In this document: in pieces, positions 1 through 55,396 of the stretch
Layout: each line of letters starts with the position of its first letter
Position numbering within the stretch: position 1 is the stretch's first letter
Source: a bacterium
GTDB taxonomy: Bacteria; Patescibacteriota; Dojkabacteria; JAKAPS01; JAJZLI01
DNA: 55,396 nucleotides
Assembly: GCA_021810605.1 (NCBI GenBank)
Contig: JAJZIL010000005.1
Span: 1 to 55,396, forward strand
Direction: 5' to 3'
Notes under the pieces: generated by a model
Databases searched by the model: none
Seen by the model: only the letters and a program-made list of their open reading frames with translations
What the model was told of the DNA's origin: nothing
Position numbers and translations under genes: made by a program

Positions 1-504
1 ATCTTTAGAAAAGAAGGTTTTGACATTGGAGAGAATGTTTTTTTAGATCATACAGAAATAGAAGAGATTTATCCTGAATTTTTAAAAATTGAAGATAATG
101 TCACGATTGCATATGGTACTAGGATACTTGTACATGATAGTTCTATGAATAATCTTTTTTCAGATCCTATTAGATTTGGTAAAGTTATAATCAAAGAAGG
201 TGCATATATAGGTGCAAAATGTATAATAATGCCTGGGGTTACAATAGGTAAAGGTTCAGTAGTAGGTGCTGGATCGTTAGTTACAAAAAATGTTAAGAAT
301 AATACTATAGTGATGGGTTCTCCAGCTAAAGAGTATATGTCTACTAGAGAATATAGAAAGAAATTTTTAAAGAATATGAAGAATGATAAATATTATTATT
401 GGGATATAGAACCTTTCATGAAAAGATTAAAAAATGAAAATTGGGCTCTTTTAGAAAAAGAGTCATACATAAAATTCATAAAAAAAAATAAATTAAATAA
501 GTGA
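1..504 (+). CDS. Hexapeptide-repeat (left-handed beta-helix) acyltransferase, 5'-truncated by window edge
   Basis: Frame is open from base 1 (IFRKEGFDIGENVFLDHTEIEEIYPEFLKIEDNVTIAYGTRILVHD) into IGAKCIIMPGVTIGKGSVVGAGSLVTK hexapeptide repeats. Confidence 0.85.
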   Translation: MFRKEGFDIGENVFLDHTEIEEIYPEFLKIEDNVTIAYGTRILVHDSSMNNLFSDPIRFGKVIIKEGAYIGAKCIIMPGVTIGKGSVVGAGSLVTKNVKNNTIVMGSPAKEYMSTREYRKKFLKNMKNDKYYYWDIEPFMKRLKNENWALLEKESYIKFIKKNKLNK

Positions 505-1587
505 TATCCAGATTGATATTAATGCAAGTACAAATGAGAATAACCAAAATCTCATTACTATCTTCTCTTCAGACCATCCGAGCATTTCAAGATGATGATG
601 TAATGGAGCCATTAGAAAAAATTTTCTTTTCAGATATTTTTTCCCCAATTTTTGAATTATTACTGAGAGAGTTTCTACTACAAAGATTCCTCCTACTATT
701 ATAAGTATAATTTCCTTTTGGAGAATAATTGATATAACTGCAAGAAGAGATCCTAATCCAAGTGTTCCAATATCACCTATCTGTACTCTAGCAGGTTTTA
801 TATTAAAATACATATATGTTATAAGAGCTCCTGTTATAGTAGCAGACAGAATTGCTATACTTTCATTGTGATCAATTAGTGCAATACTCATAAAAGTAAT
901 AAATGATGCAATCATTACACCTGAGGATAGTCCATCAAGCCCATCGGTTATATTTACTGCATTAGCAGTAGATATAATCATAAGGAAGATTAGAGGTATA
1001 ATCCAATATCCTATATTGATATATATATTGCTCCATATCCAAATACTATGAATATGTAGATAGAAGAAAATATAGTAAGAAACTATTGCACCTTCAATAA
1101 TTTGTATAAGTATTCTTTCATGTGGGTATAGTCCAGTTCCATACCTAGATCCAATTGAGTTAAATAATCCTTTATATAGTGCCCAAGGTAGAGTTATAGT
1201 ATAGAGTATTCTTTGTGATATTTTTTTATGGTGAAATGCTAGTTTAAAGTGATGTTTAAAACTTCTAAAGACTCTTTTTTTCTTTCCAAATATATTTAGA
1301 AGATCGTCAATTGCTCCTAGTATTGATCCAATTAAAAATATTATAATAGGTATTTGGGTGTATTTATTCCAATTAAAAAGTATTGTTATTATAACAACTG
1401 ATATCAGTATTATTATTCCACCCATCATAGGAGTTCCTATTTTTGATTTTCTTTGTTTAATTTTAAGAGAATCATCTGCTGCTCTTCCTCTTACAACCTT
1501 AAATTGATATAAAAGATCAATTATAAAAGGAGCTACTAGTATTGATACTAGTATAGAAAGTATTAAAAATGTAAATGCTGCTAACAT
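493..1587 (-). CDS. mraY: Phospho-N-acetylmuramoyl-pentapeptide transferase
   Basis: GTPMMGG, GAIDD, NAVNITDGLDGL, IGDIGTLGLG, MAPLHHHLE motifs; multiple TM helices. Confidence 0.96.
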   Translation of the reverse strand: MLAAFTFLILSILVSILVAPFIIDLLYQFKVVRGRAADDSLKIKQRKSKIGTPMMGGIIILISVVIITILFNWNKYTQIPIIIFLIGSILGAIDDLLNIFGKKKRVFRSFKHHFKLAFHHKKISQRILYTITLPWALYKGLFNSIGSRYGTGLYPHERILIQIIEGAIVSYYIFFYLHIHSIWIWSNIYINIGYWIIPLIFLMIISTANAVNITDGLDGLSSGVMIASFITFMSIALIDHNESIAILSATITGALITYMYFNIKPARVQIGDIGTLGLGSLLAVISIILQKEIILIIVGGIFVVETLSVIIQKLGKKYLKRKFFLMAPLHHHLEMLGWSEEKIVMRFWLFSFVLALISIWISLI

Positions 1588-1594
1588 AATTTTA

Positions 1595-2302
1595 TTAAAG
1601 TAATTTTAGTCTTCTAACACCGTTCGAATTTATCTTCTTTTTATATAGGTATATAGGTTGATATTCTGCTCCTTTGATTTTTTGCCATTCTTGATCTTGT
1701 AATCCTTTATTCTCATTCTTAACTATTATGTAAGATTCACATACTCCTATATTTTCAGTTGATTGCCAATAAGTTATTTTAGATAATACCCCTTTATTAT
1801 AATTTAACTGAGATATTATAGCTACATGCTTTCCTCCATTCATTCTGATAAGATCTCCAGGTTTAATATCTTTTACTTTACTTATAGATATACTATTATC
1901 TTCATTAGTTAGTGTATCTGCATTCATTTTTGAACTAACTGGTCTTATCTTGTGAGAATAAAATATTTTAATAGGGTTTTTAGTTCTTTTAACTATTATT
2001 TCCCATATATTTTTATCTCTTTTTTTTAAAGCTATTATATTCAATATATGAGTGACAAACCCTGAACAATCAATGCCTACTTTTTTTTCTTCCAAAAACT
2101 TATATCTATTTTTACCTTTTATAAGTTTATTGTTATTATTATCTTTGATGAATTTGTCAATCTCGTCTGGAGATCCCTTTCCTAAATTAACACTACTTAA
2201 AAATTTATTCTTACTTCTATTTATATAGTAAGGTGTATTTTCATATCTCTGATATAAATCAAAGCATTCTTTAGGAAGTTTTTTAACCTTTGAATCATTC
2301 AT
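1595..2302 (-). CDS. NlpC/P60-like cysteine peptidase
   Basis: GIDCSGFV catalytic Cys motif; KPGDLI...HVAI His motif. Confidence 0.75.
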   Translation of the reverse strand: MNDSKVKKLPKECFDLYQRYENTPYYINRSKNKFLSSVNLGKGSPDEIDKFIKDNNNNKLIKGKNRYKFLEEKKVGIDCSGFVTHILNIIALKKRDKNIWEIIVKRTKNPIKIFYSHKIRPVSSKMNADTLTNEDNSISISKVKDIKPGDLIRMNGGKHVAIISQLNYNKGVLSKITYWQSTENIGVCESYIIVKNENKGLQDQEWQKIKGAEYQPIYLYKKKINSNGVRRLKLL

Positions 2303-2357
2303 ATAAGAGAATATTATAAGACTATAGATCTATTTTGTCAATATTGGAGTATTTTTA

Positions 2358-3491
2358 TTATAAATTCCAAAGTGGACTATCAATATTTTTTATAAATTTA
2401 TTTTTTTCTTTAAAATCTAGGACTGCATTTTCTATAACAATATCAATTATTTCTCTGAATTGTATCCCTTTGGATTCCCAAAGATAGAAAGATAGTGATC
2501 CTGGAATAGTATTTATTTCAATGGTGTAGAATTTATTATTTACTGTATCAACTAGATAATCTATTCTAACAAGACTTTGAGATCTTAGAGAGGTATATAC
2601 TTTTCTAGATACATCTTTTATTTTTTTATCTAAATCATTATTTATTTTCGCAGGAATGATTTTTTTTGAATTAGCCATTCCTTGAGTTTTGGATTTAGAT
2701 TTATCTCCTGAAAGGTATTTATCATTATATGAATACACAATATTAATATCTTTCTCTATTTGCTCAGATAATGAAAATACTATATCTCCTTTATCTCTTA
2801 TAATAGAATAAGTTATCTCCATTAAATTTTCCTTAAATTCCTCTATTATTATAAATTCATCATAGAGTATATCTGAGTCGATAATATCTTTAAGTTCATT
2901 AACATTATTTACTCTTTTTACTCCAATACTAGATCCAAGAGATGATGGTTTTACTATTAGTGGATATTTTGAAAACTTATTAATCTTTTTTATACAATTA
3001 TTATTATTTTCCTCCCAATCTTTCTTTGTTATATACATCCAAGGAACTATTGGAATATCATTTTTTTCAAATATATACTTCATTACAATCTTATCCATAC
3101 CATATACTCCACTTCTTACACTCGGACCTGTATAAGGTATCTTTAAAGTTTCTAAGAAACCTTGGATTTCTCCTCCTTCTCCTTCTCCTCCATGAAATGT
3201 TAAAAATGCTGCATATATATCAGTTAGATTATTGAATCCTCCTAATTTGAATCCAACTTTTCCATTTTCTATTGTAATTTTTATATCTATTTTTTTTAAT
3301 TGTATAAAATCTTTAAATGTATCAAAAGTTTTAAATTCTGGAATATATTTAAATTTATGATCTTTATCAAGATATATAGGGTAGACTTTATATTTATCTA
3401 AATTAAATTTGGATAGAACTTGCTTTGCTGTAATTATTGAGATTTCATGTTCCGGAGATTCTCCTCCAAAAAGTAGTAAAATATTTTTCAT
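2358..3491 (-). CDS. ddl: D-alanine--D-alanine ligase
   Basis: LFGGESPEHEIS, FHGGEGEGG, MDK, VKPSSLGSSIG, EINTIPG motifs. Confidence 0.96.
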   Translation of the reverse strand: MKNILLLFGGESPEHEISIITAKQVLSKFNLDKYKVYPIYLDKDHKFKYIPEFKTFDTFKDFIQLKKIDIKITIENGKVGFKLGGFNNLTDIYAAFLTFHGGEGEGGEIQGFLETLKIPYTGPSVRSGVYGMDKIVMKYIFEKNDIPIVPWMYITKKDWEENNNNCIKKINKFSKYPLIVKPSSLGSSIGVKRVNNVNELKDIIDSDILYDEFIIIEEFKENLMEITYSIIRDKGDIVFSLSEQIEKDINIVYSYNDKYLSGDKSKSKTQGMANSKKIIPAKINNDLDKKIKDVSRKVYTSLRSQSLVRIDYLVDTVNNKFYTIEINTIPGSLSFYLWESKGIQFREIIDIVIENAVLDFKEKNKFIKNIDSPLWNL

Positions 3492-3494
3492 TTT

Positions 3495-4907
3495 TTAACT
3501 TTTAAAATAATATTGATCAGTTATTTCATTTTGCATAAGTATACAATCTCCTTTTTTAAAATCTTTTTTATATTTTTCAAAATCCATATAGTTTTCTATC
3601 TCTACTGCTTTATCTAAGACTTTTATACCATTTTTAATATATTTTTTAAATGGGGTATTAAATATATATACACCATCTATTATTTTTGATAGAAACTTTC
3701 CATATTCAGTATTTACTTTTTCACTCTCTTTTCCTCTTTCAACAATTCCACCTGTAACTACAAATATTCTCTTTACAATACCTTTCTTTTTTAGATCATA
3801 TATAAAATTTATATCTGATTTTGCACTCTCTTCTCCTATATTGTATGTATCATCAATATATAGAACATCATTTATATATATTGGGTACATTCTTCTATCA
3901 GTAGGTTTAATAATATTAATTTTCCCTTGTATATTTGTTATGTTAAATAGTTCTGCAGTTTTTATTGCAAGAGTTAGGTTTGAGATCATTGAATATCCTA
4001 ATAAAGTGGTATGAAACATATCTTCTGAAAAATTTGTTTTAAAATATGTAACTCCACCTTCAATTTTATCTATCTTGTATGATGTTGTTATATATTCTTT
4101 ATTTTCATCAAATTTTATATCTATATCATATTGTTCAAAAGGTATATTATATATATCTTTTGGTGCTATTATCTTTGCATTTTTTTTTGCAAAATCTACT
4201 ACTTCAATTCCAGCTTTTATTATATTAGTAGTACTTTTAAATCTTTCTAAATGTTGTGTTCCAAAAGATGTAATAATAGATATATCAGATGGAAAGTTTT
4301 TCATAACCTCTTTTATCTCACCTACCTTATATGCACCTATCTCAAGTAATAATATTTCAGTATTGCTATCCATATTATTATTAATACTTTGAGATATTCC
4401 AAGAATTGTATTAATACTTTTTCCTGGAGTAAAGACTTTATAATCAAAAGATAGTAATGTTTTTATAAAATTTACTGTACTAGTTTTTCCATAACTTCCT
4501 ATTACTGCAATTACTTTCAAATTGGGTACTGTGGATACTTTCTTTTTAGCTTTCCTTATTTGAGAATTTTTTATTGTGTATTCAACAGGATATATTAGTA
4601 GTGTTGTAAAGTAGATGAAAAATGGTGTTAGTATTTCATAAATTAGTATAAGAATTACTACAAAGAGTATTAACTTATCTATTATATTTAGATTAATATA
4701 AAAACTTATTTCAATAGAACTAAAAATTTCAAGTATTAATGTTAATATAAGTAATATTTTTATTTTTGGTGTATATACTAATTTATCTTTATATTGAAAT
4801 TTATTTGTATGAATTTGAGGTCGTATTGAATATTTAGAAAAGCTATTTAAATCATATTCAAATGTTTGGAGTATATAAAGAAGTTTGATTATATATTTAT
4901 TATTCAT
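3495..4907 (-). CDS. murF: UDP-N-acetylmuramoyl-tripeptide--D-Ala-D-Ala ligase with N-terminal membrane segments
   Basis: GSYGKTS P-loop, LEIGAY, QHLERF, IDDTYN; adjacent to ddl. Confidence 0.88.
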   Translation of the reverse strand: MNNKYIIKLLYILQTFEYDLNSFSKYSIRPQIHTNKFQYKDKLVYTPKIKILLILTLILEIFSSIEISFYINLNIIDKLILFVVILILIYEILTPFFIYFTTLLIYPVEYTIKNSQIRKAKKKVSTVPNLKVIAVIGSYGKTSTVNFIKTLLSFDYKVFTPGKSINTILGISQSINNNMDSNTEILLLEIGAYKVGEIKEVMKNFPSDISIITSFGTQHLERFKSTTNIIKAGIEVVDFAKKNAKIIAPKDIYNIPFEQYDIDIKFDENKEYITTSYKIDKIEGGVTYFKTNFSEDMFHTTLLGYSMISNLTLAIKTAELFNITNIQGKINIIKPTDRRMYPIYINDVLYIDDTYNIGEESAKSDINFIYDLKKKGIVKRIFVVTGGIVERGKESEKVNTEYGKFLSKIIDGVYIFNTPFKKYIKNGIKVLDKAVEIENYMDFEKYKKDFKKGDCILMQNEITDQYYFKS

Positions 4908-5634
4908 TCTTATCTAGAAAATTTTTTACTACTCCGGCAAATAGATTTGGATTTTCAATATGAGCAAAATGAGTATATCCATTAAGTATACATAACTCTG
5001 ATCCACGTATATTTTTATTTAATATATCTGCTTTTTCTATTTCTAGTTCACTATCTTTATCTCCCCATATAATGAGTGTTTCACAGTCTATTTTTTTAAG
5101 GATTGGAAGTACATTATAATTTATAGCTTTCAAAAAAACTTCTCTGAGCTCTCCTGCTTCTTTATAATCTCTACTTTGTGCATTCTCTCTTATCTTTTTT
5201 GGAATAATTTTTTTTGGTATTTTTTCAGATATATATTTTTTTAATTTTCCTTTATCTGAAATTATTCCAGCAGATGAGAAAAGTATTAGAGATTTAATCT
5301 TTATATTTTCAGAAGATGTCATTTTGATAGCTATTCTTCCTCCTGCTGAATGAGCTAATATATTTATTGAATTTAAGTGAAGTCTTTTTAGAAATTTTTC
5401 TAGATATTGAGCATAATCATCTACTCCAAATGATAGAAATTTTGGATTTTTACTATCTCCAAAATTAGGTAAATCTGGACAGATGACTCTATAGTCATTT
5501 TTAAGTATATCTATTATATCAATCCAACTTTCTTTATTTTGTTTCCACCCGTGTAAAATAACAAGTGGTGTTTTAGAATGATCCTCTAGAGTATCAATAT
5601 ATGATATATTTTCTTTTTTATAAACATTATTCAT
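4900..5634 (-). CDS. Alpha/beta hydrolase
   Basis: LHGW, DLPNFGDS, AHSAGG nucleophile elbow, WGDKD, C-terminal His. Confidence 0.9.
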   Translation of the reverse strand: MNNVYKKENISYIDTLEDHSKTPLVILHGWKQNKESWIDIIDILKNDYRVICPDLPNFGDSKNPKFLSFGVDDYAQYLEKFLKRLHLNSINILAHSAGGRIAIKMTSSENIKIKSLILFSSAGIISDKGKLKKYISEKIPKKIIPKKIRENAQSRDYKEAGELREVFLKAINYNVLPILKKIDCETLIIWGDKDSELEIEKADILNKNIRGSELCILNGYTHFAHIENPNLFAGVVKNFLDKNE

Positions 5635-5941
5635 ATGTGTTAGTATAGGTTTATATCACATTTTATACCTTATATTAGTATATTATCAAGTTTTATATGA
5701 TTTTTATTATAAAATATTCAATTTATATATTCTATATATTACATGATTTGAGTTATATTGATAAGATAATTTATAACAGATCTTATATTAATAGTATTAA
5801 TTTATAATAATCATTTAGTATGAAAGATTTGAATTTTAATGCCACAATATCTTTGGTGGTTCTAATCAAGGATCTATTTTATATGTAATGTATAGATGGT
5901 AGAAAAATATGTTAATTTGATATAGAATACTCTTAGAAATT

Positions 5942-6817
5942 ATGAAAAGAGTAATACTGTTTTATAAATATATACATATAGCACATCCTCTAGCTTTGAG
6001 GAGTAGTCAGATGAAATTAGCTAAAAGATTATCTTTAAAGGGGAGGGTTATTATATCTTCTGAAGGGTTGAATGCTACTCTTTCTGGAGAGGATAAAGAT
6101 ATTGAAGAGTATAAAAGAGAATTAACTTTAAATGAGAATTTTTCAGATATTATTTTTAAAGAAGCAAGTGTAAAGGAAGATGTCTTTCCAAAGTTATCGA
6201 TAAAGGTGAGAAAGGAGATTGTATCTCTAAATCAAAATTTAGATATAGTTTCAGGAAAGAATAAAAAAGGTCAATATATATCTCCAGATGATTTTCATAA
6301 TATAATACAGAATAATGATGAAGAGGTTTTAATAGTTGATGCTAGAAATAATTATGAATCAGCAATAGGACGGTTCAAAAAAGCTATTACTCCAGATATA
6401 GATAATTTTAGGGATTTCCCAAAATTTATAAATGATATTAAAAAGTATAGAGATAAAAAAATTGTGATGTATTGTACTGGTGGAGTAAGATGTGAAAAAG
6501 CATCTTCTCTACTTATAAAAAAGGGTTTTAAGAATGTATACCAGCTTAAAGAAGGGATTTTAAATTATGCAAAATATTATCCAGAAGATTTTGAGGGAAA
6601 ATGTTATGTCTTTGATTCTAGAATTGCTGTATATTTAGATAATAAAAATAGAACTATAATCTCTAAATGTAAGCATTGTGGCGAGGATTCAGATATATAC
6701 ATAAACTGTGCTAATAAGAAATGTAATTTACAATTTATATGCTGTAATAAATGTGAAAAAAAGTTTAAACATTCATGCTCAAATAGATGTATGGAGATAA
6801 TTTCTGTAAAAGCTTAA
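5942..6817 (+). CDS. trhO: Oxygen-dependent tRNA U34 hydroxylase (YceA/TrhO rhodanese family)
   Basis: LFYKY, EGLNATLSG, DARNNYE, YCTGGVRCEKAS, GKCYVFD and C-terminal Cys cluster. Confidence 0.92.
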   Translation: MKRVILFYKYIHIAHPLALRSSQMKLAKRLSLKGRVIISSEGLNATLSGEDKDIEEYKRELTLNENFSDIIFKEASVKEDVFPKLSIKVRKEIVSLNQNLDIVSGKNKKGQYISPDDFHNIIQNNDEEVLIVDARNNYESAIGRFKKAITPDIDNFRDFPKFINDIKKYRDKKIVMYCTGGVRCEKASSLLIKKGFKNVYQLKEGILNYAKYYPEDFEGKCYVFDSRIAVYLDNKNRTIISKCKHCGEDSDIYINCANKKCNLQFICCNKCEKKFKHSCSNRCMEIISVKA

Positions 6818-6819
6818 TT

Positions 6820-7131
6820 TTATATTCTTGTATTTCTTATTCTTTCTTCTTCTCTTTGTGAAAAATAGAAAATTATTTCTATAATTATAAATCCTGCAAT
6901 TGTATATAGTACTAATGCTGTAATTGAATTTAAAGAGATTATAAATCTTCCATAAGTAAGATTTTTAAAAAGTCCTGAAAAAGGTGAATATAGTGGATTT
7001 GAGAATCCATATATAAATTTAGCGATTCCATTATCTGGATTTGCTCCGAACATTTTAAATAGAACTCTTAATACTAGAAGAGTCTCTATTACTGAAAATA
7101 CTATATATACTGTTTTTTCGGCTATTTTCAT
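6820..7131 (-). CDS. YggT-family small membrane protein
   Basis: LLVLRVLFKMFGAN...FIYGFSNPLYSPF pattern, two hydrophobic segments. Confidence 0.75.
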   Translation of the reverse strand: MKIAEKTVYIVFSVIETLLVLRVLFKMFGANPDNGIAKFIYGFSNPLYSPFSGLFKNLTYGRFIISLNSITALVLYTIAGFIIIEIIFYFSQREEERIRNTRI

Positions 7132-7170
7132 TATATTAATAATACTAATCTATAATTAAAGTACTATTAA

Positions 7171-8469
7171 CTATTTAAAGATATAGAAATTCCCATTTCC
7201 TGTAGTAACATAAAATTCACCACTATAAAAGCTTAGTCCTGAAGCCAATTCGGGACCACCAAGGGTTCTTTTTGCAACAAATTTACCATTTTTTATATTT
7301 AGTACATAAATATTTCCATCAACTGTAATTGAATATATTAGGTTTTTTATAACTATAAATGGTGAGTTTACCATTCCATTAACTTTGAAGTCCCAAAGGA
7401 TTTTTTTTGTATCTATATTTACTGCAAATATTTTTCTTGTTGTATTTGATGAAGTATAGAGTATATTTCCTACAATAGTTGATACACTACCTTCCATTGG
7501 ATCAGAAGGAAGGTTTATTACTCCATTTCCCTCATTAATACTCCATATAATCTGTCCATTTGATGCATTTATTTTATATAGATATTCATTTCCTTTATTC
7601 TTAGAATAATTTGTAAGAGATGTTGAATTAGTATATATGTAACCTTGAGAATATGTAGGAGTAGTATCATCTAGAGCTCCAGTGATTTTTGGAAAACTAT
7701 CTTCCCATGCAATTTTTTTAGTTTTTATATTAATATCAAAAAATTTATATGGTAGAGCTCCTCCAAAATATACATTATTCCCAATTAGTACAGGAGAAGA
7801 CATTGAAACAATTGATCCTATGTTTATTGACCAAAGTTTTTTCCCATTAGATGAGTTCAGTGCATAAAATTCTCTATTACCATTGGCAAAATACAATACT
7901 CCATCATTATATATTGGTGTAGGCATATCTTCTCCAAGAGTTTTATATTTCCAAATAATTTTTCCTGTTTCTAAGTTAATTCCATAGATATAATTATTCC
8001 CAGTTCCTCTATATAATACTTTAGTATTATTTATATTTGAATAATTAATACTATTTCCCGATCCTACAAAGACCATATCTTTTGAAGGAACTACTACAGG
8101 ATTAGTCATTATCCAATTTGAAAAATTATCATTCCAAAGTATATTTCCAGAAATTCTTTTTATAGCATAAAGAGACCCACCCATATCTGATTTATTCATT
8201 GTTCCTACAAAGATAATATCTCCAGATACAATAGGAGTTGTATCAAAACCTAATGCATTTATATTTTTTTCTAGTATAACTTTAGATATTAAAGTTTTTT
8301 CTGATCCATTAGTAATATTATTATCTTTCCCATTATTTGAATATTGGTTATAGCTGTTATAGTAATATGTTGTATCAGGTTTAACAGTATTAGTATTTAG
8401 ATTTACTATTACTGCAATAACAATTAAAACTAGAGCAAAAAAATAAAATATATACAATTTCTTGTTCAT
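7171..8469 (-). CDS. Membrane-anchored PQQ-type beta-propeller protein, resembling the tetrathionate hydrolase (TetH) family
   Basis: N-terminal TM; repeated A(L/I)N..(T/N)G..IW blades; WIMTNP, RGTGNNYIY, GEDMPTP, SMSSP motifs. Confidence 0.75.
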   Translation of the reverse strand: MNKKLYIFYFFALVLIVIAVIVNLNTNTVKPDTTYYYNSYNQYSNNGKDNNITNGSEKTLISKVILEKNINALGFDTTPIVSGDIIFVGTMNKSDMGGSLYAIKRISGNILWNDNFSNWIMTNPVVVPSKDMVFVGSGNSINYSNINNTKVLYRGTGNNYIYGINLETGKIIWKYKTLGEDMPTPIYNDGVLYFANGNREFYALNSSNGKKLWSINIGSIVSMSSPVLIGNNVYFGGALPYKFFDINIKTKKIAWEDSFPKITGALDDTTPTYSQGYIYTNSTSLTNYSKNKGNEYLYKINASNGQIIWSINEGNGVINLPSDPMEGSVSTIVGNILYTSSNTTRKIFAVNIDTKKILWDFKVNGMVNSPFIVIKNLIYSITVDGNIYVLNIKNGKFVAKRTLGGPELASGLSFYSGEFYVTTGNGNFYIFK

Positions 8470-8514
8470 AACTATATTTTCTAATAATGGTATTATATAT
8501 CTATTATATCTAAT

Positions 8515-9786
8515 TTACAATGATTTTAGTACTGCATTTATTATAATATCAGTGATTTTTTCTCTACTTTGTATTTTTGCTATTTCTAAATTAGTATTTA
8601 TCTCCCCTAGAGACGTTAATATAAGATATTGGTTATTAGATAAATAATCGATATCATATCCATCTTTAATTTTTTCTAAATTTTTTGAATATATTCCATT
8701 AAAGATATTCTTAGGCTGTATAGAATGATTACGAGTATTTCTTATTATGATTTGTCTAAAGTTATAGTCATCATAAATTACATTATTTATTTTTTTCTCA
8801 TCTAAACTATATCTAATTTTTAAAAATTCTAATATATGTATAAGTTTAAATGGCATAATTCCCTGCTCTATTTGTATTTTAGAGTATGTTGGAATGGATG
8901 CATTTTCTCTTGCATTTATTTCAATTAGAAATATATTTTCTGAATCAAATACAAAATCTGCTCCAAACATACCAATATATCCATCTGATCTCATTTTTTC
9001 TCCAATATATTTCATTTTTATTATGAATTGTTCTTTTTCTTTTATACTAAGATTAGTAATCCAATCATTTCCTACACTACCTCCTTTATAGTTTGTAAGT
9101 CCTTTTATTCCAGTAATTTGTTTAGATAAATTTCCTATAAGTATACTATCTTTTGTTATAATACCATTTACAGTATAGTACTCTCCTTCTATTTTCTTTA
9201 CAGCTTTTGCAATTCTTAATGGGTATTCTCTTTTGATATCTTCGAATTCATCATTATTATTTATAAAAAAAGTTGTATTACCACTCTGTCCTCTAGAAAA
9301 TTGTATGACAAATTGATCTCCTAGTTTATTTGAAATATCTCTATAGGAGTAATTATTAAGGTTAATCATTATTGTAGGTGGTACTATATCTTTAAATATT
9401 TCACTTACTGTAATCTTATTTTCATACTTTCTATTAAGTATAGATTGAGTATTTAATATGAGCTCATTTTTTAGTGTTATTTCTAAATTAGGCGCAATTT
9501 TAAAGAACATAAAGGATTTATTATCTAAATTTTCAAGATATTGTTTTACTTTTTCTTGCTGTAGTAGTTTATTAGAATTTCTGAAAATATTTATATTAGG
9601 ATTAATCTTTTTTAGTGAATAGTAGTGGTTTAGAAAATTTAAGATATATGAATCATCTATACATAGTGTATGAAAATTATCTACTATTTTTTCTATTCCT
9701 AAAGATCTTTCAGGGTCATTTGTTACATATATTATATTATTTTTTCCTATTAAATCGTTTATATTTTTCATATTCCTGTAAAACAT
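8515..9786 (-). CDS. ATP-grasp domain protein of unknown substrate
   Basis: ENK, GQSGNTTF, GMFGADF, LIEINAR ATP-grasp signature. Confidence 0.8.
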   Translation of the reverse strand: MFYRNMKNINDLIGKNNIIYVTNDPERSLGIEKIVDNFHTLCIDDSYILNFLNHYYSLKKINPNINIFRNSNKLLQQEKVKQYLENLDNKSFMFFKIAPNLEITLKNELILNTQSILNRKYENKITVSEIFKDIVPPTIMINLNNYSYRDISNKLGDQFVIQFSRGQSGNTTFFINNNDEFEDIKREYPLRIAKAVKKIEGEYYTVNGIITKDSILIGNLSKQITGIKGLTNYKGGSVGNDWITNLSIKEKEQFIIKMKYIGEKMRSDGYIGMFGADFVFDSENIFLIEINARENASIPTYSKIQIEQGIMPFKLIHILEFLKIRYSLDEKKINNVIYDDYNFRQIIIRNTRNHSIQPKNIFNGIYSKNLEKIKDGYDIDYLSNNQYLILTSLGEINTNLEIAKIQSREKITDIIINAVLKSL

Positions 9787-10703
9787 AAAATTACTTTCTT
9801 GAATTTATATCCATTTTTAATTGCTTTTATAAGTGCTGCTATAGTCATACTAGATTCAAAAGATGTGATTATTCCATTTTTTTCTAGAAGTTCATGATAT
9901 TTTTCTATTTCACTATTTTCAATAGTCCAACCCCATCCTTTAGATTTATTTACTATATCTTCAACTGTTTTTTTTCTTTCTGTTACTCTTGCAACGATAG
10001 AATCAGAAAGAGAAATTTTCTCTGATGTAAAATTATTATCAAATAGTTTTGATATAGTATTAATTTTAGAATTTTGAACTATGTTTATATGACATCCTGA
10101 ATTTATTTTTGAAGATAAGCCAACTAGTGTTGTTCCACTACTAACTGGTATAAAAAGAGCATCTGCTCTAATAAGTGATAATTCTTCACCTAAACTTTTA
10201 TATCCTTCAATTGCAATTTTAGATGAGGATCCTCTAAATAATTCTATGTTATTTTTTAAAGAATATTTAATTGAATCAGAAAGAGGTCTTTTTGATTCAA
10301 TAACTTTAATATGTGTATTATTTTGTAATGCTTTTTTCAGTCTCTCATTTTTTATATTTGATAAGTTATCAGATATAAAGAGATATACGGTTATATTAGT
10401 TAATTTAGAGTAATATGCAGCAGATATAGCTGTATTTCCAGATGAAGGAATTATTACTTCATTTATACCTTTAGTTTTAAGGTATGAGAAAAAAAAAGAA
10501 ATTGATCTATCTTTAGCTGATCCAGTAGGATTTTTATCTTCTCTTTTAGCATATATTGTAGGTATCCCTGTATCTATTTCTAAAAATTTTAATCTTTCTA
10601 TTGGTGTATTTCCTTCACCTAGTGTTATTTGATTGTGAGTGGATATTTTATAAGAGTAAATACTACTATATTCCCAGATACCTTTATTTTTAGATGTATT
10701 CAT
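9768..10703 (-). CDS. PLP-dependent fold-type II enzyme, threonine-synthase-like
   Basis: TLGEGNTP, NPTGSAKDR (PLP lysine), SSGNT, PVSSGTT. Confidence 0.85.
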   Translation of the reverse strand: MNTSKNKGIWEYSSIYSYKISTHNQITLGEGNTPIERLKFLEIDTGIPTIYAKREDKNPTGSAKDRSISFFFSYLKTKGINEVIIPSSGNTAISAAYYSKLTNITVYLFISDNLSNIKNERLKKALQNNTHIKVIESKRPLSDSIKYSLKNNIELFRGSSSKIAIEGYKSLGEELSLIRADALFIPVSSGTTLVGLSSKINSGCHINIVQNSKINTISKLFDNNFTSEKISLSDSIVARVTERKKTVEDIVNKSKGWGWTIENSEIEKYHELLEKNGIITSFESSMTIAALIKAIKNGYKFKKVILCFTGI

Positions 10704-13084
10704 TATTTAATTATATTTATAATTTTATTTTTTATATAAATAATTTTTTTAATTTTGGTATCTATTTTTTTAGAAAGGTTAGTATCTTTTTTTACAATAT
10801 CCATTACTTCTTCTTGGGATGAGTCTATTTTTATATATATCTCTCCTCTGAATTTTCCATTTATTTGTACTGGTATTTTAATATGAGTTTCTTTTATATT
10901 AATTTTTTGAATTTTAGGCCATAAAGTTTTTTGAATACTTTCTTCTTCTCCAATATTGTAATAGATTTCTTCTGTTATGAAGGGGGCATATGGAGAAAGT
11001 ACTATTAGAAATTTTTTTAAATTTTCATTTGTAATGGATCCTATATCTTCTATTTTATTAATATATTTCATAAATTCACTTACAGATAGGTTATATTTAC
11101 CTTTTTCTATATATTCATCTACATTTTTTATTAGTGTATTTGTCGCTATTATTTCTGAATCTGAAGGTATATTATTCAAAGATATTATTTTTTGTAATTC
11201 CCATACTCTAGTAAGGAATCTTTTTATTCCCATAATAGATTGTGTATCCCAAAATGCATATTGTTCAAATGGTCCCATGAATAGTTCGTATATTCTTACA
11301 GTATCAGCACCATATTCTTCTAATGCAAATTTTGCAGTTACTACATTTCCCCATCTTTTGCTCATTTTTCTTTTATCTTCTCCATAAATTAGACCAACAT
11401 GTTTTAATTTTTTAAATGGTTCTTTAAAGTTAACTTCTTTTTGATCATAAAGAAATTTTGTAATAAATCTTGAGTATAGAAGATGTCCTACTGCATGTTC
11501 ACTCCCTCCAACATACAAATCAACATTCATCCATCTATTAATATCTTCTTTGTTTCCAATTTCTTTTTTATTTTTAGGATCTATATATCTTAGGTAATAC
11601 CAAGAAGAATCTACAAATGTATCCATAGTTTTAGCTTCTCTCATAGCATTTTCTCCACATTTTGGACATTTAGTATTCATGAATTTTTCTGATTTTGATA
11701 ATGGTGGTATTCCCGTAGGTGCATAATCTTTTATGTCTGTAGGAAGAAGAACAGGAAGATCCTCTTCATTTACAGGAATCTCACCACAATGTTTACAGTA
11801 TATTATAGGAATTGGTGCACCCCAGAATCTTTCTCTTGATATAGACCAATCTCTAAGTTTATATTCAGTTTTCTTTATTGCAGAGGGAGTATCGTTTATA
11901 ATTTTTTCTCTAGCATCATTTACTAATTGACCTTTATATGGTCCTATTATAATTTCAGATTTTTTATAATCTGACTTATTTTCTTGAATTACATATTCAA
12001 TTTTAAGATTATGTTTTTTTGCAAATAGTAAATCTCTTTTATCGTGTGCAGGTACTCCCATACCACCTCCTGTACCATATTCCATTAATACATAATCTGC
12101 TATCCATACAGGTATTTTTTCATTATTTATTGGATTTATTGCAAAGGATCCTGTAAATACTCCAGTTTTAACATCTTTTTTCCTATCTATTTCTGATTGT
12201 GGAGTTATATTTTTGATATATTTGTCTACTATATCCTTATGTTCTTTGTCTGTAAGTTGATTTATAAGAGGACTTTCAGGAGCAATCACTATAAATGTTA
12301 CTCCATATATAGTTTCAGGTTTAGTTGTAAATATTTTAATATCTATATCTTTATTATCTATCTTAAAACTTATCTCTACTCCCTCACTTTTCCCCATCCA
12401 TTTTTCTTGCATTTTTTTTGTAGATATAGGCCATTGTAGGTCTTTTGAATCTTCAAGTAATCTTTCTATATATTTAGTTATTTTGAAATACCATTGATCA
12501 ATGACTTTTATTTCAACTTTACTATCACATCTCTCACATACTCCACCAATAGATTGTTCATTTGAGAGTACTGTTTTACATGATGGACACCAATTTACAG
12601 AAGCTCTCTTTTTTTCAGCTAGTCCTTTTTTATATAATTTTAGAAAGAGTAATTGGGTAAATTTATAATAATTACTATTAGAGGTATTGATTTCTCTATT
12701 CCAATCAAAACTGATTCCTGCATTAATAAGTTCTTTTTTAAACTCCAATACATTTTCTTCTGTAACTATATATGGATCTTTTCCTGTTTTAATAGCAAAA
12801 TTTTCTGTTGGGAGTCCAAAGGCATCCCAACCCATTGGATGAAGAACTTCAAACCCTTTTAATCTTTTATATCTGGAGTATACATCAGTACCTACATAGC
12901 CTTTAAGATGACCTACATGTAGTCCCGATCCTGATGGATATGGAAACATATCAAGTATATAATATTTTTCTTTTTTACTTTTTATATCTGTCTTATATAT
13001 ATCCTCTTTATCCCAAATATTTTTCCATTTACTTTCTATTTTTTTGAAATCATATCCAGTATTCATATACAAAGATATTAACAT
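10703..13084 (-). CDS. leuS: Leucine--tRNA ligase (true start possibly the second Met, MNTGYDFK)
   Basis: MFPYPSG.GLHVGH, GWDAFGLP, DTFVDSSWY, KMSKR. Confidence 0.98.
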   Translation of the reverse strand: MLISLYMNTGYDFKKIESKWKNIWDKEDIYKTDIKSKKEKYYILDMFPYPSGSGLHVGHLKGYVGTDVYSRYKRLKGFEVLHPMGWDAFGLPTENFAIKTGKDPYIVTEENVLEFKKELINAGISFDWNREINTSNSNYYKFTQLLFLKLYKKGLAEKKRASVNWCPSCKTVLSNEQSIGGVCERCDSKVEIKVIDQWYFKITKYIERLLEDSKDLQWPISTKKMQEKWMGKSEGVEISFKIDNKDIDIKIFTTKPETIYGVTFIVIAPESPLINQLTDKEHKDIVDKYIKNITPQSEIDRKKDVKTGVFTGSFAINPINNEKIPVWIADYVLMEYGTGGGMGVPAHDKRDLLFAKKHNLKIEYVIQENKSDYKKSEIIIGPYKGQLVNDAREKIINDTPSAIKKTEYKLRDWSISRERFWGAPIPIIYCKHCGEIPVNEEDLPVLLPTDIKDYAPTGIPPLSKSEKFMNTKCPKCGENAMREAKTMDTFVDSSWYYLRYIDPKNKKEIGNKEDINRWMNVDLYVGGSEHAVGHLLYSRFITKFLYDQKEVNFKEPFKKLKHVGLIYGEDKRKMSKRWGNVVTAKFALEEYGADTVRIYELFMGPFEQYAFWDTQSIMGIKRFLTRVWELQKIISLNNIPSDSEIIATNTLIKNVDEYIEKGKYNLSVSEFMKYINKIEDIGSITNENLKKFLIVLSPYAPFITEEIYYNIGEEESIQKTLWPKIQKINIKETHIKIPVQINGKFRGEIYIKIDSSQEEVMDIVKKDTNLSKKIDTKIKKIIYIKNKIINIIK

Positions 13085-13159
13085 AGTAAGGAGATTTAAA
13101 TCAATTAAATAACTTTATAAATTTGATATATTAAATAGTAATGTATTATAATGGTAGTC

Positions 13160-13318
13160 ATGAAAGTAACATGTTTAGAGTGTCAAAATGAGTTTGATAT
13201 TGAAACAGTGTCAGTTGGTGATACTGTGGAGTGTCCTTTTTGTGGGATAGAGCTAGAGTATAAGGGTAAAAGTAATGAAGGGAAGGAAGAATTTGAAGTT
13301 ATAGAGGAAGAAAAATAA
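13160..13318 (+). CDS. LysW-like zinc-ribbon small acidic protein (52 aa), not in the ORF track
   Basis: Manual translation MKVTCLECQNEFDIETVSVGDTVECPFCGIELEYKGKSNEGKEEFEVIEEEK*; two CxxC pairs, CGIELE motif; TATAAT 7 nt upstream of ATG. Confidence 0.85.
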   Translation: MKVTCLECQNEFDIETVSVGDTVECPFCGIELEYKGKSNEGKEEFEVIEEEK

Positions 13319-13365
13319 TCTCACTTAATTTAGACAAATTTTGTACTAAAATTTTATATTTATTA

Positions 13366-13395
13366 TCTATACAATTTAATCTAAAATTGTGTAGA
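13366..13395. terminator. Hairpin between convergent lysW-like and murB genes, possible bidirectional terminator
   Basis: tctatacaattt-aatcta-aaattgtgtaga: 12-bp stem with one G-U pair. Confidence 0.45.
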
Positions 13396-13452
13396 ATGTA
13401 TTGCTTTTCATTATTTTTCAATATTTAGAATATAAGAGATTATATATAAATA

Positions 13453-14442
13453 CTACTGTTTAAATATTATCTCTTCTTCGAGTTCAATTTTAAATTTTTT
13501 GTATACTTTATCTTTTATCTCTTCTATTAATCTAGATACATCATTTTGTGTTGCAAATCCCATATTTATAATATAGTTCGCATGTTTTTCATATACTTTT
13601 GCTCCTCCTATAGAGTAACCTTTCATACCCACATTATCTATTAACCAACCGGCAGAATTTACTGGAGCGGATATTGTATCTCTTTCTTGATCTGTGATAT
13701 TTTTAAAAATTGAACCCGCTGATGGTAGTATTGGTTGTATTGATCTTTTTCTCTTTATCCATTCTTTTGCAGTATTCTTAGCTTTCTCTATATTTCCTTT
13801 ATATAAAATTAATTCTGTGTCTAGTAGATAATACTCTTCTTTATGGAGTATGCTAGAGTCATAATCAAATTTGAAAAAAGAATTATCTACTTCCTTTATA
13901 TTTCCTTTTTTATCAATAAGTCTAGCTTTATATACTAAATCTCCGATCAATTTTGATCCTCCATGTATATTATTGAATATAGCACCACCAATTGATCCAG
14001 GTATTGCAGTAAAATATTGTATTCCAGTTATTCCTTTTGAAAGCGTCTCATTAATAAGATACGTTAAATTAACTCCAGAAGACACATTTATAAGTACTTT
14101 TTCATAAGATTTATCATCATCATCAAGATCATTAAATTTAAAATAATCACCTTCTTTGTATCTAGGTTTCCCTATTTGGAAATCAAAATTGATATCTATA
14201 TCCTCTTTTATATCTATAGATTTGGATCTGTTGATAATTGTAAGTCCTTTTATTCCTTTGTCTGATATTAAAATATTACTACCTCCACCTATTATAGTAA
14301 GATTTATTTTTTCTTTGTGAGAGTACTTAATAAGATTTATTAAATCTTCACTATTCAAAGCTTCTGCAAAAAATTCTGCATCTCCTCCAATTTTAAATGT
14401 AGTATAATTTTTTAAATTTATATTTTTTTTAATTTCTGGCAT
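13453..14442 (-). CDS. murB: UDP-N-acetylenolpyruvoylglucosamine reductase
   Basis: TTFKIGG, GGGSNIL, IPGSIGGA, PSAGSIFKN, KHANYIIN, LEEE. Confidence 0.96.
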   Translation of the reverse strand: MPEIKKNINLKNYTTFKIGGDAEFFAEALNSEDLINLIKYSHKEKINLTIIGGGSNILISDKGIKGLTIINRSKSIDIKEDIDINFDFQIGKPRYKEGDYFKFNDLDDDDKSYEKVLINVSSGVNLTYLINETLSKGITGIQYFTAIPGSIGGAIFNNIHGGSKLIGDLVYKARLIDKKGNIKEVDNSFFKFDYDSSILHKEEYYLLDTELILYKGNIEKAKNTAKEWIKRKRSIQPILPSAGSIFKNITDQERDTISAPVNSAGWLIDNVGMKGYSIGGAKVYEKHANYIINMGFATQNDVSRLIEEIKDKVYKKFKIELEEEIIFKQ

Positions 14443-15535
14443 TATCTATTATATTTATTAGTTTTATAAAACTATTTGCAGACTTATCCCAACTAGTACT
14501 TTTTACTATTTTTCTACCTTTAATAATCAAATCTTTTCTAAGAGTCTCATCATTTATTATTTGTTTAATTTTATTTTCTATTTCTTCTTTATTAAATGGA
14601 TCTGTATAGAGTACCCCATCTTTACAGACCTCTGGAAGAGATGATCTGTTTGAGCATAAGGTAGGAATTGAGAAGCTCATTGCTTCTAGTGGAGGTAATC
14701 CAAAACCTTCATAATAAGATAAAAATATAAATGCAGTAGCATTTTTGTATAATGATCTGAGAGTTTTATCATCAACCATTCCAGGTGTAAGTATTTTCTT
14801 TTTATCTTTTATATCTAATTTATCAAATTGTGCAGCTGAGTTATTTCTATTTATATTACCTACTATAACTAATTTTTCTTTTATTTCTAAATTATTAAAT
14901 ACTTCTACTAATGTTTTATTATTTTTTCTCTTCTCTCCTCCTCCGATTGCTAGTATATATGGTTTTTTGATATTAATTTTTCTTAAATATTTTTGAGAAA
15001 ATAGAGGTGCTCGATCTATACATATAGCATGTTTTACTACATGGATTTTATTTTTTTCTATTTTTAAATATTTGTGAATCTCTTTTTTTGAAAAATCTGA
15101 TACAGTTGATATATATGTATTACTTCTAATGAATTTTAGAGATCCAATTTTAATTTTATATTTAATCTTGTCATACAGTTTATCATAGTAGTTATCAATT
15201 GTAAGAGGAATCAAATCTTGTATACAAATTATACTAGTTTTCTTAAAAAATATTGGATAAACAAAATTTTCAAATGAGAAAAATACATCAAATTTATTTT
15301 TATTTAAGAATATAGATAATCCAAATAATTGCCATATATATGTAAATCTAGCACCTCTTTTTTTAGGAGATAGAATTTTATTACATTTTAGTTTTGGAAA
15401 TGGATCGGTATCACAATACATTATTGTATAGATATTTTTTGAATCTTGTTTTATTATATGTGGATACAAATTTCGTATAACATTTCCTGTTCCTGTGTTA
15501 GAGTCTGCCTCTCTGGCATCAAGTAGAATCTTCAT
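14429..15535 (-). CDS. Glycosyltransferase family 4
   Basis: YEGFGLPPLEAM, SSLPEV, DLIP motifs. Confidence 0.93.
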   Translation of the reverse strand: MKILLDAREADSNTGTGNVIRNLYPHIIKQDSKNIYTIMYCDTDPFPKLKCNKILSPKKRGARFTYIWQLFGLSIFLNKNKFDVFFSFENFVYPIFFKKTSIICIQDLIPLTIDNYYDKLYDKIKYKIKIGSLKFIRSNTYISTVSDFSKKEIHKYLKIEKNKIHVVKHAICIDRAPLFSQKYLRKINIKKPYILAIGGGEKRKNNKTLVEVFNNLEIKEKLVIVGNINRNNSAAQFDKLDIKDKKKILTPGMVDDKTLRSLYKNATAFIFLSYYEGFGLPPLEAMSFSIPTLCSNRSSLPEVCKDGVLYTDPFNKEEIENKIKQIINDETLRKDLIIKGRKIVKSTSWDKSANSFIKLINIIDNARN

Positions 15536-16647
15536 TTTATAAGTTTAATAAGCTCTTTAACTGTTTTCAATCCAGAATCTTTTTCAGCTAATTTTGCTTC
15601 ATTTTTTTTATATCTTTCTAATCTTTTAGTATTTTTGGTAATAGTTTCAATACTTTCAATTATTTTTCTTTTATTTACAATTCCTGCTCTTTTTAATTTA
15701 ACAAAATCTGCACAATCTTTTTCTTGTCCTCTTACAAAATTTACAACTATTGGAACAACTTGTGTAGTAAAGAGCTCTTGAATTGTTGTTGATCCTGCTT
15801 TACAAACTGCAATATCAGATACATTCATTATATCTTCCATATTATTAATAAACCCTAGATTTACAATATTCATTTTACTCTTACTTTTTAATTTTTCTAT
15901 ATCTTTAAATGTTTTTATATTTTTCCCATTAATAACTATAATTTGGTATTTATTAATATCTTTTTTAGTTAATTCTTTTATAATTTTTGTAGGATTAACA
16001 GTTCCACTTCCTCCAAATGTGAAAAGTATTGTATATTTATCTTTATCTAGATTATATTTCTTTCTTATTTTATCTTTATCTGTATTTTTAGAAAATTTTA
16101 ATTTTACAGGAATTGGGTGAGTAATTATATTTTTTATTCCATGTTTACGACATTGTTTTGCTACATACTTATTAGGTGCAACATACAAATCTGAGTCTCT
16201 ATTAAACCAACTTTCATGAACATTATACATATCTGTTATAACTACAGCAAAAGGAATTTTTTTCTTTTTTGCTATTTCTCCAGATACATTATTAACAAGA
16301 GGATGAACTGAAATTATTAAGTCTGGATTAAATGAATCTACTAGTTGAGTTATCTTTCTTCTACTTTGTAATCTTATTAAAGATAGGAGTAATGATAGAC
16401 GTATTTCATTATCAGTGAAATAGAATCCAGAAGTATATAGAGTTGGGAGGTATTTAACAACTGGAACATAGGATTTAGACATATTTTTGATTATTTGAGT
16501 TGAGTAATCTTGCAGTGCATCAACTATTTTCACTTCATATTTTTTAGGATCAATATATTCAAAATACTCTTTTAGAGTTTCTGCAACAGATAAATGTCCA
16601 TTTCCTGTTTTTGACATAAGTATTAAGATTTTCTTTTTTTTATTCAT
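15532..16647 (-). CDS. GT28 MGDG-synthase/UgtP-like glycosyltransferase
   Basis: TGNGH, ISVHP, VITD..VH..W, GGSG, KAGSTTI, GQE. Confidence 0.88.
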   Translation of the reverse strand: MNKKKKILILMSKTGNGHLSVAETLKEYFEYIDPKKYEVKIVDALQDYSTQIIKNMSKSYVPVVKYLPTLYTSGFYFTDNEIRLSLLLSLIRLQSRRKITQLVDSFNPDLIISVHPLVNNVSGEIAKKKKIPFAVVITDMYNVHESWFNRDSDLYVAPNKYVAKQCRKHGIKNIITHPIPVKLKFSKNTDKDKIRKKYNLDKDKYTILFTFGGSGTVNPTKIIKELTKKDINKYQIIVINGKNIKTFKDIEKLKSKSKMNIVNLGFINNMEDIMNVSDIAVCKAGSTTIQELFTTQVVPIVVNFVRGQEKDCADFVKLKRAGIVNKRKIIESIETITKNTKRLERYKKNEAKLAEKDSGLKTVKELIKLIK

Positions 16648-17705
16648 AATTCTTTTTGTATTATATTAATAATTTTTAAAGTTGCAGGATATCTTTTGTT
16701 AATTATCTTTCCATCAACTTTTATTTTACCACTTAATATGTTATTTGCGGTAATTTTTAATTTTTCTTTATCATTTATTTCTATACAAGCATTGTTCTTT
16801 ATAAAGTATTTTGTATTCTCAGTTTCTTGTCCTGGAATTGTTTTATAAATAATTATAGGGACTCTTTTTAGATTAAGTTCACTTAATGATAATCCTCCTG
16901 CTTTTGTTATTGCTAAATCAGATATACTCATTATCTCTTCTATATTATCAACATACCCTAAAACTTTAGTATTTTTATTAGCATTTTTTTCTAGAGAATT
17001 TCTTAAATTTTTATTTTTTGCTGTTATTATAATAATATTATATTTATTTTCAAATAGTGATATTATGTATTTAGCATCTTGTATTACTCCATCACCTCCA
17101 CCTAAGATCAATATAGTTTTTTTTGTATTATTTATACCTAAATTATTCTTTATTTCTTTAATATTTATATCTTTATAAAATTTTTGTCTGATAGGTATTC
17201 CTGTAATATGAATTTTTTCTTTTTCTACTCCTGATTTATAAAGTCTATCTTTTATCTCTTTATTAGCAACAAAGTATCCATCTATTTTTTTTGTTATCCA
17301 TCCTGAGTGTGCAAAATAATCTGTAATTATAGAATATTTTCTATATGCCTTTATATATGATAATGCTATTGTTGGATTTGGAAAGGTTGATATTAAAATT
17401 GAGTCTTCAATTCCACTACCTATTTTATTTTTTAATCTTTGAGCAATCATCATATCCATAAGTTTAGTTGAATCTTGTCTATCAATTAAACTATAAACTA
17501 ATTTATATAAATATGGAAAATTTGAAATTAAGTAACCATAGATACTTCCTATACTTCTATCGATATTCTCTCCTATTAGAGAAAAATAGTCTATAATAAT
17601 AACATTAAATTGTTCTTTTAATATTTCTTCAAGAGCATCAGATACTGATTTATGTCCATGTCCAATTTTCTCAGTTATTATATATACTTGTCTATTTTTC
17701 TTCAT
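16644..17705 (-). CDS. GT28 MGDG-synthase/UgtP-like glycosyltransferase (second copy)
   Basis: IGHGH, ISTFP, ITDYFAHSGW, GIPIR, TKAGGLSLSE, PGQETEN. Confidence 0.9.
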   Translation of the reverse strand: MKKNRQVYIITEKIGHGHKSVSDALEEILKEQFNVIIIDYFSLIGENIDRSIGSIYGYLISNFPYLYKLVYSLIDRQDSTKLMDMMIAQRLKNKIGSGIEDSILISTFPNPTIALSYIKAYRKYSIITDYFAHSGWITKKIDGYFVANKEIKDRLYKSGVEKEKIHITGIPIRQKFYKDINIKEIKNNLGINNTKKTILILGGGDGVIQDAKYIISLFENKYNIIIITAKNKNLRNSLEKNANKNTKVLGYVDNIEEIMSISDLAITKAGGLSLSELNLKRVPIIIYKTIPGQETENTKYFIKNNACIEINDKEKLKITANNILSGKIKVDGKIINKRYPATLKIINIIQKEL

Positions 17706-18807
17706 AAATTTTTCTGAATTCGTTTATGATTTTTTTAGCAGATTTATTCCAATCATAATTTCTTAGAATTGATAATCCTTTATTAATAAGTTCATTTCTT
17801 AAAGATTCATTTCTTATAATTTTTATCATTGCATCTTCTATTTCTTCTTTTTTATATGGATTTATTAGTATTGCAGCATCCTTAACAACTTCGGGAATGG
17901 ATGTTATATTAGATGTTATAACTGGAGTTTTATGTTTGAAAGACTCTAGTGGTGGAAGTCCAAAACCCTCATATATTGTAGGGTATACAAATATATCTGC
18001 ATTTTTATAAAGTACGGCAAGTTCTTCATCAGAAACTTCAATAATCATCTTTACTCTATCAGATAGATTTTCAGGAATAGCTCTTGTATCCATAGGTACT
18101 TTTTTTGAGTAAATTCTTCCAACTATAACAAGTGAGTGTTTTAGTTCAGTATTTTTTTCAATCATATCTATAAATGCATCTATCAATACTTTATTGTTCT
18201 TTCTCATCTCCATACCTCCTATTCCTAGTATATAAGGTTTATTAATTTCTAGATTATGTAGGATATTACTCTCATTTTTTATACTTTTTAATCTTTGGTC
18301 AAAACTTTCCTTTATAACAAAAATATCTTTTTCCGATACTTTCAAGACTCTTCTTATTTCTTCTTTTGAAAAGTGAGAGACAGTCATGAATTTTGCTGGA
18401 GGGAATAGTTTACTCATATAGACTTTTAATTTATAAGGAGATATTCTACCTTGCAGATATTCTTTAAATACTAGTGGGATAAGATCATGTACAGTAGTAA
18501 TTGTTTTTCCTTTAAAGAAGGGTGGAATTATAAAGTTTTCAGTCGAGAAAAATATATCTATCTTTTCTTTTTTTAGTATGTAAGGTAGATGTATAAATTG
18601 CCAAGTGAGTTTTTTCTTTACAGAAGAAGGGTTTTTAATTTTTTTTATATTATCTTTCTTTATATCACTAAAAGGATCTTCTTCTCCCAGGAGTATTACA
18701 TATGAATTTTCTCTATCCAATAGAATTATCTCTTTGGTAAGATTGTATGCAACTCTTCCGATACCTACTTTTAGATTTGCAAAACGAGCATCAATTGCTA
18801 TTCTCAT
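17692..18807 (-). CDS. Glycosyltransferase family 4
   Basis: MRIAIDAR, TVHDLIP, YEGFGLPPLES. Confidence 0.93.
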   Translation of the reverse strand: MRIAIDARFANLKVGIGRVAYNLTKEIILLDRENSYVILLGEEDPFSDIKKDNIKKIKNPSSVKKKLTWQFIHLPYILKKEKIDIFFSTENFIIPPFFKGKTITTVHDLIPLVFKEYLQGRISPYKLKVYMSKLFPPAKFMTVSHFSKEEIRRVLKVSEKDIFVIKESFDQRLKSIKNESNILHNLEINKPYILGIGGMEMRKNNKVLIDAFIDMIEKNTELKHSLVIVGRIYSKKVPMDTRAIPENLSDRVKMIIEVSDEELAVLYKNADIFVYPTIYEGFGLPPLESFKHKTPVITSNITSIPEVVKDAAILINPYKKEEIEDAMIKIIRNESLRNELINKGLSILRNYDWNKSAKKIINEFRKIYEEK

Positions 18808-18881
18808 AAAATTATATATAAATTACATTAATCTAAAGTATACTATAATTGATCCCATTAGTTAAGGATATATTACTATAT

Positions 18882-20324
18882 TTACTTCTTTTTTAAATTT
18901 AAGTTTTCTTTTATAAATTCTATACTGATGTCTTTTGCTATTATAAGTACTATAAAGTAGACTAAAAGACCAATAATAGATATGAGATATACATTCATTG
19001 ATGAGAGTAGATACATTATTATCATTGATAGAAGACCTGCTAATATAGGAAATTTTAAATATTTAAAAAGTTTGAGTTCAAATCCTCTTTTAAGAATGAT
19101 ATATGAGTAAGATCCTATAAAGAGTTCTGTGAATATAGATGCACTAGCTGCTCCTGATGCACCATAATATGGTATTAGTATGAAATTAAGTATTACATTG
19201 ATCAACATAGAGAAAAACAGTCCCCAGAGTAAATCTTTTTGCCTATCAATTGCTCCAAAAGCATTTCCAATAAGAGCGTTTATAAATATTAATCCAGTAG
19301 CTACAGAGAGTATTTGTAGAGGAAGAATTGAATTATAATATTTATTTCCAAATATAGTCAGTACATAGCCTTTTGAGTTTATTAACATTTCAGCTACAAA
19401 GATTATTAGTAATATACACATGAATTTAATAGCATTATTCAAAAGATCTGTAAACTCAGATATATTTTTTTTGTATAGAAATGACAATGAGGGGAATAAT
19501 ACTCCTATAAGTATTCCTATGACTGAAGTTACAACCCCAGTTGCGGATCTTGCAAGAGCATAGTACCCTACTTGAGTTATAGGCTTTAAACTTCCTAATA
19601 TTACTTGATCAATTGTAAAATATACAGTTACAATAATAGAGCTTAGACCATAGGGCCAGATTTCTTTTAGCATATATATCCAAAACTCTTTATTTATAGA
19701 AAAACTGAATTTTGAGAAATATTTTCTTATTATAAATATGGAGATTATAATTCCAATAAACATTGTAGCAAATAGGACTTCTGAGTAGATAAGAATACTT
19801 CTGTAGTAGTAGAGTGCAATAATTCCAAATATTAGAAGGAGTATTTTTATTATTACTGTATTAAAAGATTCATAAATCATCTTATTATGAGATCTAAATA
19901 CTCCTGTGAAAAGTAGATAAAATCCTGATAATATATTATATAATCCCAAAAAGATCATGATATAGCTCATATTGTCATATTTCTTGACGAAGAATGAAGA
20001 TATAAATATAAGAGTGAGTATAATTAATCCAATTATTATTTTTAGAGAGATTAGATTATCTAGATACTTCTTCACAAGGTTAGTATTTCTAGCAATGTCT
20101 CGAATAAGAACAGTAGACATTCCGAAATCCACAAAGATAGCAAAAATACCTACAATTGAATTTGCATAATTATATATCCCATTATCTCTAGGACCAAGAT
20201 GTCTAGCTAAGATAAGAGATAGAAGTAATGATACAATAATAGATATTCCTTGAGAGAATAGTAGCCATATTGTATTATTTCTTATTTTATTAATCATTGA
20301 TGATTTTAAATGATAATATTTCAA
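18882..20324 (-). CDS. Wzx-type polysaccharide flippase
   Basis: ARHLGP...G.Y, DFGM...IRDIAR, NFILIPYYGASGAA; about 14 TM segments. Confidence 0.9.
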   Translation of the reverse strand: MKYYHLKSSMINKIRNNTIWLLFSQGISIIVSLLLSLILARHLGPRDNGIYNYANSIVGIFAIFVDFGMSTVLIRDIARNTNLVKKYLDNLISLKIIIGLIILTLIFISSFFVKKYDNMSYIMIFLGLYNILSGFYLLFTGVFRSHNKMIYESFNTVIIKILLLIFGIIALYYYRSILIYSEVLFATMFIGIIISIFIIRKYFSKFSFSINKEFWIYMLKEIWPYGLSSIIVTVYFTIDQVILGSLKPITQVGYYALARSATGVVTSVIGILIGVLFPSLSFLYKKNISEFTDLLNNAIKFMCILLIIFVAEMLINSKGYVLTIFGNKYYNSILPLQILSVATGLIFINALIGNAFGAIDRQKDLLWGLFFSMLINVILNFILIPYYGASGAASASIFTELFIGSYSYIILKRGFELKLFKYLKFPILAGLLSMIIMYLLSSMNVYLISIIGLLVYFIVLIIAKDISIEFIKENLNLKKK

Positions 20325-21759
20325 CTAATACTATCACCATCCATATTTGAAGAATATATAGTGTTGAGAAAGTTAGGTATTGAAGGAGTATTCCACATAA
20401 AGCTGCAAATGATGATACTAGTAAAATTTTCTCTAGTGAATTTTCATTATTTTTTACTTTATATGCTTTTATAAAATTCGAAAATATTTTATATATTAAG
20501 AATATAAATAGTACAAATCCTACAATCCCTGTTTCTGCAAGTATTTCTAAATATTCATTATTTACAATAGCCCACCCATATCCTTCTATTTGTCCAAAAT
20601 TTTGAGGTGGGGTTATAAATGGATTTATAGCCATATATGGTCCAAAACCTCCTATTCCTATTCCAAAAATAGGATTAGATGAGAATGCTTGTAGTGCATT
20701 ATTATCTAGATATGTTCTATCTACGGATTGCAAATTTGTTGCTCTTGCAATTATTTTATTAGCAAAATTAGGGAGTTTATTTAATTTATATAGTCCAAAT
20801 ATTCCAATGGATATTACTACTATAGCAATAAGGATTGTATATATGATATTTTTTTTAATTTTATAATTTATTAGAAAAACTAAAAATAGTATAAATATAG
20901 CAAAAGCCTCTCCTATCCATGCTCCTCGTGCATAAGTTAGTAGAAGGTTTATTCCTCCAAGTATTAGTGCTGCTAGTGCAATATATATATCATTCTTTTT
21001 AAGTATATTTTTACTCTTATTAAATATCAAAAGTCCGATAGCCAGAGTTATAGTAAATATTAGATATGTTCCATAATAAAGAGGTTCTACTTCTGTAGCC
21101 TGTATTCTAGGGTAACCTAGAACATTTTTAACATAAGGTGCTCTTAATCCAAGTACTGATCCTGGTAGATTTAGAATATTTCCAAAGTATTGATATAATC
21201 CAAAAATAGAAAGAGCTATTGTTACAGTAAAAAGAATATTAGGTATATATTTTATATATTTTGTATCAAAAAAATTTAAGGGTATTGCATAGTAGATGAT
21301 ATATGTAATAAGTGTAAATAATAATATTTCTATACTTCTTGTCATATTTAAAGCATTAGTCAAAGATAGTATATTTGCAATAATAAGTGCTAGCACAATA
21401 AGAAGAGTTGCATCTTTTTTAATTTTAAAATTCTTATTTATTAGAGATGATATTATAAATGATACTGCACTAATTCCTATTATTATCTGGTCAAATCTTA
21501 TATGTATAGAATGAATATAAAATCCTCCAATATTCTCAAAAGGCATAATTGCAAATGTTATAAGTATTCCTATTGTTGGATTTTTAAGTATTACTATAGT
21601 AGATAGTACTAATATTAATATTATGACAAATATTAACGGTATAAAATTTATAGGTGTTGCGAAAATTTTATCTGATAGAACAAGTATAAATATACTTACT
21701 ATAAGTACTGATATATAGTAAAATTTATTAGGGAGGATATAATTTATAATTTTTTTCAT
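20290..21759 (-). CDS. O-antigen ligase/Wzy_C family membrane protein
   Basis: TYARGAW, NPIFGIGIGGF, NEYLEILAETGIVG. Confidence 0.88.
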   Translation of the reverse strand: MKKIINYILPNKFYYISVLIVSIFILVLSDKIFATPINFIPLIFVIILILVLSTIVILKNPTIGILITFAIMPFENIGGFYIHSIHIRFDQIIIGISAVSFIISSLINKNFKIKKDATLLIVLALIIANILSLTNALNMTRSIEILLFTLITYIIYYAIPLNFFDTKYIKYIPNILFTVTIALSIFGLYQYFGNILNLPGSVLGLRAPYVKNVLGYPRIQATEVEPLYYGTYLIFTITLAIGLLIFNKSKNILKKNDIYIALAALILGGINLLLTYARGAWIGEAFAIFILFLVFLINYKIKKNIIYTILIAIVVISIGIFGLYKLNKLPNFANKIIARATNLQSVDRTYLDNNALQAFSSNPIFGIGIGGFGPYMAINPFITPPQNFGQIEGYGWAIVNNEYLEILAETGIVGFVLFIFLIYKIFSNFIKAYKVKNNENSLEKILLVSSFAALCGILLQYLTFSTLYILQIWMVIVLVEILSFKIIND

Positions 21760-22295
21760 TTTATTACCTCAAATTTTTTAAATTCATTAGGATTATCTAA
21801 ATATTCTAGATAGACATTTTCCACATTTGTTTTTGGAAAACCTTTTGATATTAAATCTATTATACTATATATACTATCATAAGATCCTTCCATTTTGGAA
21901 TCTACATATCCATCTTCTGTTCTTTTGATCCATCCATAAATACCCATTTTATCTGCATATCTTTTTGTAATAGTTTCAAATGATGAATTTTGAAAAAGTC
22001 CATAAATTTTAATATATACCTTTATCTTTACTAAAGATTTATCTTTTACTATAGAGAAACTTTTGAGATCTCCTATATATTTAATTTTTTTGAAAGTTAT
22101 TTGTTTTTTCCCTCTAGAGAAAAAATTATTATTATGTTTTTCAATAATTGATTCGAGTAGATCTTCTCTACCTTCTAATTCTCCTATAGAATTGGTAGTA
22201 TTAATGTAACCATAGATCTCTTTAGATTTTACTAATCGAGAGAGTAATTTATAATTGATGTCACCTTTTATTAAGAGTCTTATTTTCCTATCCAC
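21756..22295 (-). CDS. Degenerate acylphosphatase-fold protein, probably two tandem domains
   Basis: C-terminal IYGLFQ...ADKMGIYGWIK..EDG.V...EG...FEV pattern; weaker copy (IKG...EIYGYI...ELEG...SFSI) in the N-terminal half. Confidence 0.6.
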   Translation of the reverse strand: MDRKIRLLIKGDINYKLLSRLVKSKEIYGYINTTNSIGELEGREDLLESIIEKHNNNFFSRGKKQITFKKIKYIGDLKSFSIVKDKSLVKIKVYIKIYGLFQNSSFETITKRYADKMGIYGWIKRTEDGYVDSKMEGSYDSIYSIIDLISKGFPKTNVENVYLEYLDNPNEFKKFEVIK

Positions 22296-22336
22296 TTATA
22301 AATTCTGTAATCTAAATAAAAATTATATCATATATT

Positions 22337-22873
22337 TTAAAAGTCTATTCCGATTTTTGCGAGTTTTCCTTTTGAGTATGTATGTTTTATTTCTTTCATT
22401 TCTGTAACAGTATCTGCCAGATCTATAATTCTTTTATCTGCATAATTTCCTGTAAGTATAAGATCAGTAGTAGGATTCTTCAATTTTATTATATCAAGAA
22501 TATCTTGTATAGTTATAAGTTTTCCATGTGCTGCATAATTAATTTCGTCAAGTATTACTATATCATTAGATTCTTTTATAACTTCTTTTTTAGCGATTTC
22601 TATTGCTTCTCTAGCAATTTTTTTATGTTCTTTAAAAGGGAGTTTATCATCTATAATCCCTACAAAACCTTTTCCATGTGTTATAAGTTTAAAATTAGGA
22701 GCTAATTTTTTAAAGCTTTTTTTTTCACCATAAAACCAAGATCCTTTTATAAATTGTATCATAACTCCATGTAGATCATAACCACAGGCTCTAAGAGCTA
22801 TTCCTAGAGCTGCAGTTGTTTTTCCTTTTCCTCCTCCTGTATTAACAAGTATAATACCTTCTCCTCTTTTCAT
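22337..22873 (-). CDS. cobO: Cob(I)alamin adenosyltransferase, CobA/CobO/BtuR type
   Basis: GKGKTTAALG, IQFIKG, ILDEIN, ILTG, ADTVTEM...KH, GIDF C-terminus. Confidence 0.95.
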   Translation of the reverse strand: MKRGEGIILVNTGGGKGKTTAALGIALRACGYDLHGVMIQFIKGSWFYGEKKSFKKLAPNFKLITHGKGFVGIIDDKLPFKEHKKIAREAIEIAKKEVIKESNDIVILDEINYAAHGKLITIQDILDIIKLKNPTTDLILTGNYADKRIIDLADTVTEMKEIKHTYSKGKLAKIGIDF

Positions 22874-22876
22874 TAT

Positions 22877-25123
22877 TTAGACTGAGCAATATGAGTATCC
22901 ACAACTTGGACAAGTTGCACAACCCTCTTTCAATTCCATTTTTTCATTACATTCAGGACATCTTTCTGAATTAGATAACTGAGATTTATCTGATATAACT
23001 GATATTTTCTTTTTTTCTGTTTCAGCTTTTTTATCTTTTAGTAGATTTAATACTTGTATATCTCTTGATCCATCTCTATAAACAGTACACCCTTTACATT
23101 TTAGTTCCCAAGCAAGTATATATCCTTTCATAACATCATCTTTTGTAGCTGAGTTAGGAAAATTACATGTTTTTGATATTGCATTATCTGTATATTTTTG
23201 GAATGCAGCTTGTATTTTGATGTGATTTTCAGCTGATATATCCATTGCAACAACAAAAGTATCTTTAATATCTTTTGGGATTCCTTTTATATTTTGTAAT
23301 GAACCTTCCATTGCAATTTGCTCAATAATTTCTTCTGAGTAAATACCTTTTTCTTTTAGAGCTTTTTCTAAATGTTTATTAGTATAATAGAGTTTTTGTC
23401 CTCCCATAACTTCTTTATAGTATGATAGTGCAAAATAAGGTTCTACTCCAGAGGATACATCATATATCATAGATATGGATCCAGTTGGAGCTACAGTAGT
23501 AAGAGCTGCATTTCTCATTTTGATTTTATCTTTCTTGTATATTGAAAGATCGTAATTAGGGAATACTCCTTTTTCTTTTGCAAGTTGTTGAGATGCAGCA
23601 TGAGCTTCTTCATTTATTATCTTCATTACTTTTGAAGCCATTTTCAAGCCTTCTTCTGAATCATATCTTATTTTCAATAGGTATAATAAATCTGCAAAAC
23701 CCATTATTCCTAGTCCAATTCTTCTATTTCCTCTAAATACTTTATTTATTCTCTCTACTGGGTATTCAGATATATCTATAACATTATCAAGAAGTCGTAT
23801 AGATATTCGAGTTACTTCTTTGAGTCTTTCTTCATTTAATTTCCCATTTTTAACGAATTTCTCTAGGTTTATAGATCCAAGATTACAGACATCTCCATCT
23901 TGTAGGAATTGTTCTCCACAAGGATTACATGCCTCAATTCTACCTAATTCTGGTACTGGATTTTTCCTATTAACTTCATCTAGAAATACTATTCCAGGTT
24001 CTCCGTTACTCCATGCTGCAGATACAATTTCTTCAAATAATTCTTTTGCAGTTAGTGTAGATTCTTTAATATCAACTACTACTCCATATTGATCTCTAAC
24101 TATAGTTCTAGGTTTCATTTTTTCTCCATTAAATTCACAAATCCAAGGCTTTTTACTATTAGAGACTACTTCTTTCATAAATCTATCAGTTATTCCAACT
24201 GATATATTGAAATTTTTAATTTCACCTTCTACCCTTTTAGCATTTATAAAATCTAGTATGTCAGGGTGTTCTACAGACATTACTGCCATATTAGCTCCAT
24301 GTCTTCCTTGTTGTTTAATAACTCCAAAAGCTTCGTTATAGACTTTTAAGAATGATACAGGTCCTGATGCTACTCCTTTAGTTCTAATAGTTCTCATTCC
24401 TGCAGGTCTGAGTAGATGAAAAGGAAATCCTAATCCTGATCCTGACTGTTGAAGAAGGGCTGCATCTTTCAATGTTTCAAATATACCTCTCATACTATCT
24501 TCCATATGAAGGACAATACAGTTAGCAACTAGTTTAGTATCTGATCCAGCATTTGTGAGTGTTCTTCCAGCTGGGGTAAATTCAAAATTGTATAGAATCT
24601 CTTTAAATTGTTCCTCTATTTTTTTTATACTTTCTTTATCTTTTCCATATAATTTTTCTACTTCCGCAAGAGATTTTGCTACTCTATTAAACATATCTTC
24701 TGGAGATTCTATGATTTTTCCAGTAATAGCATCTCTTTTAAGGTATCTTCCTGCAACAACTCTAAGAGCATTTTCGGTAAATGGAAGATTTGTAGTAAAT
24801 CCTTCCATAAGTTTTTCCTGGCTAGCTCTAATCTTTGAATGTTCTTCTCTATAAAGGATATATGATTTAGCAATTCGATGAAATCTCTCATCGTTTTGAG
24901 CCATAAGAGTAATTTCTACTACATCTTGTATTTGTTCTACATTAGGTATTTTATCTCCATATTTTTTATTGAGTATAGCTATAACTTTTGATGATAATTC
25001 TTCAGCATCTTCTTCCTTAAAATCTTTTAAAGCTGCATCTCCTGCCTTTTTTATAGCTTGAGTAATTTTGTTTGAGTCAAATGATACAGACGTACCATCC
25101 CTTTTGATTATTTTTTTAATCAT
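22877..25123 (-). CDS. nrdJ: Adenosylcobalamin-dependent (class II) ribonucleotide reductase with N-terminal ATP cone
   Basis: IIKRDG ATP cone, NPCGEQ, CNLGSINL, APTGSIS, YRDGSR, C-terminal CPEC...EGCATCPSCGYSYC; cobO directly downstream, no nrdB nearby. Confidence 0.94.
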   Translation of the reverse strand: MIKKIIKRDGTSVSFDSNKITQAIKKAGDAALKDFKEEDAEELSSKVIAILNKKYGDKIPNVEQIQDVVEITLMAQNDERFHRIAKSYILYREEHSKIRASQEKLMEGFTTNLPFTENALRVVAGRYLKRDAITGKIIESPEDMFNRVAKSLAEVEKLYGKDKESIKKIEEQFKEILYNFEFTPAGRTLTNAGSDTKLVANCIVLHMEDSMRGIFETLKDAALLQQSGSGLGFPFHLLRPAGMRTIRTKGVASGPVSFLKVYNEAFGVIKQQGRHGANMAVMSVEHPDILDFINAKRVEGEIKNFNISVGITDRFMKEVVSNSKKPWICEFNGEKMKPRTIVRDQYGVVVDIKESTLTAKELFEEIVSAAWSNGEPGIVFLDEVNRKNPVPELGRIEACNPCGEQFLQDGDVCNLGSINLEKFVKNGKLNEERLKEVTRISIRLLDNVIDISEYPVERINKVFRGNRRIGLGIMGFADLLYLLKIRYDSEEGLKMASKVMKIINEEAHAASQQLAKEKGVFPNYDLSIYKKDKIKMRNAALTTVAPTGSISMIYDVSSGVEPYFALSYYKEVMGGQKLYYTNKHLEKALKEKGIYSEEIIEQIAMEGSLQNIKGIPKDIKDTFVVAMDISAENHIKIQAAFQKYTDNAISKTCNFPNSATKDDVMKGYILAWELKCKGCTVYRDGSRDIQVLNLLKDKKAETEKKKISVISDKSQLSNSERCPECNEKMELKEGCATCPSCGYSYCSV

Positions 25124-25155
25124 GATGTTTGAGTTGGACTAATTTTAGTAATAGA

Positions 25156-25184
25156 AATATATTCTTAATGAAAAATTTTGTCAA
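25156..25184 (-). promoter_or_regulatory. Sigma70-type promoter of nrdJ-cobO
   Basis: TTGACA-17 nt-TATATT on the minus strand, about 30 nt upstream of the ATG. Confidence 0.6.
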
Positions 25185-25201
25185 ATATGGTGTATATATA
25201 T

Positions 25202-25444
25202 TTATTTTACAGGATCTTCTCCACCTTTAGAAAATGGATTGCATCGAAGAATTCTATAAAATCCAATTATAGAGCCTTTAATTAATCCATATTTATCAAT
25301 TGCCTGATAGGTATATTCTGAACAGGTAGGATTATATCTGCAATATCCTTGAGGAAATTTTGAATGAAATATTCCATGATCTGGGGATATTGTTCTTTGG
25401 TATAACCTTATTAATTTTAAAAAAGGTTTTCTTATCTCTTTCAT
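25202..25444 (-). CDS. yidD: Membrane protein insertion efficiency factor
   Basis: [33 protein letters not shown]. Confidence 0.95.
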
Positions 25445-25447
25445 TAT

Positions 25448-26683
25448 TTAGAAAAATATTAAAAGACTAGCTCCAACCATTATTATTAATGATAGAATTG
25501 AGAAAAAATTATCAAATATTTTATTTGTATTATTTCCCATAATTTTTTTGTTATTTGCAATTATTATAATGAATATAACAATCAGAGGTGCTAGTATACC
25601 ATCTAATACCTGAGAATAGTAGAGAGCATTTATTGTATTTACTTTAAATATAGCAAAAACAAACCCTGAAAGAAGAGATGCAATTATTATATAGTAGAAT
25701 AATTTTCTTTCTTTAAATTTATTTGATAGAAATCCCCTTTTTTGAGTAAGTTCAGTAAATGCATATGATGAAGATATAGCAAGTACAGGTATGGCAATAA
25801 GACCTGCTGATATTATTCCAATAGCAAATAGTTGTTCAGTAATAGCTCCTGCTAGAGGTTTTAGTACTGATGCAGTAGTAATTGCGGGATATGGAGAATT
25901 GAGTATATTAATATGATGTTTGTATAGAGTTGCACCTGCAGCTGTAATGATAAAGATAGTCATAACTTGAGAAAATATAAATCCTACACTTACAGCTTTA
26001 CGTTCTTTTTTTGCAAATGATAATATTCTTTTCTCCTCTTGTTCTTCTTCTTGTTGCCAGAAAAGTAGATATGGTGAGATTGTAGTTCCAAGTATTCCTG
26101 TTGCAGTTATTGCATAATTCTTATTGAAAAATTGAGAGATATTAGGAATAAAAGTACCTTTAAGTACTGCAAATACATTTGGATGTACTAATAGAACAGT
26201 TATAAAGTACGCTAGAAAGACTAGAGATCCAAAAAACATATATTTAGCTATTTTCTGATAATTTTTAAATATTATTATATACGATAGAAAAAGGAATAAA
26301 GGTATCAGTATATAGTATGTATTAGAAGTATTATTTGTAAAGAACATGTCAATTGATGCTGATGTTGCAAGCATATCAGCTCCAATTGTAAATGTATTAC
26401 ATACAATAAGGATAGCAAATATACCAAAAGCTACAATTCTTCCATACTCATTTTTCAGTATTTCGTTGAGCCCTTTTTTTGTTACGACTCCAATTCTTGC
26501 AATAGTACCTTGAATTGCTATAAGCATAGGAATACTTATAAGCATTAGCCAGTTTTGTGAATATCCAAATTGTGATCCTGATATTGAGTAGGTTGATATT
26601 CCAGCTGGATCATTATCGGCAGCACCTGTTATTACTCCTGGTCTTATATCATCTATATATTTTTTTATTTTTGATTCACTCAT
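25448..26683 (-). CDS. NRAMP-family divalent metal transporter
   Basis: PGVITGAADNDPAGISTYS, GTTISPY motifs. Confidence 0.9.
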   Translation of the reverse strand: MSESKIKKYIDDIRPGVITGAADNDPAGISTYSISGSQFGYSQNWLMLISIPMLIAIQGTIARIGVVTKKGLNEILKNEYGRIVAFGIFAILIVCNTFTIGADMLATSASIDMFFTNNTSNTYYILIPLFLFLSYIIIFKNYQKIAKYMFFGSLVFLAYFITVLLVHPNVFAVLKGTFIPNISQFFNKNYAITATGILGTTISPYLLFWQQEEEQEEKRILSFAKKERKAVSVGFIFSQVMTIFIITAAGATLYKHHINILNSPYPAITTASVLKPLAGAITEQLFAIGIISAGLIAIPVLAISSSYAFTELTQKRGFLSNKFKERKLFYYIIIASLLSGFVFAIFKVNTINALYYSQVLDGILAPLIVIFIIIIANNKKIMGNNTNKIFDNFFSILSLIIMVGASLLIFF

Positions 26684-27252
26684 TTGGATTTTATTACTAC
26701 ATTTTTAGTTAAGGTTATCTTACTTATTTCATTTCCTATGAGAGGATCAAGTATTTTTTTATTCTCTTTTATTATATATCTTCCTATTGTTGATTGTTCT
26801 ATTCCTAATTTTATATTTGATTGATCTGGGAAAAAATTTATATTAATGATAATAAATATTAGAAAACTTATAAGTATGAGAGCTTCTGTAAATGAAAGTG
26901 CAACGCCTATATATTTATTTATTGCAGAAGATCTAAATTCTTTTGGGATTTTTTTATAAAAAAATCCTGAGAGTATTTCAAATAGAATTATTACTATAAT
27001 AAATGTTACTACTATAGCAATAAATCTATTTAATCCAAGAGATATGTGAAATATTTTGTCTAATAGTCCTCCTCCAAATGAGTAATACCTAACAGATATT
27101 ATATATGCAATTATTAATCCTAAGAATCCTGTAATAATACGAACTCCTCCATCAGTGTATCCTCTATATACATATATAATGAATATTATAATAATGATTA
27201 TATTTATAGAATTCATATATAGTATATTATTGTGTTTTAATTTAAGTTGCAA
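26680..27252 (-). CDS. cvpA: CvpA (colicin V production) family membrane protein; true start likely MNSIN
   Basis: RGY..GG.R pattern, four TM segments, INKYIG. Confidence 0.8.
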   Translation of the reverse strand: MQLKLKHNNILYMNSINIIIIIIFIIYVYRGYTDGGVRIITGFLGLIIAYIISVRYYSFGGGLLDKIFHISLGLNRFIAIVVTFIIVIILFEILSGFFYKKIPKEFRSSAINKYIGVALSFTEALILISFLIFIIININFFPDQSNIKLGIEQSTIGRYIIKENKKILDPLIGNEISKITLTKNVVIKSK

Positions 27253-27283
27253 TAGTCTATAATAAAAATATAAAAACCTTTCT

Positions 27284-27310
27284 TTAATGATCCATTAATG
27301 TTTGTTTAAT
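27284..27310 (+). promoter_or_regulatory. Candidate OmpR/PhoB-type binding site upstream of htrA-RR-HK
   Basis: TTAAT at 27284, 27295 and 27306: three direct repeats at an exact 11-bp period. Confidence 0.45.
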
Positions 27311-27355
27311 ATATTGTTCTAGTAAATTTGTATATATTAGTTTAGTTAATTTTTT

Positions 27356-28642
27356 ATGGAAAAGAATATTTCTGAAATAAAACCAGAGGAAGGAAGCTCT
27401 GTAGAAGATAAATCTTTCGATTATATAACAAGAAAAGATCTTAAAAAGACCATGACTTTTGTTATTATTGTAACAATTGTTTTCTCAGCAGTGCTGGGGG
27501 CATTTTTTGGATTTTTAACATCTTCAGTATTTAGTAACAATAATATCAATAATATTCAATATTCTGCGACTGGAGCAAAGGTACAAAATTTACCAGTGGT
27601 TAATGAGCAGTCTGCTGTTGTTGCTGCAGTTAAAAAAACTAATCCTTCTGTTGTAAGTATAGTTATATCTCAATATGTATCAAATAGTAATAATTTAAAT
27701 AATCTTTTTAATTTTCTTAACTCAGGTGGTAGTAGTAGTAGTAATGGTAGTGGTGGTTCTTCTGGTAGTACACTTCAAGAAGTTGGAGCAGGTTCTGGTT
27801 TTATAATATCTTCAAATGGTTATATTCTTACTAATAAGCATGTAGTTTCAGGTTCAGGTGATTCATATACAGTAATAATGAATAATGGGAAGCAGTATAA
27901 TGCACATGTTGTATCTCTGGATCCAACTAATGATCTTGCTGTAGTAAAGATTAATGCTACGAATCTTCCTTATCTTACATTAGGAAATTCCTCTACTTTG
28001 CAATTAGGACAAGGTGTTATAGCTATAGGTAATGCTTTAGGGCAGTATCAAAATACAATAGATACAGGAGTTGTATCTGGTTTAGATAGGACTGTTCAAG
28101 CTCAAGATCCTTCTTCAGGTGCAGTTGAGACATTAAATAATGTAATACAGACGGATGCTGAAATTAATCCTGGAAATTCTGGTGGACCTCTTTTAAATCT
28201 TGCAGGTCAAGTAATTGGAATTAATACTGCTGTTGCATCAACTGCACATGGTATTGGATTTGCAATTCCTATTAATCAGGCAAGAGCTGATGTAGCTTCT
28301 GTACTTAAGAATGGAAAGATAATAAAACCAGAATTAGGTGTTCAGTATGAGCCAGTAACTCCAGGTTTACAGAAATCTAAACATTTAAAATATAGTTATG
28401 GGGCTCTTATAGTATCAAGTTCAACTAATCCTGGAATAGTACCAAATTCTCCTGCTTCTAGAGCTGGTCTTAAGACTGGAGAGGTAATACTTGCAGTGAA
28501 TGGTCAGGATGTAAATTCTACTAATCCATTAAGTTATTTAATAGGAGAACAACAAATTAATAGTACTATAACACTTAAAATTTATACTAATAGTGGTAGT
28601 ATTAAAAATGTTTCAGTTACACTGAATGAAGTTTTTAAATAA
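27356..28642 (+). CDS. htrA: HtrA/DegP-like serine protease with PDZ domain
   Basis: TM anchor, GSGFII, LTNKHVV, DLAVVK, IQTDAEINPGNSGGPL, PDZ (SPASRAGLK). Confidence 0.95.
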   Translation: MEKNISEIKPEEGSSVEDKSFDYITRKDLKKTMTFVIIVTIVFSAVLGAFFGFLTSSVFSNNNINNIQYSATGAKVQNLPVVNEQSAVVAAVKKTNPSVVSIVISQYVSNSNNLNNLFNFLNSGGSSSSNGSGGSSGSTLQEVGAGSGFIISSNGYILTNKHVVSGSGDSYTVIMNNGKQYNAHVVSLDPTNDLAVVKINATNLPYLTLGNSSTLQLGQGVIAIGNALGQYQNTIDTGVVSGLDRTVQAQDPSSGAVETLNNVIQTDAEINPGNSGGPLLNLAGQVIGINTAVASTAHGIGFAIPINQARADVASVLKNGKIIKPELGVQYEPVTPGLQKSKHLKYSYGALIVSSSTNPGIVPNSPASRAGLKTGEVILAVNGQDVNSTNPLSYLIGEQQINSTITLKIYTNSGSIKNVSVTLNEVFK

Positions 28643-28645
28643 ATT

Positions 28646-29329
28646 ATGGTAGAGAATAGATATAGTAAAGTTCTAGTAGTTGAAGATGAACGAAAGATAT
28701 CTAATTTTATTAAGAGGGGTCTTTTAGATTCAGGATATTCTGTAGATACAGCATTTACAGGAGAGGAGGCATTAGATAAAATACATGATGAGTATAATCT
28801 TATTATTCTTGATTTAATGCTTCCTGATATGGATGGGTTTGATATTTGTGCAAAGATTAGAAGATCAAAAATACAAACTCCAGTTTTAATGTTAACTGCT
28901 AGAAATTCAACAGAAGATAAAATTAAAGGTTTAGATATTGGTGCAGATGATTATCTAACCAAACCTTTTGCTATAGGAGAACTACTTTCTAGAATAAAAG
29001 CTTTGTTAAGGAGATCACCTTCAATTATAGATGGTATTATTAGTGTAGGTGATTTAACTCTTAATACTAAAACATATGAGGTTTTTCGAAATGGAGTTCA
29101 AATAGAGCTTTCTCAGAAAGAATTTTCGATATTGGAGTATTTAATGGTAAATGAAGGTGTAGTATTGACTCGTACAATGATTGAGGATCATGCTTGGGAT
29201 TATGAATTTGAGGGCTTTTCTAATGTTGTAGATGTTTATATAAGGATGTTAAGAAAAAAAATAGATGATGGATATAAAGAAAAAATTATCAAAACAGTTC
29301 GGGGTGTGGGTTACAAAGTTAAAGGATGA
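28646..29329 (+). CDS. OmpR-family response regulator
   Basis: VVEDE, DLMLP, LTAR, GADDYLTKPF, winged helix NVVDVYI..LRKK, TVRGVGY. Confidence 0.96.
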   Translation: MVENRYSKVLVVEDERKISNFIKRGLLDSGYSVDTAFTGEEALDKIHDEYNLIILDLMLPDMDGFDICAKIRRSKIQTPVLMLTARNSTEDKIKGLDIGADDYLTKPFAIGELLSRIKALLRRSPSIIDGIISVGDLTLNTKTYEVFRNGVQIELSQKEFSILEYLMVNEGVVLTRTMIEDHAWDYEFEGFSNVVDVYIRMLRKKIDDGYKEKIIKTVRGVGYKVKG

Positions 29330-30722
29330 TCCTATATTTTCAACTTTAAAGTTTAAGTTTTTATTTTGGAACATCATTCTTTCTACTGTATCTATTGCTG
29401 TTATTCTTTTAGTATTTTTTGAAACTACTCAATATATACTCTACTCTCAATTCAATTCTAACTTACTTTATACTGCAAACGAAGTCTCTTCTATTGTAGG
29501 TCATTCGAGTTCATCATTTAGTGCTAATAAGGTATCTCAGTTCCATAATAAAAAATTTATTGGTTATTTTATTGTTGTACTTAATTCTAATGGTCATGTT
29601 GTAGCAGAATCAAATAATATAAAGCTTAATAGTAGTTTTATTACAAGTGTCTTTAATGCAATTCAGGATAAGACTAATTCTTCAGTATTTACACAAAAGA
29701 TAGGTAATCAAGATCTATCTTTAATATCAATTCCTACATTTAATAGTTTTGGAGATCTTTCTGGAGTTGTTATTGTAGGTAATTCTATTAATATAATTCA
29801 TGATACTCTACATACACTATTGATAGTGATGTTTTTTATGGCACTTATATTTATTTTTATAGTAGTGCTATTTACTTTTTATTTTTCTGATAAGATTACT
29901 GACCCTTTAGCAGATATAACATCTCAGATAGTATCTATAACAGGATTTAACTTAAATCAAAGGATTAAGACTAAGAACTATGATAAAGAATTTAATACTA
30001 TGTCTGAAGAATTTAATAAGCTTCTAAATAGATTAGAGAATACTTTTGATAGAGAAAAGAGTTTTATAAATGATGTAGCTCATGAAATAAAAACGCCATT
30101 AGCAATAATTAATGGTGAGACTGAGCTTTATTTAAAGAGTAAAAAAGATGATATAGTATCATATAAAAAGATGTTGGATGCTAATTTGTATCAAGCAAGA
30201 AAAATTGAGAAAGTTTTAAATGATGTATTATCTTTAGCAAGGGTAGAATATAATACTTCATCTTATATAACTGAAAAGATTGATATACAGTCTCTACTCT
30301 CAGAGATTGCAATGGATATGAAGATTATTGCACAAACAAAAGGTATTGAATGTAATTATATTATAAATGGTAAAGATTTTTATGTTTTTTCGAATAAGGA
30401 AAATTTATCAAAGGCAATTTTGAATATTTTAACTAATTCTATTAAATATACAAAGAAAGGTAGTGTTATTCTTTCTTTATCAAAAAAGGCGAAGAATATA
30501 TTTATTAGTATAGAAGATACGGGTATTGGTATTAAAGAGGAAGATTTACCTAAAATCTTTAATAGATTTTATAGATCACCAAATGTTAGAAATATTGAGG
30601 GTACTGGGTTAGGATTATCTATTTCAAAGTCAATAATTGAGGGGTATAAAGGAACTATACTTGTGGAAAGTAAGATCTCTTTGGGTACAAAATTTACTAT
30701 AATTTTACCTGAATTTAGATAA
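29265..30722 (+). CDS. Sensor histidine kinase (2 TM, HAMP, HisKA, HATPase); start uncertain
   Basis: AHEIKTPL, NILTNSIKY, DTGIGI, FNRFYR, GTGLGLSI. Confidence 0.95.
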   Translation: MMDIKKKLSKQFGVWVTKLKDDPIFSTLKFKFLFWNIILSTVSIAVILLVFFETTQYILYSQFNSNLLYTANEVSSIVGHSSSSFSANKVSQFHNKKFIGYFIVVLNSNGHVVAESNNIKLNSSFITSVFNAIQDKTNSSVFTQKIGNQDLSLISIPTFNSFGDLSGVVIVGNSINIIHDTLHTLLIVMFFMALIFIFIVVLFTFYFSDKITDPLADITSQIVSITGFNLNQRIKTKNYDKEFNTMSEEFNKLLNRLENTFDREKSFINDVAHEIKTPLAIINGETELYLKSKKDDIVSYKKMLDANLYQARKIEKVLNDVLSLARVEYNTSSYITEKIDIQSLLSEIAMDMKIIAQTKGIECNYIINGKDFYVFSNKENLSKAILNILTNSIKYTKKGSVILSLSKKAKNIFISIEDTGIGIKEEDLPKIFNRFYRSPNVRNIEGTGLGLSISKSIIEGYKGTILVESKISLGTKFTIILPEFR

Positions 30723-30847
30723 ACTAAATTTTATTCAATATCTATATTTTTCTGTATGAGTAAAGAAAAACTTTACATAATTTAGTAATATATGTTAATA
30801 TTAATTTAAGTTTTTATAAAACTGCCTTAAATTAATTTGAAATTCAA

Positions 30848-32194
30848 ATGTTTAATTTAGAAGACAAAGATTCGGCCAGAAGATTTTCTGTATTTCAATC
30901 TTTCAAAGATGTAGCTTTGTTAAGCATTTTTGAAGAGTTTGTGTCTTCTATATCTTCCTATTATTCTGATAGAAAAATTATATTTTCATACTTTAATTAT
31001 CGTATAAAAAAGTTATCCAAAAAGCTCAATTTTATTAAATCTAGTGTATTTCAGAAGTTTTATTGGGGACGAGGATCTTTATATAAACCAATTTTTACTC
31101 TACTTCTAATATCTATATTTGCTTTTAGTTTCTATATGATAGGGTTTTTATATAATATCGGTGGTGCAAAACATATTAAAGTTGCAACACTTTCAGCAAA
31201 TGCTTATTCTAAAGGAATAATATCTTCTTCTTCTGCATTACCTTCGAATACAACAAAATCAAAAATTAGTGCAGATTATGGATTAGTTAATTGGTATAAA
31301 GTAGAACCAGGAGATACACTTGCAAGTATTGCAAAGAAATTTAATACATCTGTAAGTGTTATTCAATGGTCTAATAATCTTAAAACTACAAATATTTACA
31401 CAGGAGAAGCTTTAAATATTATTCCTATATCAGGAATAACTTATACTGTAGCACCAGGAGATACACTTGCAAGTATTGCATCGAAGTTTTCTACTTCAAC
31501 AACAGAGATTGAAGATTGGAATCTTCTAAATAATTCTACTATAGCAACTTCTCCTTTAACTACAGGAGAAGTAATATTTATTCCAAATGCAATAATATCT
31601 ACTCCAGTTAGTCAAAATTCAACAAATAATAATGGAGGAATATCTCAGACTCCTACAGTAGCATCAAATTTTTCAAATTTTTCAAATACATATATAAAAA
31701 GTAATATATCAGCAAAAACTGCACCTATACTTCCTCAAGATTATTATTATTCTCAGACTAATCCTGCTTGGGCATATACTAGATTAGGTTATAGTGGCTA
31801 TGATATAGCAGAGGTAGGTTGTTTAGTAAGTAGTGTTGCTATGATTGCAAAATATTATGGATATAACATAACTCCTCAAGATATAGCTCAAAATCCTGGT
31901 AATTTCTCTGGCCCTTTATTTAATTGGAATGGATTAGGAATATTTAATGTTATACCCCTAGGTAGTCTTTATGGAGGGTATGTAAATTGGACTCAGATTA
32001 ATAGTGAATTAGCTTCAGGTCATCCTATCGTTGTGTCAGTAGATTATGCTTATCATTATGTTGTTTTAATAAAACAACTTGCAAATGGTGAATATTTAAT
32101 GAATGATCCTGCTCATGGACCAAATTTGATATTTAATGATTATTATTCTCCATCATCTGTTACTCAAGCTGTATTATTTACTCCATCTGATTAA
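30848..32194 (+). CDS. Membrane-anchored 2x LysM protein with C39-like cysteine peptidase domain
   Basis: Two Y.V.PGDTLASIA.KF LysM repeats; YYSQTNPAW, GCLVSSVAM, HYVV, NDP. Confidence 0.85.
   Translation: MFNLEDKDSARRFSVFQSFKDVALLSIFEEFVSSISSYYSDRKIIFSYFNYRIKKLSKKLNFIKSSVFQKFYWGRGSLYKPIFTLLLISIFAFSFYMIGFLYNIGGAKHIKVATLSANAYSKGIISSSSALPSNTTKSKISADYGLVNWYKVEPGDTLASIAKKFNTSVSVIQWSNNLKTTNIYTGEALNIIPISGITYTVAPGDTLASIASKFSTSTTEIEDWNLLNNSTIATSPLTTGEVIFIPNAIISTPVSQNSTNNNGGISQTPTVASNFSNFSNTYIKSNISAKTAPILPQDYYYSQTNPAWAYTRLGYSGYDIAEVGCLVSSVAMIAKYYGYNITPQDIAQNPGNFSGPLFNWNGLGIFNVIPLGSLYGGYVNWTQINSELASGHPIVVSVDYAYHYVVLIKQLANGEYLMNDPAHGPNLIFNDYYSPSSVTQAVLFTPSD
31306..31480 (+). repeat. 28-nt exact direct repeat in the two LysM coding units
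   Basis: accaggagatacacttgcaagtattgca at 31306-31333 and 31453-31480 (147 nt apart). Confidence 0.9.
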
Positions 32195-32257
32195 TTGATA
32201 TTGGAATAGGTTTGAATTATTTAGGTTATATCAAATTAGTATTAACTTTTTTAATAA

Positions 32258-33904
32258 TTACATTCTTTTAACAGTTTTTATTCCTAATAGATCTAGACCT
32301 ATTTCGATTGTATACATTGTTTTTTTAGTTAAATTCAATCTGGTATTTCTAATAATTGAATTAGGTTCTTTTAATATATTGTATTTTGAATATATTAAAT
32401 TATATAACTTTGAAATATTTAGAAGATATTCAACTAATATATTGGGTGATAGTTTTGATAGATCTATATAATCATTAAATTTATATAGTTCTCTTGCAAG
32501 ATTTTGTTCATCTTGATTTTCTAATTTTATAGTATCATTTTCTATATCAACTCCTTTAAGTAGACTCAGACATCTTACAAAAGTATACTGAATATATATA
32601 CTTGTATCTCCTTCGAAATTAAGGATTTTATCCCACTCAAATATTATGTCTGATGAATAATGTCTCTTAAGTATATTAAATTTAATTGCTCCAATTGCAA
32701 TTCTGTCTATTATTTCATTATTAGTAATATTTCTTTCTTTTAGAAGACTCATTGTTTTTTCTTTAGATTCTTTTATAAGAGTGTTTAATTTTATTGTGTT
32801 ACCCTTTCTTGTTGACATTTTTTCTCCCCCAGGAAGTTTTATAAAGCCATGAGATATTAGTATTAATTTTGTTTTATCAGAATAAATCCCAAGTATTTTT
32901 GCAGCTTCAAACATTTGTTCAATATATTGTTTTTGTTCAACACCTATCTCATATATAATTGTATCCATTTTTAGCATATTTACTCTGTAATCTATAGTTG
33001 CAAGATCGTGTGAAGAGTAAAGACTAGTTCCGTCTGATTTTCTTACTATTAATGGTTTTTGATTTTCTTTTGTATATACTACAACGGCACCATCTTCTAT
33101 TTTTGCTTTTTTATCTATTAAAGCTTTATCTACTATTTCTTGAGCTTTTTTATAATAGAAACTTTCTCCATATGTATTTTCAAATGATATATCTAGAAGA
33201 GAATATGTTTTATTAAATTCTTGCATACTCCAGTCAACAATTTTTTTCCAATATGCTGTGATTTCCTTATCTCCATCTGAAAGTTTTTTATAATATTCTT
33301 TAGCTTTTATAACTGATTCAGGGTTATTTTCTTCTTCTTTATGAAATTTTACATATAGTTTATTAAGCTCATTAATAGGATTCTTCTCTATTTGTGTCTC
33401 ATTTCCCCACTCTTTAATAGCATAAATTAGTTTTCCAAACTGTACTCCCCAATCTCCTATATGGTTATCATTTGTTGTATCATATCCTAAGTATTTATAT
33501 ATTCTATAAATACTATCTCCTATTATTGTAGTTGTAAGGTGTCCGATACTGAATGATTTAGCTATATTAGGTGAAGAGTATTCTACTAATACTTTTTTAT
33601 TTATCTTTTTAAACTTAGGGATATCTTTTTTTAATATATTTTCTAATGTATCTTTTTTTATAGAAATATTAATAAATGAGTTAAGGTTTTCAACTTCATA
33701 CTCTGAAAGCTCATATTTGATTTTTTCAAACAGATAAATCTTATCTATTTTATCTTTATATTTTGAATCTAACTTAAGTAGTATACTAGTTGAATAATCT
33801 CCATGTTTAGTGTCTTTAGATATTGATATTTCAACATCTTCTTTTATCCCATACTCTTTTAGGATTAATAATTCTATTTTTTTTGATATACTATCTTTCT
33901 CCAT
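32258..33904 (-). CDS. argS: Arginine--tRNA ligase
   Basis: VEYSSPNIAK..SIGH, NHIGDWGVQFG, KMSTRKG, YIQYT. Confidence 0.97.
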   Translation of the reverse strand: MEKDSISKKIELLILKEYGIKEDVEISISKDTKHGDYSTSILLKLDSKYKDKIDKIYLFEKIKYELSEYEVENLNSFINISIKKDTLENILKKDIPKFKKINKKVLVEYSSPNIAKSFSIGHLTTTIIGDSIYRIYKYLGYDTTNDNHIGDWGVQFGKLIYAIKEWGNETQIEKNPINELNKLYVKFHKEEENNPESVIKAKEYYKKLSDGDKEITAYWKKIVDWSMQEFNKTYSLLDISFENTYGESFYYKKAQEIVDKALIDKKAKIEDGAVVVYTKENQKPLIVRKSDGTSLYSSHDLATIDYRVNMLKMDTIIYEIGVEQKQYIEQMFEAAKILGIYSDKTKLILISHGFIKLPGGEKMSTRKGNTIKLNTLIKESKEKTMSLLKERNITNNEIIDRIAIGAIKFNILKRHYSSDIIFEWDKILNFEGDTSIYIQYTFVRCLSLLKGVDIENDTIKLENQDEQNLARELYKFNDYIDLSKLSPNILVEYLLNISKLYNLIYSKYNILKEPNSIIRNTRLNLTKKTMYTIEIGLDLLGIKTVKRM

Positions 33905-33948
33905 TTTTATTGATATTCTACCATAGATTTATTACAATAGTCTAAGTT

Positions 33949-35640
33949 ATGGATATAGAAAAAAACACTATTTCTCAAGATGATTCTACCCTAGAAAATT
34001 TTAGTACAGAAGAGATTAAGGTTCTTAATCTTTTTTTTACTAATACTAGTAGCAGTATATTTTTTGCCAAGAATACTCTTCCTCCTGAATTAGTAGGAGC
34101 TTTATCTTCTAGATATAGTAGATCAGAAAAATCTGTAAGGAGGATTTTTTTAGATGAATTTTATAATACAAATGAGTTTTCAGGGTTCTTATCTGGAGTT
34201 GATAAAACTGAAGATTTCTTAGGGAAATTTTTAAATACGGATAGAGCTCGTAATTTTTTTAAAAAATGGCTTTCAATGTATGGGGATGATTCAATTGCTG
34301 AAATGGGAGGTATAAATGTTTTTTTTGAAGGTATTTCTAATATTGCATCTAACTATCTTGAATCATTTGGGTTAGGATCATTTTTAGAGAAATCTTCTAG
34401 ATATGTATCATTCTCTTCAAAAGATAGTGCAGGTAAATATAGTTACTTTATACCAACTGAAATAAAGGAGTCTCAATATGGAAGTTCTGGAGAATCTTTA
34501 GTTAATGAAATGTTTGAACTATACTCCTCACTACAAGATAAATATTTAGATTATATAAAAAAGCTTTATCCAAAAGGAGAAGATGAGACTGATATATCTT
34601 TTAATAATTCAAGATCTGCAAAAAGATTTGATGACTTGAGAGATATATTACCTTTTGCTACTAGAACTAATGTTGCTTTGCATGTAAATGGAAGATTATT
34701 AGAAGATATTATTGCAAATGGAATAGATCATCCTTTATCTGAAGTTAGACATTTATCTAAGGTATTATTAGAGGAGTCAAAAAAAATAGTTGGATCCTTT
34801 ACTGATAGGGTTGAAAGTCCGAGAGGAAAAGAGTTATCTTCTTATTATAGAGCTGTATCAGAATTTTCTATAGATAATGCACCTAATTTTAGTCAAAGAG
34901 AAAGTGACTCTGATTTAGAAGTATTATCTGAGGCAGGTGTAGAGTTAGTATCATATCCAAAGGATAATGAGATTAATATTCTAGCTTCTCTACTTTATGA
35001 TAGATCTTCATCTGAACAAAATCTTGATTTTAATTGGTATGTTAATTATGTAATAAGCTCAAAGGATATATCAGATCTATATAATAAATTTTTTAATTTG
35101 AGATATTTTTCAGGAGAGGATAGAGAGAAAGTTAGAGGAAAGAAACTTGTAGGTGCATTTAAATTAGGTGATTATGTTTTTGAAATAAAATCACGTGGAG
35201 GCGATTATCGGGATTTATTTAGACACAGAGTTGTAGTTCATCAGAGACCTAAATTGACAACTAGATTAGGTTATAGTTTAGATCCAGATTTAAAAGAGTC
35301 TCCATACTATAACGAAGTACATGAATTATTTAAAAAAATAGATAAGTTTTATAAATCTCTTCCTGAAGATATGATTAACTATGCTGAATATTTGATACCA
35401 TATGCTTTTCATCAAAGATACTTAATGTCTATGTCTGCTTGGGAAGCATATCATTTAATAGAGTTAAGATCAGGTCCTCAAGGCAGATCTCATTATAGAG
35501 AGATTGTTCAAAAGATGTCAGATCTACTTAAAGGTGTACATCCAAATATATTTTCAGGACTTAAGACTGATTATAACAAATATAATCTTTCTCGAAGAGA
35601 ATCTGAGAAAAAAATATCCAAGAAATTAGAAAACTTATAG
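33949..35640 (+). CDS. thyX: Long two-domain FAD-dependent thymidylate synthase
   Basis: SRYSRS, YGDDSIAE, LEKSSRY, RDILP.AT.TN, RDLFRHR, ELRS.PQG...YR. Confidence 0.85.
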   Translation: MDIEKNTISQDDSTLENFSTEEIKVLNLFFTNTSSSIFFAKNTLPPELVGALSSRYSRSEKSVRRIFLDEFYNTNEFSGFLSGVDKTEDFLGKFLNTDRARNFFKKWLSMYGDDSIAEMGGINVFFEGISNIASNYLESFGLGSFLEKSSRYVSFSSKDSAGKYSYFIPTEIKESQYGSSGESLVNEMFELYSSLQDKYLDYIKKLYPKGEDETDISFNNSRSAKRFDDLRDILPFATRTNVALHVNGRLLEDIIANGIDHPLSEVRHLSKVLLEESKKIVGSFTDRVESPRGKELSSYYRAVSEFSIDNAPNFSQRESDSDLEVLSEAGVELVSYPKDNEINILASLLYDRSSSEQNLDFNWYVNYVISSKDISDLYNKFFNLRYFSGEDREKVRGKKLVGAFKLGDYVFEIKSRGGDYRDLFRHRVVVHQRPKLTTRLGYSLDPDLKESPYYNEVHELFKKIDKFYKSLPEDMINYAEYLIPYAFHQRYLMSMSAWEAYHLIELRSGPQGRSHYREIVQKMSDLLKGVHPNIFSGLKTDYNKYNLSRRESEKKISKKLENL

Positions 35641-35697
35641 TATTAATATCGAACTATAGGTCTTTAATATTTTTTCATACATACATATAATAGTTTT

Positions 35698-37014
35698 ATG
35701 ACGAATCTCTTATATGCAAGAACACTGATGGGAATGTCTTTAGGTTTCCATATCATATTTGCATATCTTGGTATTGGACTTCCATTTTTGATATCACTTT
35801 TTGAATTAATTGGTATTATTAAAAAAGATAATAATTACTCTATTTTTGCAAAAAGGCTTTCATATGCTCTAGTTATACTTTTTGCAATTGGTGCCGCATC
35901 TGGGACTCTTGTTGCATTTGAACTATCTTTACTCTGGCCTCCATTTATGAGTCTTATTAGTAAAGTTGATATACTCCCATTTGCTCTAGAGGGAATAGCT
36001 TTTGTAATAGAGGCAATCTTTTTAGGAATATATATTTACAACTGGGATAAATTTAAAACTAAAATAGGTCATTGGATTACATCAATACCTATAATAATTG
36101 GTTCTACTGCATCTGGAGTACTTATTACTACAGTTAATGCATTTATGAATACTCCAGCAGGGTTTAAAATTGTTAACGGAAAAATTACTGATATTCAACC
36201 AATAAAAGCTCTAATGAATCCAATCTCTTTTGCTGAAGTATCTCATGTTATTATTACTGCATATCTCGCTACTTTTTTTACAATTGCAGCAATCTATGCT
36301 TTCTATATACTCAAAGGTAAAAAAGAAAAATATTATAAAAATGTATTAAATGTATCTATGTTTTTAGTACTTATAACATCTGTTCTTACTGCCTTTACAG
36401 GAGATTTACAAGGTAAGGCAGAGGCTTTATATAATCCTGAGAAACTTGCTGCAACAGAAGCTGTTTTTCATACTCATAGTTCCGTTGCAGAAAGAGTGGG
36501 AGGAATATTTTCAAATAATCATCTTATATATGCTCTAAAAGTTCCAGATTTACTGAGTTTTCTTGCATATGGGAATCCTAATGCTAAAGTGGTTGGGCTA
36601 CTATCCTTTCCTAAAAGTAGTTGGCCTCCATTTTTTGTACATTATACATTTGATGCAATGGTTCTTTTAGGTAGTCTTTATGTACTATATTCTCTCATAT
36701 ATGTAATTATACAATTTACAAAAAAGAAATCTTATATTCTTTATAATAAATTAAATCTATATATACTTATTGCTATCGGAATGAGTTCTTTTATAACAGT
36801 TGAACTAGGTTGGATTTCTGCAGAAGTTGGAAGGTATCCATGGATAATTTATCACGTAATGAGAATAAAAGATGCTATAACAAGTTCAGCTTATGTACCT
36901 TTTGTCTTCTATCTATTTCTTCTTACATTTATATTTTTATTTATAATGATGATATTTTTATTAATAAGCTTTTTTAAAAAAAGACCTATTTATAGAGATG
37001 GAATAATAACATGA
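35698..37014 (+). CDS. cydA: Cytochrome bd quinol oxidase subunit I (short Q-loop)
   Basis: GFHIIF, NAFMNTPAG, KLAATE, FDAM, GW...EVGRYPW. Confidence 0.95.
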   Translation: MTNLLYARTLMGMSLGFHIIFAYLGIGLPFLISLFELIGIIKKDNNYSIFAKRLSYALVILFAIGAASGTLVAFELSLLWPPFMSLISKVDILPFALEGIAFVIEAIFLGIYIYNWDKFKTKIGHWITSIPIIIGSTASGVLITTVNAFMNTPAGFKIVNGKITDIQPIKALMNPISFAEVSHVIITAYLATFFTIAAIYAFYILKGKKEKYYKNVLNVSMFLVLITSVLTAFTGDLQGKAEALYNPEKLAATEAVFHTHSSVAERVGGIFSNNHLIYALKVPDLLSFLAYGNPNAKVVGLLSFPKSSWPPFFVHYTFDAMVLLGSLYVLYSLIYVIIQFTKKKSYILYNKLNLYILIAIGMSSFITVELGWISAEVGRYPWIIYHVMRIKDAITSSAYVPFVFYLFLLTFIFLFIMMIFLLISFFKKRPIYRDGIIT

Positions 37015-37976
37015 TAGAATATATACTTTTAAATCTTTTATTATTTATATATCTGACTCTTATCTCAATAGAGTTTGGTAATAGTATATATTACTATGTA
37101 TATTCAAAATTAGATATTAATATATCTAAAATAATATTTAGATATACTTCTCCAGTATGGGAGCTTACAAATACATTTTTGGTTCTATTTATTGTATTTT
37201 TAATAGCACTCTATCCAAAAGCACCTCTTATATATGGAACGGTTTTTCTTATCCCTGGATCATTAGCTCTATTCTTTTTTCTTCTAAGATCATTCTCATT
37301 CGTATATATATATGAATTTGATGAAAATAGTATTCTTTTTAGAACCCTTTATGGAGTATCTAGTTTTTTTATCCCAGCATTTCTTTCTCTATATTTTTCT
37401 ATTTCTATCTATAATAACTTTAAAGTTATTGGAAATAGTGTAGTATATTCTCTCCAGTCAATTCTTTTTTCACCTCTTTCAATAGCATTTATTATTTTTT
37501 CAATACTTAATGTTTTATATATATCAGCCTCATTCCTTCTTATGTATACTAAGGAAGATAAAAAACTTGTATCAGAAATTTCAAATGTATTTATAATACT
37601 CTCATCTATTATGCTATTTTTTGTGTCAATTGTATTCTACATATTTCGATCAATTCCATTTTTCTCACAGATACTTAACCATTACTTTTTAATATTATTT
37701 GTATATATTCTCCTCTTTGCACTATCTCAAATGTTTATAGTCTTTAAAGAATATAGGTATTTATTTTCATTTATTCTATTACAGATGTTTTTATTATTTT
37801 TAATATATATTATAGGAAATTATCCATACATATTATATAAAGGTATTAGTGTATATAATATAAATAATTCCGTTGTAATGCAGTATTTACTTTATACTCT
37901 TATTATAGCTATAATACTCATAGTCCCCTCTTTAATATTTTTTATATATTTTTTGAAAAAAAAGAAAAGTGTTTGA
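37011..37976 (+). CDS. cydB: Cytochrome bd quinol oxidase subunit II
   Basis: IEFG, SPVWELTNTFL, YPYIL; ATGA overlap with cydA. Confidence 0.9.
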   Translation: MIEYILLNLLLFIYLTLISIEFGNSIYYYVYSKLDINISKIIFRYTSPVWELTNTFLVLFIVFLIALYPKAPLIYGTVFLIPGSLALFFFLLRSFSFVYIYEFDENSILFRTLYGVSSFFIPAFLSLYFSISIYNNFKVIGNSVVYSLQSILFSPLSIAFIIFSILNVLYISASFLLMYTKEDKKLVSEISNVFIILSSIMLFFVSIVFYIFRSIPFFSQILNHYFLILFVYILLFALSQMFIVFKEYRYLFSFILLQMFLLFLIYIIGNYPYILYKGISVYNINNSVVMQYLLYTLIIAIILIVPSLIFFIYFLKKKKSV

Positions 37977-38865
37977 AAAAGTTCTAGATAAAAGTTATTC
38001 TGAAATTTTATTTTCTGGCAGTCTTACTCCTATTATTATAGATGGGCTAGATGGTACAGGAAAAGAGACGTCATCTCGTCTTATTGGAGAAGAACTCTCA
38101 TCTAAAGGATATAATTCTCTTGTAGTATCTTATCCTCAATATAAGACATATTGGGGAAATGTTATAAGATCATTTTTACGAGAAGATGGTAAAAATTTTG
38201 ATTTTTCTTTAGAAGAAAGAATGCTTGTTTATGCAATAAATAGGCTTGAGAGTGTATCTTCAATAAAAAATTCTGTTGAGAGTAATTATTCATCAAATGG
38301 AGAATTTATAATATTTGATAGATTTATTACATCAAATCTTATTACTTATTCATATTTTACTAAAGATAATCCTAAAATTGATAAAACTCATTTAGTTGAA
38401 GTATACAGATATATGAATTCTATTGATTCACTTTTTCTTTCAGAATTGAGGATTTCCAATGTGAAAATTATTATACCTACTATTAATCCTACTGATTCAT
38501 CAGAATTATTAAAAAAAGATCCCAAAACAGATGTAAAAGATAGTTATGAAAAAATAGCTGTTCAGAAAAAAGCTTATGAAGTATATAGATTTGTATCAGA
38601 GAATATTGATAAAGGTAAGTTTAAATTTATTTCAATAAGTGATAAGGAAGGTATGCTTTCTCCATCTATTGTGGCAAGTAAGATAATCTCTGAAAGTGTT
38701 AGTAAGATGATAAAAAAAACAATTGGACAAGGGAAAATTACTATTCTAAATTTAGAAGGTAGGATATTAGATAAAGATGTAGTTACTCTTATATCAAAGT
38801 TGGTTGATTTATATGGAACTCAGAGAATTAAAGATTTATATAAGAATTCTTTATTGCAAGATTGA
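37969..38865 (+). CDS. tmk: Thymidylate kinase-like protein
   Basis: IDGLDGTGKET P-loop, SYPQY, FDRF..SN; near thyX. Confidence 0.8.
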   Translation: MFEKVLDKSYSEILFSGSLTPIIIDGLDGTGKETSSRLIGEELSSKGYNSLVVSYPQYKTYWGNVIRSFLREDGKNFDFSLEERMLVYAINRLESVSSIKNSVESNYSSNGEFIIFDRFITSNLITYSYFTKDNPKIDKTHLVEVYRYMNSIDSLFLSELRISNVKIIIPTINPTDSSELLKKDPKTDVKDSYEKIAVQKKAYEVYRFVSENIDKGKFKFISISDKEGMLSPSIVASKIISESVSKMIKKTIGQGKITILNLEGRILDKDVVTLISKLVDLYGTQRIKDLYKNSLLQD

Positions 38866-38881
38866 TATTTTTAATTTTTGA

Positions 38882-39042
38882 ATACAGTATATCAATTTCT
38901 TTTAAGTTAATATTATCAATTAATATATCTCTTTTATCTGGATCATGAATCTATAGAGTAGGTTTATAAAAATAGATTTTTCAGCACCATTTTTGCCTAC
39001 TATGGCAAGTATTAGCGATTTTTATACTGAGATGTTCAGTTT
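38882..39042 (-). pseudogene. Fragment of an ABC exporter ATP-binding domain
   Basis: Manual translation KLNISV*KSLILAIVGKNGAEKSIFINLLYRF, 1-nt frameshift, then DPDKRDILIDNINLKEIDI; degenerate Walker A, internal stop. Confidence 0.8.
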
Positions 39043-39093
39043 AAATTGTAGTAGTAAGCATTCCATAAGTAGCAAATTTTTATGAAAGATTCT

Positions 39094-39435
39094 TTAAATA
39101 ATAAATATAGATATAAGAAGTATTATTAATACAAAACTTGTTATAAATACAAACTGTATATTTTTTTCTTGTTTAAACATAAATATAGAAAATATTACTC
39201 TTAAAAGAGGAGTTAATATTAAAACTATAATTGGAATAAATACAAAAGAAGTTAGAGATAGATGTTTCATATAATTTATATATATAAAATTATATATACT
39301 TGTATATTTATATATCTTTCCTGTTTTATTACTATTTAATGATAGAAATATTCCTATTATTGCTAGTATAAAACTTAACCCTACTCCTATTCTTAGAATA
39401 TAACTTATATATTTGTTGTAATCTATTTTTTTCAT
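39094..39435 (-). CDS. DUF1634 membrane protein
   Basis: ISYILRIGV, LILTPLLRV; usual partner of TauE genes. Confidence 0.85.
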   Translation of the reverse strand: MKKIDYNKYISYILRIGVGLSFILAIIGIFLSLNSNKTGKIYKYTSIYNFIYINYMKHLSLTSFVFIPIIVLILTPLLRVIFSIFMFKQEKNIQFVFITSFVLIILLISIFII

Positions 39436-40265
39436 AATAGTCCTGCTCCTCTAAGAATCATTTCAATTGCTATGATAAAAAGTATTATAGAGAATATAAT
39501 TTTAAGTCTATTGTTAGATGTTCTTCTTAGAAGTTTTGTTCCTATAAGAGATCCTAAAAAAATTCCTGCCATTACAGGAAGTGCAAGATATGGATTGATA
39601 TATCCTTTTATAAGGTATATGACAGAAGAAGCTAATGCTGTTACTCCTATCATGAAATTTGAAGTGGTTGTGGATACTTTCATTGGTATATTCATAATAT
39701 TATCCATAGCAATAACTTTAAAGACTCCACTTCCAATTCCTAGAAGTCCTGAAGCAAAACCTGCAATATACATCATGATTAATCCATAGGGAGTATTATT
39801 AATATTATACTTATACTCTACTCCATCATTATCTATATATGAAGATGATAATTCTAATTTTTCTGCAAGATAATCATTTTTTACTTTTTTTTCTTTATCT
39901 TCTTTTTTAAAAAGCATTGGATATATACTTAAAATAAGTACTACTGCAAATATATAAAAAAGTGCAATTGGGTTAATTATTCCCAAAAGAGTAGCTCCAG
40001 AGATTGCTCCTGTTGTAGTTGCTATCTCTAAAAACATTCCTGTTTTAAGATTGATTAACTTATCTTTTAGATACACTGATGCAGCTCCAGAAGAGGTTGC
40101 TATAACAGATATAATACTTGCTCCAATTGCCTCTTTAATATTTATATGATAAAGAAATATCAGTATTGGAATTATTATTATTCCTCCTCCAATCCCTAAT
40201 AAGGATCCTATTATGCCTGCAACAATTGCAAGTATTATTAGACTTATATAAAAAGTTAACATCAA
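39432..40265 (-). CDS. TauE/SafE (TSUP) sulfite exporter family
   Basis: GSLLGIGGG, SVIATSSG, SGLLGIGSG, TTSNFMIGVT. Confidence 0.93.
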   Translation of the reverse strand: MMLTFYISLIILAIVAGIIGSLLGIGGGIIIIPILIFLYHINIKEAIGASIISVIATSSGAASVYLKDKLINLKTGMFLEIATTTGAISGATLLGIINPIALFYIFAVVLILSIYPMLFKKEDKEKKVKNDYLAEKLELSSSYIDNDGVEYKYNINNTPYGLIMMYIAGFASGLLGIGSGVFKVIAMDNIMNIPMKVSTTTSNFMIGVTALASSVIYLIKGYINPYLALPVMAGIFLGSLIGTKLLRRTSNNRLKIIFSIILFIIAIEMILRGAGLL

Positions 40266-40279
40266 GGATTATTGTATCA

Positions 40280-40296
40280 TTATAACTGAGTTATAA
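40280..40296. promoter_or_regulatory. 17-bp palindrome upstream of tauE, candidate operator
   Basis: TTATAACT-G-AGTTATAA, perfect 8-bp arms, next to TGaTACAAT extended -10. Confidence 0.45.
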
Positions 40297-40477
40297 AAAC
40301 TATCTGAAGTAAGAAATATAATTTATTGTTATCTCAGAATCTTTTATATTCATATTTAACAGCTTTCCTATCAAATTCTTTTTAATCCACAATGAAATAT
40401 TATTAGTATATTTTTTATCATTGAAAGATTTTCTTATCTCTTAATGAGAATTCTTTTATTTATAATAGAGAATATAT

Positions 40478-40524
40478 CAATACACCTTTTGATTGTATTG
40501 AAAGATTATATTTATATAATCTTT
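40478..40524. terminator. Two adjacent hairpins downstream of the CYTH gene
   Basis: caataca-9nt-tgtattg (40478-40500) and aaagattata-ttta-tataatcttt (40501-40524); AT-rich, weak. Confidence 0.3.
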
Positions 40525-40539
40525 TGTAAGTTTTTATTT

Positions 40540-41067
40540 TTATACTATTATTCTCTTATATTTAAATTTTTCAAGTTTATTTTCTATATCTGAATATTTT
40601 CCTCCAGCCAGTATTCCTCCTGCTAAAAAATTTTCTTCTGTTACATCTGATAGGCAGAAATCTGGAATTTTAAAATCTAAGAATTCTTTTTCATTTCTAA
40701 ATTCAAAATCTACAAGAATTAACCCTAATAAATCATCTAGAAATAGATCTATTTCAGATTTATATTTTTTATATAAATATTCATATCTTATTTTTCTTAT
40801 TCTCTTTCCTTTTATTTGGGATAGCTCTAGATATTCATTTTTCGTAATAGAAATAGTATTTTCTATTTGTGAATATATTTTATTTTCATCAATGGGGTAT
40901 TTTTTTGTTATTTCATATTTGTCTCCATTTTTTCTTATTCTTAAATGAGGGTGTTTTTCATTAGATGGAATATATATATCTAAAATTTCTTTATAAGGTA
41001 ACAATTTAATATCTACAGGTATATATTTTAAAAGATACGTTTTTTCTATCTCTATTGCTTTCATCAA
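40540..41067 (-). CDS. CYTH-domain (triphosphate tunnel metalloenzyme) protein
   Basis: EIEKTYL (ExExK), LRIRK, KIRY, EIDLF...GL..VDFEF, DVT. Confidence 0.85.
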   Translation of the reverse strand: MMKAIEIEKTYLLKYIPVDIKLLPYKEILDIYIPSNEKHPHLRIRKNGDKYEITKKYPIDENKIYSQIENTISITKNEYLELSQIKGKRIRKIRYEYLYKKYKSEIDLFLDDLLGLILVDFEFRNEKEFLDFKIPDFCLSDVTEENFLAGGILAGGKYSDIENKLEKFKYKRIIV

Positions 41068-41076
41068 TTTGGGTAA

Positions 41077-41292
41077 TTATTTTATTTTATAGATTATATA
41101 TTCTATTATACCAGATTCAGTGTTTATAGTTATTCTATCATTTTCTTTTTTTCCTAATAACATAGATCCTATAGGAGATGTGTTAGTAATTTTTCCAGAT
41201 AAAGGATCTGGATTTTCGCTTACAATAGTAAATATGCAATCAATTTTTCCTTTCTTTGTGTATACTATAGAACCTATTCTTACTATATTCAT
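41077..41292 (-). CDS. Stand-alone GreA/GreB C-terminal domain
   Basis: VRIGSIV, FTIV, GKITNTSPIGSMLLGKK.ND, T.SG...Y.I. Confidence 0.85.
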   Translation of the reverse strand: MNIVRIGSIVYTKKGKIDCIFTIVSENPDPLSGKITNTSPIGSMLLGKKENDRITINTESGIIEYIIYKIK

Positions 41293-41372
41293 AGATTATT
41301 ATCTATATATAACATAATATAATAATTTATGCATTGCCACTTATAGCAAATTTTATTGATTATTTATGAATA

Positions 41373-43640
41373 TTATTTAAGTTTTAATTTTTTGAAAACA
41401 TCTTGTGTTTGAAATTGAGTATTATCATATTGCTCTACATCTTTTGCTACTGGTATTTTAAATGAAAAAATGGATCCTTTTCCTACTATACTCTCTAACC
41501 ATATTTTCCCATTCATCCTTTCTATTAGACCTTTTACTACATATAGTCCTAATCCTGTTCCACCAGGTCTTACTAATAAATGTTTTGTATCTTTTGGATC
41601 ATTTGGATTTCCTATATAATTATTTAATCTGTGAAATTTTTGAAATAAATTAGGTATTTCTTCTTCAGGTATTCCTACACCATCATCTTTTATATGGACA
41701 GTTACAAATTCTTTCCCATCTTCTGTGCTTATCTCTACTTCTCCTCTTTCAGAATATTTTATAGCATTTGAAATTAAATTACCTAAAATTTCCTCTACTT
41801 TTGTCCTATCTCCATAGACCATATGAATATTATTTTTCTTATAGATTATTTTTATGCCTTTACTCATTGCTTCTTTTTTAAATCCGTCAACTTGACTTTC
41901 TATCATGGATACTAAATCTAAATTTTCTGGAAGTATAGGTACATTGGATTTACCCATTCTTGAAGCTTCAAGTAAAGTATTTATTATTCTTATCTCACTT
42001 TCAATACTTTCTATACTTCTCTGTATATATCTATCCAACTTTTCTATATATTCATTATTTCTTTTATTTTTAGGGAGAGTTTTAATATATGATTTAATTG
42101 TAGATTGTGCCATATATACATTACCTTTAACTATACTAGCAGGAGTTCTTAGTTCATGTGATGATATTGAAATTAAATCATCTTTGAGTTGATCTAACCC
42201 TTTTAATTCTTCATTTGCTCTTTTCAATTTGTTATTATTCTCTTCTAATTCTTTTGTAGCTGTGGCTATTTTATCTTGTAGATTTAAACTGAAATCTTTA
42301 GTTTTTTTGTAAAGATTAATATTATTTATAAATAAACTTAATTGTAGACTGATTTTATTTAATATATCTATATCATTTCTATAATATATATCATTGGAAT
42401 ATTTTCTACCTAATAGTATTGTTGCAATTGTCATATTTTCATAAATTATTGGAATAATAACTTCTATTCCAGAATTTATTAAAGTTCTATATTTACTATC
42501 TTCTTTTTTATCAATATAATCAATTATAATAATGTTATTAGGGGTATTAATTATTTGTAAATTTTTTTCTATTATAGCTTTATCTATATTATAGCAATAA
42601 ATATTATAATCATAGGATGTATTTATTATTAATACTATTTTATTTGTTCCAAATATATTTAAAATAGAATTTTTTAATAATTCAAAAAAATTATCTATAT
42701 CTAAATATTTATTTATGGATTGAAATAAATTATCAACTTCTTTATTAGTATCACTAATTTTTCTAAATATATATCTATCTAATAATATAGATATATATTT
42801 TTTTAATATAGGAAAAATTATTAAAATTATTAAAGAAAAAATGATTTCAAATAAGTTCTCATCGTTAGTAATTTTTAATTGTAATATGTTTATTGATACT
42901 ATTAATGTAATAATTAGTATTATATAAGATAATAGATATATTAAAATAGCTCTTGTAGCGATAGCAAGATTAAAAAGTTTTCTTTGTGTAATAGAATATG
43001 AAATTATTAAAAATATTAATATAGTATATAAATTCTGAGTTATAATAGAAAATTGATCTATTTTGAAAAATATAGGTAATAATATATTAAATATTATTAC
43101 AAAAATAAAAAATAATGAAAATGATAGATAAATATATTGTATTTGTAGTTTTTGGTAACTATTAGATTTTTTATATCCAATATAAAATTTATAAAGTAAA
43201 TATATTACAGTTAATATATTTATTATTACGAAAATATATATACCAAATCCAAGCTGAGGTGTTATATTTTTTGATATAGTTACTGATTTAAAAGTTAAAT
43301 TTGAAAAGATCAATAATTCCATAAATAGAGATAATATAGTTAAATATATTAATTTTTTTATATATTTTTCATTAATCTTTTTTATAGAAAAAGAATCTAT
43401 GAATACTAGTAAAGACAATATTAGTATATATCCTAAAAATGCAGTAGATCTAATATAAAATAAAGTTAAGTTTTCACTAGGTGTATTAAATGATAAATAA
43501 TCAGCTATATTAACTAAAGAGAATAATATTATGATAGAAAAAAAGGAAAATGATTTGAAATTAACTTTTTGATTGAATATAACAATTACTCCTAAGAGGA
43601 ATAGTATAAAAATAGAAACAAACGTTATTATTTCATTCAT
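41373..43640 (-). CDS. Sensor histidine kinase with N-terminal 7TM-type domain and GAF-like domain
   Basis: About 9 hydrophobic segments, LLGRK.S.D.Y...D..IL GAF end, coiled coil, SHELRTP, NLISNAIKY, DDGVGI, GGTGLGL. Confidence 0.92.
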   Translation of the reverse strand: MNEIITFVSIFILFLLGVIVIFNQKVNFKSFSFFSIIILFSLVNIADYLSFNTPSENLTLFYIRSTAFLGYILILSLLVFIDSFSIKKINEKYIKKLIYLTILSLFMELLIFSNLTFKSVTISKNITPQLGFGIYIFVIINILTVIYLLYKFYIGYKKSNSYQKLQIQYIYLSFSLFFIFVIIFNILLPIFFKIDQFSIITQNLYTILIFLIISYSITQRKLFNLAIATRAILIYLLSYIILIITLIVSINILQLKITNDENLFEIIFSLIILIIFPILKKYISILLDRYIFRKISDTNKEVDNLFQSINKYLDIDNFFELLKNSILNIFGTNKIVLIINTSYDYNIYCYNIDKAIIEKNLQIINTPNNIIIIDYIDKKEDSKYRTLINSGIEVIIPIIYENMTIATILLGRKYSNDIYYRNDIDILNKISLQLSLFINNINLYKKTKDFSLNLQDKIATATKELEENNNKLKRANEELKGLDQLKDDLISISSHELRTPASIVKGNVYMAQSTIKSYIKTLPKNKRNNEYIEKLDRYIQRSIESIESEIRIINTLLEASRMGKSNVPILPENLDLVSMIESQVDGFKKEAMSKGIKIIYKKNNIHMVYGDRTKVEEILGNLISNAIKYSERGEVEISTEDGKEFVTVHIKDDGVGIPEEEIPNLFQKFHRLNNYIGNPNDPKDTKHLLVRPGGTGLGLYVVKGLIERMNGKIWLESIVGKGSIFSFKIPVAKDVEQYDNTQFQTQDVFKKLKLK

Positions 43641-43685
43641 TATTCTAAATATACACTACTTAAATTTATTTTTAAATAGTACTTT

Positions 43686-45125
43686 CTATACCTGTTTTAT
43701 TTTATTTTTTGTTTTGAATGAATTATCTGGACCAAACTCTTCAAGTATAATTTGAGGAACAGCTTTTTCTTTTATTGAACTAATTAATTTATTATATTCT
43801 CCATTTATTTTTCTTAAATTTCGTACAAAAGTTTCTTTTATGAATTTCTCATCATTTTTTGAAATTTGAGAATATGATAAATTAGGGGATAATTCTAAAT
43901 GTAATTTAAATATAGGATTTCCATTAGGGTCTAATTCTTGGTATGCTCTAAATTTACCTGAAATCAGTGATAATAATTCTTCTGATTGTATTGAACTTTG
44001 AATATGAAAACTTGGTATTTTAACTGAGTAAAATGATAAAACAACATCTTTTTTAGAAGATATAAATATAAAAGGATTTTTGTCTTTAGGCTTAAAATTA
44101 GGTATTTTTTCTTTAATATATTCCTCTAATTTATTTGATGTAATTATTCCTCCATTATCATTTAATGTATATCTGATTAAAGGAGTATTAGATGTAAAAT
44201 CTGTTATGACAATTAGTCCATTTTCTGATACTTGGAAAAAATGTTTATTAGGATTATATTGATAAATAGATGGTATATATTTTGTATTAAAAATTTTTTC
44301 AATTTCATTCTCATTTAATCTTTGTTCCATTATTAATTTTAATTCTGGAGTATAGTCATTATCAATTGCCATAATTCCTACTTCTGAAGCTGCATATAAT
44401 GATTTTAATCTGCCTTTTCCAATTATTGACTCTACCCTTTTTCTAATTTCATTTGATAAAATATCTCCTCCTACATAGGCATAGATATTAATATTCTTAA
44501 TGAGATTTTTTTCTTTTGCTATATCAATTATATCTTTTGTTGAGCTTGTATATCCTATTAGTACTAAAGTATTAATTTTTTCTTTTTTTACATAATGTTC
44601 TAATATCTTCATATTTTCATCAATATCTAGTCCAGGAGTTATAAATTGAAAGGAATCTAATTCTTGAGATAATATTCTAAATACTCTAGACATTAACCCT
44701 CCTGCACCCCAAACTCCCATACCAGCTGTTACTATTCCTAATATAGTGTCAATATTATCAATATTATCAATATCTTTTTCTATCCTAGATTTAAAATCTG
44801 CAGCAATAGACATATCTAAGTTCTCATCTTGTGCCCAATAATGAGGTTTACCACTAGATCCTGAAGAAGAGAGTATTTGTGTTATTTTTGTTGGATCTAT
44901 AGATCTATCTTTCAAAGAAAATAACTCTATATAATTTTCTTGATTTGTATACGGGAGTCTATTAAAATCATCAATATTTTTTATATCAGATATATTTATT
45001 TTTTGATCAGATAAGAATTTTATATATGCAGGAATTTTATGTGCATATAATAGAAAATTACTCAATACTTTCTGTTGACTTATTTCTATTATATCTACAG
45101 TTTGTTTACTATCTACTTTATACAT
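43686..45125 (-). CDS. Phenylacetate-CoA ligase-like adenylate-forming enzyme
   Basis: IPAY..FL, LPYT, SSSGSSGKP (A3 loop), YAASE (A5), PLIRYTLND. Confidence 0.85.
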   Translation of the reverse strand: MYKVDSKQTVDIIEISQQKVLSNFLLYAHKIPAYIKFLSDQKINISDIKNIDDFNRLPYTNQENYIELFSLKDRSIDPTKITQILSSSGSSGKPHYWAQDENLDMSIAADFKSRIEKDIDNIDNIDTILGIVTAGMGVWGAGGLMSRVFRILSQELDSFQFITPGLDIDENMKILEHYVKKEKINTLVLIGYTSSTKDIIDIAKEKNLIKNINIYAYVGGDILSNEIRKRVESIIGKGRLKSLYAASEVGIMAIDNDYTPELKLIMEQRLNENEIEKIFNTKYIPSIYQYNPNKHFFQVSENGLIVITDFTSNTPLIRYTLNDNGGIITSNKLEEYIKEKIPNFKPKDKNPFIFISSKKDVVLSFYSVKIPSFHIQSSIQSEELLSLISGKFRAYQELDPNGNPIFKLHLELSPNLSYSQISKNDEKFIKETFVRNLRKINGEYNKLISSIKEKAVPQIILEEFGPDNSFKTKNKIKQV

Positions 45126-45145
45126 ATTTTATATACATAATTTAT

Positions 45146-46219
45146 TTAAATTCTAATTCTTGATGAATAATTATATCCCAATGCATGTTGTATAATTACA
45201 TTTGTTACTCCAGCTCCTGCATGAGAGGATGCAGTTACTAATTGACTCATCCAGAATAGTTCTCCTTTTGACATAGCTTTAAAATGTCTAGACATTCTTT
45301 CAATTTCTTCAAAATTAACACCTAAAATTGCAGATATTATTTCAACTAAATCTTTAGGATCTAAACTATTCATTTCTTCAATTTTTTTTAATTGATATGT
45401 AGATAATCTACCCAAGAATATCTTATCTTTTGGAGTTTCAATATCAATTAGTGCTCCAAGTTCTAAATCAGTACCCATAACTACAGTAAATCCCATCTCT
45501 TTAGATAATTTTCTTAATTCTAATTTTAAAGGTAGTGTATCAAATGCATCTACTACATAATCTAAATCTTCTGTAAATAATTTTAAATCATTCTTATTGT
45601 TTAATCCATTAGGATAATATTTTATCTTAAGATATGGATTAGATTCTAAAGCTAATCTTCCTGCTAAATAAGTTTTATTTAATCCTAATTCTGTAATTCC
45701 GGAACGAGGTAATCTATTACTGTTTGATAAAGATAATGTATCATAATCAGCTAATCTATATTCATTACCTGTTCCAGATTTTATTAAATTTAATAAACTT
45801 GATTGTCCTACACTAAGTCCTATAATTCCAATTTTCAAATTATACAATGTTTTTTGTTCTAAATTAGTTATTTGTTCTCTATTTCTCGATGTATTAACAA
45901 GTCTTAGATACTCTTCAATAGGAACAAAAGATAAATTTCCATTCCAAGGAAAATATATGAGATTAAATTTAATTTTATTACTATTTTTAAATTCATTTAA
46001 CTGTTTAGAATATTTGGGATTTTTAGGGTGGATATGCGGATATAGTGAATTAAATATTTCTTCTAAAATATCTATTCTTTTATCATATATTGATAAAATT
46101 TTGTTATTAGAAACGAAATTTTCTAAATTTACTTGATCATTAGGATCTAAAAATACAACCTCTGGACTAACCATATCTTTTTTTGCAGTTTTTAAAATCA
46201 AAGAATCTATAATTTTCAT
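45146..46219 (-). CDS. ThiF-family adenylyltransferase of the Rv1355c/MoeY type, without nitroreductase domain
   Basis: YFPW, TSRN...IT..EQ, GIIGLSVG, LADYDTLSLSNSNR, VDAFD, W.SQL. Confidence 0.85.
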   Translation of the reverse strand: MKIIDSLILKTAKKDMVSPEVVFLDPNDQVNLENFVSNNKILSIYDKRIDILEEIFNSLYPHIHPKNPKYSKQLNEFKNSNKIKFNLIYFPWNGNLSFVPIEEYLRLVNTSRNREQITNLEQKTLYNLKIGIIGLSVGQSSLLNLIKSGTGNEYRLADYDTLSLSNSNRLPRSGITELGLNKTYLAGRLALESNPYLKIKYYPNGLNNKNDLKLFTEDLDYVVDAFDTLPLKLELRKLSKEMGFTVVMGTDLELGALIDIETPKDKIFLGRLSTYQLKKIEEMNSLDPKDLVEIISAILGVNFEEIERMSRHFKAMSKGELFWMSQLVTASSHAGAGVTNVIIQHALGYNYSSRIRI

Positions 46220-46248
46220 GTTGCCCTATAGTGTATGTATGTGAAAAT

Positions 46249-46277
46249 ATTCTCTCATAATTATATTTTTTTGTCAA
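46249..46277 (-). promoter_or_regulatory. Promoter of the ThiF-ligase-kinase operon
   Basis: TTGACA-17 nt-GAGAAT with preceding TG on the minus strand. Confidence 0.5.
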
Positions 46278-46295
46278 TAAAATTATGCGTCATTA

Positions 46296-46324
46296 TTGAA
46301 AAACACTATAAGTTTTGATATAAT
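46296..46324 (+). promoter_or_regulatory. Strong sigma70-type promoter reading toward the collapsed ATPase and XRE pair
   Basis: TTGAAA-17 nt-TATAAT with extended -10 TG. Confidence 0.65.
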
Positions 46325-46399
46325 GTGTCCGTATTTATAATTAAATAGTGTAGATACTTTTAATTACAGTTCTTAATTATTTGAGTATTTTGTGTATCT

Positions 46400-47182
46400 T
46401 TGTTATTTAAAAAAGATTATATATTTGAAGATATTAATAGTTCATCAATTCTTAGAATTGCTGTTCCTAAGAACAATGATAAGACTCCTTTATCCGGAGA
46501 ACAACTTTTTACTTCCATTCATGGTATATTAGATGATTCTAAAATTTCTAAGAATCATTTTAGTTTAGAAATAGTATCCTCTTTTGATGGTATTTCTTTT
46601 TATGTAGTTATTCCAAAGGAATATAGAAATTTCATAAAAGGTCAAATTTATGCACAATACCCTACTGTTGAGATTAATGAAATTGACGATTATACAAATC
46701 AATTTCATAATTATAAATACTTCTTTTCATCAGAGATATCTTTTGGAAAAGAGTATATATTCCCAATAAGGACATTTCCTAACTTTGATGTTGATCCTCT
46801 TTCATCTATAACTATTGCAATGAGTTCTAAATTAGATGAATTCCAATTATTTGGCACAAATGCTTTTTCGAAAATTTTATCAGAATCAAGGAAATATAGA
46901 TTGAATTTAATACTAGCTCATCAGTATATTTCTCAATTAGAAGAAGATATTCAAAATGCTATATTTATAGGAGAAGATTTGATATCATTAGAGAAACATC
47001 ATTTTTATATAAAGTTAATGATTGATGGTATGATTTCTAAACCTTTTATTGGAATATCAATGAATATTCAATATGAGAGGAATAATAATAAAGAAAAAGT
47101 TTTGAATGTATCAAAAGAACATTATTCTAGGAGAAAAGAAATTTTTGAAGATAAAATAAATCGTTGGTCAAATAATAACTAA
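46400..47182 (+). pseudogene. Internally deleted TraD/VirD4/HerA-like ATPase of the type common in CPR genomes, still in frame
   Basis: N-terminal domain (HFSLEI, QIYAQYP, FPIRTF, DPLSSIT) joined directly to Walker B region LDEFQ...ILSESRKYRLNLILAHQY; no Walker A. Confidence 0.7.
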
Positions 47183-47183
47183 T

Positions 47184-47990
47184 ATGAAAAATAACATAGG
47201 AGAATATATAAAAGCAGAGAGATTGAGATATAAGAATGGTAATAATATTGGAATAAGTCAGATTGATTTGTCACTGAAAATAGGTTGGGAGAACCCATCT
47301 ACACTATCACGAATAGAGCAAGGTAAAATAATTCCTACAAAAGAAACAGTAATAAATATATTTGAAGCATTAGAAATTCCTCAAGAAGTAGTAGTTTGTA
47401 TTTTTATAAAAAGTAATTATTTATATACAGGAGAAATTCTTACAGAGAAATATATAGAAAAAGTCACAAATTCTTTAATATCTAAAATTGACTTATTAAA
47501 AGTCCCGACTTTTTTAATAAGTTATCCAAATGACTCTGTATTACATATTAATAATATAGGTAAAAAAGTATTTTTTGGAGAAGAGATTAATTCTGAATTA
47601 GAAAATATTCTCTTATCTGGAGAGAGTTTTGTGAACATAATTTTTAATCCTAATTATATAATGAAAGATTTGATATTAAATTGGGAAGAATTTGTAAAAA
47701 TTATAATATCTAATCAACATATTATATATAATGATACAGATAAAGAGAGAGAAGATATTAGGGTATTAAAAAAATTTCCTAGATTTAATGAATTTTGGGA
47801 AGATTCTCAAAATAAAACAGTACATGATTTTCAATCTTTTAATATTCCTTTTAAATATAACTCACCTATTCTTGGTGAAATAAAATTTTTAATACAAGAG
47901 ACTCCAGTATTAGAAGATAATAGATTTTTTATTATTCAATTTATTCCTGCAATTAGAAAAGATTTCATTAAATTAGAAGGTTTAAAATAA
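47184..47990 (+). CDS. XRE-family HTH regulator with MmyB-like PAS ligand-binding domain
   Basis: SQIDLS..IGWENPSTLSRIEQG; NWEEF, FPRFNEFW, SPILGEIKF. Confidence 0.8.
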   Translation: MKNNIGEYIKAERLRYKNGNNIGISQIDLSLKIGWENPSTLSRIEQGKIIPTKETVINIFEALEIPQEVVVCIFIKSNYLYTGEILTEKYIEKVTNSLISKIDLLKVPTFLISYPNDSVLHINNIGKKVFFGEEINSELENILLSGESFVNIIFNPNYIMKDLILNWEEFVKIIISNQHIIYNDTDKEREDIRVLKKFPRFNEFWEDSQNKTVHDFQSFNIPFKYNSPILGEIKFLIQETPVLEDNRFFIIQFIPAIRKDFIKLEGLK

Positions 47991-47994
47991 CTCT

Positions 47995-48855
47995 ATGTTG
48001 AATAATATTTATACAAATGAAGATCTAAAAAAAGTAAAGATTGGAAAATTAATCAAAGATTTCAGGTTAAGAAAAATTGGAGATAATGGAAGGCATTGGT
48101 CTCAGTTAGATTTAGCAAATGCAATAGGATGGGAGAATCCTTCGACTTTATCTAGAATAGAAAATAGTCAAATAAAGCCATACCGAGATACAATTTTAAA
48201 AATATCAAAATGTTTAGATTTAAATAATGAAGATACGAATACACTTTTAAAGAAAGCTGGATACTCAGAGTATGGAGAAAGGATAGTTCCTTCTTATACT
48301 GAGAGATTAATAGACCGTATAAAAAATGAGCTAGAATTATATGATTTTCCGGTAATGGTTAATACTATAAATAATCTTGAAGAGATAATATATATAAATT
48401 CTGCCAATGCAATATTTTTTACTGAATACGAAAATCATAAATCCCTTATAAAAGATTTAAATGGAATAAGTTTTTTTGATATTATTTTTACAGATGATTT
48501 TGGGTTTAAAAAAAATATACTAAATTATGAAGAGTTCATTTATTCTTTTACTTCGAATATATATATGATGTATGCAAATTTTACTAATGAGGAAGAATCC
48601 TTAAATATAAATAAAAATTTAGATAAGTATAAAGATTTTAAAGATGTATGGAAGTCTATCTTTAATAAAGATCATAATAGTTTGAAAATTAAAGGAATTC
48701 CGTTAGAGTATAATATATCCAAATTAAATAAAAAAATAAGATTTTTGATATTAACATTTCCAATATATATAGATACTAGATTTTTATCTGAGCATTTTGT
48801 TCCTACGGATAAAAAATTATATTCAGAAATTTTAAATGAGTTAGCTTTATTTTAA
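47995..48855 (+). CDS. XRE-family HTH regulator with MmyB-like PAS ligand-binding domain (paralogue)
   Basis: SQLDLA..IGWENPSTLSRIEN; LLKKAGY, FPV, NYEEF, FKDVW, HFVP.D. Confidence 0.8.
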   Translation: MLNNIYTNEDLKKVKIGKLIKDFRLRKIGDNGRHWSQLDLANAIGWENPSTLSRIENSQIKPYRDTILKISKCLDLNNEDTNTLLKKAGYSEYGERIVPSYTERLIDRIKNELELYDFPVMVNTINNLEEIIYINSANAIFFTEYENHKSLIKDLNGISFFDIIFTDDFGFKKNILNYEEFIYSFTSNIYMMYANFTNEEESLNINKNLDKYKDFKDVWKSIFNKDHNSLKIKGIPLEYNISKLNKKIRFLILTFPIYIDTRFLSEHFVPTDKKLYSEILNELALF

Positions 48856-48882
48856 TATTGAAATTATATATACTATTAGGAT

Positions 48883-50229
48883 ATGGATGAATCTATTTTT
48901 AAAGCATATGATATAAGAGGAATATATCCTACTACTATTAATGAGAATTTAGTTTTCAGAATAGCATATTTTTATGTAAAGCAATTTAATTTGAAAAATA
49001 TTTGTGTAGGTAGAGATATAAGAAGTTCTTCTCCCTCATTATTTGAATCTTTTGTAAAAGGGGCAATTCTTGCTGGAGCTAAAGTCACAGATATAGGTAT
49101 AATTTCTACAGATATGATGTATTTTGCATCTGGATTTTATGATTTTGATGGAGGAGCTCAGATTACAGCATCACATAATCCTAAAGAATATAATGGTGTA
49201 AAATTGGTAAAAAATGGTGAACCTATAAGTAGTGATACTGGAATTTTTCAAATAAGAGATTTAGTGAAAGAAAATCTTAATTTGGATTTGAATTTTAATG
49301 ATAAAATAGTAACAGATACAAAAAATATACTTGCAGATTATGTTAAACATGTACTTTCTTTTGTGGATACAGATAAAATAAAAGGTCTTAAAGTTGTTGT
49401 TGATGTAGGTAATGGAGTTGCAGGTTATATAGTGGAAGAGATTTTTAAATATCTAGATTGTAGTCTTATCCCATTATATTTTGATCCTGATGAAAATTTC
49501 CCAAATCATCCAGCTAATCCTATGGATGAGAATAATGTTAAAGATTTAGAAAAAAAAGTTATAGAAGAGAATGCTAATTTAGGTATTGCTTTTGATGGTG
49601 ATGCAGATAGATGTGTATTTGTAGATGAATTAGGTGGTTATACTTCAGGATATTTTATGACAGCTATACTAGCAAGAAATATATTAAGAGAAAATAAGGG
49701 AGCAAAAATAGTTCATTCTCCTCAATTAATATGGGCTGTGGATGATACTATTAGAGATATGGGGGGGATATCTATTCTCTCCAAGACTGGACATTCATTT
49801 GTTGCATCTAAGATGAAAGAAGAAGATGCAATTTTTGGAGGTGAAATATCTTCTCATTTTTATTTTAAGAAAAATTATTATTCAGATAATGGTATGATTC
49901 CTATGCTTATGGGAATGGAACTTTTATGTGGTGAGAATAAAAAGCTTTCTACCCTACTTAATTCTTATAGGAATAAATATATAACCTCTCCAGAGATAAA
50001 TTATACAGTATCTAGTACTCAGGATAATTTAGATAGAATTGAGAATTATTATAAAAATATATCTGGTGTTAAAATTTCAAAATTAGATGGTGTTTCAATA
50101 GAATTTAGTGATTGGAGATTTAATCTTAGAGGTTCAAATACAGAGCCTGTAATAAGGCTTAATATGGAGTCATTATCTCAAGATGTTTTTTATGAAAAGT
50201 TGAAAGAAGTTGAATCATTGATTTATTAA
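48883..50229 (+). CDS. Phosphomannomutase/phosphoglucomutase
   Basis: IFKAYDIRG, ITASHNP, FDGDADR, GEISSHF, RGSNTEP. Confidence 0.96.
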   Translation: MDESIFKAYDIRGIYPTTINENLVFRIAYFYVKQFNLKNICVGRDIRSSSPSLFESFVKGAILAGAKVTDIGIISTDMMYFASGFYDFDGGAQITASHNPKEYNGVKLVKNGEPISSDTGIFQIRDLVKENLNLDLNFNDKIVTDTKNILADYVKHVLSFVDTDKIKGLKVVVDVGNGVAGYIVEEIFKYLDCSLIPLYFDPDENFPNHPANPMDENNVKDLEKKVIEENANLGIAFDGDADRCVFVDELGGYTSGYFMTAILARNILRENKGAKIVHSPQLIWAVDDTIRDMGGISILSKTGHSFVASKMKEEDAIFGGEISSHFYFKKNYYSDNGMIPMLMGMELLCGENKKLSTLLNSYRNKYITSPEINYTVSSTQDNLDRIENYYKNISGVKISKLDGVSIEFSDWRFNLRGSNTEPVIRLNMESLSQDVFYEKLKEVESLIY

Positions 50230-50339
50230 TTTTTTTATTTAATCATAATTAGTGATTATATTGAATAGTTAGTCTTTATACGAGTTTTTATAATCTTTAT
50301 ATTAAATACTTTTGATAGTTTAATAAATTTCAATATAAA

Positions 50340-51569
50340 TTATATATATTTATCTATATTTTCAATTGCTATAATATTACTTTTATCTTTATTTCTTTCT
50401 TTTATTTCTACTCCTCCACTTTGAATACTTTTTTCTGAGAGTATTATTCTTTTAGATATTCCTATAAGGTCTGAGTCTTTCAATTTTTCACCCATACTAA
50501 TATCAACTCTATCATCCCAAAGGATTGTTTTATTTTTCTTCTCTACTATTTTTTTAATTTTATCTATATCTGAATCTTTAATTTTACCATATGTTATAAG
50601 ATGAATATTGTATGGAGATATACTTTCTGGCCAAATTAATCCAGAGTTATCATTGAAATTTTCTGCAATAATCCCCATTACTCTAGATGTACCTATCCCA
50701 TAACACCCCATATATATATCACCTTTTTTATTATCTTTTGTTTGATATGTATAATCAAAAGCTTTGGTAAATTTATCTTTAAGTATAAAAATATTCCCTG
50801 CTTCTGATGCATTTTTCCCATTATGTAAAATATCTTTACTAGCTACTTCTTTATTATAGTAAGTATTAGTTTTATCATCATAATATATTATATCTTCACC
50901 ATTTTTACATAGTACTTGAAATTCATCTGAGTAATCATTTGTAAAGTCTCCTCCTGATGCTTTTACTAAAACTGTATATTCTTTTAGTCCTAACTTTTCA
51001 AATATTATAAAATATGATTTTTTTACTTTTTCATAATATTCTTTTAAATCTTCAATAGATGTATGAAAACTATATAGATCTTTCATTCTAAATTCTCTGC
51101 CCCTAAGTAATCCAGATTTTGCTCTAGCTTCATTTCTGAATTTTGTTTGTATTTGAAATAGTGCAAATGGAAAATGTTTGTAGCTGACAATATATTCTTT
51201 TGCAAGAGGAGTTATAACTTCTTCATGAGTAGGGTTAAGGATATATTCTACATTATTTCTCTCATACGATTTTGCATTTGCTCCAATAGTTTTCATTAGT
51301 ACATCAACACTGTCAATTCTTCCAGTAGTACTCCATAATTCTTTAGAGGCTAAAGATGGCATATTAATTTCATTTGAAATCTTCAACATTTCTTCTCTTA
51401 CTAAATTCTCTATTTTATCTAAGACTAACTTACCAAGAGGTAGATATGAATAAACTCCAGCCATTTCTTGATGTATGAATCCTGCTTTTGTTAAAAGTGT
51501 TGCATTTAATGATTCAAATTCTTTTGCTTCTTTATTAGTTTTTCCAAATAGACTTGATTGTCTTTGCAT
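50340..51569 (-). CDS. proS: Proline--tRNA ligase, short form without editing domain
   Basis: PTHEE, QIQTKFRNE.R...GLLRGREF.MKD.YSF, MGCYGIG. Confidence 0.96.
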   Translation of the reverse strand: MQRQSSLFGKTNKEAKEFESLNATLLTKAGFIHQEMAGVYSYLPLGKLVLDKIENLVREEMLKISNEINMPSLASKELWSTTGRIDSVDVLMKTIGANAKSYERNNVEYILNPTHEEVITPLAKEYIVSYKHFPFALFQIQTKFRNEARAKSGLLRGREFRMKDLYSFHTSIEDLKEYYEKVKKSYFIIFEKLGLKEYTVLVKASGGDFTNDYSDEFQVLCKNGEDIIYYDDKTNTYYNKEVASKDILHNGKNASEAGNIFILKDKFTKAFDYTYQTKDNKKGDIYMGCYGIGTSRVMGIIAENFNDNSGLIWPESISPYNIHLITYGKIKDSDIDKIKKIVEKKNKTILWDDRVDISMGEKLKDSDLIGISKRIILSEKSIQSGGVEIKERNKDKSNIIAIENIDKYI

Positions 51570-51660
51570 ATTGGTAATAATTGTATCATAAAGACTTTCA
51601 TTATGACTACTTGTCTTTATTTTTCAATAATGGATAGCATATGTTAATATATATTTAGGT

Positions 51661-52548
51661 ATGAATACTAATTACATTAATTTTTTAGATAGAGATTTAA
51701 TTAAGGGGCTTATTCCAAGAAGAGAGAGTAATTCTCACAAGGATGATTTTGGAAGATTACTTGTTATAGCAGGATCTTATATGTATCCAGGGGCAGCTAT
51801 TTTATCTTCAAGAGCAGCATATAGGGTAGGTACTGGAGTTGTGAGCATTATTGCAGATAAATATTTAGAGAGTATATATGCTTCAAATTTTAATGAAGCC
51901 ACATATTTTCCTCTTGAAAAAAGAGGGTCTATAAGTGAGTATGAAAAATTTTTAGATTCAAATATATCAAGATATAGTACTATTCTTATTGGTCCTGGCT
52001 TAGGTGTAGATGATAATGCTTTTGATTTGATATATTTTTTAATAAAGTATTTAAAGGATAAGAGTGTTAATATATTGATTGATGCAGATGGTCTTGTAAA
52101 TATCTCTAAGATATCTAGATGGTGGGAATATTTATCGGATAGTACAGTAATTACACCTCATATTGGAGAATTTAAAAAACTTTTAGGTTATGATTTTGAT
52201 ATAGAAGATAGTATTAAAATTGTAAAGGAAAAATCTGATGAATGGGGGTGTAGTATTGTTTTGAAAAATTCAAAAACTATTATAGCAAAAAATAGTGTTG
52301 ATATTTTTATTAATAATAATGAAAATTCTCTTCTCTCAACTGCAGGTACAGGAGATATACTTTCTGGTATTATTGCAGGATTAATAGCACAAGGAGTAAA
52401 TACTTTTGATGCTTCTTGTGTTGGTGTATATATTCACTCAATGGTTGGAATGAAATTAAAAGAGCGGTTTTCTGATAGAGGAATGCTTTCTTCGGATATG
52501 TTAGATGAGATCCCTATTGTAATAAAAGATCTTTTAAAAGAACATTAA
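51661..52548 (+). CDS. nnrD: NAD(P)HX dehydratase
   Basis: SHKDDFG, IAGS..YPGAA, GPGLG, DADG, TPHIGE, TAGTGD. Confidence 0.94.
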   Translation: MNTNYINFLDRDLIKGLIPRRESNSHKDDFGRLLVIAGSYMYPGAAILSSRAAYRVGTGVVSIIADKYLESIYASNFNEATYFPLEKRGSISEYEKFLDSNISRYSTILIGPGLGVDDNAFDLIYFLIKYLKDKSVNILIDADGLVNISKISRWWEYLSDSTVITPHIGEFKKLLGYDFDIEDSIKIVKEKSDEWGCSIVLKNSKTIIAKNSVDIFINNNENSLLSTAGTGDILSGIIAGLIAQGVNTFDASCVGVYIHSMVGMKLKERFSDRGMLSSDMLDEIPIVIKDLLKEH

Positions 52549-52561
52549 TATAATATTGTTC

Positions 52562-52590
52562 TTGACTATATGTATAAATAGTGATATAGT
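52562..52590 (+). promoter_or_regulatory. Sigma70-type promoter
   Basis: TTGACT-17 nt-TATAGT with extended -10 TG; implies the true start is the ATG at 52600. Confidence 0.6.
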
Positions 52591-53403
52591 ATGATTACTA
52601 TGGGTACAGAAGCCTTAAGTCATAGAGATAGATTTAAAAGAACAATTGCGAGTGGAATGCTTTTAGCAGGGGTATCTTCAGGTATTGGTTTGACACAAGA
52701 GTCAGTAGCTTCTGCAAGTACTCGGTCACAAGAAATCTCTCAGTCACAAGAAGTCTCCACAAAAGTTCCAACAGCAGAAAAATTTTTCCAAAGTTTATAT
52801 GGTTCTTTTGTAAGAAATTTGAATAGGATTGTTCCAAATGATAAGGATAAAATAGTTAATGCTCCTACTATTAACATTGGAGTTACTAAACCTTTTGAAT
52901 GGGATCCTGGTGTTATGCTTTCTGGAAAAGATTTGTCTATTGTGTCTAAAGATAAAACTATTAAACTAGTGGCAGAATATACTAATTTGACTAGTACAAA
53001 TGGTGATAATGGGAAAAGTCATGTAATAGAGAGAGTTTTTGGTATTTCTTTATATGTAGGAACTCCTAAGGAAATATTGAGTAATTTAACAGATAATTCT
53101 GCTATTGAGAAGTATTCATTAGTTATAAATACGTATAATGATCAAAAAAATTTATCTTTTTATAAGTTGGGTTTTAATTTAATTGGAAGTGAAAGTCTTC
53201 CTTTTTATTATAAATTTGGTACTGCACTTAATAGTATAGATTCTCAAAGGAAATTAACTTCATCAGAGATGATAAAGATGAAAGCATTATTATTACAAAC
53301 TGAAGATCTTATGAAAGGTTTAGCACATGGAGATACGATTAGGATTGTTGGAAAATATGATGGATATCCAGCACATAGATTAGTTTCTTATAAACATAAA
53401 TAA
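52591..53403 (+). CDS. Hypothetical secreted protein
   Basis: Basic N-region RDRFKR, hydrophobic stretch, VASA cleavage-like site, S/T/Q-rich linker; no recognised domain. Confidence 0.6.
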   Translation: MITMGTEALSHRDRFKRTIASGMLLAGVSSGIGLTQESVASASTRSQEISQSQEVSTKVPTAEKFFQSLYGSFVRNLNRIVPNDKDKIVNAPTINIGVTKPFEWDPGVMLSGKDLSIVSKDKTIKLVAEYTNLTSTNGDNGKSHVIERVFGISLYVGTPKEILSNLTDNSAIEKYSLVINTYNDQKNLSFYKLGFNLIGSESLPFYYKFGTALNSIDSQRKLTSSEMIKMKALLLQTEDLMKGLAHGDTIRIVGKYDGYPAHRLVSYKHK

Positions 53404-53443
53404 TACTTGTAAAAAACAATGTATCTGTTAATATATTAGATAT

Positions 53444-54319
53444 ATGAAAGATAATGTAAATAAGTATTTTGTATTGATTATATCTATTATTGCAGTTATC
53501 ATATTGTTAATTATACTTATAATTTATTTTGTAAGTAGAAATAATATAAATTCAAATGATCTTGCAGATGTAAATGGTCAAGTTCTCACAAAGGCAGATT
53601 TAATATCATATAATTGTGCTCTTCATCAAAAGAGTAATTCTAATTGTACTAATGATTATATAGGTCAGCTCCAAAATTTAATAAATTATACACTAGAGCA
53701 ACAATATTTAAAAAAACATAACGATCTTCCAACAAAGACACAAGTATATAAAGCAATGTTTTATCCAAGTGTAGTTCCTTCAAATGTAACTTCATTTAAA
53801 AATTATAATAATCTATATTATTATAATTATAATTTGTTAGTAGTTAAAAATATTCAGAAATTATTAGTAAGAAATGTTACTGGGAATATATTTGTTATAA
53901 CTAATAATAATGTAACAAATATTAATCTCCATTTGAATTTATCTACAGAGAAAAGTATCTTAAATGGATTTAGAAATAAACTTTTATCTAGAAAATATAC
54001 AGTATCAGAATTGAATATATTAGGGAATCAAATACAATCTCCATATAATCATTTTTTCTATATATCTAAATATAGTAGACTTAATCAAGGAAATATATTT
54101 TATAATTATGGAAATTTATCTGTTAGTATTATTAAAAATATATTTAAGGTAGGAGTAGATAAAGTTTCTCCTATATATACATATGTATATACCATAAAGA
54201 ATAAAGTTATATCTACTTATTATTATTTCTTTGAAAATACCAATATAGAAGGACGATATTCTAATATATCAGATGTATTAAATTATTTAAGAAGATCTGC
54301 TAGTATAACTTTATATTAA
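53444..54319 (+). CDS. Membrane-anchored protein with SurA/PrsA N-terminal-like motif
   Basis: N-terminal TM, LADVNGQVLTKADL, LQNLINYTLEQQY. Confidence 0.55.
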   Translation: MKDNVNKYFVLIISIIAVIILLIILIIYFVSRNNINSNDLADVNGQVLTKADLISYNCALHQKSNSNCTNDYIGQLQNLINYTLEQQYLKKHNDLPTKTQVYKAMFYPSVVPSNVTSFKNYNNLYYYNYNLLVVKNIQKLLVRNVTGNIFVITNNNVTNINLHLNLSTEKSILNGFRNKLLSRKYTVSELNILGNQIQSPYNHFFYISKYSRLNQGNIFYNYGNLSVSIIKNIFKVGVDKVSPIYTYVYTIKNKVISTYYYFFENTNIEGRYSNISDVLNYLRRSASITLY

Positions 54320-54329
54320 TAATTTGTGT

Positions 54330-55396
54330 ATGGTTTTATATAAAGAGATAATATTTAATAAAATTTATAAAAAGTTAATATATTTTTTTATATCAGTAGC
54401 TGTTATAAGTATTTATATTTTTTTTAATCATTCAAATATTTATGCAGCTGTTCCTAGGTGTAATCTTAATGGTGGGGCTTTATTTGGATCTGCTCAGATT
54501 GTTGTTAAAAGTTCGAATGGACAACCACTTCCTAGTAATTTAGCTGTTAATGTACAAACAGATATATGTCCTGGTGGGGAATATTCATCTTCTAAAATAT
54601 ATTCTGGTTATGAGAATGGTGTACAAGTTCCAAGTTTTGATAATGGTTCAGTAACTAATCCAGGATATAATTCTAACTTTAAGGATTGGGAAATTAGTTC
54701 TACTTCTAATATATCAAGTACTCTTACTAGTATATCAAGTACTCTTACTAATATATCAAGTACTCAATTAAAGAATTATGCCGAATCAACAAATCAATAT
54801 GCTACTACTTTTCAAGATTTTGGAAATATACCATTAACTCCAACAGGAAAAGTATATTGCCCATTAGGTTATGGGTGTAATTATAATTATGGGGAGCCAC
54901 CTGGAGAATATAATGATGCAAATAATGGTGAATATAATGGTTATACGAGTGTAACTTTTAATAGCTCTAATACTGTTGCATATATAAATTTTTATCAGGT
55001 TTTAGATTGTGGTTTTTCTTTTTTAAATTATAATATAGTTTCAAAATCACTAAACAATGATGGTTGGACTCTTCAGTCTACTGGTGCTCCAATTCTGTTA
55101 AAAAATGAACCTCCTTCATATACACCACAGGGTACAATTACAATATCACCACCTCCACCTACACCAACTATTACCAAGAGTTGTCATAATGCTTCTGGAT
55201 CTAAATGTTCCTATAAAGTTCATAAAAAAAAGCATACTTCTGCTCCTCCTTCTACAAAGACTCCTAATCCTACTAGTAGTTGTTCTAATGGTATTTGTAG
55301 CACTACTCCTGTTTGTGGAGTTAATAGTCTTTTAAACTGTACTAATCCTACTATACCTACATCAACTGGTAGTACACTTACTATAAATGGAAGTAT
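54330..55396 (+). CDS. Large secreted S/T/P/N- and Cys-rich surface protein, 3'-truncated by window edge; not in the ORF track
   Basis: Manually read open frame from ATG 54330 (MVLYKEIIFNKIYKKLIYFFISVAVISIYIFFNHSNIYAAVPRC...) to the window end without a stop. Confidence 0.85.
   Translation, partial: MVLYKEIIFNKIYKKLIYFFISVAVISIYIFFNHSNIYAAVPRCNLNGGALFGSAQIVVKSSNGQPLPSNLAVNVQTDICPGGEYSSSKIYSGYENGVQVPSFDNGSVTNPGYNSNFKDWEISSTSNISSTLTSISSTLTNISSTQLKNYAESTNQYATTFQDFGNIPLTPTGKVYCPLGYGCNYNYGEPPGEYNDANNGEYNGYTSVTFNSSNTVAYINFYQVLDCGFSFLNYNIVSKSLNNDGWTLQSTGAPILLKNEPPSYTPQGTITISPPPPTPTITKSCHNASGSKCSYKVHKKKHTSAPPSTKTPNPTSSCSNGICSTTPVCGVNSLLNCTNPTIPTSTGSTLTINGS
54706..54765 (+). repeat. 21-nt in-frame tandem repeat, about 2.9 copies
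   Basis: cta(a/g)tatatcaagtactctta units encoding (N/S)ISSTLT. Confidence 0.9.

Follow-up and report, generated by a model that had tools for sequence, protein, structure and literature searches.

A candidate module for making and sensing a small amino-acid-derived molecule in a Patescibacteria-type genome

We consider it somewhat probable that three adjacent minus-strand genes form a single module for both the synthesis and the sensing of a small amino-acid-derived molecule. The genes lie in the window, the whole 55,396-nucleotide stretch of DNA that was analysed, which belongs to a genome of 745,818 bases that is 96% complete (G000). Judged by sequence, the module is the oxazolone-synthetase gene set in a variant form, with a ligase and without the oxidase. 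The features discussed here are the following.

41373-43640, minus strand: histidine kinase gene (755 aa), an orphan sensor kinase with about 8 predicted membrane segments and a GAF-like region
42275-43640, minus strand: sensor-encoding part of the kinase gene (residues 1 to ~455), in a hypervariable block with the enzyme genes
43686-45125, minus strand: PaaK-like gene (479 aa), predicted PaaK-fold adenylate-forming enzyme
45146-46219, minus strand: ThiF-like gene (357 aa), first gene of the operon
46220-46399: divergent intergenic region, separating the enzyme-kinase operon from the plus-strand genes
46400-47182, plus strand: decayed TraG/VirD4-type coupling-protein gene (260 aa)
47184-47990, plus strand: XRE1 (268 aa), XRE-HTH with a predicted MmyB/MltR-like PAS ligand-binding domain
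47995-48855, plus strand: XRE2 (286 aa), second XRE-HTH regulator of the same family

The three minus-strand frames are full length and unbroken. By ORF coordinates they are separated by gaps of 20 nt (ThiF-like to PaaK-like) and 45 nt (PaaK-like to kinase), so the tight operon of the original prediction stands. No RNA run was found to contain the locus. Two promoter-like sites, the best in the region, are placed back to back inside the divergent intergenic region (plus strand, 46296-46324, 11/12, with TG; minus strand, 46277-46249, 10/12, with TG), but they are weak evidence because the site total (74) shows no excess over shuffled sequence (84.7 ± 9.2). A coupling-protein ORF, overlooked in the original prediction, separates the divergent promoter region from XRE1. 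It matches Pfam TraG-D_C below the cut-off (0.0013), and its residues 145-260 share 66% identity with the C-terminus of a 497+ aa protein in a related genome (G005), with a 27-residue internal gap and the ATPase core missing. This decayed gene is probably not part of the enzyme-kinase system.

The ThiF-like protein matches Pfam ThiF (E 8.2e-16), and its top NCBIfam match is the Rv1355c family (E 9.9e-46), with residues 25-348 aligned to positions 20-323 of the 722-position profile. This agrees with the Rv1355c-type identity first proposed, for the N-terminal half of the Rv1355c/TrzS family. With the oxidase half absent, its 156 bits (next family, 63) fall short of the 476 cut-off. Across an alignment of 13 sequences, the nucleotide-binding and catalytic residues (G134, G138, D158, D160, N166, K182, D227 and D251) are conserved, and this is the one ThiF-family gene in the genome. 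In the available text of PMC12856293, TrzS (= Rv1355c) converts N-acyl tryptophan to an oxazolone and consists of a flavin oxidase joined to an ATP-dependent cyclase; closing an N-acyl amino acid into a ring with ATP is described there and in part of a preprint (10.1101/2020.06.11.147165) for oxazolone synthetases. The ThiF-like protein is a candidate ATP-dependent cyclase, a stand-alone homologue of the cyclase half of Rv1355c/TrzS/OxzB.

For the PaaK-like protein, Pfam gave zero matches and NCBIfam a weak N-terminal one (6e-9), and its score against the PaaK equivalog is 34.9 bits (cut-off 646). Nevertheless, its predicted identity as a PaaK-like adenylating enzyme is borne out by profile and fold. 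A profile of nine homologues matches PaaK structures in the PDB (4r1l, 1.3e-23; 2y4o, 2.5e-19), and the AF2 model (pLDDT 82.9) matches PaaK1 in Foldseek (1.4e-18), with PaaK1/2 and BT_0428 at 1e-18 to 1e-17 and the PaaK-family ligases NatL2, AjiA1 and ClxA at 1e-15 to 1e-13. The ANL-type motifs SSGSSGKP, GGEG, QYNP, RYxxxDxG and GRSD are kept. Fold and motifs are thus shared with the PaaK family, both phenylacetate-CoA ligase and the benzoxazole-pathway enzymes NatL2, AjiA1 and ClxA, but the window protein scores far under the PaaK equivalog, carries ~40-70 additional residues and has no paa genes nearby. We propose that it is an ATP-dependent acid-activating, amide-forming ligase. NatL2, AjiA1 and ClxA are CoA-independent ligases. 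Searches of the window genome for CoaE and for carrier-protein domains found neither; however, an argument from missing CoA or ACP to a ligase does not discriminate, because none of five genomes with acyltransferase-type modules has a carrier-protein domain either.

The kinase was predicted to be a 7TM-GAF histidine kinase. HisKA and HATPase_c (residues 486-732) are found by Pfam, and hydropathy gives about 8 hydrophobic segments of HisKA_7TM type in residues 1-280, followed by a GAF-like region (~300-460). The window protein itself has no match to the HisKA_7TM or GAF models at E ≤ 0.01, and that part of the assignment comes from its relatives: HisKA_7TM matches 17 of 25 homologous kinases (best 5.2e-17), the GAF model matches 4 of 25, and a profile of 15 kinase mid-regions matches solved GAF domains (3o5y, 1.3e-8). 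GC content is 0.14-0.15 at 42400-43400, in the sensor part, and 0.27-0.29 in the catalytic part; the drop may be partly due to membrane-segment codons. No response-regulator gene is adjacent to the kinase at the locus, and of five receiver domains in the genome, three are paired with other kinases and none could be matched to this one.

Does the gene set recur? The original prediction set recurrence of its gene combination as a test; the ThiF, PaaK-like and 7TM kinase trio is found in two family relatives, whose ligase-following kinases are homologous to the window kinase over the full length. In G006 the gene order is identical and the genes overlap, while in G008 the ligase is followed by the kinase. 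The ThiF gene of G006 has an unrelated cyclophilin gene as its upstream neighbour. The ligase is present in 11 of 41 relatives (window genome counted), and a homologous kinase lies adjacent or one to two genes off in 8 of 10 ligase-bearing relatives. A ligase-profile search fetched 80 loci, 33 of them with Patescibacteria titles. Within 5 kb, these 33 have a kinase sensor homologue (25 loci), ThiF (18), a receiver (14), a nitroreductase-fold protein (13), a methyltransferase (9) or an aminotransferase (5). In other phyla, 24 of 42 ligase loci hold just a ligase and nitroreductase-fold pair, with no kinase. The ThiF halves elsewhere match the N-half of the Rv1355c profile (4.5e-105, 7.6e-89), the nitroreductase-fold halves match its C-half (1.5e-59, 1e-48), and a fused protein of 747 aa reaches 474.2 bits, just under the 476 cut-off. 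From these matches, the nitroreductase-fold oxidase appears to complete a split or fused TrzS-like oxazolone synthetase in many related loci. An oxidase of this type was searched for in the window genome and not found. The oxidase-less form also occurs in G006, G008 and G004, and of the 18 Patescibacteria loci with a ThiF gene, 6 have no oxidase gene within 5 kb; because it is shared in this way we regard it as a stable variant.

Sister modules show the same kinase family behind other enzymes. In G013 and G036 the kinase follows a ThiF-like gene and a FeeM/LuxI-like acyltransferase (FeeM, 1.5e-5). In the same-genus G002 an acyltransferase-like gene precedes the kinase, assigned with a high Atlas score and with 10 of 10 best matches in one clan, and the ThiF-like gene is divergently transcribed. 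A FeeM/LuxI-like N-acyltransferase thus takes the ligase position beside a ThiF-like gene, which supports the earlier suggestion that the ligase replaces an acyltransferase. Unrelated genes, such as an alpha/beta hydrolase or a glycosyltransferase, also lie upstream of same-family kinases, and Pfam assigned no family to 6 of 10 upstream genes scanned, so the coupling is not specific to ThiF/ligase chemistry. The module sits at different chromosomal sites in the window genome, G002 and G006, and it was not found in G001, the other same-genus genome.

Enzymes and sensor also co-vary. Against the kinase of G002, identity per 50-column block is 18-33% to about residue 450 and 59-90% thereafter, and a hypervariable block made of the upstream gene or genes and the sensor part is found in all three same-genus pairs examined. 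In the window genome and G002, the sensors share 27-28% and the kinase cores 79%, and the enzymes differ. In G022 and G031, the first ~200 residues share 20-25% and the remainder 53-94%; the downstream neighbour shares 84%, and the upstream enzymes again differ. In G006 and G008, the divergent parts are the ligase (49%) and the first 250 kinase residues (43-56%), with ThiF at 85% and the remaining kinase mostly at 84-98%. On the other side, membrane sensor parts are generally fast-evolving. At agr and com loci, signal genes and the 5' sensor part of the kinase gene form a hypervariable block and the kinase core is conserved. The candidate signal genes here resemble agrB-agrD-agrC of staphylococci and comQ-comX-comP of Bacillus in being contiguous with the hypervariable 5' part of a multi-pass kinase gene; in contrast to those systems, the window module has no peptide precursor, small-molecule adenylating enzymes in its place, and no adjacent response regulator.

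Trees point the same way. In a sensor-part tree of 46 kinases, 20 ThiF-adjacent kinases (groups PT, PTN, PTNM and T) form one clade across classes (SH-aLRT 97), and the window kinase groups with those of G006 and G008 (99). Three kinases with acyltransferase-like and ThiF neighbours fall outside this clade, two (L121 and L122) as weakly joined sisters and that of G002 elsewhere. In the catalytic-part tree, the window kinase is instead sister to that of G002 (99), though forcing the window and G002 kinases together on the sensor tree is not significantly rejected (AU test, delta lnL 38, p 0.08). Neighbour class requires 14 changes on the sensor tree and 19 on the catalytic tree (shuffled mean 30.4; reached by none of 200 shuffles for each), with the reservation that in trees and tallies alike neighbour class is partly confounded with taxonomy and that kin are non-independent. 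Altogether, this co-variation supports the receptor-ligand relation that the original prediction drew between sensor and synthases.

How might the module work? The PaaK-fold enzyme would adenylate a carboxylic acid and couple it, probably without CoA, to an amine; this amine is most likely an amino acid, and the product would then be an N-acyl amino acid. The ThiF-like enzyme would then adenylate the free carboxylate of this product and close an azlactone/oxazolone-type or other intramolecular ring, as the cyclase half of TrzS/OxzB/TyzB does. Because the genome lacks a TrzS-type oxidase, the ring would remain saturated, which excludes the desaturated oxazolone that the known systems make. Saturated azlactones react readily and do not last long, which counts against the proposed product. 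The 7TM-GAF kinase would bind the lipophilic product, either within the membrane or at its surface, and phosphorylate a receiver-only regulator encoded elsewhere. We infer the substrates, the product and its role as kinase ligand, that it leaves the cell and is diffusible, what the XRE proteins do, and any quorum or host sensing.

Among known systems the closest is OxzAB/TyzACB/TrzAS, its acyltransferase exchanged for a ligase, and apparently not the N-acyl-cyclolysine system. OxzA/OxzB (Pseudoalteromonas rubra), TyzA/TyzB/TyzC and TrzA/TrzS (= Rv1356c/Rv1355c; Mycobacterium, Rhodococcus) have a cyclase half of the same family as the ThiF-like protein, and their nitroreductase-fold oxidase also occurs, split or fused, in loci related to the window. 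A methyltransferase, an occasional partner in related ligase loci, is likewise described for stieleriacine clusters in part of PMC12479983. The window module differs in its PaaK-fold ligase replacing an acyl-CoA-dependent N-acyltransferase, its missing oxidase and its co-transcribed 7TM-GAF kinase; the available portions of four sources mention neither a kinase nor a ligase partner for the oxazolone systems (PMC12856293, PMC12596934, 10.1101/2020.06.11.147165, PMC12479983). In the N-acyl-cyclolysine system of Bacteroidota, as summarised in two papers that cite Linares-Otoya et al. (Nature 2025), two regulator-adjacent enzymes make an N-acylated, cyclised amino-acid signal; its regulators are LuxR-family repressors, in contrast to the histidine kinase and XRE regulators here. 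Our literature search found no publication describing this enzyme-kinase cassette.

The XRE proteins have a weaker link to the module. Both match Pfam HTH_3 (XRE1, 3.3e-8; XRE2, 5.2e-6) and nothing else, with no ligand-domain model matching at E ≤ 0.01. The predicted MmyB-like fold nevertheless holds up: the XRE1 model (AF2 pLDDT 88.8) matches 3pxp_A in Foldseek (E 1.1e-12 over 277 columns; next PAS/LOV domains at E > 3e-3), and the XRE profile matches 3pxp at 6.7e-7, spanning 20-242. XRE2 is a paralogue of XRE1 (34% identity), and the two can be aligned end to end with 13 homologues. 3pxp (Caur_2278, Chloroflexus aurantiacus; MmyB/MltR-like) shares the XRE HTH and PAS-like ligand-binding domain throughout, but identity is 17% and the window proteins are paired. 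The solved protein reportedly binds a fatty-acid-like ligand. This XRE family adjoins 7TM kinases in 6 of 41 genomes. However, the XRE-MmyB proteins are not supported as a recurring fourth partner, since the four-part set was found in none of 40 relatives and none of 80 ligase loci; G006 and G008 have the same operon without them, and in G005 the XRE gene adjoins the same PGM gene, with neither kinase nor enzymes beside it. They may be intracellular receptors or operon regulators.

Other readings must be weighed against a self-sensing module. The genes could be a regulated biosynthetic cluster without autoinduction, making an N-acyl amino acid derivative of lipid-like or antimicrobial character while the kinase responds not to this product but to an external cue, for example contact with a host or stress on the membrane. 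Two-component genes are common beside biosynthetic genes, and the kinase-free pairs of other phyla agree with this reading, as does the available text of two papers in which clusters for oxazolones and N-acyl dehydrotyrosines count as lipid or natural-product pathways with no role assigned (PMC12856293; PMC12479983). We think it unlikely, because it leaves unexplained why the sensor part and the upstream enzymes diverge or are exchanged in step, with the kinase core left conserved, and why sensor clades track the neighbouring enzyme set across classes. That co-variation would fit a shared ligand of any origin, including a host carboxylic acid or N-acyl amino acid that the kinase senses and the enzymes convert after import, in a form of eavesdropping or scavenging. 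The small genome, in which CoaE and carrier-protein domains were not found, fits such reliance on outside lipids. Salvage is nonetheless distinctly unlikely: the partner enzymes are homologous to the biosynthetic TrzS, no transporter is conserved in the module across the loci examined, and the ATP cost of two adenylations would be unusual for catabolism.

Peptide pheromone systems also use multi-pass kinases, and an E1-like ThiF protein could adenylate a C-terminus (RiPP or ubiquitin-like), with the PaaK-fold enzyme acylating and the kinase sensing the modified peptide. The ThiF-like enzymes characterised so far act mostly on proteins, peptides or tRNA, according to the available text of a review (PMC12596934). 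Even so, we find this highly improbable, given that there is neither space nor a conserved small ORF (short gaps here, the cyclophilin gene upstream in G006), that Rv1355c, a small-molecule cyclase, is the clearly better match, and that the module has no YcaO, E2, protease or ubiquitin-like gene, the genome's YcaO cluster being on another contig. Similarly improbable, and marginally the least likely, is a decaying remnant that lost its oxidase and regulator and became non-functional beside a broken mobile-element gene. The missing oxidase and adjacent receiver, the decay of the coupling-protein gene and the absence of the module from G001 are in keeping with it; against it are three intact frames with conserved catalytic residues and the recurrence of the oxidase-less form. 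If instead the module both makes and senses its product, it suggests that a Patescibacteria-type tiny genome may encode a small signal molecule made beside its own receptor.

The three minus-strand genes at issue, for a ThiF-like protein, a PaaK-like ligase and a histidine kinase, lie beside a plus-strand block of four nearly abutting open reading frames (ORFs), from which they are separated by a 180-nt gap. The genome that holds them (G000; 745,818 bases, 96% complete, ~25% GC) has the window as its contig 15, and its contigs are identical in two DNA sequencing runs of one study; no RNA run is listed for it. The features are as follows.

45146-46219, minus strand: ThiF-like gene, 357 aa
43686-45125, minus strand: PaaK-like (ligase) gene, 479 aa
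41373-43640, minus strand: histidine kinase gene, 755 aa
46400-47182, plus strand: 260-aa ORF, a decayed TraG/VirD4-type coupling-protein gene
47184-47990, plus strand: XRE1, an XRE regulator
47995-48855, plus strand: XRE2, an XRE regulator
Fourth plus-strand ORF, after XRE2: phosphoglucomutase gene, from the domain scan

The spacing inside the trio is 20 and 45 nt, and the ORF coordinates agree with the original prediction of a minus-strand operon and a divergent XRE block. That description lacked the 260-aa ORF, whose C-terminal 116 residues are 66% identical, with a 27-residue gap, to the tail of a ≥497-aa protein from a relative (G005); its ATPase core is missing, and 1 nt separates it from XRE1. 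The 180-nt gap holds the region's two best promoter-like sites, back to back, and the promoter scan found no excess of such sites over shuffles in this AT-rich DNA. Directly downstream of the kinase gene is a 175-aa minus-strand ORF with no family match (40540-41067). A 71-aa minus-strand ORF (41077-41292) encodes a GreA/GreB C-terminal domain only (1.3e-11), and a homologue of it is also found near the module of a same-genus relative (G002). The window has a second, complete two-component pair at 28670-30713 on the plus strand, with the receiver in a 228-aa frame and the kinase in a 485-aa frame.

The ThiF-like protein matches the Pfam ThiF model at 8.2e-16, and its top NCBIfam family is Rv1355c (NF005901; E 9.9e-46), with 156 bits compared to 63 for the next family. 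The match includes the N-terminal extension of that family and aligns residues 25-348 with positions 20-323 of the 722-position profile; therefore, the protein corresponds to the N-terminal half only of Rv1355c, and its 156 bits fall short of the whole-protein cut-off of 476. The nucleotide-binding and catalytic residues G134, G138, D158, D160, N166, K182, D227 and D251 are kept in an alignment with 12 relatives. With the family match and the catalytic residues in place, the predicted Rv1355c-type ThiF enzyme is confirmed, and the genome has no other ThiF-family gene. For the other half of Rv1355c, the nitroreductase-fold oxidase, a search with an oxidase query found no homologue in G000 at E≤1. 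The Acg-type oxidase family is likewise absent from G002 and from three family-level relatives (G004, G006 and G008), while the control genome G010 has it. The sole nitroreductase-family gene of G000 is part of a YcaO-nitroreductase-prolyl oligopeptidase cluster on contig 10, and neither the aminotransferase of G008 nor the DAO gene of G004 has a counterpart in G000. With no oxidase, aminotransferase or DAO gene, the window therefore holds a minimal, oxidase-less form, which is common to the family relatives and to 6 of the 18 ThiF-containing Patescibacteria loci described below.

The PaaK-like protein has no Pfam match. A profile of nine homologues matches solved phenylacetate-CoA ligases in the PDB (1.3e-23 and 2.5e-19), and the AlphaFold model (pLDDT 82.9) matches PaaK1/2 and BT_0428 at ~1e-18 and the PaaK-family ligases NatL2, AjiA1 and ClxA at 1e-15 to 1e-13. 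The P-loop and other adenylation motifs are kept in the homologue alignment. Profile, fold match and motifs bear out the prediction of a PaaK-like adenylating enzyme with the ANL/PaaK fold. It scores 34.9 bits against the PaaK equivalog TIGR02155, below the cut-off of 646.3, and its neighbors are the ThiF-like gene and the kinase rather than a paa operon. Searches of G000 turned up neither CoaE nor a carrier-protein domain, which fits a CoA-independent ligase. This argument is weak because acyltransferase-type relatives also lack a carrier domain: we found one in 0 of 5 relatives, these included, so there is no contrast by which a missing ACP or CoA would explain the ligase. Metagenome scans gave no close relative with the single protein and one partial match with a 6-sequence alignment, and a word-index homologue search gave 6 proteins only. 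For one protein of G000, the closest named relative carries the annotation Patescibacteria group bacterium.

The prediction of a histidine kinase with a GAF domain holds, and its 7TM region is putative, the Pfam model for it matching in homologues only. The window kinase matches HATPase_c at 7.9e-27 and HisKA at 1.5e-5 (25.4 bits, just below the cut-off of 26.9), has an H-box, and shows ~8 hydrophobic segments by hydropathy in residues 1-280. It does not match HisKA_7TM (PF16927) at E≤0.01; 17 of 25 homologues do, the best at 5.2e-17. A profile of the mid-region, built from 15 sequences with the window's first, matches solved GAF domains (3o5y, 1.3e-8) and, more weakly, the GAFs of DevS and PDE; a predicted GAF domain thus separates the membrane part from the catalytic core. 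Pfam GAF models match 4 of the 25 homologues, the window's not among them. GC content is 0.14-0.15 at 42400-43400, the sensor-encoding part, compared to 0.27-0.29 in the catalytic part; membrane-segment codons may be the cause. No response regulator is adjacent. G000 encodes five receivers, three paired with other kinases and two orphans, and tblastn with eight module-linked receivers gave no clear partner among them. Kinases of the same architecture are present in 25 of the 41 genomes compared, and 20 further kinase loci were fetched. Of 12 more 7TM kinases, paralogues from class relatives (L125-L139), 10 are preceded at -17 to +26 nt by a gene on the same strand. Six of 10 scanned upstream genes, namely nine immediate neighbors and the second gene upstream in L130, have no Pfam family.

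Does the module recur? The ligase is found in 11 of 41 genomes, G000 counted, and the ThiF-like protein in 5. G006 has ThiF, ligase and kinase as overlapping genes. In G008, the end of the ThiF gene is followed by an opposite-strand aminotransferase and then by ligase and kinase, and in G004 the ThiF gene, an aminotransferase and a DAO-type oxidase are followed by the ligase, of which the contig end leaves only the start. Among more distant relatives, a homologous kinase directly follows the ligase in G038, G011 and G016 and follows it after a methyltransferase in G031 and G036; in G027 the ligase gene next to the kinase is degraded, in G010 a nitroreductase-fold gene takes the kinase's place, and in G038 a receiver-SHOCT gene precedes the ligase. 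The module occupies different chromosomal places, as the two flanks of the G006 operon correspond to neighboring genes on G000 contig 19 and those of the G002 module map to G000 contig 10. There, an operon at 16480-20490 (L141) encodes YcaO (Pfam 9.4e-37), nitroreductase-family (2.9e-11) and S9 prolyl oligopeptidase proteins, an azole-peptide-like cluster. L141 occupies the interval in which G002 has its XRE-kinase-acyltransferase-ThiF module, and the interval is therefore a variable island.

We then scanned 185,579 species genomes with a 5-sequence ligase profile. Of 192 candidate stretches, 126 proved to be relatives, and for the best 80 of these we tallied partner homologues lying up to 5 kb from the ligase.

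Partners of the ligase in the best 80 of 126 relatives. Group labels are our own, from record titles, and several loci are cut by contig ends.
Patescibacteria, 33 loci: kinase sensor part 25, ThiF 18, nitroreductase-fold 13, receiver 14, methyltransferase 9, aminotransferase 5
Other bacteria, 42 loci: kinase sensor part 3, ThiF 5, nitroreductase-fold 28, receiver 4, methyltransferase 0, aminotransferase 0; ligase alone 12
Archaea, 5 loci: 0 for all six partner types; ligase alone 4

One archaeal locus has a match to the kinase catalytic part only, and four loci labelled as other bacteria (L047, L055, L057 and L068) hold a full Patescibacteria-like set. The nitroreductase-fold gene is the sole partner in 24 of the 42 other-bacteria loci; in L071-L107 (Acidobacteriota, Eremiobacterota, Bacteroidota and others), ligase genes of this family form a pair with an Acg/Rv3131-type nitroreductase-fold gene that they often overlap, and in those 24 loci the pair stands without ThiF or kinase. 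In the ligase loci, the Rv1355c profile is matched in its N-half by ThiF halves (4.5e-105, 7.6e-89) and in its C-half by nitroreductase-fold proteins (1.5e-59, 1e-48), and a fused 747-aa protein reaches 474.2 bits, with the full-length cut-off at 476. Of the four-part recurrence originally predicted, the ThiF-ligase-kinase trio stands, with kinase and ThiF counts of 25 and 18 in the 33 Patescibacteria loci; the XRE part finds no support there, as none of the 80 loci has an XRE homologue up to 5 kb from the ligase.

The regulators themselves are as predicted, twin XRE proteins with MmyB-like domains. The XRE1 model (pLDDT 88.8) has one strong structural match, 3pxp, a PAS-plus-HTH protein of Chloroflexus (E 1.1e-12 over 277 columns), and the sequence profile agrees (6.7e-7). 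XRE1 is thus modelled as an XRE HTH followed by a PAS-like domain as in 3pxp, and XRE2 is assigned the same predicted layout by alignment. In 6 of 41 genomes (G000, G002, G019, G028, G034 and G036), two full-length XRE homologues lie less than 4 kb from a 7TM kinase, co-directional or divergent, with varied intervening genes: in one set, DDAH-like and HisRS-like genes and a gene without a family match at E≤0.001; in others, UbiA plus a polyprenyl synthase, or a 665-aa protein of no assigned family. Weaker XRE matches occur elsewhere in G019 and G034. The XREs accompany the kinase in both G000 and G002 despite the different genomic place, and they are absent from G006 and G008, where the operon is present. 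G003, G005 and G007 have one XRE homologue each and no such kinase. In G005, the homologue sits between the coupling-protein gene and an 80%-identical phosphoglucomutase gene, as in the window; therefore, the XRE pair may be resident at this locus. A kinase-like mosaic was sought in the window's regulators against their homologues and not found (HTH 44-69% identical, ligand domain 23-43%). In G034 and G036, operons at L134 7305-14456 and L124 7058-15015 hold two MmyB-like XREs and a 7TM kinase, along with DDAH-like and HisRS-like proteins (the latter of 443-447 aa, with no anticodon-domain match) and one gene that matches no family at E≤0.001 (the L124 copy reaches GNAT at 0.011-0.08 only). 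These operons may be another enzyme-plus-sensor module.

Comparison of closely related kinases suggests that the sensor changes along with the enzymes. The G000 and G002 kinases are 27% identical at residues 1-300, 28% at 301-470 and 79% at 471-755, with a step near residue 450; upstream, G000 has the ligase and ThiF genes, whereas G002 has an acyltransferase-like gene and a 28%-identical ThiF. Sensor parts evolve fast anyway, and the same three segments are 43, 40 and 61% identical between G000 and G006, which belongs to another genus and has the same enzymes. In G022 and G031, the first ~200 aligned kinase columns are 20-25% identical, the rest 53-94%, and the downstream neighbor 84%; upstream of the kinase, the ligase and a methyltransferase are found in G031, a GT1-type glycosyltransferase and an alpha/beta hydrolase in G022. 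G006 and G008 agree in gene content; identity between them is 49% for the ligase and 43-56% for kinase residues 1-250, compared to 85% over 273 residues for ThiF and mostly 84-98% for the remaining kinase. The sensor and the upstream gene diverge in this way in all three same-genus pairs examined; therefore, the variable block is contiguous, made up of the gene or genes just upstream and the 5' part of the kinase gene.

Phylogenetic trees point the same way, with one test short of significance. The sensor-part tree holds 46 kinases, 3 of 49 having been left out for want of an H-box motif. In it, 20 kinases that lie beside ThiF (groups PT, PTN, PTNM and T) form one clade across classes (support 97), and the three kinases beside an acyltransferase-like gene and ThiF set outside it, two (L121 and L122) as a weakly joined sister pair and that of G002 elsewhere on a long branch. 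By its sensor part, the window kinase groups with G006 and G008 (99), not with G002; in the tree of the catalytic parts, its sister is G002 (99). Neighbor class requires 14 changes on the sensor tree and 19 on that of the catalytic parts, compared to a shuffled mean of 30.4; for each tree, none of 200 shuffles came down to its value. In AU tests, a constraint joining G000 and G002 on the sensor tree gave a delta lnL of 38 (p 0.08, not significant), and one joining G000, G006 and G008 on the catalytic tree gave p 0.49. From three same-genus pairs and one tree, with an AU p of 0.08, the synthase genes are probably co-transcribed with a multi-pass kinase whose sensor co-varies with them, as in quorum-sensing synthase-receptor pairs of the agr/com/cqs type.

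The original prediction also held that a ligase replaces the usual acyltransferase, and sister modules agree: some with the same kinase architecture have a FeeM/LuxI-like gene and a ThiF-like gene. In G013 and G036, the gene order is receiver, ThiF-like, X and kinase. X of G013 matches the N-acyl amino acid synthase FeeM model at 1.5e-5 (25.2 bits, just below the cut-off of 27), and X of G036 is its homologue. In G020 and G009, the ThiF-like gene adjoins the kinase. In G002, a 257-aa protein encoded just upstream of the kinase has sub-threshold Pfam matches only (Autoind_synth 0.041, Acetyltransf_5 0.16). Its nearest named ESM Atlas clusters are FeeM, Acetyltransf_5 and Autoind_synth (feature score 0.93), its 10 best matches all fall in one clan, and structural comparison gives a TM of 0.60-0.66 against clusters of AHL synthases and FeeM; that it is acyltransferase-like is a lead, not proof. 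Such neighbors are confined to sister modules, and no N-acyl amino acid synthase of the OxzA/TyzA/TrzA type stands beside the window's ThiF-like gene, where the PaaK-fold ligase is found.

The pathways most like this one are those of oxazolone synthesis. TrzS, with the acyltransferase TrzA, converts tryptophan to N-acyl tryptazolone (PMC12856293), OxzAB and TyzACB perform the same conversion with tyrosine or phenylalanine (PMC12856293, PMC12596934, preprint 10.1101/2020.06.11.147165), and stieleriacine clusters add a methyltransferase (PMC12479983). According to a 2025 review, no ThiF-like enzyme but OxzB has a known small-molecule substrate (PMC12596934), and the preprint includes speculation that oxazolones are stress signals (10.1101/2020.06.11.147165). 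The ThiF and nitroreductase halves match Rv1355c/TrzS, and thus the Patescibacteria cassette is the oxazolone gene set with a PaaK-fold ligase in the acyltransferase's place and a kinase added. The window shares the ThiF domain with the Rv1355c/TrzS/OxzB type but is missing the oxidase and the N-acyl amino acid synthase. The N-acyl-cyclolysine system of Bacteroidota, named in the original prediction, differs in having a LuxR regulator beside the synthases; the 10 proteins scanned around the locus include none with a LuxR-type domain. We found no published description of this cassette in the literature searched.

By comparison with these pathways, the ligase would activate an acid, forming an N-acyl amino acid, whose carboxylate the ThiF-like enzyme would adenylate, and the ring would close. 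Because there is no oxidase, the ring would stay saturated. The membrane and GAF sensor of the kinase would read the cyclised molecule and signal to a receiver-only regulator encoded elsewhere. The module is real and recurrent, a variant of a known pathway type, and its signalling role is suggested by comparative evidence only. It is possible, if on balance doubtful, that Patescibacteria carry "dialect" cassettes in which small-molecule enzymes and the membrane-sensor half recombine as a unit onto a conserved 7TM-GAF kinase core. The window would then be an oxidase-less, ligase-type dialect, and its product, an N-acyl amino-acid azlactone or related ring, would be a private cell-to-cell or symbiont-to-host signal read by the kinase and both MmyB-like regulators.

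Ultra-small Patescibacteria live attached to other microbes, and the common view is that secondary metabolism and signalling are nearly absent from them. We also know of no biological function established yet for the oxazolone/N-acyl amino acid family. If the proposal is true, this family would have a signal role, and oxazolone chemistry would have a second, ATP-dependent route, with a ligase for the acyltransferase. Patescibacteria would have a conserved module that makes a small molecule with its own receptor, with its sensor and enzymes swapped between close species, and this would offer a testable entry to how they talk to each other or to their hosts.
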